Shown: in pieces, positions 1 through 64,000 of the stretch | Numbering within the stretch: the stretch's first letter is position 1 | Layout of the letters: every line of letters starts with the position of its first letter | Origin: Eledone cirrhosa | Taxonomy: Eukaryota | Direction: 5' to 3' | Assembly: GCA_964016885.1 (NCBI GenBank) | Contig: OZ024756.1 | Location: 16,616,001-16,680,000, forward strand | Length of the DNA: 64,000 bases | The notes under the pieces: model-generated | Told to the model about the DNA's origin: nothing | Seen by the model: the letters and a program-made list of their open reading frames with translations, nothing else | The model's database searches: none | Position numbers and translations under genes: made by a program

Positions 1-314
1 TATGATGATTAATCACAGATCATCATCATCATTTAATGCTTGCATGGGTCACACATATATACACAATTGCACCCACTCATAGATATATACATACAGAAAA
101 ACGCACATATATATATTGATAAATACATAGATAAATGCACATACATAAATACACACACATACATTGATAAACACACATATAGTGAAATCAACTGAAGTTC
201 AATATTTCATAGGAAAACTCACCAAATGATTTAGAACTACCGAGGAAGATTGGAAGACTTTCTGTGATATTAGAAGCTAGAAATATATTTTAAAAATAAA
301 AATATATATATATA

Positions 315-802
315 CCGTATTTTGGGGAATATAGGGTGCACTTTCTTTTTAAAAATTTGACCCTCAAAATCACTGTGCGTCTTAAAAGGCGAAGGTCAGA
401 TTTAGGGTAATTACCATATGTCAATATTTTATAATTAAAAAGTAGGAAATATTGGGGTGCTGTGAAAACCAAGACAGTTATAAAAGGTTTTAAAAAATGT
501 GGCATCAGCAATGCCCAAGATGGCACCAAAATGATTTTCTGTATAATGATAGCCATACAAGTGATTCTGTAGACAGCGATGACCCTAAGGAATGTAAGTA
601 AGTCGATGAATTTCAGGAACTAGATGACGGTGACAACCAGGAAATCAATGAGGATGACAATAGTCATGATTTTATAAGATTTGAAAGTGATTAAAATGTT
701 AATAGCATTAATAGCGTTAATTCCCTTTAATTTTATTTTTCCTGGATATTCATTTAGAGTGTGTCCTATATTCCGGTGCATCTTATATTCCCCAAAATAC
801 TG
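315..802 (+). mobile_element. Internally deleted pogo/Tigger-like (Tc1/mariner) DNA transposon
   Basis: TIRs CCGTATTTTGGGGAATATA ... TATATTCCCCAAAATACTG flanked by TA; internal remnant reads VIKGFKKCGISNAQDGT, like pogo DDE C-termini. Confidence 0.7.
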
Positions 803-979
803 TATATATACGGATGGATGATGATGGTGATGGTGTTGATGATGACGACGACGAGCCTGCATTTCTTTGTGGTTGTTTGGATGATATACACGTCTTCAGG
901 TGAGAGTCCAAGAAGATCCAAAAATCGATTAAAGATGTTTAGCGCCCACTTTGAGAACCTCTGCTTTATAATATATATA

Positions 980-1307
980 TCATCATCATCATTTTACATC
1001 TGCTTGTCCCTGCTTGCAAGGCTGGGACGTGAACTGATTCTGGCTTGATTTCTACAGCTGGATGCCCTTCCTAACACCAACCTCATTTACAGTGAGTGCT
1101 GGGTGCTTTTTTGCCATGGCACCTCCGCGACCACTTTGCAGTGGAATGATAGGGACCCCAGTCCCTATCATCTCATTTCTACAGCTGAGTAAACTGGAGC
1201 AATGTGAAATAAAGTATCTTGCTCAAGGAAACAACACATCACCCGCTCTGAGAATTGAACTCACAACCTTTCGATTGCAAGACCAATGCTCTAACCACTA
1301 AGCCATG
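980..1307 (-). mobile_element. tRNA-derived SINE, family 1 (other copies about 16138-16473, 39958-40175, 62584-62840, 63290-63545)
   Basis: On the minus strand: TGGCTTAGTGG A-box, GAGTTCAATTC B-box, CCTTGAGCAAG core and (ATG)n tail; several near-identical copies in the window. Confidence 0.8.
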
Positions 1308-2146
1308 TATGTATATATAAATGAAAAATGGCGTGCTGCCTTGGTGCGAATGTGATATATATGAATTAAAAAATAAAGCAAGAAACTAGGACTATCCGTC
1401 TGTGTGAAATCCTTTTCTCACTTACATTTCGCAGGGTTCGGACGCAACCTTTGTCTTCTCGTCAATGATTTGCTAGAACTTAAGTTCACATGTATCACTG
1501 ACTTGTTTTCTCATTTTCCTCTCTTTACGTTGCCTCACCATTTTTGTTTGTTTACATGTCTCTCTTTCTCCACCCAATTCTTTTTATCCCAATAACTTAT
1601 TTTAGTTATTGTTCGCGCTGGCTTGAGGTACCTGGTCTTTAATGTGAAGAAATACCGATGATGGCCAGAAGATCACTGATGACGGATAGTCCTGGTTTCT
1701 TGCTCTATTTTTTAATATCATCATCATCATCATATGCATACATATATATGTATATATATATATATATGTACACATATATATATATGTATATATATATACA
1801 AGGTGTCCCAATATATATATATATATACAGACTTCAACAACATTCTAATAAATATTATCTGTACAGGTAATCAAAGTATGTATACATTTTTTTTTTTGGG
1901 ACACACACACACACACACACACACCCCCTGTATATTACATACATATAGTTGTCGGAAATTATTCATCTTATAGTTAACAAATTATTCATCTTATAGTTAA
2001 CACCATCGGAGTTTTCTTTACAATAATACCTACCTTGCTTTCGATGTAAAATTTATGGTTTTCTTGTGGTTTGTGATGCAGTTTGAATGAATACAGCCTT
2101 GAAAATAGTCAGAAATTATTTGTTTTTCAATTACTTGGAACTCTGT

Positions 2147-2458
2147 GATCAATAGCATTGATAAAGTTTGAACTTATAACTCAGTGATTGACAGTATTGA
2201 TAAACTTTGAACTCATAACTATGTGATTGACTATTGATAAAGTTTGAACCTATAACTCTGTGATTGGTAGTATTGATAAACTTTGAACTCATAACTATGT
2301 GACTGGTAGTATTGATTAACTTTGAACCCATAACTCAGTGATTGGTAGTATTGATTAACTTTGAACCCATAACTCAGTGATTGGTAGTATTGATTAATTT
2401 TAAAATCATAACTCAGTGATTGACAGCATTGATAGAATTTGAACCCATAACTATGTGA
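2147..2458. repeat. 39-bp minisatellite, about 8 copies, just downstream of paralog A exon 6
   Basis: Unit GTGATTGGTAGTATTGATTAACTTTGAACCCATAACTCA repeated with variants. Confidence 0.85.
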
Positions 2459-2519
2459 TAAACAGTCAAGCACACTAACCAGGCAGCCAGTGTGCTAAAT
2501 TATAAGAAAGTCTTCTTAC

Positions 2520-2631
2520 CTGAAACTATGGGTGGTATTTGTATTTGATGATGACTTTGAGCAGCTTTACGTGGAGATGATCTTGTTGCCATTCTATTGG
2601 CAGGGGAGAGCGGTGACTTCACTGGAGATTT
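2520..2631 (-). CDS. E2F4: E2F4/5 paralog A exon 6 ([37 protein letters not shown])
   Basis: TTTTAG acceptor, CAG|GTAAGA donor, homologous to 36703-36796. Confidence 0.87.
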
Positions 2632-5600
2632 CTAAAACATTAAATAAACAGAAAGAATAAACAGAACTAAGCAGGGATTGAACTGGAAACATCACAATAA
2701 GGCTTTCAATTAAAACATAAACAATTCCCCTCTCTCCCCATTTCTTGCCCCTCTCCTCTCTTCCTGTCTCTTAACCCTTTTGATACCACACCACATGAAA
2801 CTCCCCTCTGCTTTTATGATACAAGTGTGTTTATATTCATTTTAAATACCTTCCATCAACATTTTATATAAGAACCTTTGTTAAGTTATGTTCCAAAAAC
2901 CAACCAAATAATGAGAAAGTTATTTTACTAAATATTTCCAAATTCTTGATTGTCTGATGACAGATCACCTCACTCCACATGCTAAATGTTTTTAAATCAT
3001 CATCATCATCACTGTTTAACCTCTTCACTGCTGTAGATGAGATAACTTGCCCTAACATGTATGAATTCCAATGCCACGGACAAGATAACTTGTCCTAACA
3101 TGTTTGAACTCCTTTCCAACAGTTCATAACTCCCAAGCTAGATGGGGTTACTAGCTTTTTGATGTGACATTTGTCTATCATTCCGATATGTGTTGTTAAT
3201 AAATGTTTGTTTAAAAAAATAGTCATTATACTGAAAAAAAAAAAAAAACCGGCACAGCAACGGTAACTGTGTAAAATATATGCAGCAGTCAACAGATTAA
3301 GGTGTTGCCCAAGCATGGCCGCAGCCAAAGTGCCCCAATGACCACGGTCAGTTGCATCTATCAATGTATCCCACATCTTGAGACACATCATCATCACCGT
3401 TTTATGTCCGTTCTTCCACGCTAGCATGGCTTAGACGGATTGTCCTGTTGTGGGCAGTGTCCAGTCGGCTGACCTTGTCTTGCTCATACGGGAACTGATT
3501 CTGGCTTGATTCCTAACACCAACCTCATTTTCAGTGAGTGCTGGGTGCTTTTTTTTCGTGGCACCTCCATGACCACTTTACAGTGAGTGCTGGGTGCTTT
3601 TTTGCCGTGGCACCTCCATGACCACTTTACAGTGTGGGCTGGGTGCTTTTTTGCCGTGGCACCTCCATGACCACTTTACAGTGTGGGCTGGGTGCTTTTT
3701 TGCTGTGGCACCTCCACGACCACTTTGCACACGAGGCAGCCATAGTGCTCCAATGACCACGGTTAGTTGCATCTATCAATACATCCCACATCTTGAGACA
3801 CATGAGGCAGCCATAGTGTTCCAGTGACCACGGTCAGTTGTATCTATCAATACATCCCACATCTTGAGACACACGAGGCAGCCAAAGTATTCCAATGACC
3901 ACGGTCAGTTGTATCTATCATACATCCCACATCTTGAGACACACGAGGCAGCTAAAGTATTCCAGTGACCACGGTCAGTTGTATCTATCAATACATCCCA
4001 CATCTTGAGACACACGAGGCAGCCAAAGTATTCCAATGACCACGGTCAGTTGTATCTATCATACATCCCACATCTTGAGACACACGAGGCAGCTAAAGTA
4101 TTCCAGTGACCACGGTCAGTTGTATCTATCAATACATCCCACATCTTGAGACACACGAGGCAGCCAAAGTATTCCAATGACCACGGTCAGTTGTATCTAT
4201 CATACATCCCACATCTTGAGACACACGAGGCAGCTAAAGTATTCCAGTGACCACGGTCAGTTGTATCTATCATACATCCCACATCTTGAGACACACGAGG
4301 CAGCTAAAGTATTCCAATGACCACGGTCAGTTGTATCTATCATACATCCCACATCTTGAGACACACGAGGCAGCTAAAGTATTCCAATGACCACGGTCAG
4401 TTGTATCTATCATACATCCCACATCTTGAGACACACGAGGCAGCTAAAGTATTCCAGTGACCACGGTCAGTTGTATCTATCATACATCCCACATCTTGAG
4501 ACACACGAGGCAGCTAAAGTATTCCAATGACCACGGTCAGTTGTATCTATCATACATCCCACATCTTGAGACACACGAGGCAGCTAAAGTATTCCAGTGA
4601 CCACGGTCAGTTGTATCTATCATACATCCCACATCTTGAGACACACGAGGCAGCTAAAGTATTCCAATGACCACGGTCAGTTGTATCTATCATACATCCC
4701 ACATCTTGAGACACACGAGGCAGCTAAAGTATTCCAGTGACCACGGTCAGTTGTATCTATCATACATCCCACATCTTGAGACACACGAGGCAGCTAAAGT
4801 ATTCCAGTGACCACGGTCAGTTGTATCTATCATACATCCCACATCTTGAGACACACGAGGCAGCTAAAGTATTCCAATGACCACGGTCAGTTGTATCTAT
4901 CATACATCCCACATCTTGAGACACACGAGGCAGCTAAAGTATTCCAGTGACCACGGTCAGTTGTATCTATCATACATCCCACATCTTGAGACACACGAGG
5001 CAGCTAAAGTATTCCAGTGACCACGGTCAGTTGTATCTATCATACATCCCACATCTTGAGACACACGAGGCAGCTAAAGTATTCCAGTGACCACGGTCAG
5101 TTGTATCTATCATACATCCCACATCTTGAGACACACGAGGCAGCTAAAGTATTCCAATGACCACGGTCAGTTGTATCTATCATACATCCCACATCTTGAG
5201 ACACACGAGGCAGCCAAAGTATTCCAGTGACCACGGTCAGTTGTATCTATCATACATCCCACATCTTGAGACACACGAGGCAGCTAAAGTATTCCAATGA
5301 CCACGGTCAGTTGTATCTATCATACATCCCACATCTTGAGACACACGAGGCAGCCAAAGTATTCCAGTGACCACGGTCAGTTGTATCTATCATACATCCC
5401 ACATCTTGAGACACACGAGGCAGCTAAAGTATTCCAGTGACCACGGTCAGTTGTATCTATCATACATCCCACATCTTGAGACACACGAGGCAGCTAAAGT
5501 ATTCCAGTGACCACGGTCAGTTGTATCTATCATACATCCCACATCTTGAGACACACGAGGCAGCTAAAGTATTCCAGTGACCACGGTCAGTTGTATCTAT

Positions 5601-8600
5601 CATACATCCCACATCTTGAGACACACGAGGCAGCTAAAGTATTCCAGTGACCACGGTCAGTTGTATCTATCATACATCCCACATCTTGAGACACACGAGG
5701 CAGCTAAAGTATTCCAATGACCACGGTCAGTTGTATCTATCATACATCCCACATCTTGAGACACACGAGGCAGCTAAAGTATTCCAGTGACCACGGTCAG
5801 TTGTATCTATCATACATCCCACATCTTGAGACACACGAGGCAGCTAAAGTATTCCAGTGACCACGGTCAGTTGTATCTATCATACATCCCACATCTTGAG
5901 ACACACGAGGCAGCTAAAGTATTCCAGTGACCACGGTCAGTTGTATCTATCATACATCCCACATCTTGAGACACACGAGGCAGCTAAAGTATTCCAGTGA
6001 CCACGGTCAGTTGTATCTATCATACATCCCACATCTTGAGACACACGAGGCAGCTAAAGTATTCCAGTGACCACGGTCAGTTGTATCTATCATACATCCC
6101 ACATCTTGAGACACACGAGGCAGCTAAAGTATTCCAATGACCACGGTCAGTTGTATCTATCATACATCCCACATCTTGAGACACACGAGGCAGCTAAAGT
6201 ATTCCAGTGACCACGGTCAGTTGTATCTATCATACATCCCACATCTTGAGACACACGAGGCAGCTAAAGTATTCCAGTGACCACGGTCAGTTGTATCTAT
6301 CATACATCCCACATCTTGAGACACACGAGGCAGCTAAAGTATTCCAGTGACCACGGTCAGTTGTATCTATCATACATCCCACATCTTGAGACACACGAGG
6401 CAGCTAAAGTATTCCAGTGACCACGGTCAGTTGTATCTATCATACATCCCACATCTTGAGACACACGAGGCAGCTAAAGTATTCCAATGACCACGGTCAG
6501 TTGTATCTATCATACATCCCACATCTTGAGACACACGAGGCAGCTAAAGTATTCCAATGACCACGGTCAGTTGTATCTATCATACATCCCACATCTTGAG
6601 ACACACGAGGCAGCTAAAGTATTCCAGTGACCACGGTCAGTTGTATCTATCATACATCCCACATCTTGAGACACACGAGGCAGCTAAAGTATTCCAGTGA
6701 CCACGGTCAGTTGTATCTATCATACATCCCACATCTTGAGACACACGAGGCAGCTAAAGTATTCCAGTGACCACGGTCAGTTGTATCTATCATACATCCC
6801 ACATCTTGAGACACACGAGGCAGCTAAAGTATTCCAATGACCACGGTCAGTTGTATCTATCATACATCCCACATCTTGAGACACACGAGGCAGCTAAAGT
6901 ATTCCAATGACCACGGTCAGTTGTATCTATCATACATCCCACATCTTGAGACACACGAGGCAGCTAAAGTATTCCAGTGACCACGGTCAGTTGTATCTAT
7001 CATACATCCCACATCTTGAGACACACGAGGCAGCTAAAGTATTCCAGTGACCACGGTCAGTTGTATCTATCATACATCCCACATCTTGAGACACACGAGG
7101 CAGCTAAAGTATTCCAGTGACCACGGTCAGTTGTATCTATCATACATCCCACATCTTGAGACACACGAGACCACGGTCAGTTCTATCTATCAATACTTCA
7201 TTCCAACTCTTGTTGATGTGTTTCAGGTCTCTGATGATTGTCGCTGATTGTCTGCCTCCAGTTCCTTCATCTTGTTATGACCTTTTCACCTCTTTCCACG
7301 GGTGGGGTGGGGGTGGGGGGGATAGAGGACCTGATTAGCAAGTCTCTTCAGTTGGGAGTCATGTGACGTGTCTCAACTAGCTAAGTCGACACTTGTACAT
7401 TATGTAGAGAGAGAGAGGGGCAAGAAGGAAGGAGAGAGAGGGAGAGGCAAAGAATGAGGGAAAAAGAAAGAGAGGCAGAGAAGGAGAGAGAGAGGGAGAG
7501 GCAAATAATGAGGGAGAAAGAAAGAGAGGCAGAGAAGGGGAGAGAGAGAGAGAGAGATTAAGATTTACCTTTTTCAGTTTCTGAGGGGTTTTCAAGGTAC
7601 ATTTCACATCCATCACTGAAGAGGTCTGAATTTGTTTGGCAGCAGTGTTCTGTTGAATTTCTGGTTTCTTGTCTTCTTGGAATGGTGGTAACTGTCCAAC
7701 TTCAGGGGTGGAAGCCTCACGATCTTTGTTCACTAACATCACATCAATAGGACCCGAAGTACTCTTCAAATAAATTTGGTAAATCTGGAAGAGAAAAAAA
7801 AAGATATAAACAATGTACAAAGCCGAATTTTCGACTTTTAACCCTTTAGTGTTCAAACCGCCCGAAAACACCCACACTAAAAAATCGTTCTAAAAATAAA
7901 CAAACCATCATCAAAATCTCGTCAATTCGACACTACTGCGAGATTAGGCCCTTACCTCGAAAATTAACACTTAATATAGTGAAACAACTTGAAACAACAA
8001 GTGTTTTTTTAACTTTGAAAGTACAACAATTTTTTTTTTGTATCAACATGGTTTATGAAAGTAGCGATACCGACTTTGAAGGTTTTACACACGATGACAT
8101 TCAGAATGAACAAGAAACAAAAGATAATATTAGTGATTTATCGTCAAATGAATCAGATGTTTACATTTCTGAAATTTCATCCGACGATGATTGTTGTTTT
8201 GAAAGTGAAAACGAAGGAGATCTCCAGGCCGCCATTGAAAATATTACAGCAAAGTAGTTGAAAAATACCACACCAATATATGTTCCCGATTTTATTCAAA
8301 ATACTGGTCCACAACACACATTAGCTCCCGATGCTAAAGCACTGGATTATTTCTTTTTGTTTTTACCATAAACTTTCTTCGAAGTTGTGGCAGAAGAGAT
8401 TAATCGATATGCCCAACAACAGATTTCAAATCGAGGAAAACCCGATCTGTTTGGCGACCGACAGATGCAAGCATTTTTTACCGTAAATATTATGTTCGGT
8501 ATAAAACAATTTCCAAGACTGTGGAATTAAAGGAGCACTGATATATGGTTTAGTGATCCTTATATATCAAGTATTATGCCGAAAACAACGTATTTAAAAT

Positions 8601-11600
8601 GAAACCAGTATTTGCACCTGGTTGATACTTCAAATGCCCCTATTAATTAATTTCACCTGCCCATAAAAGTCAAATTTAACCAAAAAAATCAGGTAAAATT
8701 ATACAATTGTAAATAATTGATATTTAAACATCTACTGACAAAATTTCAAGCCTGCACATAGAAAATTAAGGAATTACAAACAAATAAAATTGATAACCCT
8801 CTTGAGTATGATTAACTCAAAATAATTGTTTCTACTTTTGGCACAAGGCCAGCAATTATCCCAGTACATTACTGGTACTTTATTTTATCGACCCTGTAAG
8901 GATGAAAGGCAAAGTTAACCTCGACCGGATTTGAACTCAGACCATAAAGGACGTAACTCTTTGCTGCAAAGTATGGCGTCCGACTCTCTACTGATACTGC
9001 CAATCCAACTCAAAATAATTGTTTCTACTTTAGGCACAAGGCCAGCAATTACCCAGTGCATTACTGGTACTTTATTTTATCTACCTCGTAAGGATGAAAG
9101 GCAAAGTCAACCTCGGCAGGATTTGAACTCAGATCGTAAAGGGACGTAAGTATGCTGCAAAACATGGCGTCCGACTCTCTACTGATACTGCCAATCCAAC
9201 TCAAAATAATGCAAACAGATAAGCATGACGTTTGAAAATTAATGCGGATGCTAAAGGGTTAAACCAGCCATATCCGGCCAGAATTCTCTCATCTCTTTCT
9301 GTTCAAACCAACTGTTCATACTGATGTTAAGGTATTGATCTCAAAATTAATAATATCAAAATCTCACAGATCCAATATTATGTGAGATAATTTTGTGAGG
9401 TAAAACCTTTACTGCATAAATACAATAGTAAATATTATAGAGTAATGTAAATGTTAAAGGGTTAATATAATTCTCAGGCTCATATAACCTTAATGTAATT
9501 CTCAGGGAGATTCAGTATGACAAAATCTGGCCCTTTGAATTACAGGTACAGTCCAATTGATGGGCTTCCAAACAGTTTCTGTCTGCCCAATATCACTCAG
9601 AAGGCTTGGGTTGACCTGAGCTATGTTAAATGATACTTGCCCAAGAGGTCAGTGACTGGGATTGAACCCGAGACTTAATGATTGTGAAACAAACTTCTTA
9701 ACCATTCAAAAATGTTGTGTCCACATCATCCTCCATACACATCACACGTCTGTACCTGTGCAGTCTTCCCCACACACATCACATGTCTGTACCAGTGCAG
9801 TCTTCTCCACACACATCACACGTCTGTACCAGTGCAGTCTTCCCCACACACATCACACGTCTGTACCAGTGCAGTCTTCTCCACACACATATCACATGTC
9901 TGTACCAGTGCAGTCTTCTCCACACACACATCACATGCCTGTACCAGTGCAGTCTTCTCCACACACATCACACGTCTGTACCAGTGCAGTCTTCCCCACA
10001 CACATCACACGTCTGTACCAGTGCAGTCTTCTCCACACACATCATGTCTGTACCAGAGCAGTCTCCCAGACACATCACATGTCTGTACCAGTGCAGTCTT
10101 CTCCACACACACATATCACATGCCTGTACCAGTGCAGTCTTCTCCACACACACATATCACATGCCTGTACCAGTGCAGTCTTCTCCACACACACATCACA
10201 TGTCTGTACCAGTGCAGTCTTCTCCACACACACATATCACATGTCTGTACCAGTGCAGTCTTCTCCACACACACATATCACATGTCTGTACCAGTGCAGT
10301 CTTCTCCACACACACATATCACATGCCTGTACCAGTGCAGTCTTCTCCACACACACATCACATGTCTGTACCAGTGCAGTCTTCTCCACACACACATATC
10401 ACATGCCTGTACCAGTGCAGTCTTCTCCACACACACATATCACATGCCTGTACCAGCGCAGTCTTCTCCACACACACATCACATGTCTGTACCAGTGCAG
10501 TCTTCTCCACACACACATCACATGCCTGTACCAGTGCAGTCTTCTCCACACACACATATCACATGTCTGTACCAGTGCAGTCTTCTCCACACACACATCA
10601 CATGCCTGTACCAGTGCAGTCTTCTCCACACACACATATCACATGTCTGTACCAGTGCAGTCTTCTCCACACACACATCACATGCCTGTACCAGTGCAGT
10701 CTTCTCCACACACACATATCACATGTCTGTACCAGTGCAGTCTTCTCCACACACACATCACATGCCTGTACCAGTGCAGTCTTCTCCACACACACATATC
10801 ACATGCCTGTACCAGTGCAGTCTTCTCCACACACACATCACATGTCTGTACCAGTGCAGTCTTCTCCACACACACATATCACATGCCTGTACCAGTGCAG
10901 TCTTCTCCACACACACATATCACATGCCTGTACCAGTGCAGTCTTCTCCACACACACATCACATGCCTGTACCAGTGCAGTCTTCTCCACACACACATAT
11001 CACATGTCTGTACCAGTGCAGTCTTCTCCACACACACATCACATGCCTGTACCAGTGCAGTCTTCTCCACACACACATATCACATGTCTGTACCAGTGCA
11101 GTCTTCTCCACACACACATCACATGCCTGTACCAGTGCAGTCTTCTCCACACACACATATCACATGTCTGTACCAGTGCAGTCTTCTCCACACACACATC
11201 ACATGCCTGTACCAGTGCAGTCTTCTCCACACACACATATCACATGTCTGTACCAGTGCAGTCTTCTCCACACACACATCACATGCCTGTACCAGTGCAG
11301 TCTTCCCCACACACACATATCACATGCCTGCACCAGTGCAGTCTTCTCCACACACATATCACATGTCTGTACCAGTGCAGTCTTCTCCACACACATATCA
11401 CATGCCTGTACCAGCGCAGTCTTCTCCACACACACATCACATGTCTGTACCAGTGCAGTCTTCTCCACACACACATCACATGCCTGTACCAGTGCAGTCT
11501 TCTCCACACACACACATCACATGCCTGTACCAGTGCAGTCTTCTCCACACACACATATCACATGCCTGTACCAGTGCAGTCTTCTCCACACACACATATC

Positions 11601-14600
11601 ACATGTCTGTACCAGTGCAGTCTTCTCCACACACATATCACATGCCTGTACCAGTGCAGTCTTCTCCACACACATATCACATGCCTGTACCAGTGCAGTC
11701 TTCTCCACACACATATCACATGTCTGTACCAGTGCAGTCTTCTCCACACACATATCACATGCCTGTACCAGTGCAGTCTTCTCCACACACACATATCACA
11801 TGCCTGTACCAGTGCAGTCTTCTCCACACACATATCACATGTCTGTACCAGTGCAGTCTTCTCCACACACACATCACATGTCTGTACCAGTGCAGTCTTC
11901 TCCACACACACATCACATGCCTGTACCAGTGCAGTCTTCTCCACACACACACATCACATGCCTGTACCAGTGCAGTCTTCTCCACACACACATATCACAT
12001 GTCTGTACCAGTGCAGTCTTCTCCACACACATATCACATGCCTGTACCAGTGCAGTCTTCTCCACACACATATCACATGCCTGTACCAGTGCAGTCTTCT
12101 CCACACACATATCACATGTCTGTACCAGTGCAGTCTTCTCCACACACATATCACATGCCTGTACCAGTGCAGTCTTCTCCACACACACATATCACATGCC
12201 TGTACCAGTGCAGTCTTCTCCACACACACATCACATGCCTGTACCAGTGCAGTCTTCTCCACACACACATATCACATGCCTGTACCAGTGCAGTCTTCTC
12301 CACACACACATCACATGCCTGTACCAGTGCAGTCTTCTCCACACACACATATCACATGCCTGTACCAGTGCAGTCTTCTCCACACACACATATCACATGC
12401 CTGTACCAGTGCAGTCTTCTCCACACACACATATCACATGCCTGTACCAGTGCAGTCTTCTCCACACACACATATCACATGCCTGTACCAGTGCAGTCTT
12501 CTCCACACACACATATCACATGCCTGTACCAGTGCAGTCTTCTCCACACACACATATCACATGCCTGTACCAGCACAGTCTTCTCCACACACACATATCA
12601 CATGCCTGTACCAGTGCAGTCTTCTCCACACACACATATCACATGTCTGTACCAGTGCAGTCTTCTCCACACACATATCACATGCCTGTACCAGTGCAGT
12701 CTTCTCCACACACATATCACATGCCTGTACCAGTGCAGTCTTCTCCACACACATATCACATGCCTGTACCAGTGCAGTCTTCTCCACACACACATATCAC
12801 ATGCCTGTACCAGCACAGTCTTCTCCACACACACATATCACATGCCTGTACCAGTGCAGTCTTCTCCACACACACATATCACATGCCTGTACCAGTGCAG
12901 TCTTCTCCACACACATATCACATGCCTGTACCAGTGCAGTCTTCTCCACACACACACATCACATGCCTGTACCAGTGCAGTCTTCTCCACACACATATCA
13001 CATGCCTGTACCAGTGCAGTCTTCTCCACACACACATATCACATGCCTGTACCAGTGCAGTCTTCTCCACACACACATATCACATGCCTGTACCAGTGCA
13101 GTCTTCTCCACACACACATATCACATGCCTGTACCAGCGCAGTCTTCTCCACACACACATATCACATGCCTGTACCAGTGCAGTCTTCTCCACACACACA
13201 CATCACATGTCTGTACCAGTGCAGTCTTCTCCACACACATATCACATGCCTGTACCAGTGCAGTCTTCTCCACACACACATATCACATGCCTGTACCAGT
13301 GCAGTCTTCTCCACACATATCACATGCCTGTACCAGTGCAGTCTTCTCCACACACACACATCACATGCCTGTACCAGTGCAGTCTTCTCCACACACATAT
13401 CACATGCCTGTACCAGTGCAGTCTTCTCCACACACACACATCACATGCCTGTACCAGTGCAGTCTTCTCCACACACATATCACATGCCTGTACCAGTGCA
13501 GTCTTCTCCACACACATATCACATGTCTGTACCAGTGCAGTCTTTTCCACACACACATCACATGTCTGTACCAGTGCAGTCTTCTCCACACACACATATC
13601 ACATGTCTGTACCAGTGCAGTCTTCTCCACACACACATCACATGTCTGTACCAGTGCAGTCTTCTCCACACACACATCACATGCCTGTACCAGTGTAGTC
13701 TTCTCCACACACACACATCACATGCCTGTACCAGTGCAGTCTTCTCCACACACACATATCACATGCCTGTACCAGTGCAGTCTTCTCCACACACACGTCA
13801 CATGTCTGTGCCAGTGCAGTCTTCTCCACACACACATCACATGTCTGTACCAGAGCGTCTTCTCTCTTGCACACTATATCTGATTCCTCTTACATCATAG
13901 TTATCCTCTCAGCTTATCTCAGAATAACAACCAGCCAGCCAGCCATGTGAAGAGAGAGAGAGAGATAGAGAAAGAGAAGAAAGGAGAAACAAAGGATAGA
14001 CAGACAAAAGCAACAATGATTAAAACGCAGGTGTACTTACACCTTTCTGATCTGGGATCCCTAGTTGGGTCCCTGACGGTGCCTGTATGGATAATAAAGT
14101 ACAGTCAGGAAACACCTTACATATATCCTCGTAGCTCACGTAAGCCAACCTGAGACACAGTCAAGGAATAAATAATAAAACAAAGGGAAATAACTCTAGA
14201 CATTTCACATAACTCATAATCAACATCGTTTTTTACGTCCGTTTTTCTACGCTTACATGGATTGGACAGAGATAGAAGAGATTTAGTTTAGTATACAGTG
14301 AAATTCTGTCATAAGGAAATTCACGGGGTATAAAAAAAATTCCTTGTAACGAAAAATTCTTTATAACGAGATTGACCGAAACAAATTGAGCGTCTGTTTG
14401 TTATTACCTCAGGGATCACCCATGAGAGGGCACCAGTTTGAAAGGATTTAGTCGATCATATTGGCCTTAGTGCTTATTTGATCAAACTCTTTTTGTTGAA
14501 CTGTTAAGTTATGGGACATAAACAGTAAATATAAACTCCAACGCTAGCATGGGTTAGACGAGTTGTCCTGTTGTGGGCAATGCTAGGTAAGGTGACCATG

Positions 14601-14613
14601 TCTTCTTATATAG

Positions 14614-14655
<42 letters not shown>

Positions 14656-17600
14656 GGATTCTTTTTTAATTAGAAGGTAAGAACTAGGGAGGTAAGTCTT
14701 GAGAGACCACGATTGGATCAAGATTGAATAAAAATAGAAGAAAAATAATTTTTTCTAGCCGACTCAAAGAATCCAATTTCCCTGATATACAAAATAGTCA
14801 GTAAATCAAAGTATACTTCTAGACGTGTTAAGTCATATATATATATAATTTGGTAGACCTGTCTTATATTATATACAGTGAAATTCCGTTATAACGAAAT
14901 TCACAGGGCATAAAAAAATTCGTTGTAATGAAAAATTCTTTATAACAAGATAGACCGAAATAAATCGAGCGTTTCTTTGTTACCTCAGGGATTGAAAAAA
15001 ATTTCGTTATAATGGTATTCGTTATAACGGAATTTTACTGTATAGACATGGTTCCAATGTGGGTGGGATACGGCTCAGCCAACTGACCAGGTCCTCCTCA
15101 TAACGCTCCACCCAGGGTCCCACTATGAGCAAGGTTCAGTGCAGCCACCAGGCCAGACATGGTTCATATCGGGACCGCTCGGTAACATGGCTCCTTTACG
15201 AGTCAGACTTGGTGTGGCCAACTGGCCCAACCTCCCTCATAGCAACCTTGGAAATATAATTGTTTCTACTTTTGGCACAAGGCCAACAATTACCCAGTGC
15301 ATTACTGGTACTTTATTTTATCGAAGCCGTAAGGATGAAAGGTAAAGTTAACCTCGGCGTTATTTGAACTCAGAATGGCAAGGGCCGTAACTCAATGCGT
15401 CAAAGCATGGCGTCCGACCTTCTACCGATAATGCCAATCCGGAAATATAATGAAAGCTGTTACAATAGGACATGGAGGTGTGAAATAATGATATACAATA
15501 GAGCCTCAATTCACGAATGCCTCCCATCACAAACAAATAGGTCCATGAAAACATTTCCGAACATAAAACGTCTTGGCTGACAAACGGTGTCTCTCGTAAC
15601 AAACACACAAGCCAGCAACAACAGTTGGCAACAAGCTGGAAGTATCGGTGGGAAACTGTCACTTGCTGTGTAGTTAATTACTATGGTGATATCTATCTGT
15701 CTTTCACTATCTCTCTCTCTCTCTCAACATTTCGTATGGAAAAAATAGTTCCAGTTTACGAACATTTCAGTCGATGAATGTCCTTCAGGTACGAATTAAG
15801 TTCGTGAGCTGAAGTTCCACTGTAATTGTAATGAAAAGGTTACAATAGGACGTGGAGGTGTGAAATTTACCTTTACAAAAGTCAATGCGTATTTTTGTCC
15901 ATCAAACACACTAGAGATGACTGAGGAAGGAAGGGGTGATTACATCGACTGAGGAAGGAAAGGAAAGGGGGTGTCTAAGCAGCATCTAACATTCGCTACA
16001 CCTGTGTGTGTATATGTATAGCGAATTGGCTACACACATTGGCTGTTATGATTATATGAATGTTTGTGTATGTGTATATGTGTGTTAATATTTATATATA
16101 TTTGTAAGAGTGTATGTGTGTTTATTTAGAAAGATACATCATCATTTCATTTTACGTCCGCTTTTTCCCTGCTTGCAAGGGTGGGACGTGAACTGATTCT
16201 GGCCTGATTTCTACAGCTGGATGCCCTTCCTAACACCAACCTCATTTACAGTGAGTGCTGGGTGCTTTTCTGCCGTGGCACCTCCACGACCACTTTGCAG
16301 TGGAATGATATAGACCCCAGTCCCTATCATCTCATTTCTATAGCTGAGTAAACTGGAGCAATGTGAAATAAAGTGTCTTGCTCAAGGAAACAACACATCA
16401 CCCGGTCTGAGAATAGAACTCACAACCTTTCGATTGCAAAGCCAATGCTCTAACCACTAAGCCATGTGCCTCCATGGACAATAGAATTCCAAACACACAT
16501 GAATCTACACATACATATATATAAACCTAGAAAAAATAATTATTACATACACACACATCTATGTGATGACTGAGGAAGGAGTGGGGTGAGAAACTATAGA
16601 TGTCCAGTGTTTTAAGATTCGTCACAGCTGTGTGTTTGTATGTTTGTATCACTTGTGTGATACACAAAGGAACCAACCAACATTTCTTTTTTTATATTAT
16701 GTATAGATATTGCAATTAGCCATCACTTTTCATGGCAAAGGGCCAGCTAGTAATGAAATAACAGTGGTAACAACAAAGGATACTGGCTATTTGAGACTTC
16801 TTCTATAACATTTTTAATACTTTGTTGGACCCAGCTTTTATGTTTGTCCAGTTGTTTTTCTCGTTCATCCAAAGACTCAATCTCTTTCTTCAAATTCACA
16901 AGACGATCCGAGATTTCCCTTGAATTACAGCCTGGTCCAGCACCCCTTCAAAGAGACAAAATATATATATATATATAAAAGAGGTTACGACAATAGTCTT
17001 TCAGTTATTACAGTAATTTTAATATGAAAAAAAAAACAAAGTTCCAAATCTGTTTCAAGCCCTGAGGCTGATTAGGGTAAAGACTTCCTTCTGTCACGAA
17101 TGACTATGGGATTTGCACCTAGAATATTCCCTCTCCAAAGCACAAGTCCAGGCAAAGTCTGTTTGTGGAAGATCAGCAATACATTCCAGTCCTCCTTTCC
17201 ACGCCACTGATGTTGCCCAAGGAAAAGGCAAAGGCCAATGCAGCTTGGCACCAGTGACATCACAACTCATTTCTTCTGCTGAATGAACTGGAGCAATGTG
17301 AAATAAAGTGTCTTGCTCAAGAACACAACGCAAAGCCAGGTCTGAGAATCGAACTCACAACCTTACCTTTGTAAGCCCAACACTCCAACCACTAACCCAT
17401 GTGCCTTCAGAGGAGGCTGATTAGGCCAGTGCTTATCCTGGTTTTCTTGGCATTAAGCGGTAGAGTACAAGATTCTACCAGGACAAGATGTCAGTCCATT
17501 GCAGCTGCCAGTACTCATTATCAGGTTCAGTATACTGGAACAATGTGAAATGAAGTGTTTTGCTCAAGAACACACCACACAACTCAGTCCAGGAATCGAA

Positions 17601-20600
17601 CCTACATTACGATCGTAAGTCCAACACCTTAACCACCAGGCCACACATATTCACTATTTTAATATAGATTACTATCATTAATAATGGAGATATTACTTTA
17701 ATAATGATCATAATGGAACCAAGTGTATTTAATACAGAACACATTTAACCCTTTAGCATTTATATTACTCTATATTTACTTTTGTATTTCGTTGTAAAGG
17801 CTTTATCTCACATAATATTAAATCTACAAGATTTTGATATTATTTATTTTGAGAACAATACCTTAATGTTGGTATGAGTGGCCGGTTATAACAAGTTTAA
17901 ACAGAAAGAGGTGAATTGGCAGTATAGGTAGAGGGCCGGACATGCTTTCCAGCGTAGTTACGTCCATTTACGATCTGATTTCAAATCCCGCCGAGGTTAA
18001 CTTTGCCTTGCATCCTTACGGGGTCGATAAAATAAAGTACCAGTAATGTACTGGGTAATTGCTGGCCTTGTGCCTAAAGTAGAAACAATTATTGTACTTA
18101 CTTCCATTGGATACTGTTTTTAGATTTCTTCTCTATCAAACCAATTCCTTCTAGAACATTTGTGATGTCATATATCCGTCGTTTCTGTCTTACAGCCAAT
18201 GTATCTGCAGCCTGTCATGGAAATTATAGAGAGTAGAGGGAGGACTTAACCAAGACCACACCACACTACAACACACAACACAACACCATACTACACCACC
18301 ACAATGCACCATGTGTCATGGAAATTATAGAGTAGAGGAAGGACTTAACCAACACACCACACTATAACACAGTACAACACACCACAGAACACCACACAAC
18401 ATCATGCACCACAGTATAACACACTACACTATACCCTGTGTGTCATGGAAATTATAGAGTAGAGAGTGGACTTAACCAACACTACACTACTATATACTAC
18501 ACCACAACACAACACCATACATTACAGCATAACACACTACACTACGCCATCCAGTGTGTCCTATGAAAATTATAGAGATAGGGGACTAACTTAAACAAAC
18601 ATCAGCAACACTAACATACTTGCCACACCACACCAGAACACAGCACCATACAGCACAACAAACTACCATACACCACAACACAATACACATTACACCACCA
18701 TACACCACAACACATCACATTAAGACCATATACTGTAACAAAACAAACCATCACCAAATGGCGAGGACTGTGATGAAAAAAAATAAACGGCCAATCTCGG
18801 TTTTCTCCGAAGTTCCCCCTACGACCACACCCCCGATAATAGATCGTTAATCCGAAAGATTTGGGGAATAAGGAAACTTTCAATCAATCACCCTTCTATT
18901 TTTCTTTCTCTCTCAATTCCCTTCTGATTATTACCTTGACAATCTAACCCACTTGCATTGCACAGCTTTCTATATAAACGGACTTTTCATATGGCGTTAG
19001 GCAGTAATACAAAAGACGCCTTCCCATGCACACGTACTTTAACATACATCTAGTATATACCTCCACCCTCCCACTTCTGTCCACACCACCCTTACACAGT
19101 AAAGTGGACGTGTAGGCGCCACGTCAAAAAGCACCCAGCACACACTGCAAATGTGGTTGACGTTAAGAAGGGCATCCAGCCGTAGAAACCTAGCCAGAAA
19201 CAGTTCAATATGAGCAATACACAGTCACCTGACCCGACTTGCCCCTAATGGGACAACCCGTCTAACCCATACTAATGTGGAAAATGGACGCTAAACAATG
19301 ATGATGATATGTCAGCCTTTCTAGTGTTGGTGATTTACACGATAAACGTCTCCAATACACACTGTAAAGTGGTTGGTGTTAGAAAGCCGTAAAAAGCTTG
19401 CCAAACGAATGGTTGAGAGGATCCTTTAGTCGTGTCAAAGACATGACAGCCTCTCTTAAGACCATACATAAGCGAGATGCAGATCCCTGGTCTGTTTAAG
19501 TGGTCTGTAGCCCCGCTTCAATACTGCCATAGTCTATGTAGACCAGTCGAACCATTACTAACAGGAAAAGCGATAAAACGTTGATGATGCTTATGATACA
19601 CACACATATATATATATAAAATAGAAATGGCTTCTACAGAACTAGAAGTGTTTCCTTCGAAGGAAATCATCAGGAAAGCCCTTCGAATGAAACAGTTCTA
19701 GTCCTGGAGAAGCCATTTCTATATTAAATATTGTATATACTCTACGATGTATTGAGTACCTTACTGTGGTTACCCCCCGATTGAACCCGGGAAATACATA
19801 TACACTGTAAATGAGGTTGGTGTTAGGAAGGGCATCCAGCTGTAGAAATCAAGCCAGAATCAGTTACCGTCCCACCCTTGCAAGCAGGGAAAAGCGGACG
19901 TAAAATGAAGATGATGATGATGATGATGATGTATATGAGAGAGGAAATCAGAACGTGAGCTTATGTAAGAATTATGTACATTATATTACAACTGTTGTTG
20001 TTACTATACAAAAGAGAGACAGTGCTTATATTTGTGTGAATGACGTCACACGACTGTGCGTGTTCTGTATATACACCCCACACTCTCTCTCTCTATCTCA
20101 TTCTAACCGACAAAACAGTATTCTATGTTTAAAACCACGTGTAGTCAATATAAATATAAAGCTGAGAATAAATATTACGGGAGAGGCCGAACCAGCTAGC
20201 GAACTGACTAACCAACCTAAACCCACACGTGCTTTAATGGAACGGTCTCAGAGCATTCTTATTCTCCTCCTTCACAAACACTAATATTCTTGTACTCTTT
20301 TACAGGTTTTAGACATTGACTGCGGTCATGCTGGGGCACAACCATAAAGAGGTTTAGTCGATCATATCGATCCCCCTTTTTTTTTTCCAAGTCACGTATT
20401 TATTTTATTGATCTTTTATTTTGCCGAATCTCTAAGTTACGAGACAAACAGAAAATCCACACACATGTGTATGTGTGTTTATATATACATTCACACGTGA
20501 GTGTATATGTATGTGCAACGGATTTCAGTCTACTGAATTTCACAAGCCATTGGGTCAAGTAATGGTGGTGATAGTAGTAGTAGTAGTAGTGGTGGTAGTG

Positions 20601-23600
20601 GTGGTGATGGTAGTAGTAGTAGTGGTGATAGTAGTAGTAGTGGTGATGGTAGTAATAGTAGTAGTGGTGATAGTAGTAGTCGTGATGGTAATGACAGAAG
20701 GCAACTAAGTATAAGTTAACCACTATGACAAAAGTAGTGGTGGCAGTGATAGTAAGAGTGGTTGTGGGAAGAGCAAGGGGCGGTGTTTTTGTTATTGAAG
20801 TTGATCCCACGTGGTGTTTGATTTTCAAAAAAAAAATGTGTTGAACAGAGTCGCCGTTAGTGTCAGTAATGGTGTCTGGACTAAAGGAGATACAAGAGTG
20901 TGTGTTGGGCCTCCGTCGCTCCCGACGATCAATGTTCCAGCCTGTTCGTGAAATTACAGTGTGGCCGAGCCTTCCAGATACGTGTATCATTAACATAGTT
21001 TTCAGGGAGATTCAGCATGACACTGACAGGGCTGTCTTTTAGTCACGGTCGTGTACAATTAATGTAAGTTCTCAGGGAGATTCAGTACCTGACAGGGCTG
21101 TCCCTTTCAATTTACAGACGAGGTCCATCTTGTATTATAATACAAGTGACTGAGCATTCCATGGCCATGTACCCTTAATGTAAGTTGTCAGGGAGATTCA
21201 GTGTGACATACACACATTTAATTACAGGCACAACTCATTTATTTCCAGCTGAATGGACTGGTTGGCCCAGTGGCTTTCTGTTAATCAAACAGAAAACGCG
21301 TTACTGTCTACCTACCGATATATTTATAAAGAAAGATATCTATCTATCAATAAAGAAATATATATATATATCTATTTATTTTGTATTTAACAATCATCAT
21401 ATAACCATCTGCCCTTCCCCCTCCCTTCAACGGAGCCAGAAACATCTGCAGATCTTTGAATGTATCAACATCTGTTAAACTCTATGAATGTCTAAATGAC
21501 AACATCCATCCATCCATCTACTTAGTCTATCTGAGTCAATAAACATCTATATTTACCTCTCCATCCACCAACTTGTATATCTTTCTACCCATATATCCAT
21601 CTATCTCCGTCCACCTGTCTGACTCTCTATATTTATCTCTCCATCCACCAACTTATATATCTTTCTACCCACCTGTATATCTATATCTTTCTAGCCATCT
21701 ACCCACCTATCTATGAATCTGCCCATCCATCCAGCTATCTATCCCCGTCCGTCCGTCTGTCTATTTACCTGAGCCAATATCTATACCCATCTTTCTTTCT
21801 ATCCATCTATATATTCATCTACCTACATGTACATCTGTAATGGCACGAGTGAATGGGCCTTCTCTGTATATAAACCTGTAGGTTGAAGAGGACAAAAGAG
21901 GGAAGACGGGAACACCTACAAAACGTGCTCCTGGTGTTAAGGGCTGTTCTATCTACAGAGTGTAAAACAATCCTGCAGAAACGTTCCTCCTTATTGGGGA
22001 TTTCGATTGTTTAATTTTTATTGTTATAACCTTTTTACACGATTTTATGTAAATAAACCCCAAAAAACCCTCGCTGCCACGTCTTGTAATGTCCCGTTTC
22101 TTGAAAGCCCTTATGGCAAATAAAGAAACATCTATATAGCATCAAAAACACATGTGAAACAAGTCAGTAAGCGTGTCTCTGACGTGGTCGTTTAGCATGC
22201 TAGAAATAGCTGCTTGAAATGGAAAGTGCACGTTTGATAATAATAATCCTGGATACACGGTCTGAAAAATTTGATAGAATGGTCATAGTTGGAACGCTTT
22301 GATAGTACATCTGTATAACCAGAGCTGATCTGAGTGTAAAACATCAATCAACATCAGCAAAGATACTTCTATACGGTCGCTAGACCTGTTAGAAAAAGCA
22401 GCTAAACCCCCCATAACATCTTACTTAAACATTTTAGGAAGAAAACTTTGAATAATCTAATCCTAGATATATTACGTTCTAAGTTCAAACTCCACCGAGG
22501 TTAGCTTTGCCTTTCAGCCTTACAGGATCGGTAAATTAAAGTACCAGTAATGCACCGGGATCGATTTTCCCCTCCCCCTTCAAATTGCTGACCTTGTGCA
22601 TCAAGTAGAAACAATTATTTGTGAAAACAAGACGGTCTGGTAAACCTGTGACATGAGGTTAAACTCAAACATAGAAAAACGTTTAGATGTATCTCATCAG
22701 AGAGTTTATATCTAAAACTTTCAAGAACATCTAAGGATATTCCTTTGAGGTGTTCCATTGTTAGTTGTACGTTGGAAATTTAACCATGATTATAACAGGA
22801 CCTATTTCACTATGTATCCACAAAGTATGAAATGCACTTTCATTTCGAATTAGAAATAATTTTAATAATATAAATTACGAAATTCACTATACTAAACATT
22901 TTAATCAGCTAATTAATACATAATTTTAATTACATAAATTAAGAAAATACACATTTTAATCTTTAAATTATATTAGAGTAATGTCTTATGAAGGAAATAA
23001 GATGGAAGAAAGGTCTTTTCCTATTCTCAGCCTAATAAAACTCCTGTAGATATTTAGTGAATCGTGGAAAAAACTGAAATCGAGTGGGATGTTCTACAAT
23101 AAGACCGTAAAATTAAGATGGAACTAAATTTAAATACAGAATACAAAACTAAAGAATTGATGTTAAACCGCCAACTCTATCGTGGTGGTCATAATCTGTT
23201 CACTTTCACTTTCAACGTACCTATACATTCGGTTAACAAACTAATGTAATTATTAGCAGAGTCAAATAAATGGACATTGAAAAAATGCGGATAGAGAATT
23301 GTTTCTATTAAAATTAAGTCCACAAGCAATTAAAAAAAGAGATACGTTTTAAGTAAACATTACGCATCATTGAATTTCGGTCATCTCCGGGAATCGCCAA
23401 ATGAAGACAATAAAATAAAAATGAATGGTACCTGACTGATCGATATCTGAGTAAATTCTGAATGATTTATTAGTAAAAGAAAAGGTGCGATATTGCAATG
23501 TGCACAGAGCAACATTTTATCTCTTTTCCACGAACTGCAGAGGCTGACTATGAAGGAGTGATGCTAGGGCTGTGAAATCTGGCATACATTAATTTCAACT

Positions 23601-24356
23601 CATATTAATAATAACTGTTGAAAAATAAACCACATTCAGTCATTAGATGAGAGTATCTTGGTCAGCCTATGAACTTTTCAGCCGACCCTTGTATGTGAAT
23701 TCGGAAAGATATAGTAAAAGAAAATGTTTGAAATTAAGTTATGAGAAAATATGACAGAAAATGTTTGCAACTGATTTAAACAAATTGCTTTGATTTGGAA
23801 ATTGCCAATATTATGATTATTTTGGTGAAATACAAACATATTTTGTTTTACAGTTGTAGAAATGACATTAGGTTCCATGACATCCTATGATAACCTCATT
23901 GATATTAATAACAATATGAAAGTGGAAGAAGGTATGATACAAATTTCTCGAGTCTACATTTAAGCCGCTACAAATACACATCGAAAGTATTCAGTAAATG
24001 AAAGCATTAACAAATGGAACTATGCATTAATGAAAGTGTAAACATTTTAATGAATTATTTGTAATTTTATCATAATATTAAAAAATATACATTAGGAAAG
24101 TTAGGAGGAAAAAAATCGGTAGTTATGCCAAAATCTGAAGAAAAAAAAAAAAAAAAATACAGATATTTTCCGGAAAATAAAGTTACAAGAAGGTATTTAT
24201 TCGGAAACTTCGGTGGGGGTTTTTTTTTTATGAACTTAAAAATTTCCATTCTCAATTTTACGGTTCACAACGAACACCAGAGAATTCTATAAACCTATAA
24301 TTGATAATTATTTCAAAACAAAAACACTATTGACATAAATGGAAGAAAATTTAACC

Positions 24357-24402
<46 letters not shown>

Positions 24403-25141
24403 TGTGTGTAAAAAGTAAACGGGGAAAAAACACGACGAAGTTCAATGAAGATATATATTAGTTTCACGCGTAATATAGTAGGAAAAGGCTTAACGTATCG
24501 GACACTAGATCTTCGTCAGAAAATAAAAAGAGAAATTAAAGAAGAAATAGAAAGATAGAGGAGAATGAGCAGGGGTAGAAACGAAAATATATATTTGACT
24601 TATGTTACTCTGAAAATTTTTGAACGGGAAACTATCGTTATGAGCCGGAAATAATTAAAAGTGGTAACAATTTGAAATGGATCACCGTTATTTGTCAGAA
24701 TCGAAAACAACTTTTTTGTTTGTTTTTGTAGCTTTTTTCGATTATTTTTTTTATTTAAATTTATAATTTTTCTTTTATATATATTCTTATTTTTATTATC
24801 TGTTTACGTCAATAGATAAGTGTCAGAGACAAACAAGAAATGACTTGTTTATATATATATATATATATATATTTATATAAACATACACATTACACACACG
24901 CATATATATATATACATACAAACCACAATACATTAACACATGTAGTAGTCTGTACATATACATGTGTGTATATATATATATATATGTGTGTGTGTAAAAG
25001 ACACGACGGTTGTTAACTCACCACTTTTAGATCGAGTACTCCATCTTTGGCTTCCTGTAACAAAGATACAAATTTAGTGGTGAGAAGTCCAAGACTTTTC
25101 TCGTGGCGACTGGGTGTGGTGTGATCCGTGGCAGCCATCAT
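2520..25141 (-). CDS. E2F4: E2F4/5-family transcription factor, paralog A, 3'-incomplete in window: exons 25022-25141, 18102-18211, 16784-16945, 14041-14149, 7569-7784, 2520-2631
   Basis: Six exons join in frame (829 nt, no stops) and are homologous exon for exon to paralog B. No Rb-binding exon was found at 1-2519, so the gene probably continues beyond the window edge. Confidence 0.92.
3388..3727 (-). mobile_element. SINE fragment with internal 49-bp tandem repeats, interrupting the first unit of the 60-bp satellite
   Basis: GACCACTTTACAGTG...GGCACCTCCAT repeated about 4 times; a similar expansion is at 46880-47160. Confidence 0.7.
3728..7168. repeat. 60-bp tandem satellite, about 57 copies, in intron 5 of paralog A
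   Basis: Unit CATACATCCCACATCTTGAGACACACGAGGCAGCTAAAGTATTCCA(A/G)TGACCACGGTCAGTTGTATCTAT, almost invariant. Confidence 0.98.
7569..7784 (-). CDS. E2F4: E2F4/5 paralog A exon 5 ([21 protein letters not shown]...TPQKLKK)
   Basis: Poly-T CTTCCAG acceptor, AAG|GTAAAT donor, 216 nt. Confidence 0.9.
7842..9258 (+). mobile_element. Decayed piggyBac transposon with transposase pseudogene (PGBD4-like) and two nested SINEs (8820-9210)
   Basis: TTAA-CCCTTTAG ... CTAAAGGG-TTAA termini. Acidic N-terminus, then [25 protein letters not shown] and MQAFF..IMFGI..P..RSTD..IMP..YLHL with stops and frameshifts. Confidence 0.85.
9735..13858. repeat. 37/39/41-bp minisatellite with embedded (CA)n, about 100 copies, in intron 4 of paralog A
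   Basis: Unit CACATG(C/T)CTGTACCAGTGCAGTCTTCTC(CA)nTAT; it has no stop codon on +, hence the spurious 1300-1400 aa ORFs in all three frames. Confidence 0.98.
14041..14149 (-). CDS. E2F4: E2F4/5 paralog A exon 4 ([36 protein letters not shown])
   Basis: 109 nt, preceded by U12 branch site TTCCTTGAC and CAG; GTAAGT donor. Confidence 0.92.
14150..16783 (-). other. U12-type (minor spliceosome) GT-AG intron 3 of paralog A
   Basis: 5' site GTATCCTTT; branch site TTCCTTGAC about 12 nt before the AG; no long polypyrimidine tract. Animal E2F genes are known carriers of U12 introns. Confidence 0.9.
14876..15040. mobile_element. Tigger/mariner-type MITE (partial copy at about 14296-14415)
   Basis: TA-CAGTGAAATTCCGTTATAACGAA ... 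TTCGTTATAACGGAATTTTACTG-TA. Confidence 0.8.
16784..16945 (-). CDS. E2F4: E2F4/5 paralog A exon 3 ([53 protein letters not shown])
   Basis: 162 nt, AAG acceptor, followed by U12-type donor GTATCCTTT. Confidence 0.92.
18102..18211 (-). CDS. E2F4: E2F4/5 paralog A exon 2 ([37 protein letters not shown])
   Basis: 110 nt, CAG acceptor and GTAAGT donor; nucleotide-identical to 44360-44469. Confidence 0.95.
18212..18630. repeat. Degenerate tandem copies of the exon 2 acceptor region in paralog A intron 1
   Basis: GTCATGGAAATTATAGAGTAGAG..GACTTAACC recurs at about 18213, 18314, 18441 and 18557. Confidence 0.8.
19620..19795. mobile_element. Penelope-like inverted pLTR fragment with hammerhead motif (family also at about 25905, 26760-26950, 56000-56175, 61556-61750)
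   Basis: Inverted-repeat arms containing CTGATGA-stem-GAAAC, inserted next to TA repeats. Confidence 0.65.
25022..25141 (-). CDS. E2F4: E2F4/5 paralog A exon 1 ([40 protein letters not shown])
   Basis: 120 nt, GTGAGT donor, canonical E2F4/5 N-terminus. Confidence 0.93.
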
Positions 25142-26187
25142 TTAGCAAAATAAGTCACCAACCGTTTGGTTGGACGAACTAACAGCGTACTGGGGTACGA
25201 GGATTGAAAAACTCAACACACCACCACTACCACCTTAAAAGTGCTGTATCCTCCTCTTTCTACTACTCTTATTCTCCCCCCTCTCTCTCTCTCTCTTTCT
25301 TCTTTTCCTCCTACTCCTCTCGTTCATGCTTACCATAGCTGCTGCTGTTACTACGATTGCTGATACTGCTAGAGACACACACATACATCTACTGGTGCTT
25401 GAAACACCTTGCAGAGATGACCGAGTATGTCTGTCTGTCTGTCTGTCTATATGTATGTATGTATATATGTGTGTGTGTTGGATCTCTGTCGGTTAAAATG
25501 ATGAGTGTTCCAGTTATTCGAACAACGAGGAATTAGCGTGCAAGTGGATCAGCATTCCACAAACACGTCGTTCTCCTGAAGGTACAGCGTGTGACGAGCC
25601 ATGCTGTTTTTTCCAGTCGAGTGGACAGGGACATTGTGCAATAGTGTGTTTGTTGCTTAAGGACACAATGAATCGAACTCACGACTTTATGATCACGAGT
25701 CCTTGACCTTAACCACTAAGCTGACTATGACAATCACACTGAAAGGTGATGATGCACCTTTCGTCGGTTTTAACGATGATCACTCAGATCGATCAACTGA
25801 ACGTCCAACTCTAGAATTAATGTGTAAGGTGGTTGAGTATTCCGGACGTGTACGCGGATGTATAATATACTGACACACACATTCATAAATATATCTAATA
25901 TTTAATATAGAAAAGGCTTCTACAGGACTAGAACTGTTTCATTCGGGAGAAATAAGGATTACACACGCACACACACATCTATAGTGAGATGCGCGAACAT
26001 GCAACACAGAAATATTTAGATACGTATAGTGATGATAATCATGTTTAGTCCTAGTTCAACCATAATCCATGAAACCTATCAAAATCCTTCTAGCTATCAC
26101 CATCCCGTCCTCTTGCTTATCACTGTTCAGTGAGTCCTTTAAGACAAGTGTGTACGATTTTATGGAAATTTGGTTGCTATTTCTAAC

Positions 26188-26227
<40 letters not shown>

Positions 26228-26273
26228 CGAGCTGAAGATCCGCTTAAGGTGAACTAACTTTTGTGGAACTACT

Positions 26274-26534
26274 ATCAAAAGATGGTTAAAAGAGTTCCAT
26301 GTATTTTATTATGCGTATTTCAAAAACAAATATCATTATGCGATGACATTTGCGTTTTCGTCCGATAAAATAGCGAGATTATATGTTGATTTAAAACTGC
26401 ACTATTCACAAGTGTTTTTTAACCTTCATATTATGTCTCCCTATTTTATCTGACGAAAACGCAAACGTCATCGCATATTTGTTTTTGAAATGCGCATAAT
26501 AAAATACATGGAACTCTTTTAACCATCTTTTGAT
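26274..26534. mobile_element. About 260-bp imperfect palindrome carrying a hammerhead ribozyme (Penelope-like)
   Basis: ATCAAAAGATGGTTAAAAGAGTTCCATGTATTTTATTATGCG ... CGCATAATAAAATACATGGAACTCTTTTAACCATCTTTTGAT. Confidence 0.75.
26442..26506 (+). ncRNA. Type I hammerhead ribozyme with minimal palindromic stem III
   Basis: Stem I TATTTTAT/ATAAAATA (8 bp), core CTGACGA, stem II AAACGCAAA/TTTGTTTTT, GAAA, stem III ATGCGCAT; predicted cleavage after A26498. Confidence 0.75.
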
Positions 26535-26772
26535 CTTATATATTATATGTATATATATATAATACACACAAAATATATATCATCATCATCATTTAGCGTC
26601 TGTTATGAGACAAGTCTGGCCAGCTCGTTACGCGGTACCTTGTTCAGACGGAAATATATTTTCCAGTTTAAGGAAACGACAAAGCAGATACTAAGTCTTA
26701 GTTTCACACACACACACACATATACAAAGTTGACGGGACTAGCATAGTTGTGTTGGGGGAAGGGGTAACCAC

Positions 26773-26812
<40 letters not shown>

Positions 26813-28339
26813 TACCCATGTATTGGGTAAAGTATAGGCATCTTTATTATTATTATAAAAACGACTTCTACAGGACTAGAACAGTTTCATTCGTATGAAA
26901 TCATCAGAACATTTTAAACAGTTCTAGTGCTGTAGAAGTCATTTCTATATATAATAAAGACATATAAGTTCAAGAAATAACAAGACAAACTCTCATTAGT
27001 TTCATGCTTATTAGTGTGTTTGTGTAAAACAATGGGTCAAGAGGACTTTTAAGTTGAGCCAAGAACATGATAACCTGTTTAGTGTTGGCATCCGGATGTA
27101 GGAAATTTGTGAAACAGAGACGAAAACGTTCCAGTTAATGATATGACAAGCTCCCTAGTGTTGGTGGCACAGCAGAAAAAAAAGGGGGGGGGGGATGTGA
27201 CATCTGTAACAGAGGCTGTCACAACAGTAATAAAAGACCTGTTGTGACATAGATACAACCTCTGTAACAAATACTGTCACTCCCACATTGATCTGGCCAC
27301 AATTGCAATAAACAGACAGATGTAACCTCTGCAAGAGACCATTACTCCAGCATTTAAAATTATGGCCAGTGTCTTTTGTCAGAAATATGGTAATGGAAGA
27401 ATTAAAGACAGGGTCTTTCATTAGAAATATAGTAATGAAAGGATTAAAAGAGAACTGACTATAAGTTGTGTTACATATATATATTCATTCTCTTCACATG
27501 TCCAAGACTGACCATAAATCTGCACCTGAAAATTTCCTGTCCAGGTCTCTTTCTAGAAGATCAGCAAGTCATCCATACAAGCCAGACTCCTCTCTCCACA
27601 CCACCAATATTGTCCAAGAACTGATACAGCTTAGCATCAATGTCATCACAGAAAAACTTGGAACACACTAGGCTGAAAGCTATGCTGCCTGCCATCTCGT
27701 CCAATGCTCTAACAATTCAGCATAACCACTGCCCTAAACTTTAATAACGAATGTGAGAATGAAAAGCAGAGTTAACCGCAGTGGGATTTGAACTCAAGAA
27801 TGCAGAGAGCCAGAACAAATACTGAAGGACTTATCTGATGCTCTAATGATCCTCCTTTCATTTCCATATTTCTAATGATTATAATGTGGAAAATAATATA
27901 ACTAACTTTCTCACTGTCCATTACCATATTTCTAATGAAAGATAGCTGATGATTTTAAAATAATTTTCAAAAACAAAGAATTTGGTGGGATTTAGTTAAG
28001 TAACTAACTTTCTCATTAAGCTAGTGTTTGAAACAAAGATTCTTACATAGAATTGTGATGGAGGGTTTTTAGATAAATATAAACACTTTAAAACAAATAT
28101 AGGCAACAGGGTGTTGTAGTTTGCTTGAAGCATTGTGGAATAGGAAATACAAATTTAAATAAGTTTAAATATTTGAAAGCCCTACAATGCTTACAAGATT
28201 AAAGGTGCCAAGGAGTTATAGAAGAAAGAATGAGGACTATAGAATTTTACCTAAGAAAATTTAATCATCTCAAATATTTTCGGGATTAAAAACCCATTAT
28301 CAAGAGAGGATCCTAAATTATTTAAATTTGTAAATATAG

Positions 28340-28550
28340 GCAATTTAAGAATTAAAGAGATCATTTTCATCAGCTAAATAAAACCAAGGATAAATAACAG
28401 GTCAGAAAGCACAAAGCAGAATGGTTACTATAGCAACCATGTGTACGTTTTTTACAAACATAGACCAGTTAAAGATAACTTTGATTGCTCATTTTGTTTT
28501 GTTTTGAACCGTTTCAGTTTTGCATCTGAAAAGCCCCGAAATATAATGCT
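28340..28550 (+). mobile_element. Decayed Penelope-like element 3' end (GIY-YIG C-terminus plus degenerate hammerhead)
   Basis: NLRIKEIIFIS*IKPRINNRSE resembles the PLE endonuclease tail; GCAT-CTGAAAA..GAAATATA-ATGC at 28522-28549. Confidence 0.45.
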
Positions 28551-31500
28551 AAAATATACTGGTTAAAACATTACTTTGTTTTATTTGTCATCATTTGCCC
28601 TTTATATATATTCTATGGCTTTGTAGTGGCTTTTTGAAAATTATTGGTCTTTTAAAACATTTTTATATTGTAGAATCAGAATGAGTATCAAAAGGGTTAA
28701 ACTGTATTGTATGGTCCCGTAAACTCCCGATAGAGTTGTAGGGGCACCGTATTGACATACAGCATTTTGGGGGGCATTTTAAGATTGGTGCAACCCATCC
28801 CTCTCCAGGCCTGAGTAGAGCAGATTTCTTCCAGAGAAAAATAGAAAGTCAGAGAGAGGAAATGAGAAGAAGATATAGAGGAAGAATCAACCCCAGTACT
28901 AGACTGGTACTTTTTTTATCAACCTCAAAAGGATGAAAGGCAAAGTTGACCTCGGTGGGATTTAAACAGAGAGCAGTGAGCCAGAACAAATAGCATGAAT
29001 CTATCTGTGTGTATAGACATGTAAATGTAGTAAAAGTCAGACAAACCCCATTGGACAAATTAAATTTTTTTCTTTTAATATCAATTCAAATAAAAATACA
29101 TTGTTTTTTTTCTGTTTTGGTTTTCATGGTTATAAATATTAAAAATTTACACCAGAAATTTAATTTATTTTTGTTTTATTTTATTTTACAAAAACATAAA
29201 TGATCACTACACCCCTGTGTTACACAAGTGTGTAGAGTAGTGTAGGTAATAAACAGGATTATATGGACAAAGGTTTCGTGCAACCAAGCTTGTTCTTTGG
29301 CAGGTTGTACTTCTCAATGGGTTGAAAGGAAGGTTCATGGTTACATACATAATAATACACACACACATATATATATATATGTTATGGAATACTGTTAGCT
29401 TCTCGCTACAACAATTTCTATACTTTTCATTTATATATATATATATATATATAGGGTAAACATCCCCTTTGGTCACAAATGACCAAGGGATTTGCACCTA
29501 GAAAGTTCTCTGAGACACAAATCTGGGCAAGGTGTTTGTGGAAGACCAGTGTCCCCTCTCCACATCACCAATGTTGTCCAAGGAAAAGGCGGTGGCTGAT
29601 ACAGCTTGGCACCAGTGACGTAACTCATTTCTACAGCTGAGTGAACTGGAGCAAGATGAAATAAAGTGTCTTGCTCAAGAGCATAACACAAAGCCTGGTC
29701 AGAGAATCAAACTCACTAAGCTATGCGCCTTCATATATATATATATATATAAATAAAATCACCAACTAGTACAAAAATATATGTAACTAAATGAAATACC
29801 ATATCCAATCCAATCCACTTGAAAATATTTTCAGAAATTGATGGAAAGTAAATTTAGAAAATACATTGATCTTAATGCCAATAATAATTTATTGATTTTT
29901 TTTTTTTTTTTATAGATACTTTTTTGTTTGTTTGTCTGAATGACATGAACTCAGGGAAAAAAAAATAAATGTATTCATTCATTTTAATATTTTCCTTAAA
30001 ATAATAAAAAAACAAAAACAAAAAACAAAAACAGAATTATGAAACAACAGGAAGGCACCAAGATTTTTTTGTGGGATGGGGGAGCAAATGAGTTGAAAAT
30101 GTAAGGATTTGGAGAGTTGTAGGGATTGTAAATTCCTTTGAGTAAGGGGTGTATTTTTCTACATGGGTTCATTTTTTAGAGTTTTTTTTATTTTTATTTA
30201 CCACAAATTTTTTTTGTGAGTTTTTGGTTTTTAATACAGCTTTAGGCGTGTGTATATATAATTTGTGTGTATATATATAAAAGTGTTAGATGAATTAACT
30301 CTTAATATTCTGCAATCATTTAGCAGAAAATATCTAAGAGGGTTTGTTAATTCAAATGTTTATAGTATCTAAATTAGAGGACTGATTGTTGTGAAAATTT
30401 GCAGTATTAGTGTAAAAAATTGGATGTTTTAAACTTTAGCATGCTGAATTTTTTAATGAATTACTTCCCTTGACACTGTATTATATATTAAGGGGAGATT
30501 ACTCTATTGTCGCTGATAGCGTGCTAAAGATTAATATGTTACGTCATCCTTTTCTATTTTTCAATATCTTGCAAACGCAACTTCATGTGAAACAGGGTGT
30601 TAGGTGTTAATTGCACTCTTTGTTAATTAATTTGCCCTTATGACTCAGTAAAAGCAAAACTGTAAAAATTATTAGAACATTACTGTAATTGTTTAATGAA
30701 GTTTTATCAGGTTTGACTTGTAATAATAACAATGGTGTCAAAACTAGGTACAAGGCCAGCAATATGAAGAAGGGGAATGTCGATTATAGTGACACCAGTT
30801 ATTTTTTACTGGTACTTAATTTTATTGACTCCAGGAAGGATGGAAGGCAAATTTGACCTTGGCTGGATTTGAACACAGAATGTAAAGAGACAAAACACCA
30901 CAAGGCATTCCGCCAAATAATAAGAATGTAAATAAGATATATGATGGTGGTAGTAATGATGATGTTGGTGGTAGTAATGATAATGATGGCACTGCTGGTG
31001 GTGATGGCAGTAATGATGGTGGTGGTGGTGGTGGTAACAGTAATGATGGTGCTGATTATGATTATGATGATGTCATTTTGGCAATGTCTGAAATAATTAC
31101 AGGCTTTATATTAAAGTATTTTGAAAATTTTCTCTTTTTCTTTTTGCATTGAAAAACTGATTTTCGGGCACCAGAGACCATCTCCTTCCCGTCCTCATCA
31201 TCTACTTAGCTACCATGGACGTAGGTATATCTGAGCAGTCAAGAAGCTTGATTCACAACCTCGAGGTCAGTTTCAATCCGGTGGGTCATTTTGAACCCTT
31301 TAACATTTACATTATTTTATTTTCATGGTAAAGGCTTTATCCCACATAATATGGAATCTATGAGATTTTGATGATATTATTTATTTTCAGAACAATACCT
31401 TAACATAAGTTTGAGTGGCCGGTTAAAGCAGGTTTGAACAGAATGAGGTGAGAGAATTCTGCCTGGATACGGCCGGTTTAAATGCTAAAGAGTTAATGTC

Positions 31501-32089
31501 AATATGAGTGGCCAATTACGGCTGGTTTGAACAGAAAGAGGTGAGAGAATTCTGGCCGGATACGACTGGTTTAAATGCTAAAGGGTTCAGCAAGTGTCTT
31601 AACCATAGCTTCAGGTTGACTCAAGCGTTGTGAGTGAAATTGTGTACATGTAGACTATATGGAAGCCCGTCAGATGGACTGTCAGTTTAATTCAAAAGTT
31701 CAGCAGCCTTACCACATGTTGTGTCATGCTGATTTGGCTTGGGAATTACTTACATTAGGGTACACGTGTTTGTGGAATACTCAGCCACATACACTGTAAT
31801 ATAAGATGGACTGTAGCTGTAAATCAAAAGTCCAACGCACATTGTGTCATGCTGAATCTCTGAGAATTGCAATTTAGGTACGTGTCTGTGGAATACTCAG
31901 CCATTTACACTGTAATACAAGATAGACTGCAGCTGTAATTCAAAGGTCCAGTCTCGTCACAGATGCTGAATCTCCCTGAGAATCCTTCACTTAGCTACAC
32001 TTTGAAGAACAATAATGGTGGAGAAGGGAGGATGCTACAAGAACATATAGCAGATATAAGATGAGAATGGACAGTTAATATGGAATGGT

Positions 32090-32462
32090 AAGGGTGGTAG
32101 TGATGGTGATGGTGCAGCTGTTTAGTCGTGATGGTATTGGTAGTAGTGGTGGTGGTGGTTGTTGTAGTAGTAGTAGTGGTGGTGGTTGTAGTAGTGGTGG
32201 TGGTGGTGGTGGTTGTAGTAGTGGTGGTGGTGGTGGTGGTATTAATAGCAGACATACTGCTAACAGAGGTGGTGGTGGTGTTGGTGTTGTAGTAGTAGTG
32301 GTGGTGGTGGTGGTGGTGGTGGTTGTAGTAGTGGTGGTGGTGGTGGTGTTGGTGTTGTAGTAGTAGTGGTGGTGGTGGTGGTGGTGGTGGTGGTGGTGGT
32401 TGTAGTAGTGGTGGTGGTGGTATTAATAGCAGACATACTGCTAACAGAGGTGGTGGTGGTGA
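32090..32462. repeat. (GGT/GTA)n microsatellite with an internal duplication, in the 3' UTR region of paralog B
   Basis: GGT runs; ATTAATAGCAGACATACTGCTAACAGAGG occurs twice. Confidence 0.9.
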
Positions 32463-32518
32463 CGATATGGTTTAAGAGGTCAGATGAAAGAAAAAGAGAC
32501 AAAATAATGCATGAGGTA

Positions 32519-32670
32519 TCAATAGAAGGGTGTGGTCGATGACGTGGCAGTGGCATGTGGGGGGAGCAGAGGCACATCAAAGAAATCACAGACGCCTTCA
32601 CTGTCATCCAAATGGAACTGATAGTCTCTTTCACTGGGCGGAGGACTGAGGCGCAACAGAGGTTCCAAAC
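32519..32670 (-). CDS. E2F4: E2F4/5 paralog B last exon ([50 protein letters not shown])
   Basis: TTTTCAG acceptor; Rb/p107/p130-binding transactivation motif; TGA stop. Confidence 0.93.
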
Positions 32671-35600
32671 CTGAAAAATAATTAGAAAAATGTGACAAAA
32701 AATTTATTTCAAACATGGCTTGCTTTAACCCTTTAACATTTAAACTGGGCGTATCAGGCCTGAATTCTCTCACCTCTTTCTGTTCAAACCGGCTGCTCAT
32801 ACTGATGTTAAGGTTTTGTTCTCAAAATAAATAATATAAAAATCTCATAGATTCGATATTATCTGAGATAATTTTATAAGGTAAAGACTTTACCATGAAA
32901 ATATAATAGTAAATATAGAGTAATGTAAATGATAAAGGGTTAACCCTTTCATTACCCTATTTCTGATAATAGACATTGCTAAATGAGGACGGTATGTTGA
33001 ACCCCAGCAACACAAAAAACAAGAGCTGTTAAAAGGACAAATGAACTCCTCAGAGTCAACAGCCAAAATTGAAAAGATATAAAATTGAAGCCTTTAGCAT
33101 TTAAACTGGCCATATCCGACCAGAATTCTCTCACCTCTTTCTGTTCAAACTGGCTGTAACTGGCCACTCATACTGATGTTAAAGTATTGTTCTCAAAATA
33201 AATAATATCAAATCTCATAGATTCAATATTATGTGAGATAAAGCCTTTACTGCGAAAATACAATAGTATATATAGAGTAATGTAAATGCTAAAGAGTTAA
33301 CACTTTCATGAGTATATTTTTAATGAAATACACTATTTCAATTAGTTAATGAAGAATTTTGAGGGATTTACTAAAATTATCAATTATTTCATTACTAACA
33401 TAGTAACGTAATGTAATGTTCTTATGTAAGATTATGTTGGGAGGTTTTAATTTATATTGGAAACCTTTAAAATGGGTGGTTATATTTCATAAAATCAGAG
33501 CAATTTTTGGCCAGAGTGGCAACAAAAGGGTTAATCTGATGCAAAATTAGTATTGTTTGTACTTATCAAGAATGTCTTATTAATGCAGTTTCATGTAGTA
33601 AAAGACTTACGATACCAAATCACCCAAAGACACCTTAGGTTCTACAATACCATGCTGCTGGTTTTAAACTTTTGTTATGTTCCAAACACCAGATTAATAC
33701 TGAAAAGTTAGTCATATAACTACATCCTTCCAAATTTTTGGTTATTTTTAAATGAGTTAAAAACCATAGGCATTGTCTTCAGTGCCATTCATTGGAAATA
33801 TGGTAATGGAAGGGTTGAAGTTTTATAATTATCTAAAAACCTTTCATCCTTATTTTATGTAAGAACCTTTGTAAAGTTATGTTCCATTAGAAATATGGCA
33901 ATGGAGGCGTTTTAGTGTTTATATTTATCTAAAAAGACTTTTATTATTAATTTATGTAAGAACCTTTGTTAAGTTATGTTCCAAATACCAGATTAATAAT
34001 GGTTTCTGATTTAGACACATGGGCAACAATTTGGGGAGAGGGAAAGTCAATTAAATCAACCCCAGTGCATTACTGCTACTTTATTTTATAACCCCGTAAG
34101 GATGAAAGGCAAAGTTTAACCTTTGTGGGATTTGAATTTAGAGAGCAGGGAGCTGAAAGAATTACTACAAAGCATTCTACCTAATGTTCTAACAATTCTG
34201 CCAATGTGTTGGCAACAAGGAATATACAAGAAGATAATTAATTAAAAGATAATTAATTAAAACGAACCTTCGGCTGAAATGAATCCAAAATCATCAATCA
34301 ATTCTTTACCAGCTGGAAATAATAGAAATTGATATAAATTTAGATGGTGATGGTGGTGATGTGTAGTGGTGGTGGTGTGGTGTAGTGATGGTGAGTCGAA
34401 CACTTAACCGCTAGGCCACTGTGATATGTAGTAGAAGTCAGAATGAGACTAATTCTTTCTAAAAGAAGTTTTCTGGACTGGAGCAGTGTGAAGTATCTTG
34501 CCTAAGACAACGTGCTGCCTGGTCAGGAAACAACTTACAATATAGAAATTATGACTCACCCTGTAAAGTGGTCATGCTGGTGACACAACAAAAAGCGTCC
34601 AGTCCAACCTGAAAAGTGGTCATGTTGGTGACATGACAAAAAGCCCCTAGTCCACCTTGTAAGGTGGTTAGAAGGGTATCAAGCTGTAGAAACCAAGTCA
34701 AAATACAGATCCCTATGAGCAAGATGTGGGTCATCTGACCTGAATTGTCTCATAATACGACCTGCCTAACCAATGCAAGTGTGGTAAATGTACATTAACC
34801 CTTTAGCATTTAAACCAGCTGCATCCAGCCAGAATTCTCTCACCTCTTTCTGTTCAAACCAACTATAGCTGGCCACTCATACTTATGTTAAGGTATTGTT
34901 CTAAAATAAATAACATCATCAAAATGTCATAGATTTGACATTATGTGAGGTAAAGCCTTTACCCCAAAAATACAATAATAAATATAGAGTAATGTAAATG
35001 CTAAAGGGTTAAAATATGATCCTAAGAACCCCCCCCCCCCCTCCACACACACACACACACATGCCAACCACAAAACTACTCTGATATATAGAATAAAATG
35101 TAGTACAGGTTCACAATCTTTTATCTGAAAACTGAACATTTTTTCCAGGATGTCGTCTGCATGCCAACGCTTGCATTTGGCACCAAACTTGACCTGAAAT
35201 GACCCACAGTCAACCCAGGTCATGCAGTTGTGTCTCAATGCTGCTACCAGCCAGACAAAAATCGCCTCTGCTGCTCACGGAAATTTTGTTTATTTAAAAA
35301 AAATTTTTTTTTGCTTTAAAATCTACACTAAAAATCTTCCTTTCTGAAATCCAAAAAGTGTCTGGTCCCATGGTTTTCAGATAAGAGATTGAGAAGCTGC
35401 ACTTACTAAAAGAAGTTTTTTTGTATGATAATGCTGATGATGATAATTATCATGATCCTATCAACCTTTAGACCAGGCATGTCAAACTCGCGGCCTTTTA
35501 CAAGCACATTTGCGGCGCGCACAAAGGTTTTTAAAGCGCGAGCATGTTTTATCTTTGTAATATAAAATAATTGTGTCTACTTTTGGCACAAGGCCAGCAA

Positions 35601-38600
35601 TTACCCAGTACATTACTGGTACTTTATTTTATCGACCCCCGTAAGGATGAAAGGCAAAGTTAACCTCGGCGGGATTTGAACTCGGACTATAAAGGGCCGT
35701 AACTCTTTGCTGCAAAGCATGGCATCCGACCCTCTACCGATACTGCCAATCCACCACTCTTTGTAATATAAAATAATAAAAATTAGTTGTAATGTGTGCA
35801 ATTAATTGTAATGTATGTAATTAGTTGTCGTGTGTGGCCCTCAGACAACACATATGTGACCCATGTGGCCCTAGGGGACCCTCAGTTTGACATGCCTGCT
35901 CTAGACAACTCTGATATATAAAAAGTAACTGTAGTACTTACTATAAGAAGGTTTTGTGCTGTTAAAAAGAAGATCATTTGTGAGGTTATCGGTAAGATTG
36001 GTATTGGTCAGTTGACTGTTAGTATGAGCTGTAACAGAAATTAAACCATAGTTTTGTAATGAGTTAATTATTTAACAGATCATCATAAAACTTACAGACT
36101 CGTTCTCTCTGTTTATCTAGCAATCCTGCGACTGGTAGATAATGGTTTCTACTTTAGGCACAAAACCAACCATTTGGGGAGGAAGGGAAAGTCGATTAAA
36201 TCGACCCCCCAGTGCATTACTGGTACTTTATCCAGTGCATTACTGGTACTTTATTTTATCGACCCTGTAAGGATGAAAGGCAAAGCTAACCCCAGCGGGA
36301 TTTGAGTTCAGAATGTAAAGGGCCATATCTCTGTGCTGTAAAGCATGTTGTCCGACACTGTACCAATTTCTATTCGAAAGAATAATGGAAACATTGTTTC
36401 CATGGTCCAAATTGACAAGATCCACACCACTCAGTAAGTGAATGAGGTCTGGGATCTTGTCGGTTGACTTCCTCTCCTCCTCCTCTTTTTGTCTACCTCT
36501 TCTCTCTGTCAAGAGAGAAGAGGTAGGGGAGAAAGGAGAGGCAGAGGAGGAGGAAGAGAGGGAGGAGAAACAAGAGAGAGCGAGAGTGAGAGAGAGAGAC
36601 AAGAGAGAGCGAGAGAGAGACAAGAGAGAGCGAGAGAGAGACAAGAGAAGGAAAGAGAGAAAGAAAATGGAACAAAAAAGAAGAGTTGAAAAGAAAACAT
36701 ACGTAATATATTCGTATATGGCTGAGATAGTTTGCGTGGTGATGACCGTGTTGTCATTCGATTTAAAGGTGAAAGTGGAGTTTTCAGTGGAGATTTCTGG
36801 AAAATACATAAGGAGAAAGGTGAGAACAACACCAACAGGTGTTTTCACCCTTTTTTTACTGCATTTCTAATAAAATACACTACTTTAACCTTTTAGTGTT
36901 CAAACCGGCCAGAATTCTCTACCTCTCTGTTGAAACTGGCTGTAACTGGTCGCTCAAACTGATGTTAAGGTATTGTTCTCAAAATAAATACTTTCAAAAT
37001 CTCATAGATTCGATATTATGTGAGATAATTATGCGAGGTAAAGCCTTTACCATGAAAATACAATAGTATATATAGAGTAATGTGAATGTTATGTGAGATA
37101 TTATGTGAGGTTAAGCCTTTACCATGAAAATACAATAGTATATATAGAGTAATGTGAATGTTATGTGAGATATTATGTGAGGTTAAGCCTTTACCATGAA
37201 AATACAATAGTATATATAGAGTAATGTAAATGTTATGTGAGGTAAAGCCTTTACCGTGAAAATACAATAGTATATATAGAGTAATGTAAATGTTATGCGA
37301 GGTAAAGCCTTTACCATGAAAATACAATAGTATATATAGAGTAATGTAAATGTTATGCGAGGTAAAGCCTTTACCATGAAAATACAATAGTATATATAGA
37401 GTAATGTAAATGTTATGCGAGGTAAAGCCTTTACCATGAAAATACAATAGTATATATAGAGTAATGTAAATGTTATGCGAGGTAAAGCCTTTACCATGAA
37501 AATACAATAGTATATATAGAGTAATGTAAATGTTATGCGAGGTAAAGCCTTTACCATGAAAATACAATAGTATATATAGAGTAATGTAAATGTTATGCGA
37601 GGTAAAGCCTTTACCATGAAAATACAATAGTATATATAGAGTAATGTAAATGTTATGCGAGGTAAAGCCTTTACCATGAAAATACAATAGTATATATAGA
37701 GTAATGTGAATGTTATGTGAGGTAAAGCCTTTACCATGAAAATACAATAGTATATATAGAGTAATGTGAATGTTATGTGAGATATTATGTGAGGTTAAGC
37801 CTTTACCATGAAAATACAATAGTATATATAGAGTAATGTGAATGTTATGTGAGATATTATGTGAGGTTAAGCCTTTACCATGAAAATACAATAGTATATA
37901 TAGAGTAATGTGAATGTTATGCGAGATATTATGTGAGGCAAAGCCTTTACCATGAAAATACAATAGTATATATAGAGTAATGTAAATGTTATGTGAGGTA
38001 AAGCCTTTACCATGAAAATACAGTAGTATATATAGAGTAATGTAAATGTTATGCGAGGTAAAGCCTTTACCATGAAAATACAATAGTATATATAGAGTAA
38101 TGTAAATGTTATGCGAGGTAAAGCCTTTACCATGAAAATACAATAGTATATATAGAGTAATGTAAATGTTATGCGAGGTAAAGCCTTTACCATGAAAATA
38201 CAATAGTATATATAGAGTAATGTAAATGTTATGCAAGGTAAAGCCTTTACCATGAAAATACAATAGTATATATAGAGTAATGTAAATGTTATGTGAGGTA
38301 AAGCCTTTACCATGAAAATACAATAGTATATATAGAGTAATGTAAATGTTATGCGAGGTAAAGCCTTTACCATGAAAATACAGTAGTATATATAGAGTAA
38401 TGTAAATGTTATGCGAGGTAAAGCCTTTACCATGAAAATACAATAGTATATATAGAGTAATGTAAATGTTATGCGAGGTAAAGCCTTTACCATGAAAATA
38501 CAATAGTATATATAGAGTAATGTAAATGTTATGCGAGGTAAAGCCTTTACCATGAAAATACAATAGTATATATAGAGTAATGTAAATGTTATGCGAGGTA

Positions 38601-40307
38601 AAGCCTTTACCATGAAAATACAATAGTATATATAGAGTAATGTAAATGTTATGTGAGGTAAAGCCTTTACCATGAAAATACAATAGTATATATAGAGTAA
38701 TGTAAATGTTATGCGAGGTAAAGCCTTTACCATGAAAATACAATAGTATATATAGAGTAATGTAAATGTTATGCGAGGTAAAGCCTTTACCATGAAAATA
38801 CAATAGTATATATAGAGTAATGTAAATGTTATGCGAGGTAAAGCCTTTACCATGAAAATACAATAGTATATATAGAGTAATGTAAATGTTATGCGAGGTA
38901 AAGCCTTTACCATGAAAATACAATAGTATATATAGAGTAATGTAAATGTTATGCGAGGTAAAGCCTTTACCATGAAAATACAATAGTATATATAGAGTAA
39001 TGTAAATGTTATGCGAGGTAAAGCCTTTACCATGAAAATACAATAGTATATATAGAGTAATGTAAATGTTATGTGAGGTAAAGCCTTTACCATGAAAATA
39101 CAATAGTATATATAGAGTAATGTGAAAGCTAAAGGGTTAAAAAAAAAACTATACATAAATTTCAGGGACTTCCGTCTGTCACGTAATTTGTGTGTGTGAA
39201 CGTAGTGTGTGTAAAAGGAAGGAAGGAAGGGATGGTGAAAACCCATAGCAAAACAGTGGCTGGCGTTCTATTTGCTACACTGTGTATGAGTACGTGTGTG
39301 TAAATGTATGTCTGTGAGTGTGTATTTTTGTAAGAGTGTCTGTGTTTGCGCGTTTATATTTATATACTCATACATATAAATGTATAAGTATGCACATACA
39401 CACATATGCGTCAGAGTGTTGAAAAATTCCTAGTCATTAAAAATTTGGAGGAATTTAATAAGATAATACCTAGAGATGAAAAGGGCATCCATCCATAGAA
39501 AGCTTGGCAAACAAAGAGTTTGAAGGAGCCTTCAGTTGTGTCGAAGACATGACAACCTCTCCAGTGCACTGGGTGAAATGAGACTGTATGTAAGTGAGAT
39601 GCAGATCCCTGGCCTGTCTGGGTGGTCAGTAGCCACGCTTCAGTACTGACTTGGTCTATATAGACATGTCCAACCCTTACTAGCAGGGAAAGCAGACATT
39701 AAACCGATGATGATGATAATGAATTCATCTTTTCATTAAGTTGATGTTTGAACATTACTCAACAAAATTTCTTTAAATATTTTGAGAGAAGGTTTTAATT
39801 TTAACCCTTTAGCATTTAAAATGGCCATATCCAGCCAGAATTCTTTTACCTCTTTCTGTTCAAACCGACTAACTGGCCACTCATACTTATTTTAACCCTT
39901 TAGTATTTAAACCAGCCATATCCAGTCCTAAATCTCTCACCTCTTTCTATTCAAACAGTGCTGGGTGCTTTTTTGCCGTGGCACATCCACGATCACTTTA
40001 CAATGGAATGATAGGTACCCCAGTCCCTATCATCTCATTTCTACAGCTGAGTAAACTGGAGCAATGTGAAATAAAGTGTCTTGCTCAAGGAAACAACACA
40101 TCACCCGGTCTGAGAATTGAACTCACAACCTTTCGATTGCAAGGCCAATGCTCTAACCACTAAGCCATGTGCCTCCATATATATATAATATACACATAAA
40201 AAATGTGGGTAATATTAAATATTATCCAATTACAAGTATGTAATTGTGGTTGGATGAAATGATTGTTATTAAATGTTCTTAAACATTCTTTGATTGTTAT
40301 TTATAAA

Positions 40308-40363
<56 letters not shown>

Positions 40364-43300
40364 AGGGAGTGTAACTTGGAGTTACTGCTTTCCCTGATAG
40401 CAAGGGTTGGACATGTCTATATATATATATTGACAGTCGATCGACTTTTGTCAAATTAGACTGAGGAAACAATGTTTCCATTGGTCTTTTCAATTGCTAA
40501 ATCTATCAGTCGCAAATCCAGGTAGAAGGAGCAACATGAAATAAAGTGTCTTGCTCAAGGGCATAACGCATCACCCACCCAGTCCAGGAATCAAACTCAC
40601 AACCTCACGATTGCAAATCCAATTCTCTAACCACTTAACCGTGTGCCTTCTCTTTCTCTCTCTCTATACACACACACACATGGTGCTTTAAAGGAATCCA
40701 GCTATAGAAACCATGCCAAAACCTGAATGCTTATGAGATGCCACTACCCTAATCTAGGACACTACTTCCAATTAAGTACTGAGATACACAGCATCCCTGT
40801 GCATCGTAAACAGCAAATAAAAGGGAGTCAGGAAGGGCATTCAACTGTAAAATATTGCCTCAAAATGTCTCCGTCAACCCATGCTAATATGGGAAAGTCG
40901 ACAAAAAACAGTGGTGATGGTGGTGGTGGTGGTGGTGGTGGTGTTGGTGATGGTGGTGGTGGTGTTGGTGGTGGTGATGGTGTTGGTGATGGTGTTGGTG
41001 ATGGTGTTGGTGTTGGTGATGGTGATGGTGTTGGTGTTGGTGTCGGTGATGGTGTCGGTGATGGTGTCGGTGATGGTGTTGGTGTCGGTGGTGTTGATGA
41101 TGGTGGTGGTGTCGGTGGTGTTGATGATGGTGGTGGTGTTGGTGTTGGTGGTGGTGGTGGTGTTGGTGTTGGTGGTGGTGTTGGTGTTGGTGTTGGTGGT
41201 GGTGGTGGTGATGGTGTTGGTGGTGGTGTTGGTGGTGGTGGTGGTGTTGGTGGTGGTGGTGGTGTTGGTGGTGGTGGTGGTGTTGGTGGTGGTGGTGGTG
41301 TTGGTGGTGGTGGTGTTGATGATGGTGATTATAATGATGGTGACAGAGCGAGACAGTCACCCAACCAATCGTGCCTCAAGTGGGACAATCCCCGTCTAAC
41401 CCATGCTAGCGTGGAAGATAGATCTTAAACGATGATGATGATATACTTTTCTCTGCTGTTTGTGTGGAGTCTTTAAAGGAGACTTGGCTTCGTTGACTGC
41501 AGCAATTGGGGTCTGATTCTGTGACATCTCCATTTTTTTTACATCCTCGTGGAACGGTGGAACCTGGACAACTTCTGCAAACGGCGAGTCGGTGTCTTTG
41601 TTCACTAACATTACATTGATGGGACCAGAATTACTCTTCAAGTGGATCTGGTACTTCCTTAAGATTCCTGGACCCTGAAAAACAACAACAGCAACAACAC
41701 CAATATAAAGAAACTTAAAGACAAAAAAACAACAGCAAGCATTTTAACCCTTTCCTTACCCTATTTTTAATGAAATATATATTTTGTATTTTATTTAGTT
41801 AATTAAGAATTTGGGAAGGATTTACTAAAATGGTAATTTCATTAAGAAGGCATGTATCTTTTTTTTTCTTCTTCACCCACATATCCCTTGTGAGCGGGGG
41901 GTTGGGGGGGGGGGGGGGGGGGGGTTGACAAAGGCTTCAAATAATCTTTTAATATTTCCATTTTCAAAGGATTTAGTAACTTTCATTATTTATCTGATAT
42001 TCAGAGAATAGTGGAACAAATGTCCTTATATAAAAAAAAAAGTGATGTAATGTTTCTAGATAAATAAAATCATTTGAAAATAAAATCAGGGCAGGTATAG
42101 GGAGTTTGGTATCAAAAGGGTTAATGATACATTGTATCTGTAGAATACCCAGCCATTACATGTAGGTACCTCAGTTGGTTAACAACTTGATATTCATCGT
42201 TGAAACCAACAGTGAACCATTTGTTTTATATTCCCTTGTCTTTAGCCACTTATATCTGGCAGAGTCCTCAAACACTCCTTCCAGCAGGTCCTGTCAGCAG
42301 TAACCATCTCCAATTGATCAGGCTGGACCACCAAACAAGACCAGCCAAGCTCATGGTCTACCCCTGGGTCTCTTGTCAGTTGGTTGGTTTGTTTTGCCCA
42401 TAAAATCTGTCCAGCGATTCTTTCCTGAGATATTCTAATTCTAACCACATGCCCATATCATAGCTGTGTTGTTAATTAAAAAAAGTAGCATCTCTACCTG
42501 GAGTGACTCCCTGATCTCCGAGCCAAGCACTATTGAGTAATGTTACTCCAAAGACCCTTTAGTGGAACCCCATTTCAACCACTTGTATTCTAACCACATA
42601 TCGGAGCTGTAATCTCTCAGTTCAGAGAAATAGCAGCTCTACATGGAGTGACTATCTGATCTCCAAGCTACACACTAAGTAATGTTATTCCAAAAACCTT
42701 TTGGAGGAACCCCATGTGTAAACTAACAAAATATGTGTTCTCATTTATTCATTGATATTGAGACATTGACACAACTTAGAGATTTTGTGCTACTTACTAT
42801 TTCAGGTAATGGAACACCAAGTTGTGTCCCTGATGGTGCCTGTACCGATAGTAAAATACTGCCAGGAAATACACTGCAAACATCTTCGTAACTCACATAG
42901 GCCATCTTCATACCTACAAAAGAACATTGAAGAATTTACTTTATCAAAGTAGCATTTAAACCGGCCATATCCAGCCAGAATTCTCTCACCTCTTTCTGTT
43001 CAAACCGGCTGCTACTTATGTTAAAGTATTGTTTTAAATAAATAATATCAAAATCTCATAGATTCGATATCATGAAAATGCAACAGTATAAATAGAGTAA
43101 TGTAAATGCTAAAGGGTTAACCCTTTTGTGGCAGTATTTATAACGAAGTACTCTGTATTCTAATTAATTGATTGATGAAGAATTTTGAACAATTTACCTA
43201 CACAAACAACAGCATCAACACACACCAATACCACCAACACCATCAACACCTACATGAACACCATCATCTATACAAACACCAATACCAACAACATCGCCAC

Positions 43301-46300
43301 AAACACCTAAACCACCAACATTAACAACATTACGAGCTACACCAACACCAACAATATCGACATCATGACCAACAACACCACCACCACCACCAACAATATC
43401 AACACCTACATAAACACCAACACCAACATTACCAACACCACCACCAACAACATTACCACCAACACCACCATCAACACTGTCTATTATATTTACAAAACAA
43501 GAGACAGAAGATACGAACTATTGGTTGCTTCTTCGGTGATATTTTTGATGCTCTGCTGTATACAGTTTTTATGGGAGTCAAGGGCTTTTTCCTGTTGGTC
43601 CAACATTGATGTTTCACTCTTCAATGTTAACAATCGATTCGATATTTCTCTTGAAGTACAGCCTGGACCTGCTCCTCTGAGAGAGAGAGAGAAAGAATGA
43701 GTTAAAATAAAACCAACATCAGCCCTTTTGATAATAAAAATTGTCTGAAACCATCCCTTGCTTCTATGATACAAAACTTTATTTTATAAAATGTATATAT
43801 TTATTGAAAAAACATTCCATCATAATTTTATGTTAGAACCTTTAACTCTTTAGCATTCACATTACTCTATATATATACTATTATATTTTCATAGTAAAGG
43901 CTTATCTCACAATATTGAATCTATAAGATTTCGATATTATATATTTTGAGAACAATACATTAACATCAATATGAGTGGCCAGTTACGGTCTGTTTGAACA
44001 GAAAAGAGTGAGAGAATTCTAGCCAGATATGGCCGGTTTAATGCTAAAGGTTAAGTTTTATTGCAAACCACCTGAAACCATACCTGGTTCTATGATACAA
44101 AATTGTTTATTTGGCAAGTTTTCTACAGCTGGATGCCTTTCTTATCACCAAACACTTTACAGAGTGTACTGGGTGATTATTATTATTATAATGAACATTA
44201 ATCCCACCGAGCTTAGCTTTTCCTTTCATCCTTATGGGGTGGATAAAATAAAATATCAGTAACTCACTGGGGTCGATTTATTTGACTTTCCCCTCCTGCC
44301 CAAATTGCTGGCCTTGTGCCAATAGTAGAAACAATTATTATTATTATTATTGTACTTACTTCCATTGGATACTGTTTTTAGATTTCTTCTCTATCAAACC
44401 AATTCCTTCTAGAACATTTGTGATGTCATATATCCGTCGTTTCTGTCTTACAGCCAATGTATCTGCAGCCTGTCATGGAAATTAGAGAGAGTAGAGGGAG
44501 CACTTAACCAACACCACACCACATCACACTACAACATACAACACTATACCACAACACCATACTACACCACCACAATGCACCATGTGCCATGGAAATTATA
44601 GAGTAGAGGGAGGACTTAACCAACACCACACCACACTATACACCACAGTACACCATATAACACACCACACCCTGTGTCATGGAAATTATAGAGTAGAGGG
44701 AGGACTTAACCAACACCACACTATAACACAGTACAACACACCACACCCTGTGTCATGGAAATTATAGAGTAGAGGGAGGACTTAACTAACACCATACCAC
44801 AGTACAACACCATATAACACACCACACCCTGTGTCATGGAAATTATAGAGTAGAGGGAGGACTTAACCAACACCATACCACAGTACAACACCATATAACA
44901 CACCACACCCTGTGTCATGGAAATTATAGAGTAGAGGGAGGACTTAACTAACACCATACCACAGTACAACACCATATAACACACCACACCCTGTGTCATG
45001 GAAATTATAGAGTAGAGGGAGGACTTAACCAACACCATACCACAGTACAACACCATATAACACACCACACCCTGTGTCATGGAAATTATAGAGTAGAGGG
45101 AGGACTTAACTAACACCATACCACAGTACAACACCATATAACACACCACACCCTGTCTCATGGAAATTATAGAGTAGAGGGAGGACTTAACTAACACCAT
45201 ACCACAGTACAACACCATATAACACACCACACCCTGTCTCATGGAAATTATAGAGTAGAGGGAGGACTTAACCAACACCATACCACAGTACAACACCATA
45301 TAACACACCACACCCTGTCTCATGGAAATTATAGAGTAGAGGGAGGACTTAACCAACACCATACCACAGTACAACACCATATAACACACCACACCCTGTC
45401 TCATGGAAATTATAGAGTAGAGGGAGGACTTAACACCACACCACAGTACAACATCATATAACACACCACAACACACCACACAACACCATACTGTGTGTCA
45501 TGGAAATTATAGAGTAGAGAGTGGATTAATTTAATCAACACTACACCACCATACACCACAGCATAACACAACACACCACCATACACCACACAGTGTGTCC
45601 TATGAAAATTATAGAGATGGTGGACTAACTTAACCAACAACAACACTAACATACTTGTCATACCACACCACAACCACCCAAGTGGGTTGACCGACTTCAA
45701 TATCAACACCACACCATCAACCACCCAGACTGGTCGACTAATTTCTCCAACATCACCTCATGAGTATTTCACAGATACGTGTACCTTTTAACATAATTCT
45801 CAGTCAGAATCAGTATGAAAGAATATAGGACAAGGCAGAAAAGTTTCCACCAACCCAATTTCAACTATAAGGCTTGAGTCAAGCCTATGTAAGGCTATGG
45901 TAAATGGCACTTGCCCAAGATGCCATGAAGTGGGATTCAACCTGGATCTTCATAATTGTGAAGCTAACTTTGTTGTAATGTGCATGGGAAAAACGAAAAA
46001 TAACTTACATCCCACACCTGTGTAGGTTTAGCTAGCCTGCTATATAGGTTTCTTGAGTCCCAGTTCTATCATAATGTCATTACATCTCACACGTATGAAG
46101 GTTTAGCTGGCCTCCTACAAGGTTGTACATCAGGAGGTATATTGGGTGTTTTAATGATAGGGGTCCCCGTTCTATTATGTGATTATTACATCTCACACCT
46201 ATGTAGGTTTAGCTGGCCTCTTACATGGTTGCACTTTCTAAGTTTCTGGGGTGTTTTAATGATAGGAGTCCCAGTCATAATATGTTGTTACAAATGATAG

Positions 46301-49300
46301 CTATGCAAGTTTATCTTGCCTCTTATGAGGTTGTACTTCATAGGAGGCATCTTGGGTGCTTTAATGATAAAGGCCCCAGTGATATATTGTGGTTGTTACA
46401 ACTCACACCTATGTATGTTTAGTTTGCCTCATACAAGGTTGCACTGGGTGTTTTAATATGAGTCCCAGTCATACCATGTTAGAGCTCACACACCTATGCA
46501 GATTTAGTTGGCCTCTTACAAGGTTGCACTTTCTAAGTTTCTTGGGTGTTGAGCCTCAGTCCTATCATAAAAAGCAATGTGAAATGAAATACCTTGCTTA
46601 AGAACAGGTGCCACCTCAGTTCAAGAATCAAACCCATGACCCCAGGTAACAGAATAGAATAAATGATCAAGAGGGATTTACCAAAGGAGACATGCACACA
46701 CATATACAAACTAACACAAACACACAATCATCGTTTTACGTCCATTTTCCACACTATATAGGTTAGACGAGTTGTCCTGTTGTGGGCAATGCTAGATCAG
46801 GTGACCATGTCTTGCTCATACAGAACTGATTTTGGCTTGGTTTCTACAGCTGGATGCCCTTCCTAACGCCAACCTCATTTACAGTGAGTACTGGGTGCTT
46901 ATTGTTGTGACACCTACACGACCACTTTACAGTGTGGACTGGGTTCTTTTTGTGATGACAGCTACATGACCACTTTACAGTGTGGGTTGGGTCCTTTTTG
47001 TGATGACACCTACACGACCACTTTACAGAGAGGACAGGGTGCTTTTTGTAATGACAGCTACATGACCACTTTACAGTGTGGGTTGGGTCCTTTTTGTCAT
47101 GACACCTACATGACCACTTTACAGTGTGGGTTGGGTCCTTTTTGTCATGACACCTACACGTGGGAGGGTGGGGTGGGGGCATACTGTATGTTCATATGTA
47201 CAAGATATTTCTAATACACACAAAACGTACAGGTTCTAATACATATACATACAAGCGCTAACACATACAAGGTCTTTATATAATATCTATGTACATGCAC
47301 TAACAAACACATATACAGGTTCTAATACACACATACATACAGACTGTAATACATATATACAAACCCTAACATATATTTACAAAGCCTTTATAACTACACA
47401 AGCTCTTCTATTCAATTATATCCCCAAGTCTGTGACAAAGTGTAACCCCATTAACACCCACCCCCCGCTCCACCCTCTCACTCACAAACACACCGCCCTT
47501 TCCTTCCCCACCCACATCAGGCTTGTATTAATCATATCCTTATCACTAAAGGAGCAAGAAGAGCGAAGATGAGGGGGATCAAATGCAATCTCTTTTATTG
47601 ATATTTAATTCTGCATCATCTGCATCATCATCACTGATGCCAGGTAAAGGAGGGGGTAATAAATATGAGGGAGGGAGACAGAGAGAGATAATTTCCTGAA
47701 GTGAAATACTTCTTACTTCGCCATAGTTCATTAACCACCACCACCACCACCACAACCATCACTTAAATCCCCACTGCCATCGCCATCATTTAAATCCCCA
47801 CCACCCTCACTCAACTGAATACCTTCACTAATTAAATCGATATCTTATAATTGATTATCGTTAGTATAATTTTTTTCTAATTACACACGTAATCGGCAAG
47901 ATTACCAATTTATTAAATGCTCTGACATTAACCATGAAAATCTCCGATTAAAAGAAAAAAACACACAGAGGAAGATTACAAGGACAGAAACGATAAAGTA
48001 TAGCGATGAAAACAACAAAAGAACGAGTGAAATAGTGTAGTATTTCGGTGACAGGTGATAGTTATGTCTGTTTATAACTTAGTCACCGGTGTAGATAATC
48101 CAAATGACCCTTCGTTTCATCTTACCTTATGGTAACTTGAAATCGTGTTCAGATTACCGACAGGTAAGATGAAATCGATTTCAAAATTACCACCTATTAC
48201 ATTTTCAGATTACGCCCACAAATCATTCTCCAATTTCACCACCATCATCACTACTACTACTACAACCACCAGTACAATACCACTAATACTACAAATACTA
48301 CCACCACCAGTACTATAACTACTACCACCACCACCGTCAATACTACAACTATTACCACCAGTACTACTATTGGCAGAATCGTGAAGGCGTTGGGAAAAGG
48401 GCTTTACATTCCGTGTTCAAATCAACCAGAAGCTAACTTTATTTTTCATCCTTGCGGGGTGATTAAAATAAATACCAGTCAAGTACTAGGGGTTTCATAT
48501 AATGAACTACGCCCGGCTAAAAAACATTGCTGACTTTGTGCTTAATTTAGTAAACATTATTATGAAGGGTGGTGGATTGGCAGTATCGGTAGAGGGTCGG
48601 ACGCCATGCTTTCCAGCATAGTTACGTCCCTTTACGATCTGAGTTCAAATCCCGCCGAGGCTGACTTTGCCTTTCATCCTTACGGGGTCGATAAGATAAA
48701 GTACCAGTAATGCACTGGGTATTTGCTGGCCTTGTGCCTAAAATAGAAACAATTATTATGAAGGGTAGTGTGTTAGCAGAATTGGGAGAGCGCCGGATAA
48801 AATGGTTTGCAGTGTTTAGTTTCGACTTGAAACGCAAACGAACTGTAAACAAAATATTTTTACGTAGAAAATTAAAAAAATACTGCAATTGTAAATCCCT
48901 TAACCTCTTAACAGTTGTTAATCCCTAAAGTAACATTATTACTATATATATACTTATATAAACATATCTATATATACACACACATTTTCAGGATTGCTAA
49001 CAATCTTGTTTCTCGTGTGTGTGTGTGTGTGCGTGGGGAGGGGGGTATAGAATGAATCTACCATGGGTTCTAAACATTATAATGGGGGGGGGGGGGGGGG
49101 GGAGAAACTAGGTTCAAGCTATTCACTGTGTAATATGAAAACAATTTCAAAATACACCCGGAAGATAACTTGATACGGGATAGTTTGACGTCATTACACC
49201 GCTTATCAATAATTTACTGTCCCCTTATCGACCGTTTCACCGTGACGCTCTTAATTATGTATATATTTTAGGAAGAGACTATATAGCCGGTAACAGTGCC

Positions 49301-52300
49301 AGACACCATGAGTTGTTGTCCGAGTTAAGGCAATTGTTAAGACAATTGGAAATCTTTTCCACCACCAATTGTTAAAATTATTTAGTTGTCCATTCGTAAC
49401 GTACGTTACGCTTAAGTTACATCCACGTAAATAGATAAACAGAAGGGGCTGGTGAAACGCTATAGCGATGTGCGCTGCGTCCCTTTAGGGTTTACCGGCT
49501 ACATAGCCTATTCGTATATTTTAATAATATTTTACAGCAATACGCTTTCCATTATGTATATATTATGTTGATGAAAGTTAAAAGAAAAAGATTTTTTTTT
49601 TCTTATTTATTTCACTAGCCATGTATAACATTTTAAATATGAAAAAAGGTGCATAAAAGGGAAAAAATGTATGATATACTATTTGCAAAGAAGCGAATAA
49701 AAAGTTCTTAGGAATGGAATGAGGTGGTTCATTATTGAGAATGTGCTAATCAAGCTAGTGAGGCAATCGAGAAGGATTAGAGAAGAAAAAAAATCATCCT
49801 AATGTTGGATAAATGACAGTTACGTTCCTGTATAAAATCTATGGCATTACCGAACATGAAATTAATTAAAGCCTATTATTAAATAAAAATCGAAGCTATT
49901 CGGTAAATGACGAACGAGACTATAGAATAATGAAAATATTTAAATATTTTTTTTTAATTTCGTCAATATTATCGTATTTTTCGTCATGGAAAATGTATCT
50001 CCACAAAATCCTATTTAAAAATGCAAGAATTACTGAGAAAGTTGTACGGAAACCAGGTGCGACACCACACACGCGCGCACTAAACTAGTTTTTGAAATTA
50101 GGTCGGAAATTCGTTCAGAGTTATCTCCCCTGCTAGTCATGAAAACAACCTTAAATTGTTATCAATTTTTTTTTTTTCAAATCATTTGAAGAAATTAGGT
50201 TATGCTTTTCCCTTTAATTTTATTTCATTTTTAAATTCTAAATAAAGAGGAAAATTATTTTGAGCTCATGGCTTTTTATTCAGTATTTTCTTATGCCGAA
50301 TTTTCAGTTGTGTCTTAACCGAGCGTGTGAGAGAAGTTTCACTTAGAAACCTCGAAATTTGGAAAACGTCCAAGAAAACGAGAGTTAACAATGGTATTTA
50401 CTATAACAGGATTACTTTTTATGTGGTATTTAATAATAATATTATTGTTGTTAATAACAATATTAAAGGATTAAATATTTATCCTTCATATTGGAACAAA
50501 ATCTTAAATTACACAGGGTGACTGTTATACTTATTTCATCGACCCCAGAAGATTGGATGAAATGGCGTTATTCAGGTTTTATTTCTTTCTTCAACCCAGC
50601 ACGAGTAAAAATGAACTGGATCCAAAAACGTATCGAAACCGTTCTCACGTAGCTGGCTCGGTGAGAACGTATCTTTTGCCTCAAACTTTTTTTTTTACCT
50701 GAAAAAATCCTAGAAATCTATATTTAAGCGAAAGTAAAATGAGCAGTAAATATACAGATGAAGATAATTGAAACACATGGACGTTAACTGCATATTTTCA
50801 CTGACGCATGAAATAAGATTACCGAATGTCTGTGTCTCTTTCATACACACACATATATGTAAATTAAGTATAGAAATTTCTATTTCAGATTTTCACAAAA
50901 AACTTAACGTTTTCTCTGTATGTATGTATGTATGTATGTATATATATATAAACATTTCCTCTGTATGTATATGCATATGTGTGTACACATAGACGTTCGA
51001 TTAATATTTCATTTTTAATTTAAAATTTAAATCCCAAACTATCAAACTCAAGATCACCGAGTTTATTTTACACTTCAACTACAGGAAACGAAAATTCTCA
51101 GCTAATAATATATATATATATATTATAAAGATTAACCATACTCTACAACCCAGAGTATCGTGTACTCTTGAGTAATGGTCTAACCAGTTTCAAACTGAAT
51201 CCATCCCGATTTATATATATAACTATTTGTATTTAGAGAGCTATATACGAAAGTATATGATTGCCAAATAGTTTTATACAAAGCCCAATGCGTTTACTTA
51301 GTTTTAGGTGGGAGATACGAGAGATATTCTTAAGATAAAATATACAAAAAGATAGATGTACATACAGAGCATTTTCAACCAAAGATATATACACACATAT
51401 ATATATAATACCCTCGAATGAACAAATAATTATAATTGGTTAGCGGCATTTAAATATATATAATACAGAGCAAAAAACCCTTAATCGGGAATATTAACTG
51501 AAGTAGTGGTTCCCAACCTTTTCACTTCAAAGAACACTTATTAATTTTAAAGAAATGTTCTCAGACACCATGCAACAATTACTCCCCTTCTAGATTGTTA
51601 TACGAGAAGAATGACATCTAAAAGAGAAATGTTTATATTTAGAGAAGAATAGATACTCAAGAGTGTATATATTATTATGTTTATATTTAGAGAAAAATGG
51701 ATACCCCAATAGTGTGTGTGATGTGTTTTTTTAAATTTTTATTTTTTCTAAGCACTTGGAAATTTGATAAAAGTGAAATATTTATATATTTAAAGAAGAA
51801 TGGTGTTTCAATGACGTGTGTATACTATTGTGTTTATAACAAAGTGCTTGAAATGGGTTAGAGAAGGAAAGAAATATTTATAATAGTGTTTTGTAGTTTG
51901 CTAACGAAATACTTGAAAATTTGAATTTATCTCACGACACCCTCGCTAGACTAGGAATTATATAGCTTGTACAGTCGCATGTCTATCTACCTATTTCACC
52001 GAAACATTTCATAAACATTACAGAAAAGGAAAATTTTTGTGCTCATTTTTTACTTTTATCTTTCGTTTTAAGTCTCTTGTAATTATCACAGAAATTCAAC
52101 AGTATCTGTACAAAATGAAATACATTAGAGATTATTCATTACCCAACTTAAGGACAAATTTCTGGGAGGTTTAGGAGACTTAGAAACGAAAGAATGCCAC
52201 CATGCAGTTCCTTGAAATATTTTGTTTTTAAATAAAATGATTAAAATTATCTATGATATATATATATGTGTGTGTGTGTGTATTAGTCTAAACTAAAATA

Positions 52301-55300
52301 TCTTCCCAATACGACCTCCACACAGAAGAAATACCTTCAGTGTGGCCTGTCACACAACTCTTTATAGTTAATTATTAAATTATTATTATCATACTCGCAG
52401 ACATTATGAAAATCAAATCCCGCCGAGGTTATCTTTGCCTTTCATCCTTACGGGGTCGATAAAATAAAGTACCAGTAATGCACTGGATATGTGCTGGCCT
52501 TGTGCCTAAAGTAGAAACAATTATGAAAATTGTCTTTGTAATGTCACCTCAGTCGTTGCCCTTCTGACCCCAAAAAAATCATCCCTACGGGATCGATAAA
52601 ATAAAGTACCAGTCACGCACTGGGGTTGATTTAATCGACTTTCCCCTCCCCTAAAATTGCTGGCCTTGTGCCTATATAAGTAACTATTATTAGTAGTAGT
52701 AGTGTGAGAAATGGCCTACGTGCCGCTGTGGATATAATAACCATAGCTTGATGCTGACTATAAAGAAAGAAGTTATAGAGTGAGAAAAAAAGGGTTGAGA
52801 AACATAGTTAATGAAAGATAAGGTAAAAAAAGACAAGAAAATAGTAAATCAAAGAGAAAACAAGCTGTTCCCAGGATGTGTACACACAAACAAGAGACAT
52901 ATGGGGAAAGAAACAGAAAATGTTAAAGAGAAAACGAGTTAACCCTTTTGAAAATCACTTGGTGAAAATCACTTCTGCTTCTAATAAAGAAAAAAAACCC
53001 ATTCGTTATTTAAATTAAAACCTTACAACATAATTTTATATAAGAACCATATGTTAAGATGTGTTACAAATACAATGTTAAGAATATAATAATTCATAAT
53101 TTTTAGTAAATCTCTCCAAACTTTTCATTACTTAATTAAAATACGAGTGAGTGTATTTCTTTCTAGAAATATTATGAAAGGATAAAGTTTGAGAGAGAGA
53201 AAGGAAGAAAGAGTAACTAATAGAAAAAAAGAGAAGATTAATAGTGATAACAAGGGTGATCTATAGATAGAAGAGTTGTGAACTCAGTGGAACTAAGAGC
53301 AAAATAGAAAGCAAGATATTGATACTCGGGGAGAGAGAAGTAATAAAGAACGGAGTAAAATGTGAAAGAGAGGGGAAAGAGAAATAGGACGAGAAAGAAA
53401 GCAACTATTTGGTTTATTTTGATATTTTATGTGTAAAACGCGTGGCTTAGTGGTTTAGGTGTTTGGCTCAGGTGATGCGTTGAGTCCTTGAGCAAGACAC
53501 TATTTCCCACTGCTCCAGTTAACTCAGCTGGAAAGAATTGAGTTGTACTTCTATTTCGAAGGGCCAGCCTCGTCATACACTGTGTCAAACTGAATCTCCC
53601 TGAGAACTACATTAAAGGTACGTGTCTGTGGAATGCTCAGTCACTTGCACTCTAATACAAGATAGACTGTACCTGTAATTCAAAGGGACTGCCTTGTCAC
53701 ATTGTCATGCTGAATCTCCCCGAGAACTACGTTAAGGGTACATGAGTTAGTGGAATGCTCAGTCCCCTGAACTACAAAAGTTGGACAAGATACTTATAAT
53801 TCAAAGTGTCAGTAATGTCATGCTGAATCTTCCTGAGAACTACGTTAAGGTTTATACATATCTGTGCACGTTAATTTCACAAGCTGAGTGACAGTTCAAT
53901 TAACTGGAACACTCGTCATCGTAACTGACGGAAATCCAATAGTAAATTCCCAGAACCAACACGAGAATGTTGGTGGTGGTGTTGAAATAAGGGTAGAAGT
54001 ACGAGGGTCGACTGAAAAGTTCAAAGGCTGACCAAGATACTCTCATGGAACGACCAAATGAGGTTTATATTTCAACAGAGTCCCTAGAAAGAAACGATGC
54101 AGTTATTAATAAGAGTTGGAATTAATGCATGCAAGATTCCACAGCCCTAGCATTACTCTTTCATAATCAGCCTATGACCAAGATACTCTCATGGAATGAC
54201 CAAATGAGGTTTATATTTCAACAGTCCCGAGAAAGAAACGAGGCTGTTATTAATAAGAAAAGTTGAAATTAATACATGCAAGATTCCACAGCCCTAGCAT
54301 TACTCCTTCAAAGTCAGCCTATGAACTTTTCAACTAACCCTACTACCCACAACCACATGCTCACTCCAGATATCAAACCAACTTAGAACCAGTAAATTAA
54401 TTGATTATTTTAATGTTTCTTGTTTTGTTTTGTTTTTCTTCCTTTTAAGTTTTCTTTTATTATAAACTACAAAAAAAAATCTTTCAGTTCAGGGAGGCTA
54501 CGAAAAAATTCAACAAAAAATTTAAATTTTTTTTTAGTGGCCTTTGGGCATTTTTTTTTCACCTTTTTAAACTTATGCTTCTGTTGCCCCTTGTCTTCTT
54601 TTTGTTTTTCTTTCTCTCTTGCTTTTGTTTCTTAACTATAAGGGATACTAACTAGACATCTCTCTATAGCCTGTTATGGCTTACTGGCTTCCGTAATTAG
54701 ACTGCAGACTTTCGACTATATCGACCCTAGTACATTTTTCTTTTCAAGTCTAGTAATTATTTTGCCGATCTTTTTTTTTTCTTAGCCGTTGTGACGGGGC
54801 ATATAGGAAAATGAAAAAAAAATCTCGTCCGCTTCACCGGATTCATTGCGTCCATATGATAAGATTAAGAGTTCCTCGTCGGTTCGTGTGTATGTATGTG
54901 TACATGCATACATGACATACATATGCATACAAACACACGACATACATAATTATTTTCATTTACAGAAATTACCGGAAGTTGTATATATTAAAAAGGAGGT
55001 TTTCAATAGTTATTTTATATAAGGCCAAACCGATAATAAAATATCTCTCTATTTATTAAACATATTAAATACCGCATACGTGTTTGCGTTTTCCTGTTTC
55101 TTTCTCTCCCATAATTTAGCTGTCCGACAAAAAGAAACCGATAAAATAAGTACCAGACTGGGAGAAGAACAAAAATGGTACTTGTGCCGATATGATCTAT
55201 TAAAACCCCTCGAAGGTGGTGCCCTAGCAAGGCCACAGTCGAATGACTGAATCCAGCAAATGAATGAAAAGTCTAAATTGGTTATTTGCTCTCAATTTAT

Positions 55301-55446
55301 TTCATATATATATAAGTGAGAAAGCACACGGGTATATTTAAAGCTTTTTTTTTTCTTAAAAACGACAGAATGGATATTTTTATAACTGTTACATTAAATG
55401 GATTTAAGTTTTGTCAAATATTACCGGCTTCGATCGGTATGTCAAT

Positions 55447-55486
<40 letters not shown>

Positions 55487-56968
55487 GAAGGAAGTGTGGT
55501 AAGGAACCAGGTGGACCATAACGCACCAGAGTACTCAATACTTAGGGTAGTAGAGTGGGTAATAGGAAAATGTTCAAGACCCCGACGGCAGAGCTCAAGC
55601 CGTTTCGACGGCTAGAGCTGTGCCGTCGGGGTCTTGAACTTTTTCCTATATATATATATATATATATAATAAAGTGTCGGGACCCAACGGTTGAGTTCTT
55701 ATACATACACATATATATACGAGTGTTTTAAATACCTATGTAGATAAAATATTCAGACATTAACTGAATGTGCATAACAATTATGTGAGCAGAGCACATA
55801 CGGTAAATATTTTTATGATAAACTTAAAAGTAATTTCAAACACGCGACATGGCAGAAAAATGTAATTTACCGTCACATTTCGCCTGCATACAAAATGCAT
55901 CATTTTAAGTTATATACGAGGTGTCCCCTAAAATGTCTACACAGCATTCTAACAAAAATGTGTATACATTTTTATGACACACCCTGTATATGCGTGTGGG
56001 GTGCCGAGGGGGTAACCACAATTAAAGAAGGTACTCAATGTTGGTAGAGTATAGGCATCTTTATTATATATTTAAAAAATAACTTTTATAGGGTTAGAAT
56101 AGTTTCATTCGCGTGAAATCAAAACATTCCTGATGATTTCATTCGAATGAAACAGTTCTAGTCCTGTAGAAGTGTAATTTTTATATATAATTGTTTCTAC
56201 TTTTGGCACAAGGCCAGAAATAACTCAGTGCATTACTGGTACTTTATTTTATCGACAACCGTAAGGATGAAACGCAAAGTTAACCTCGGCATATCATATA
56301 TACAGGGTGTCCCTAAAAAATGTATACTCACTTCAACAGCATTCTAATAAATGTGTATGCATTTTTGGGGGACACCTTGTAAGTATGTGTGTGTGTGTAT
56401 GTGTAACGTTTATCACGATCGTACAGCCCCATGCGATGAAGTGGCGGAAGCCCGAGAGAGGAATAGCATACATATACCTTTAAAGTGAATCAAATAGGAT
56501 ATATTAAGAAACAAAATAGGAGAATGAAGTGCCTGTCGGAGTTTGTGAAAAAATAAGGGGAGACACGTGCATGAATTAAAAAGATTAAATCGAGTGTAAG
56601 GAAAGGCTGAGGAGGGAGCACAAGGACTAAGGAGCAATAAACACTAAAATAGAACACGTTTGTATGTGTGTGTGTGTGTATGTATATATATATATATATA
56701 ATGTGTGTGTATACTATTTTTGCCTTTGTGAGTATGTGCGTATATATATATGACTGGCACTCCGTCGGTTACGAAGAGTGTTCTATTTAATCCGATCAAC
56801 GGAACAGCTTGCTCGAGAAATTAACGTGCAAGTGGCTGAGCATTCCACAGACACGCCTACCCTTAACGTAATTCTCAGGGAGATTCAGCGTGACACAGAA
56901 TGTGACAAGGCTGGCCCTTCGAATTACAGGCACAACTCATTTTTGTCAGCTGATGTATGTATGTATAT

Positions 56969-57011
<43 letters not shown>

Positions 57012-58859
57012 AATTATTCATTAAAGTAATTACCAATTACGGCTTTAAATTAAATATTGATTTACGATCGTGTGTGTGTATTTATATATACATACACACG
57101 AAGCTTTATCAAACGCTTACCATATAGATAGACCCATCACACACATAGTAGGCAGAACGTGGAGTATAATGTACCGTTTCCATTTTCTATGGACGGGAGA
57201 AGGACCTTCGATAATTTTCTATAATTTTATTATTACATTAGTTGCTCTGGCATTTTATTTGACCTTTTTCTTTCATTTCATCTAATTGCGTTTCAGAGTG
57301 GTTCATTCATTTCAGATTTACCGTTCTACTAATGCAAAAGTCATGTGGTTTACTGTAAATTACAGATATTGGACCCACCCAAAAAATCTTACAAGATGCA
57401 ACGAACCTCATGGGAGGTTAGCTAAACCTACATAGGTGGGAGCCAAAACAATAGCAACGAAATACACAGCTAAGTCTGATGGTGGTTGAGCATATGCCGA
57501 ACATTCTCCTTGTGATACGTGAGCAATAGTGCCTTCATTTCTCAAGTATAAAGTATTAATAAAGCATTATTATTCTTATTAATATCAATCATTTGCAAAA
57601 CTCAATAGAAAAATTATTAAAGTTTGCGAAAGCGAAATGGGTGCGCTAAAGTCCAAGATCGCCATGGTCTGGTAGCTTAGCTTTAGATTGAATGAGAAAG
57701 ACTGATGACCACCCAGTCCTTTTTTTTTAAAACTATCTTGAACTACATTACATAGCTAATGAGTGTACTTCCCTTCTTGATCTATGGAGTGTGATTTGGG
57801 GGAGATTTGGCAGTTTTTTTCTAGCGTATCGAACAACTAAGTAGAGATCTTTCATTGATTATAGAGGTTTTGTTTTTTGTGGGGGGTGTTTTTACACACT
57901 CGAATAAAAAAATATGTACAGTGCGCCACAGAACAATTGCTAAATATTATTATTATTTATCGAAACAACCTGTACTGTAATTCTAGTTTTTGGAGATGAA
58001 AGTTTACTCCGAGATACTGTTAAACGACCTATTATAGTTTTCAACGCAACCTGGCCGCTTTTAGTTTTTGTAGAAAGTTCAGGCCTACTCGTAGACCAGC
58101 TAAAAGTGAGCAACCAAATCGCCTTCAAATCACAATACACTGCCTTTAAAAATAAAGGGAGGTCAATCGTTCTAATTTAGCCCTAAGCCAGCCCCAACCT
58201 ATGATGATCAATGGTACTTCCAGTCGTGACCACCCATCTTTATATTTATTATCAGACACAAGACGGCATAATCCAATGTTATTTGTGGTATTTACTGCAG
58301 TTTAATCTCCACCACTTCCCGACTTTGTTTCCTCAAAACTTTCTTAAGCACTAGGCCGGCAATTGGAGGTGAAATGTCGATTTTTAATCGACCCAGTACT
58401 CCACTTGTACTTTATTTTATTGAGCTCTTTGAGATTTGAACTCAATATCTATAGAGGCGGAACACATACCGCAAAGCAGTTTGTCAGCAACTCTAATGAT
58501 TCGACCAGCATATATTTTTATGAAAATTTGCAGATATAAATTTAACGATAATGTTCATAAATTTTTTTTTTTTTCCTTTTCGTCATAATTCGTATTTTTA
58601 GAAATTACACTACGGTCTTTGTACAATATCAGCAAGGTATGTTGTTCGTAATCTGAGGAAAGATTTGACTGCTATGTTCAGCAGGTGGAATAATGCCGAT
58701 ATACATACTTCCATGGGTTTGACAGTCCCAAATTAAACTATAAACATAAAAGACAAAACTAACTATGGTAGTTGGTTTAATAAGAGTCAATGAGGGTTTA
58801 TAAAGGAATTTTAAGGTACTTGTGGGTGAGGGGCACTTGTTACCTTTAGATGTCCCACA

Positions 58860-58904
<45 letters not shown>

Positions 58905-59137
58905 TATATATTTTGGGGATACCCTGTATACATACATATATCAGGTTGATCGGATTCCTGAAGGCGAAACTCAGGAGTGTCCCCTGTCAATCTACTAAAT
59001 TTGATTCTACTACCAGTATTGGATCACCTCATCAATAGATCTTGTTTTTTTATTTATAATTATATTAAGTCCACAACCCTCAACAGATCTTCATTCTCCT
59101 TCATATATATATATTATTCAGATGTACGAATAAAACC

Positions 59138-59191
<54 letters not shown>

Positions 59192-59414
59192 TATTTTGGG
59201 GACACTCCTGAGTTTCGCCTTCAGGAATCCGATCAACCTGATATATGTATGTAGATATATGTGTGCATATATATATATGTGTGTGTGTATGTGTGCGTAT
59301 GTGTCTGTATATGTGCATATATATGTGCGTGTGTGCATGTGCATATATATATATATATATATAATTTATATCCCTTAGCTTGAAAAACTACGAGTTTATG
59401 TCTATATGTGTGTG

Positions 59415-59447
<33 letters not shown>

Positions 59448-59555
59448 CGAAGCGATTGAAATAAAGAGAAAATCCAGAGCAGAAAAAAAGTTGTCAAAAA
59501 TTCCATGACAAACACATACCTTCTAAGGTACTCAGAGTTTCCCCGAAGCGAGTAG

Positions 59556-59593
<38 letters not shown>

Positions 59594-59801
59594 GTAACAA
59601 AGTGATTCTTTTTTTTTTTAGGGGGGAGGGAGGTTATTGCTGTTGCCTTATATTTTTCTTGTTTTTTTTTTTTTAACTTACCACTCTCAGGTCAAGTACT
59701 CCATCTTCGGTGTCTTGCAAAAGAGACACAAACTTGGAAGTAAGAAGGCCGAGACTTTTCTCGTGCCGACTAGGTGGTGTTTGGTCTGCACTAGCCATCA
59801 T
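32519..59801 (-). CDS. E2F4: E2F4/5-family transcription factor, paralog B, 8 coding exons: 59682-59801, 44360-44469, 43519-43676, 42798-42913, 41447-41674, 36703-36796, 34268-34312, 32519-32670 (1023 nt, about 340 aa)
   Basis: Exons join in frame with GT-AG ends. Motifs: [45 protein letters not shown] (E2F DBD), AYV..EDV/APSGT.L.VP (marked box), and C-terminal [27 protein letters not shown] (pocket-protein binding). The exon 3/4 junction is less certain (see findings). Confidence 0.92.
34268..34312 (-). CDS. E2F4: E2F4/5 paralog B exon 7 ([14 protein letters not shown]), 45 nt
   Basis: TTTCCAG acceptor, GTTCGT donor, phase 1-1 fits its neighbours; resembles the acidic segment preceding PLLRLSP in E2F4/5. 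Confidence 0.7.
34799..35008. mobile_element. piggyBac-type TTAA MITE (other copies about 9260-9465, 17747-17915, 31275-31590, 32728-32940, 33090-33298, 39803-39957, 42950-43118, 43845-44052)
   Basis: TTAA-CCCTTTAGCATTTA ... TAAATGCTAAAGGG-TTAA termini match the piggyBac fossil at 7842-9258. Confidence 0.85.
35474..35898. mobile_element. hAT (Charlie-like) MITE with a nested SINE
   Basis: TIR CAGGCATGTCAAACT / AGTTTGACATGCCTG; 8-bp TSD CTTTAGAC/CTCTAGAC; inner SINE flanked by a TCTTTGTAATATAAAATAAT duplication. Confidence 0.85.
36703..36796 (-). CDS. E2F4: E2F4/5 paralog B exon 6 ([31 protein letters not shown])
   Basis: TTCCAG acceptor, GTATGT donor; clear homology to paralog A exon 2520-2631. 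Confidence 0.85.
36889..39136. mobile_element. TTAA MITE whose subterminal 60 bp has amplified into a satellite (37030-39125, about 35 copies)
   Basis: MITE termini flank the array; unit GGTAAAGCCTTTACCATGAAAATACAATAGTATATATAGAGTAATGTAAATGTTATGCGA matches single-copy MITE sequence at 34949-35000. Confidence 0.92.
40910..41342. repeat. (GGT/GAT/GTT)n microsatellite
   Basis: Trinucleotide repeat; similar tracts at 20560-20700, 30940-31070, 43200-43480 and 48240-48370. Confidence 0.95.
41447..41674 (-). CDS. E2F4: E2F4/5 paralog B exon 5 ([27 protein letters not shown]...TPHKQQRK)
   Basis: TTTTCAG acceptor; [16 protein letters not shown] motif of E2F4/5; the phase 0 GTATAT donor is weak. Confidence 0.85.
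42242..42448 (-). mobile_element. RTE-clade LINE 3' end fragment (decayed)
   Basis: [12 protein letters not shown]...[31 protein letters not shown] resembles RTE-like ORF C-termini. Confidence 0.55.
42798..42913 (-). CDS. E2F4: E2F4/5 paralog B exon 4 ([38 protein letters not shown]), marked box
   Basis: TTCTTTTGTAG acceptor, GTAAGT donor; homologous to 14041-14149. Confidence 0.85.
43519..43676 (-). CDS. E2F4: E2F4/5 paralog B exon 3 ([52 protein letters not shown]), dimerisation coiled coil
   Basis: (TC)n-CAG acceptor; homologous to 16784-16945. The 3' end is either 43519 (GTTCGT donor) or 43515 (degenerate U12 donor GTATCTTC). Confidence 0.85.
44360..44469 (-). CDS. E2F4: E2F4/5 paralog B exon 2 ([37 protein letters not shown])
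   Basis: CAG acceptor, GTAAGT donor, 110 nt, RRIYD DNA-recognition motif. Confidence 0.95.
44470..45670. repeat. 81-bp minisatellite made of duplicated exon 2 splice-acceptor region, about 13 copies, paralog B intron 1
   Basis: TGTCATGGAAATTATAGAGTAGAGGGAGGACTTAAC (or a TGTCTCATGG variant) at 44751, 44832, 44913, 44994 and onward, 81-bp period. Confidence 0.92.
48565..48760 (+). mobile_element. tRNA-derived SINE, family 2 (many copies: about 8820, 9015, 15255, 17910, 35570, 36140, 52410, 63795)
   Basis: TGGCAGTATCGG A-box, GAGTTCAAATCC B-box, CTTTCATCCTTACGGGGTCGATAA core; flanking ATTATTATGAAGGGT duplication. Confidence 0.85.
53438..53932 (+). mobile_element. SINE family 3 with internal tandem repeats (CTGAATCTCCCTGAGAACTAC); also about 20980-21260, 31600-31990, 56752-56955
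   Basis: TGGCTTAGTGG head, CCTTGAGCAAG core, repeated GCTGAATCTCCC module. Confidence 0.65.
54000..54340. mobile_element. Mariner-type MITE with internal about 150-bp tandem duplication (related copy about 23440-23692)
   Basis: TACGAGGGTCGACTGAAAAGTTCA ... TGAACTTTTCAACT termini; duplicated GACCAAGATACTCTCATGGAA block. Confidence 0.7.
55490..55650 (-). mobile_element. Palindromic Penelope-like pLTR fragment, family 2 (second copy 61305-61520)
   Basis: Inverted arms GACCCCGACGGCAGAGCTC; hammerhead 3' half GAAACGGC..GCCGTC on minus; flanked by (TA)n. Confidence 0.6.
56125..56174 (+). ncRNA. Type I hammerhead ribozyme motif
   Basis: TTC-CTGATGA-TTTCATTCGAAT-GAAA-CAG(TTCTAGTC)CTG-TA-GAA; stem I is short. 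Confidence 0.55.
56300..56381. mobile_element. About 80-bp Tc1/mariner MITE (similar at 55915-55989)
   Basis: TACAGGGTGTCCC ... GGGACACCTTGTA. Confidence 0.65.
59682..59801 (-). CDS. E2F4: E2F4/5 paralog B exon 1 ([40 protein letters not shown])
   Basis: ATG ATG start, 120 nt, GTAAGT donor, E2F DBD N-terminal half. Confidence 0.93.
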
Positions 59802-60169
59802 GTGGAAATAATAGCAAGCGAGAGAAAGAGAGAGAAAGAAAAAAAACCACACACGCAGCCCCACAAACACCTCGATGAAATAGGTTGTTCTGTGGCGCAC
59901 TGTACACTGGGTAGACAGTTCCTCCTCTTCCTTCTTTATCTCGTCTCTTTCTCCTCTTCTCTTACCCTAACCTTTCCTCTTTTTTTTCCTCTTTCATTTA
60001 AATGATTTGTTGCTATTTTTTTCCTTTCGTCTCTTTTACCTTTAACTTTTTCTTCCTTTCATTCTTATTTCTTTTTCTTTCTACTTATTCCTCCTCTTTC
60101 TTTCCCTCAGTCGTTCTTCTCCTTCTATCTATCTATGTCGTTTTACCCTTTCTCTCTGTCAATATTTCC

Positions 60170-60201
<32 letters not shown>

Positions 60202-60664
60202 TTGTCATTATTACCCTTTCTCTACCTCTCTGTCTATCATTATTAACCTTTTCTTTATTTCTCTCCTTCTCTCTCTTTCTTTCTCTCCCCTTCTCTCATT
60301 CATTGTTACCATTTCGCTCTCTCTCTCTCTGTCTATATTACCTTTTCTTCCTTTCTCTCATTATTACCTTCTCTGTCATTATTACTCTCTCTGTTATTAC
60401 CTTCTCTCTCTTTCTGTTTTCGCTTTCCTTTTCTGCTCTCATTCCTTCTTACGTTCTTTTTTCATCCTTCTCTACTTATTGCTATTTCTTCCTCCTCCTC
60501 CTCCTCCTCTACTCTTCCTTCTTGCACCTCATTCCCCACTTCAGTGATATTTTAAAAGTTTCTCACCTTTTCCTTCCTTCTTTTCATTCCCTCACACACT
60601 CATTTATTCCTCCCAATATACACTAATTTCTTCACTTCATTATCATTCTCCTCTGCTCGCGTTC

Positions 60665-60706
<42 letters not shown>

Positions 60707-60773
60707 TATCACTCTTTATCTCAATCCTTCTTTTCCATTCACAATTTACTCCAATTCCTACTTCGTCTCCCAT

Positions 60774-60809
<36 letters not shown>

Positions 60810-61267
60810 CAATAAATCTGTTCAACTCTCATCCTTGCCTATATATGTTATTACACCCGGCGGCAGCACCTCCTCCTCCGCCTTGTTGCTTTCATTCATT
60901 AGAAGAAAGAGTAAGAGATGAAGAAAAAGTTGAAATAAGGAGAGAGAGAGAGAGGTGCTGAAGAAAACGAAAGGCTTATTACACCACAACAAACAGAAAA
61001 AGAGAGAGAGGGGGGGGTGAAGAAAAAGAAAGACTTATCACACCGCGACAGAATGAGAGAGAGAGAAACAAAGAGAGTGTGAGAGAGGTATTGATAAAAA
61101 GCGAAAGGTTTATCCACACCATGAGAAAAAACCACTCACTTCACGCTTTTCCCACACCTTGTTATTAACTTTCTTTCATTCAAACATTTTCTTACCATCT
61201 CTCTCTCTCTGTTAAATATATATATATATATATATATAAAGTTATATATTATCTTTACACACACACG

Positions 61268-61306
<39 letters not shown>

Positions 61307-61516
61307 CTGAGGAGTTGTGGTAAGGAACTAGATGGACCATAACGCACCAGAGTACTCAATACTTAGGGTAGTAGAGTGAGTAATAGGAGAAAGTATGACC
61401 CCCGACGGCAGAGCTCAAGCCGTTTCGACGGCTATTTCTGGACTAAAGTGATATACAATTAGTCCAGAAATAGCCGACGAAAGGGCTTGAGCTCTGCCGT
61501 CAGGGTCATACTTTCT

Positions 61517-61555
<39 letters not shown>

Positions 61556-61567
61556 TAATATAGAAAT

Positions 61568-61619
61568 GGCTTCTACAGAACTAGAACTGTTTCTTTCGAA
61601 GGAAATCATCAGGAAAGCC
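61568..61619 (-). ncRNA. Type I hammerhead ribozyme motif
   Basis: Minus strand GGCTTTC-CTGATGA-TTTC(CTTC)GAAA-GAAA-CAG(TTCTAGTT)CTG-TA-GAAGCC; all three stems pair, GUA cleavage triplet. Confidence 0.72.
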
Positions 61620-61749
61620 CTAAGTCCTGATGATTTCCTTCGAATGAAACAGTTCTAATCCTGTAGAAGCCATTTCTATATTAAATATTGTATATCCTCT
61701 ACTATGTTTTGCGTACCTTACTTACTGTGGTTACCCCCGATTGAACCCA

Positions 61750-61786
<37 letters not shown>

Positions 61787-61914
61787 GCGTGTGTGTGTAC
61801 ATATAAAAGATAATATATATGTATAATATATAACATTTCTAGGTTTCGCCAACCATTGGCCTAGGCTATATACATATATGAGAATTTCTATATACATGTG
61901 ATATATATATACAG

Positions 61915-61945
<31 letters not shown>

Positions 61946-62359
61946 CTCCTCCGCCACTTCTCTCTTCATTCATAATCCAACTCCTGGGGGCAACTTCTTT
62001 CTACGTAGTAGTCACAACGACCTGCCCCTTACGTTAAGCAGCCATAGACATTAAATGTGAGTGTGTGTGCTTATCTCCCGCAAAAAATCCCTTGCTTGGA
62101 GACCACATGGTTTTAAGTCATAAAACTTGAAGCGAACTACTAAAATATTTGATCGAGCGATTCTTCAATATGTTGCATAGCAAGATAATTTTTCTCTCTC
62201 TTTTTTTAAGGGCATTCACGGGAAGGGATCAGCTCGAAGCTGACACACTTTATACTGAATACTTTTTACAGTTATATTTCCAATTTGACTTTTACTGAAG
62301 TATATATATTATATATATATATGTGTGTGTGTATGTATATATATATATAGAGAGAGAGA

Positions 62360-62552
62360 GAAGTGGTAGCACAACAGTTAGTTCACCATACCGAGAACAA
62401 TTGTTTCACCTTAGCGGATGCTCAGCTGAAGATCCGCTAAGGTGAAACAATTGTTCTCGGTATGGTGAACTAACTGTTGTGTTACCACTTCTACCTAACT
62501 CGTCCCATGGACTGAGTGCTCTACCACTACGGATATTACCTTCCAGTGTTCT
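62360..62552 (+). mobile_element. Near-perfect 130-bp palindrome with minimal hammerhead (Penelope-like pLTR family 3)
   Basis: CTGAAGA-TCCGCTAAGGT-GAAA-CAATTG-TT-CTCGGT; the fragment at 26226 supplies the ACCGAG stem I partner. Confidence 0.65.
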
Positions 62553-62935
62553 ACCTCTCTCTCTCTATTTTTTCTTTTTTTCTTTTTACGTCCGCTTTTT
62601 CCCTGCTTGCAAGGGTGGGACGGGAACTGATTTGGCTTGATTTCTACAGCTGGATGCCCTTCCTAACACCAACCTCATTTACAGTGAGTGCTGGGTGCTT
62701 TTTTGCCATGGCACCTCCACGACCACTTTGCAGTGGAATGATAGGGACCCCAGTCCCTATCATCTCATTTCTACAGCTGAGTAAACTCGAGCAATGTGAA
62801 ATAAAGTGTCTTGCTCAAGGACACAACACATCACCCAGTCTATTATAGACTATCATTGTAAGCTCTCTCTACCTTGGAGTGAAATTAAAATCCTGACAAT
62901 GACGTTCACATATAGCGTGGTAACAGAACAAATAT

Positions 62936-63250
62936 ATGACCACTCCCAAATATGACATACTCTCCAAGTATCAGTCACTCTCCGACAGGGTTGCAGTTGA
63001 GCCCCTAGCAGTGGAGACTTCTGGTGTCCTTGGCCCTCAGGCTACCTCCCTACTAACCACCATATGCATTGAACCGGCTAGCCGCAGGTGTGAGCCTCGC
63101 GAGATGGAATGGCTCTTCCAATGCATCTCCCTTACCATCCTCCATGGAAACGCTTTCTCCATTCTGTCCGCTAAGGCGGTGGGGCAGCCAGCATGTGGGA
63201 CCCCATTTACTCATAATAGAGATGGGGAGAGCGAGAGAAGGAGGCAATGA
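62936..63250 (+). mobile_element. CRE-like non-LTR retrotransposon C-terminal (restriction-like endonuclease) fragment
   Basis: KYQSL...PLAVETSGVLGP....L...RE..WLFQCISL.I.HGNA.SIL motif. Confidence 0.65.
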
Positions 63251-63794
63251 CAGTGGGAGTTCGGCTCTTCTGTGTTCGGACCAAGTGTGCAGCATTAGTT
63301 TCCTTGAGTAAGACACTTTATTTCACATTGCTCCAGTTTACTCAGCTGTAGAAATGAGATGATAGGGACTGGGGGTCCCTATCATTCCACTGCAAAGTGG
63401 TCGTGGAGGTACCACAGAAAAAAAGCACCCAGCACTCACTGTAAATGAGGTTGGTGTTAGGAAGGGCATCCAGCTGTAGAAATCAAGCCAAATCAGTTCC
63501 CGTCCCACCCTTGCAAGCAGGGAAAAGTGGACGTAAAATGATGATATATAATACATAAATATATAAACTTCAATCTGTTATTTTAATAAATATATATATA
63601 TATATAATACATACACACACACATATATATATGTATATATAATAGTAATGAGTATAATCGAAATTGCAGCTGTAAGTAGCATATTAATACCCGATCTTCG
63701 AAGACAGTCACAAAGCACTCGATGATAAAGTAATTAATTCATTTCTCCTCAGAGTCAACACGAGAAGTAAAGTAATAGTGACACAATGGATAAT

Positions 63795-63979
63795 TGTTTC
63801 TACTTTAGGCACAAGGCCAGCAATTACCCAGTGCATTACTGGTACTTTATTTTATCGACCCCGTAAGGATGAAAGGGAAAGTCAACCTCGGCGGGATTTG
63901 AACTCAGATCGTAAAGGGACGTAACTATGCTGTAAAGCATGGCGTCCGACCCTCTACCGATACTGCCAATCCACCGCCC
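63795..63979 (-). mobile_element. Young SINE family 2 copy with 19-bp target-site duplication
   Basis: TAGTGACACAATGGATAAT at 63776-63794 and 63980-63998. Confidence 0.88.
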
Positions 63980-64000
63980 TAGTGACACAATGGATAATGT

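Follow-up and report, generated by a model that had tools for sequence, protein, structure and literature searches.

A tandem pair of E2F4/5 genes

The window, by which we mean the whole 64-kb stretch of DNA analyzed here, contains two E2F4/5-type genes arranged in tandem on the minus strand. Gene B spans 59801 to about 32515, while gene A begins at 25141 and continues below 2520. In each, exons 1–5 join into an open reading frame with standard or U12-like splice sites, and the resulting models are 69.8% identical to one another over these exons. Across the same exons, the Octopus orthologues are 93–96% identical to the gene A model and 89–91% identical to that of gene B.

The exon models, all on the minus strand, place the coding part of gene A exon 1 at 25022–25141, exon 2 at 18102–18211, exon 3, which is followed by a U12-like intron, at 16784–16945, exon 4 at 14041–14149, exon 5 at 7569–7784, and exon 6, with candidate ends, at 2520–2631; no gene A exon beyond this was found within the 64-kb window. 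The coding part of gene B exon 1 lies at 59682–59801 and exon 2 at 44360–44469. Exon 3 is placed at 43519–43676, with a donor deduced from the reading frame and the length of the orthologues, and a read contig from organism C (organisms are lettered separately from the two genes) covers 43521–43676 of it. Exons 4 and 5 follow at 42798–42913 and 41447–41674, and exon 6, again with candidate ends, at 36703–36796. The last coding exon of gene B, at 32515–32670 with an approximate end, matches the end of the orthologues P0001 and P0002; the exon or exons between it and exon 6 were not located in the window. This last exon carries a conserved E2F C-terminal block, a putative pocket-protein-binding motif; its gene A counterpart was not found in the window.

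Exon 2 encodes the second half of the E2F winged-helix DNA-binding domain, including the RRIYD motif. Its peptide alone, scanned on the gene B copy, matches the Pfam E2F_TDP domain (PF02319) at 61.2 bits against a cut-off of 25.7, and two orthologues score 91.9 and 93.8 bits. An E2F/DP winged-helix domain with the RRXYD motif is present and aligns to PDB 1cf7_A with an E value of 7e-37. The coiled-coil/marked-box (CC-MB) dimerization domain (PF16421) was found in a scan of the orthologues P0002 and P0006, whose identity to the window models across exons 1–5 is 89% and 93%. The pair resembles the human E2F4/E2F5 subfamily (PDB 1cf7_A and 5tuu_B) in combining a winged helix with a CC-MB domain, and, judged by family membership, its products would be expected to bind E2F sites with DP and to be regulated by Rb-family proteins. 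At the exon 4/5 junction (14041/7784), within the CC-MB region, about six residues are missing from all octopod A proteins and are retained in the B proteins and in Sepia, so that each paralogue has derived features of its own. At codon 4 of exon 2 (18202–18200 and 44460–44458), both octopod paralogues encode Thr, which is also found in annelids and amphioxus, while Sepia, gastropods, and an oyster have Gln.

Origin of the pair

Searches with exon 3 recovered both paralogues in Argonauta hians, Octopus vulgaris, O. sinensis, and O. bimaculoides. The accessions of each pair are adjacent in O. vulgaris (CAI9737685.1/CAI9737686.1), O. sinensis (XP_029647495.1/XP_029647496.1), and A. hians (GAB1601980.1/GAB1601981.1), and nearly so in O. 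bimaculoides (XP_014780551.1/XP_014780553.1). A further, partial A-type record from O. bimaculoides (P0028, XP_052834238.1) comes from a 2,266-bp contig and is probably an unplaced fragment.

In a tree built without exon 2, the A proteins form one clade (support 100/99) and the B proteins another (100/100), each including A. hians, and the two together form a clade (99/97) with Sepia outside. The other exons group by paralogue, as the earlier note had predicted of a per-exon tree. With Argonauta in both clades and Sepia in neither, the duplication is octopod-specific and occurred on the octopod line before the split of Argonauta from Octopus. It is independent of that in vertebrates: genes A and B are not separate orthologues of vertebrate E2F4 and E2F5 but group together inside the cephalopods. 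A dated tree gives 46 Ma (29–68) for Argonauta–Tremoctopus and 101 Ma for Cirrata–Incirrata (PMC7104719), so that the E2F4/5 pair must date back tens of millions of years or more.

An exact tract over exon 2

Against this age, the two copies of exon 2 lie within a 139-bp run of exact identity (18088–18226 in gene A and 44346–44484 in gene B, both on the minus strand) that comprises 15 nt of intron 1, the exon, and 14 nt of intron 2. The copies are 26,258 bp apart in the same orientation. The earlier note had reported no differences among the 110 positions of exon 2 (18102–18211 versus 44360–44469), 30 differing sites out of 120 in exon 1, and strong divergence in exons 3–6, and had attributed the contrast to gene conversion. 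Recounting gave the same figures for exons 1 and 2, and the in-frame blocks of exons 3–6 differ at 55/165 (a block that extends 4–8 nt into the intron), 26/99, 28/96, and 16/63 sites. Among sequences of the window separated by more than 5 kb, no exact match is longer than this 139-bp run, the next longest being an 86-bp match within a dispersed repeat, and across the five other paralogous exon pairs tested the longest is 17 bp.

The contrast is sharpest at silent sites. None of the 35 degenerate codons of exon 2 differ (0/13 four-fold and 0/22 other), compared with 30/56 four-fold and 23/63 other degenerate sites in the other five exon blocks (P ~2e-9). When the 159 silent codons were permuted as a run test for a tract, the observed run of 36 was reached in none of 200,000 shuffles. 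Introns 3 and 4 have no blastn similarity between the genes, and that in intron 5 is limited to dispersed repeats, none of them positional. What is seen is the local identity, including silent and noncoding sites inside otherwise diverged paralogues, that is characteristic of a gene conversion tract. The presence of intron bases on both sides further implies that the template would have been DNA or unspliced RNA rather than spliced mRNA.

Repeats flanking exon 2

Similarity beyond the exact run is of two kinds. In intron 1 of gene A (18212–18640, minus strand), there is a minisatellite of four units, in every one of which the exon 2 3' splice region recurs. Gene B has a minisatellite of 14 units at 44470–45680 (minus strand), the outer units of which are positional counterparts of those of gene A, and it holds an internal array of an 81-bp unit (10.2 copies, 96% matches). 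The outer units are 88–94% alike by position, to about 18640 and 45680, which bears out the proposal that similarity extends into this flank. For units 1, 2, and 4, the best match is the unit at the same position in the other paralogue, and for unit 3 it is not the positional partner.

In intron 2, a SINE-like repeat (17910–18093, plus strand; the label is that of the earlier note) abuts the exon 2 donor region of gene A with its tail, and gene B carries a longer-tailed form with the same end position (44200–44345, plus strand). The similarity claimed for these tails holds only in part. It extends for 37 bp at 94.6%, and the shared position is informative, but the sequence itself is family-level, since other copies in the window match the gene B tail at 91–97%; gene A matches the departures of gene B from the family majority at only 2 of the 10 sites checked. 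Similarity of the SINE tails and of a MITE-like repeat in intron 2 was therefore rejected as evidence for conversion, the family-level matches being equally good. Although the tails differ in form, their end point in both genes lies about 9 nt from the exon 2 donor (18093–18101 and 44346–44359), and it is possible that a single insertion was later replaced or converted.

Other features of the introns were recorded in passing. The intron 1 units of gene B (44589–45500, minus strand) copy the polypyrimidine tract of exon 2, and most end in CAG, so that by sequence the true 3' splice site would have some 10 potential decoys upstream of it. One frame of the 81-bp unit is open, with stops before exon 2. 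Intron 5 of gene B contains about 35 tandem copies of a 60-bp unit derived from the end of a MITE-like repeat (~37100–39270), and a 4-kb tandem array with long spurious open frames fills most of intron 4 of gene A (~9690–13900).

Two copies of exon 2 in same-species reads

A short, repeat-flanked tract is where an assembly or polishing step could have written one exon 2 over the other, the more so with short reads and with none of the listed contigs reaching across a whole locus. This was addressed with read contigs from four runs, one from each of organisms A–D (4 of the 24 listed runs), compared over 43500–44540 at a likeness of at least 80%. Organism A is the species of the window, and four of its runs contain 9/9 of the words sampled from exon 2. 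In one of these, X2, exon 2 lies in a single 159-bp contig with no differences that ends together with the exact run, at 44484. Two branch contigs continue from 44485, one with T, the gene A flank (depth 5.3), and one with G, the gene B flank (depth ~3.2), and the extra depth in that bin, 8.5, is the sum of the two. The exon 2 contig has a depth of 9.82 and the single-copy exon 3B contig 5.5; depth is a rough guide only, but this roughly two-fold ratio argues against many copies of the exon in the genome. X2 also contains a gene B contig (43500–43838) with no differences, and no second version of exon 2 was found among its contigs listed.

Such a pattern is what two genuine, identical copies of exon 2 would give, and it was observed in short-read contigs from what may be the assembled sample itself, in which case X2 tests the assembly step and is not independent biology. 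With both flank versions connected to a single exon contig at roughly twice the depth, the collapse that the earlier note had raised against its own reading is hardly credible.

Exon 2 in other organisms

A further way to account for the identity is that extreme constraint at the nucleotide level, imposed by splicing, RNA structure, or an overlapping element, has frozen the silent sites since the duplication. Of the nine sampled exon 2 words, all were found only in organism A, seven in organism B (run X5), and two in each of organisms C, D, and E. Organisms C and D each differ from the window exon 2 at seven letters. The changes listed individually are two of the seven for C/D and one for organism B, and all three are silent third positions. 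In a metagenome scan, 13 distant E2F loci, not cephalopod in appearance, vary between them at all 35 degenerate codons. Organism B does differ at one listed exon 2 site compared with seven listed silent sites in exon 3B, as constraint would have it, but this contrast is not significant (Fisher P = 0.14). The earlier note had named invariance of these silent sites across species as what would overturn its reading; they vary instead.

The order of divergences is also inconsistent with constraint. Exon 3 in organism C is of the B type, differing at 24 of 156 nt compared with 53/156 between the paralogues, so this organism must have split from the window species after the duplication. Its exon 2 nevertheless differs by seven letters where the paralogues differ by none, which is again what a conversion tract would produce and indicates that the shared exon is younger than both the genes and that species split. 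On this basis, the paralogues would be expected to differ at about seven sites or more, and the observed zero has P ~0.001. Divergence between species that separated after the duplication exceeds that between the paralogues, and we regard a freeze of the silent sites as exceedingly improbable. The gene conversion reading of the earlier note is thus supported by the silent-site contrast, by the reality of the two copies, and by the variation of the silent sites between species.

Whether conversion has occurred more than once is a separate matter, on which the shapes of the contigs bear. In organism D, exon 2 lies in one 124-bp contig made up of the exon and a few intron bases on each side, with a depth of 42.4, the highest among the eight D contigs listed; such a short contig could also be bounded by heterozygous sites. 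In organism C, a source that we guess to be RNA, one contig consists of 108 nt of upstream sequence and all of exon 2, stopping at the exon end, and the exon 3B contig starts 30 nt before that end. Exon 3B accounts for 7.2 of the extra depth of about 19 there, which indicates at least two continuations out of exon 2; a single exon 1 is connected to it, and the other continuation could be unspliced intron. These shapes suggest one exon common to two genes and carrying species-specific changes, with the existence of two genes in D being an assumption, since its run gives no cover of exon 3B. In organism B, by contrast, a single 566-bp contig passes unbroken through exon 2 at a depth of 16.8, compared with 18.3 for exon 3B, and neither branch contigs nor a second copy of the exon, shared or diverged, were found among the contigs listed. 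In none of the four runs was a second version of exon 2 present among the contigs listed at a likeness of at least 80%, although contig assembly drops small bubbles and would hide one or two differences between paralogues.

A competing account holds that one exon 2 was replaced by the other just once, through conversion or a double unequal crossover, in the lineage of the window alone, in which case the 88–94% flanks would be the decayed edge of the tract and other octopods would retain two diverged exons. The data from within the genome are compatible with it: at the 8.5% divergence of the flanks, the probability of no differences is 0.13 for the exon silent sites alone, and 0.011 with 29 intron bases added, the limits of which were picked after the fact. 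The lack of branch structure in organism B points the same way. Against this, the runs of three other organisms yield no second exon 2 at 80%, although an exon 3B with 24 differences in 156 was detected in C; the D contig stops shortly past either end of the exon; and in C a single path leads into exon 2 and two or more lead out of it. A single event confined to this lineage therefore seems rather improbable to us.

The most likely explanation for the identity of exon 2 is short interlocus gene conversion at the DNA level, probably repeated and not confined to a single lineage, a reading to which we assign a probability of roughly 0.7. Given conversion at all, we think it probable that it recurred. 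The word "recurrent" in the earlier note is to this extent favored by the contigs of organisms C and D, which suggest repetition short of proof, with organism B being uninformative.

Conversion and the recognition helix

The earlier note went further and proposed that conversion keeps the RRIYD helix identical in the two proteins, and this part is not supported. The exon 2 peptide is the same as the matching part of human E2F4 (PDB 1cf7_A), and the same again in amphioxus, so that purifying selection accounts for the protein and conversion is needed only for the silent and intronic sites. In all 13 unrelated metagenome E2F loci, 33–36 of the 36 exon 2 residues are kept, and across all of the A and B proteins counted none of the 36 conserved positions is changed. 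Outside exon 2, window gene B is changed at 22 of 114 conserved positions. In the exon 1 half of the DNA-binding domain, there are five gene B-specific changes at 29 conserved positions, so the domain as a whole has not been homogenized.

A stronger form of that proposal holds that selection actively favors conversion of exon 2 to keep one recognition helix, without which the helix of gene B would drift. The imbalance within the domain is in its favor (5/29 changes in the exon 1 half compared with 0/36 in exon 2; Fisher P = 0.014), as is the Thr common to both octopod genes where Sepia and the other aligned molluscs have Gln. However, the conservation of the peptide from human to amphioxus and across the metagenome loci shows ordinary constraint to be enough, the Thr could predate the duplication, and the five exon 1 changes, being the same in all B orthologues, are old and fixed. 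Such selection is accordingly a very unlikely cause.

A possible course of conversion

How short conversion tracts might come to settle on one exon can be outlined. The likeliest process would be ectopic repair involving the two direct repeats, which lie 26 kb from each other. Only in exon 2 does purifying selection hold both proteins identical, and this stretch would for that reason offer the best homology template; a tract landing there would change no residue and could drift to fixation, and each event, by restoring identity, would favor the next. Elsewhere, silent divergence of about 50% and nonhomologous introns might block pairing, or selection might remove tracts that erase paralogue-specific residues.

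The minisatellite may belong to the same history. Its summed depth is 201–1283 in organism A and 442–2694 in organism B, compared with 4–21 in organism D. Being present in both genes and nearly absent from the D run, it would have arisen after the duplication (a diverged version in D would go undetected), which suggests that it then crossed between the genes in an older, longer tract, of which the common intron 1 array would be the likely mark, and that it may now extend the homology. The predicted outcome is a pair of factors with the same recognition helix that differ in the first half of the DNA-binding domain, in the dimerization region, and in regulation.

A bolder version of recurrent conversion can be imagined, in which exon 2 is a self-renewing module across all incirrate octopods, with each lineage copying it anew on its own over tens of millions of years and the minisatellite, possibly a hotspot, being carried along from one gene to the other, so as to lock two E2Fs to one helix and have them compete for the same promoters with different partners. 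We offer it as speculation and consider it unlikely.

Comparison with known systems

Conversion in exon 2 is a known kind of event in a new gene family, and no new mechanism is shown. The closest parallel in the sources consulted is Dlxa/Dlxb of Capitella teleta, where a Geneconv tract of 150 bp covers part of the homeobox and the adjoining intron (PMC3199776). In both cases, linked and otherwise divergent transcription factor paralogues share 100% identity over part of the DNA-binding domain and an intron, the tracts being 150 and 139 bp. The Dlx genes are inverted, tail to tail, whereas the E2F genes are direct repeats 26 kb apart and belong to the winged-helix family, and for the E2F pair, unlike Dlx as described there, read evidence across species dates the tract to after a species split. 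Homeobox-restricted conversion between ancient linked paralogues is also cited there for hexapod engrailed/invected, which belong to another family in another phylum. Pax3/7a and Pax3/7b of amphioxus are tandem genes with near-identical DNA-binding exons, possibly through conversion (PMC6010424); their paired domain and homeodomain are described as wholly identical in protein, whereas the E2F tract is confined to one exon and half of the DNA-binding domain.

The primate genes for red and green opsin, tandem and about 24 kb apart, are reported to have undergone conversion for tens of millions of years, with mosaic divergence shaped by selection (PMC3924837). They are the inverse of the E2F pair, in that their introns are homogenized and exon 5 is a peak of divergence, whereas E2F exon 2 stands out as identical within genes that have otherwise diverged. 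Among octopods, gene conversion has been proposed for the tandem reflectin and tyrosinase clusters of Argonauta argo (PMC9635652), where the common stretches are long (>1,000 nt for tyrosinase), in contrast to the single exon of a transcription factor pair found here. A literature search by title and abstract, with most subscription journals and the supplements of genome papers (which could list the duplication) outside its scope, returned, among the papers listed, no E2F gene conversion and nothing on the octopod pair; in the text of PMC9023564 available to us, E2F is mentioned only as a motif.

An octopod-specific second E2F4/5 gene, of which no description was found in the literature searched, is thus flagged here. 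As a clean, probable case of concerted evolution of a single exon in so old a pair, it would help to test how long conversion survives at about 50% four-fold divergence, and with orthologous pairs in at least four sequenced octopods, a per-exon test would be cheap. There is also a practical consequence: DNA-binding-domain trees, PCR primers, in situ probes, and CRISPR guides based on exon 2 cannot separate gene A from gene B.

Intron 3

The two genes also appear to differ in the type of their third intron. Judged by the U12 consensus, intron 3 of gene A (16783–14150, minus strand) has U12-like ends, with the donor GTATCCTTT and a branch-like TTCCTTGAC just before the acceptor. In intron 3 of gene B (43518–42914, minus strand), the apparent donor lies 4 nt upstream of a decayed GTATCTT, and the acceptor is U2-like. 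This donor adds one residue, as in the B proteins of Argonauta and Octopus, and one isoform of Sepia also has the extra residue. E2F genes are reported to be rich in minor introns (PMC6865273), and a switch from a minor to a major intron in one of the two paralogues is the likely interpretation.

Follow-up and report, generated by a model that had tools for sequence, protein, structure and literature searches.

The window, i.e., the whole stretch of 64,000 nt of the Eledone cirrhosa genome (contig OZ024756.1) that was analysed, carries two tandem E2F4/5 genes on the reverse strand. Copy B (32519..59801), placed by tblastn of orthologs, has nine exons and an intact frame of 369 aa when a shifted junction after exon 3 is used. 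Copy A (1..25141) has nine exons and 348 aa, the final two exons lying at most 5.8 kb before the start of the window. E2F DNA-binding and CC-MB domains were present, the grouping was with E2F4/5, and human E2F4 and E2F5 were the top solved-structure matches. Re-examination of the window located all the sequences that an earlier note had quoted from both copies where it had placed them.

Judged by its signals, intron 3 of copy A is a perfect U12-type intron. Its donor GTATCCTTT (16775..16783, reverse strand) follows CA, with the intron start at 16783, and conforms to RTATCCTTT. The branch site TTCCTTGAC (14168-14160) matches TTCCTTRAY at 9/9 positions and lies 11 nt from the AG of the CAG acceptor (branch site and acceptor together 14150..14168, reverse strand), which is followed by G at 14149. 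In both strands of the window (128,001 letters) RTATCCTTT occurred once and TTCCTTRAY twice, and because that single donor and one of these branch motifs sit at the two ends of the aligned intron of copy A, the pairing is not due to chance. The splice sites of copy A are read from the assembly. Genes for U1, U11 and U12 were identified in the genome (matches over the cut-off: two for U11, one for U12), and the two certain U12-type E2F introns of the genome, one in copy A and one in an E2F gene on C4, both have RTATCCTTT as well as TTCCTTRAY 11 nt from the end. Of 60 metagenome loci, 36 have GTATC at the aligned place; counted by distinct junctions these are 16 of 36, most of them from closely similar sequences. 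The ancestral intron is therefore taken to be of U12 type, based on copy A, the E2F gene on C4 and the metagenome GTATC. The vertebrate E2F4/5 minor intron presumably sits at exactly this codon.

In copy B, the old donor context reads TC, then GTATCTTC at 43514. The relic donor GTATCTTCT (43506..43514, reverse strand) differs from that of copy A by +6 C>T and +8 T>C, does not conform to RTATCCTTT and scored 4.0 of 6 in the U11 register, whereas each of the two clean introns scored 5.5 and the U12-like donors of the metagenome 4.5-5.0. Exon 4 of copy B (42798..42913, reverse strand, placed by tblastn of orthologs) has gained 7 nt (GTATGAA, 42907..42913), the final AA of which, at 42908-42907, aligns with the AG of copy A. 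Within 6 nt of the aligned position only GG, AT, AA and AT are available as in-frame ends for the old donor, none of them canonical, and the nearest in-frame AG would delete conserved residues. Directly upstream of the added bases lies a pyrimidine tract with TAG, the predicted U2 acceptor (42914..42924, reverse strand, 8/11 pyrimidines; TTCTTTTGTAG, ending at 42914). Its predicted partner is the donor GTTCGTAT (43511..43518, reverse strand), read as A|GTTCGT at 43518, in which bases 1-4 of the old U12 donor occupy +5 to +8. The resulting intron would be a 605-nt GT-AG intron (42914..43518, reverse strand) of phase 1, that of copy A being of phase 2, and exon 3 (43519..43676, reverse strand) would end 4 nt before the old U12 position. 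With the donor moved by 4 nt and the acceptor by 7 nt, the net gain is 3 nt, the frame is restored and one residue is added.

The shifted donor combines GT, +5G and complementarity to U1, but it is weak, with 6/11 Watson-Crick pairs with the U1 of this genome (5-9 for the other donors) and the weakest U1 duplex of the 15 predicted U2 donors in both genes (-2.0 kcal/mol, the next being -2.1). It also lacks AG on the exon side, which counts against a U2 reading. The earlier note was right that the TAG is in frame with the donor 4 nt upstream, but not that this donor alone would serve, as three GT/GC donors between 43570 and 43481 (43563, 43551 and 43518) are in frame with it and free of stops; of these, 43518 is the one with which the coiled coil retains its end. 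Among 58 donor/acceptor pairs tried, 20 were in frame and free of stops, and 43518/42913 was the sole canonical pair with the junction length of the orthologs and an intact M-A-Y. Based on these sequence features, copy B likely splices intron 3 through the U2 pair 43519^42913, giving N-S-M-K-M-A.

The main competitor at this junction is a GT-AT minor intron, 43515^42909, which would use the AT at 42911-42910 within the added 7 nt and give N-S-S-K-M-A, alone or as a twintron with the U2 pair. Its protein would equal the orthologs in length, so length cannot separate it from the U2 pair. GT-AT introns make up 0.433% (319) of the conserved animal minor introns in Table S1 of PMC10639083. The old donor of copy B exceeds 97% of GTAT sites in U12 likeness (only 11 of 404 on the strand are as U12-like), the U2 donor is weak, as given above, and a tolerance for odd acceptors in this genome is suggested by the U12 intron of the C4 E2F gene, which looks like AT-AA. 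The earlier note had found no clean U12 branch site in copy B, and indeed no full TTCCTTRAY is present; there is, however, a look-alike, TTCTTCAAT (42926..42934, reverse strand), which matches at 7/9 positions and lies 17 nt before the AT. Its identification as a relic branch site is weak; matches of 7/9 also occur at 1 of 14 other acceptors and at 88 of 1562 YAG sites. On the other hand, donor and branch are both degraded in copy B while those of the C4 intron are perfect, and between branch and AT stands the TAG, at 13 nt from the look-alike, a spacing close to that of the two clean introns (11 nt); joined to the old donor, this TAG would put the reading out of frame. The GT-AT intron would, moreover, make the presence of an in-frame GT-AG pair, complete with a pyrimidine tract, coincidental, and it is considered improbable.

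Splicing at the old positions, 43515^42906 (N-S-S-M-A), would require a GT-AA intron, or A-to-I editing that makes the AA AG-like. Cephalopods edit RNA in this way heavily. The ancestral length would be kept with an open frame, but the branch look-alike would be 20 nt off, every B ortholog has the extra residue, and the predicted folding of the 761-nt region of copy B is little stronger than that of shuffled sequences (z -1.72), without a long duplex at the acceptor. GT-AA accounts for a single conserved animal minor intron (0.001%; PMC10639083 Table S1). This reading is very improbable, and the GT-AA intron that the earlier note had offered as the alternative gives way to GT-AT at 42909 as the live rival.

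An assembly error or a decaying pseudogene, for which no supporting point was found, is scarcely credible. Contigs of three runs from one sample (possibly the assembled one), which behave as genomic DNA, had no other letters at 42686-42978 around the acceptor in 3/3 runs, nor at 43477-43838 around the donor in 2/3 runs, X3 being without depth there. Thus no base error was indicated at the sites of copy B, and none that would restore AG at 42907-42908, which the earlier note had named as a possible refutation. The frame of 369 aa is intact, the protein is 88.6-90.5% identical to the Octopus B proteins, and between copies A and B (synonymous distance from exons 1, 3, 4 and 9) dN was 0.156 vs. 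a dS of 1.72. No transcript-derived short fragments were found across the copy B junction, no Logan-derived proteins fell into the B group among the best 120 of 2008 matches, and the metagenome scan yielded no octopod DNA.

The annotated B proteins read N-N-T-K-M-A-Y at the junction in Octopus vulgaris/sinensis and O. bimaculoides and N-S-T-R-M-A-Y in Argonauta hians, equal in length to N-S-M-K-M-A-Y; these are annotations, and gene finders favour GT-AG. The extra residue was found in all three B ortholog proteins (four named species) and in none of the A orthologs. Among 139 homologous proteins, 107 of which could be scored, 102 had the ancestral junction length, four had one residue more and one had two more. 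The four were the three B proteins and one annotated Sepia isoform, which indicates that a 3-nt acceptor wobble can give an equal length without a switch of type. In the tree, A (100/100) and B (100/100) formed a joint clade (99/96) sister to the Sepia-type sequences; by this topology the gene was duplicated once the cuttlefish lineage had branched off but ahead of the Argonauta/Octopus split. The extra residue is common to all B sequences of a clade older than the latter split, and the switch was probably old and fixed once, early in the history of copy B. The ortholog lengths give indirect support to the U2 switch with 43519^42913 proposed in the earlier note, whereas its description of the conversion as caught between the paralogs was overstated.

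The present junction could also have arisen in two steps, the old U12 acceptor moving 3 nt upstream first, which gave all octopods the extra residue, and both ends moving 4 nt upstream to the U2 pair later, in this lineage only, in which case other octopods would still use the minor spliceosome for B. The Sepia isoform has just such a wobble at this intron, the T of the orthologs can be read across the old junction, and 10 of 14 donor and branch positions are kept in copy B, for which P was 0.08 at a neutral distance of 0.85 and 0.75 at 0.3. However, an old switch fits these relics as well at a distance of 0.5 (P 0.38), and instead of one event two boundary shifts would be required, with the Gln that ends the exon also turned into Thr by a double change. 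The two-step course is unlikely, although less so than the GT-AT intron. That 3/5 bases of the old donor persist is unremarkable for neutral distances of 0.3-0.85 (P 0.48-0.90), and the U12 relics of copy B fit neutral decay. Many metagenome loci have +6T donors with imperfect branch motifs at E2F intron 3; as +6T is common at this intron there, it alone need not end U12 use. Two metagenome loci (L026 and L060) have U2-like donors in place at this same intron.

The favoured reading, with a probability of roughly 0.6, is a U12-to-U2 switch by shifted sites, fixed once and early, with copy A covering the function. A GT or GC located 4 nt upstream of a GT-AG U12 donor would borrow GTAT as +5 to +8 for pairing with U1. 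The dinucleotide may be supplied by the Ser codon before the junction, AGC in copy A and AGT in copy B, and in copy A a latent site, GCCAGTAT (16780..16787, reverse strand), with GC and 6/11 pairs with U1, lies at this place. The -4 donor alone would shift the frame, which an acceptor 7 nt upstream would correct. Such an acceptor could have come from a new AG or from a short stretch inserted or duplicated where exon 4 begins, and the latter would explain why the branch relic lies 13 nt from the TAG. With the function covered by copy A, the U12 donor and branch site of copy B could have decayed. A more general and tentative proposal is that GT-AG minor introns possess a built-in exit, because their bases 1-4 complete a U1 site for any GT or GC at -4. 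Conversions of this sort would alter the phase, surveys restricted to an unchanged position would record them as lost introns, minor-to-major conversions would be undercounted, and the octopod E2F4/5 pair would offer a natural before/after case.

U12-to-U2 class conversion is known (Burge et al. 1998, via PMC2831892; PMC7367187; PMC10639083), and GT-AG is the U12 subtype that converts most often. In passages of these sources, conversions are defined at the same codon position and phase and occur, e.g., by +5 C>G or -1 G. As in those cases, a U2 intron would have taken the place of a GT-AG U12 intron while the gene stayed intact, but copy B differs in that both boundaries are predicted to move, with phase 2 becoming phase 1, which falls outside the definition by position and phase. 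From its sequence, the change in copy B appears to work like a conversion, via shifted sites. In a human WDFY1 minigene, +6 C>T together with C>T facing U12 nt 22 put an end to U12 splicing, and U2 donors upstream came into use (PMC1874599). Copy B has +6 C>T as well and, provided that the relic branch site is genuine, also the C>T opposite U12 nt 22. As in WDFY1, nearby sites of the other spliceosome would take over in copy B, but WDFY1 is an aberrant laboratory outcome. In Drosophila Urp, cryptic sites served the opposite direction, U2 to U12 (PMC2831892). Unlike in WDFY1 and Urp, the outcome in copy B appears fixed, in frame and from U12 to U2, with the unconverted duplicate adjoining. U2/U12 twintrons have been proposed as conversion intermediates (PMC8329584). 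Among short shifts of the donor, a spacing of 4 nt is the most frequent, and the tandem donors described show overlapping GT as here, but U12 introns were excluded in that study (PMC2423196). In intron sliding both boundaries move, although 'U12' is absent from that account and the probable slides are multiples of 3 (PMC2891723). One intron each in human and mouse E2F4 and E2F5 and in zebrafish e2f4 is classed as minor (PMC11347168 Table S6), and compared with this family copy B is an octopod-specific tandem duplicate. No account of the octopus E2F switch or of cephalopod U12 splicing was found in the literature searched, mostly without subscription papers. The sequence observation is real, and the change read from it is of a known kind (U12 to U2) but would have followed a phase-shifting course that is described less often.

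How the loss of minor introns divides between deletion and conversion is still a matter of accounting. In PMC10639083, a slid intron is counted by the pipeline as a loss and sliding is treated as very rare; by this rule the switch in copy B would count as intron loss. As a fixed, in-frame and phase-changing switch whose starting condition is preserved in the neighbouring copy A, copy B would be a concrete case of a route that such counts miss, its scope being one intron in one gene family and a switch predicted from sequence. If the -4 route is true, both spliceosomes would possibly compete in copy B, and the latent site would be visible in copy A. The earlier note had suggested that one duplicate escaped control by the minor spliceosome, an idea that stays speculative, and had given it as known that U12 introns can be rate limiting for expression, which is disputed in PMC7367187; the A/B pair allows a within-genome test of U12 restraint on E2F4/5 output.

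Some minor features of the two genes should also be mentioned. A tract of 139 nt over exon 2 of copy B (44346..44484 in copy B, 18088-18226 in copy A, reverse strand) is identical in both copies, probably by gene conversion. The A/B identity behind the old donor (5/7) was considered as proof of continued U12 use and was rejected, since other introns reach similar values (1-5/7 at +7 to +13 in six other introns without conversion). The second GTTCGT donor of copy B (34260..34267, reverse strand) has AAG before it, a strong exon side. Of the nine exons it follows the eighth and belongs to intron 8, not to exon 7 as had been claimed. In the AlphaFold model of the O. vulgaris B protein, pLDDT is below 50 at residues 131-137, at the junction, which is too poor for use there, and the model shows only that the long helix ends at 125-130.

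The two E2F4/5 genes lie in tandem on the minus strand, with copy B (59801-32519; nine exons and an intact frame of 369 aa, mapped with annotated octopod proteins) upstream of its neighbour, copy A (25141 to a point about 5.8 kb ahead of the window's first base; nine exons and an intact frame of 348 aa by the same mapping). Intron 3 of copy A is a clean GT-AG U12 intron with a CA|GTATCCTTT donor, a TTCCTTGAC branch site and AG 11 nt downstream. Its donor is the sole occurrence of RTATCCTTT on both strands of the window, and U11, U12 and U1 genes are present in the genome. Judged from sequence, the U12 state of intron 3 is ancestral, because a second E2F gene on C4 and metagenome loci show U12-like signals at the aligned junction. 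The C4 gene has a ATATCCTTT donor (G000:C4 6900822, L077) and a TTCCTTAAT branch motif (about 6898855, L074) with an apparent terminal AA 11 nt past the branch A, and its intron is probably an AT-AA minor intron. Of the 62 metagenome loci, L063 and L073 were left out, their match being too short, and the other 60 were readable where the exon ends; the exon was followed by GTATC in 36, mostly closely similar sequences with 16 distinct junctions, by another GT donor in 2 and by no GT in 22. Many closely similar loci (L029-L068) have GTATCTTTT donors and CTTAAT-type branch motifs without a pyrimidine tract, which we read as a lineage-wide softening of the U12 signal. Two others have U2-like donors exactly at the ancestral U12 position (L026 1519-1540, AG|GTAGGA; L060 559-1120, AG|GTATGT) and look like in-place conversions to U2. 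A second perfect TTCCTTAAT motif, followed by CAG (window 8763-8773), lies within A intron 4 without a partner U12 donor, possibly by chance.

At the positions aligned to copy A, intron 3 of copy B has the donor GTATCTTCT and the acceptor AA. Base error, a concern raised in the earlier note, is not the cause: for one sample sequenced in three runs, the contigs had no differing letters at 42686-42978 (3/3 runs), and the donor region, 43477-43838, was likewise uniform (2/3 runs; contigs from one sample). Two departures fall in the old donor, i.e., the sequence aligned to the U12 donor of A, and two in a branch look-alike. The look-alike scores 7/9, a value also reached by 1/14 other acceptors and 88/1562 YAG sites, and its identification as a branch-site relic is uncertain.

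All GT and GC donors at 43570-43481 were paired with all AGs at 42960-42871, and the old donor was also tried with four non-canonical ends; 20 of the 58 pairs in all were in frame and stop-free. Only two gave the length of the B orthologs with M-A-Y intact, i.e., GT-AG 43519^42913 (last and first exon bases; N-S-M-K-M-A) and GT-AT 43515^42909 (N-S-S-K-M-A); annotated B orthologs read N-N-T-K-M-A-Y and N-S-T-R-M-A-Y. Junction length, scored by pattern in 107 of 139 proteins, was ancestral in 102, one residue longer in 4 (three of them B proteins, the fourth one of the two Sepia isoforms) and two residues longer in 1. The junction proposed earlier for a U12-to-U2 switch, 43519^42913, appears the most likely one, being canonical and giving the annotated length. 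The GT-AA alternative offered with it (43515^42906) is practically ruled out as the main form, since B orthologs carry the extra residue and this end type is extremely rare (GT-AA, 1 intron, 0.001%; GT-AT, 319 introns, 0.433%; Table S1 of PMC10639083).

The GT-AT intron would yield the same protein length, also with M-A-Y intact, but is less favoured. The GT-AG pair is preferred because it is canonical with a pyrimidine tract of 8/11, because the old donor and the look-alike each have two departures, and because the TAG, 13 nt from the look-alike, precedes the AT and would be out of frame with the old donor. In a human minigene, two C-to-U changes (at +6 and at the base facing U12 nt 22) were reported to abolish U12 splicing and activate upstream U2 donors (PMC1874599); copy B has the identical two changes, the branch one only if the look-alike is real. 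On the other hand, the shifted donor forms the weakest U1 duplex among the 15 predicted U2 donors of both genes (-2.0 kcal/mol), the old donor is still among the 11 most U12-like of 404 GTAT sites, +6T donors survive at this intron in other animals, and the ortholog proteins supporting the extra residue are annotations. Other weak donors are predicted at B introns 5 and 6 (window 41439-41446 and 36695-36702), so intron 3 is not alone in having poor complementarity to U1. We put the probability of U2 use by B intron 3 in this species at about 0.8. A very high-copy repeat (window 42950-43120) occupies most of the 3' part of this intron and ends about 36 nt upstream of the TAG; similar copies are found in other introns of both genes.

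As to the likely route, U1 of this genome is complementary to CAG|GTAAGTAT, and a GT four bases upstream of a U12 donor would read GTNNGTAT, with +5 to +8 supplied free by that U12 donor. Four bases is the commonest short donor shift in human and mouse in a survey that excluded U12 introns (PMC2423196). Copy A has a latent GC site at -4 (AGC CA|GTAT; 6/11 pairs with U1), and copy B has AGT. Since GT or GC at -4 occurred in 0 of 18 distinct intron-bearing metagenome junctions and the two U2-like loci look converted in place, it is apparently the Ser codon that made this route available in octopods. Used alone, a -4 donor would put the transcript out of frame; moving the acceptor 7 nt upstream, by a new AG or by a short insertion gained by exon 4, would correct this and add one residue. 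The added residue lies directly after the coiled coil, at a position gapped by one residue when aligned with human E2F4 (5TUU).

Conversion of U12 to U2 introns is an established phenomenon, most frequent for the GT-AG type (PMC2831892, PMC7367187, PMC6865273), and twintrons have been put forward as intermediates (PMC8329584). Conversions were counted at unchanged position and phase (PMC2831892, PMC7367187), and a slid intron was scored as a loss (PMC10639083). The feature in B intron 3 is real and probably represents a variant route to this known outcome. A comparable case was not found in the accessible parts of PMC2891723 or of the text and supplement of PMC11347168, nor was this gene pair in the literature searched, largely without subscription papers. 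The suggested escape from minor-spliceosome control rests on the premise that U12 splicing limits expression rate, which is disputed (PMC7367187).

The B exon 3 protein query matched only copies A and B in the genome, and corresponding adjacent annotated pairs occur in Octopus vulgaris (CAI9737685.1, CAI9737686.1), O. sinensis, O. bimaculoides and Argonauta hians (GAB1601981.1, GAB1601980.1). In a 22-row tree the A and B groups each received 100/100 and A+B 99/96, with Sepia-type rows as sister, a topology that places the duplication after the cuttlefish split and before the parting of Argonauta and Octopus. One early event is the simplest history of the switch, because all B rows carry the extra residue; U12 relics of the extent seen in B are compatible with neutral decay. 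Alternatively, a lineage-specific slide of 4 nt may have followed an earlier 3-nt shift of the acceptor; the Sepia isoform N-C-Q-R-L-A-Y shows that such an acceptor shift is possible. U2 use at the predicted B junction combined with an old single origin is somewhat better than an even bet. The two annotated isoforms of Sepia pharaonis (P0015, P0131) differ by one Arg at the junction, as if by 3-nt acceptor wobble. Copies A and B differ by a synonymous distance of 1.72 and a non-synonymous distance of 0.156 (exons 1, 3, 4 and 9). Unlike the remaining exons, which are near synonymous saturation, exon 2 (the DNA-binding domain) with its flanks shows no difference between A and B across 139 nt (window 44346-44484 = 18088-18226), with about twofold read depth in two runs, and gene conversion limited to exon 2 is probable.
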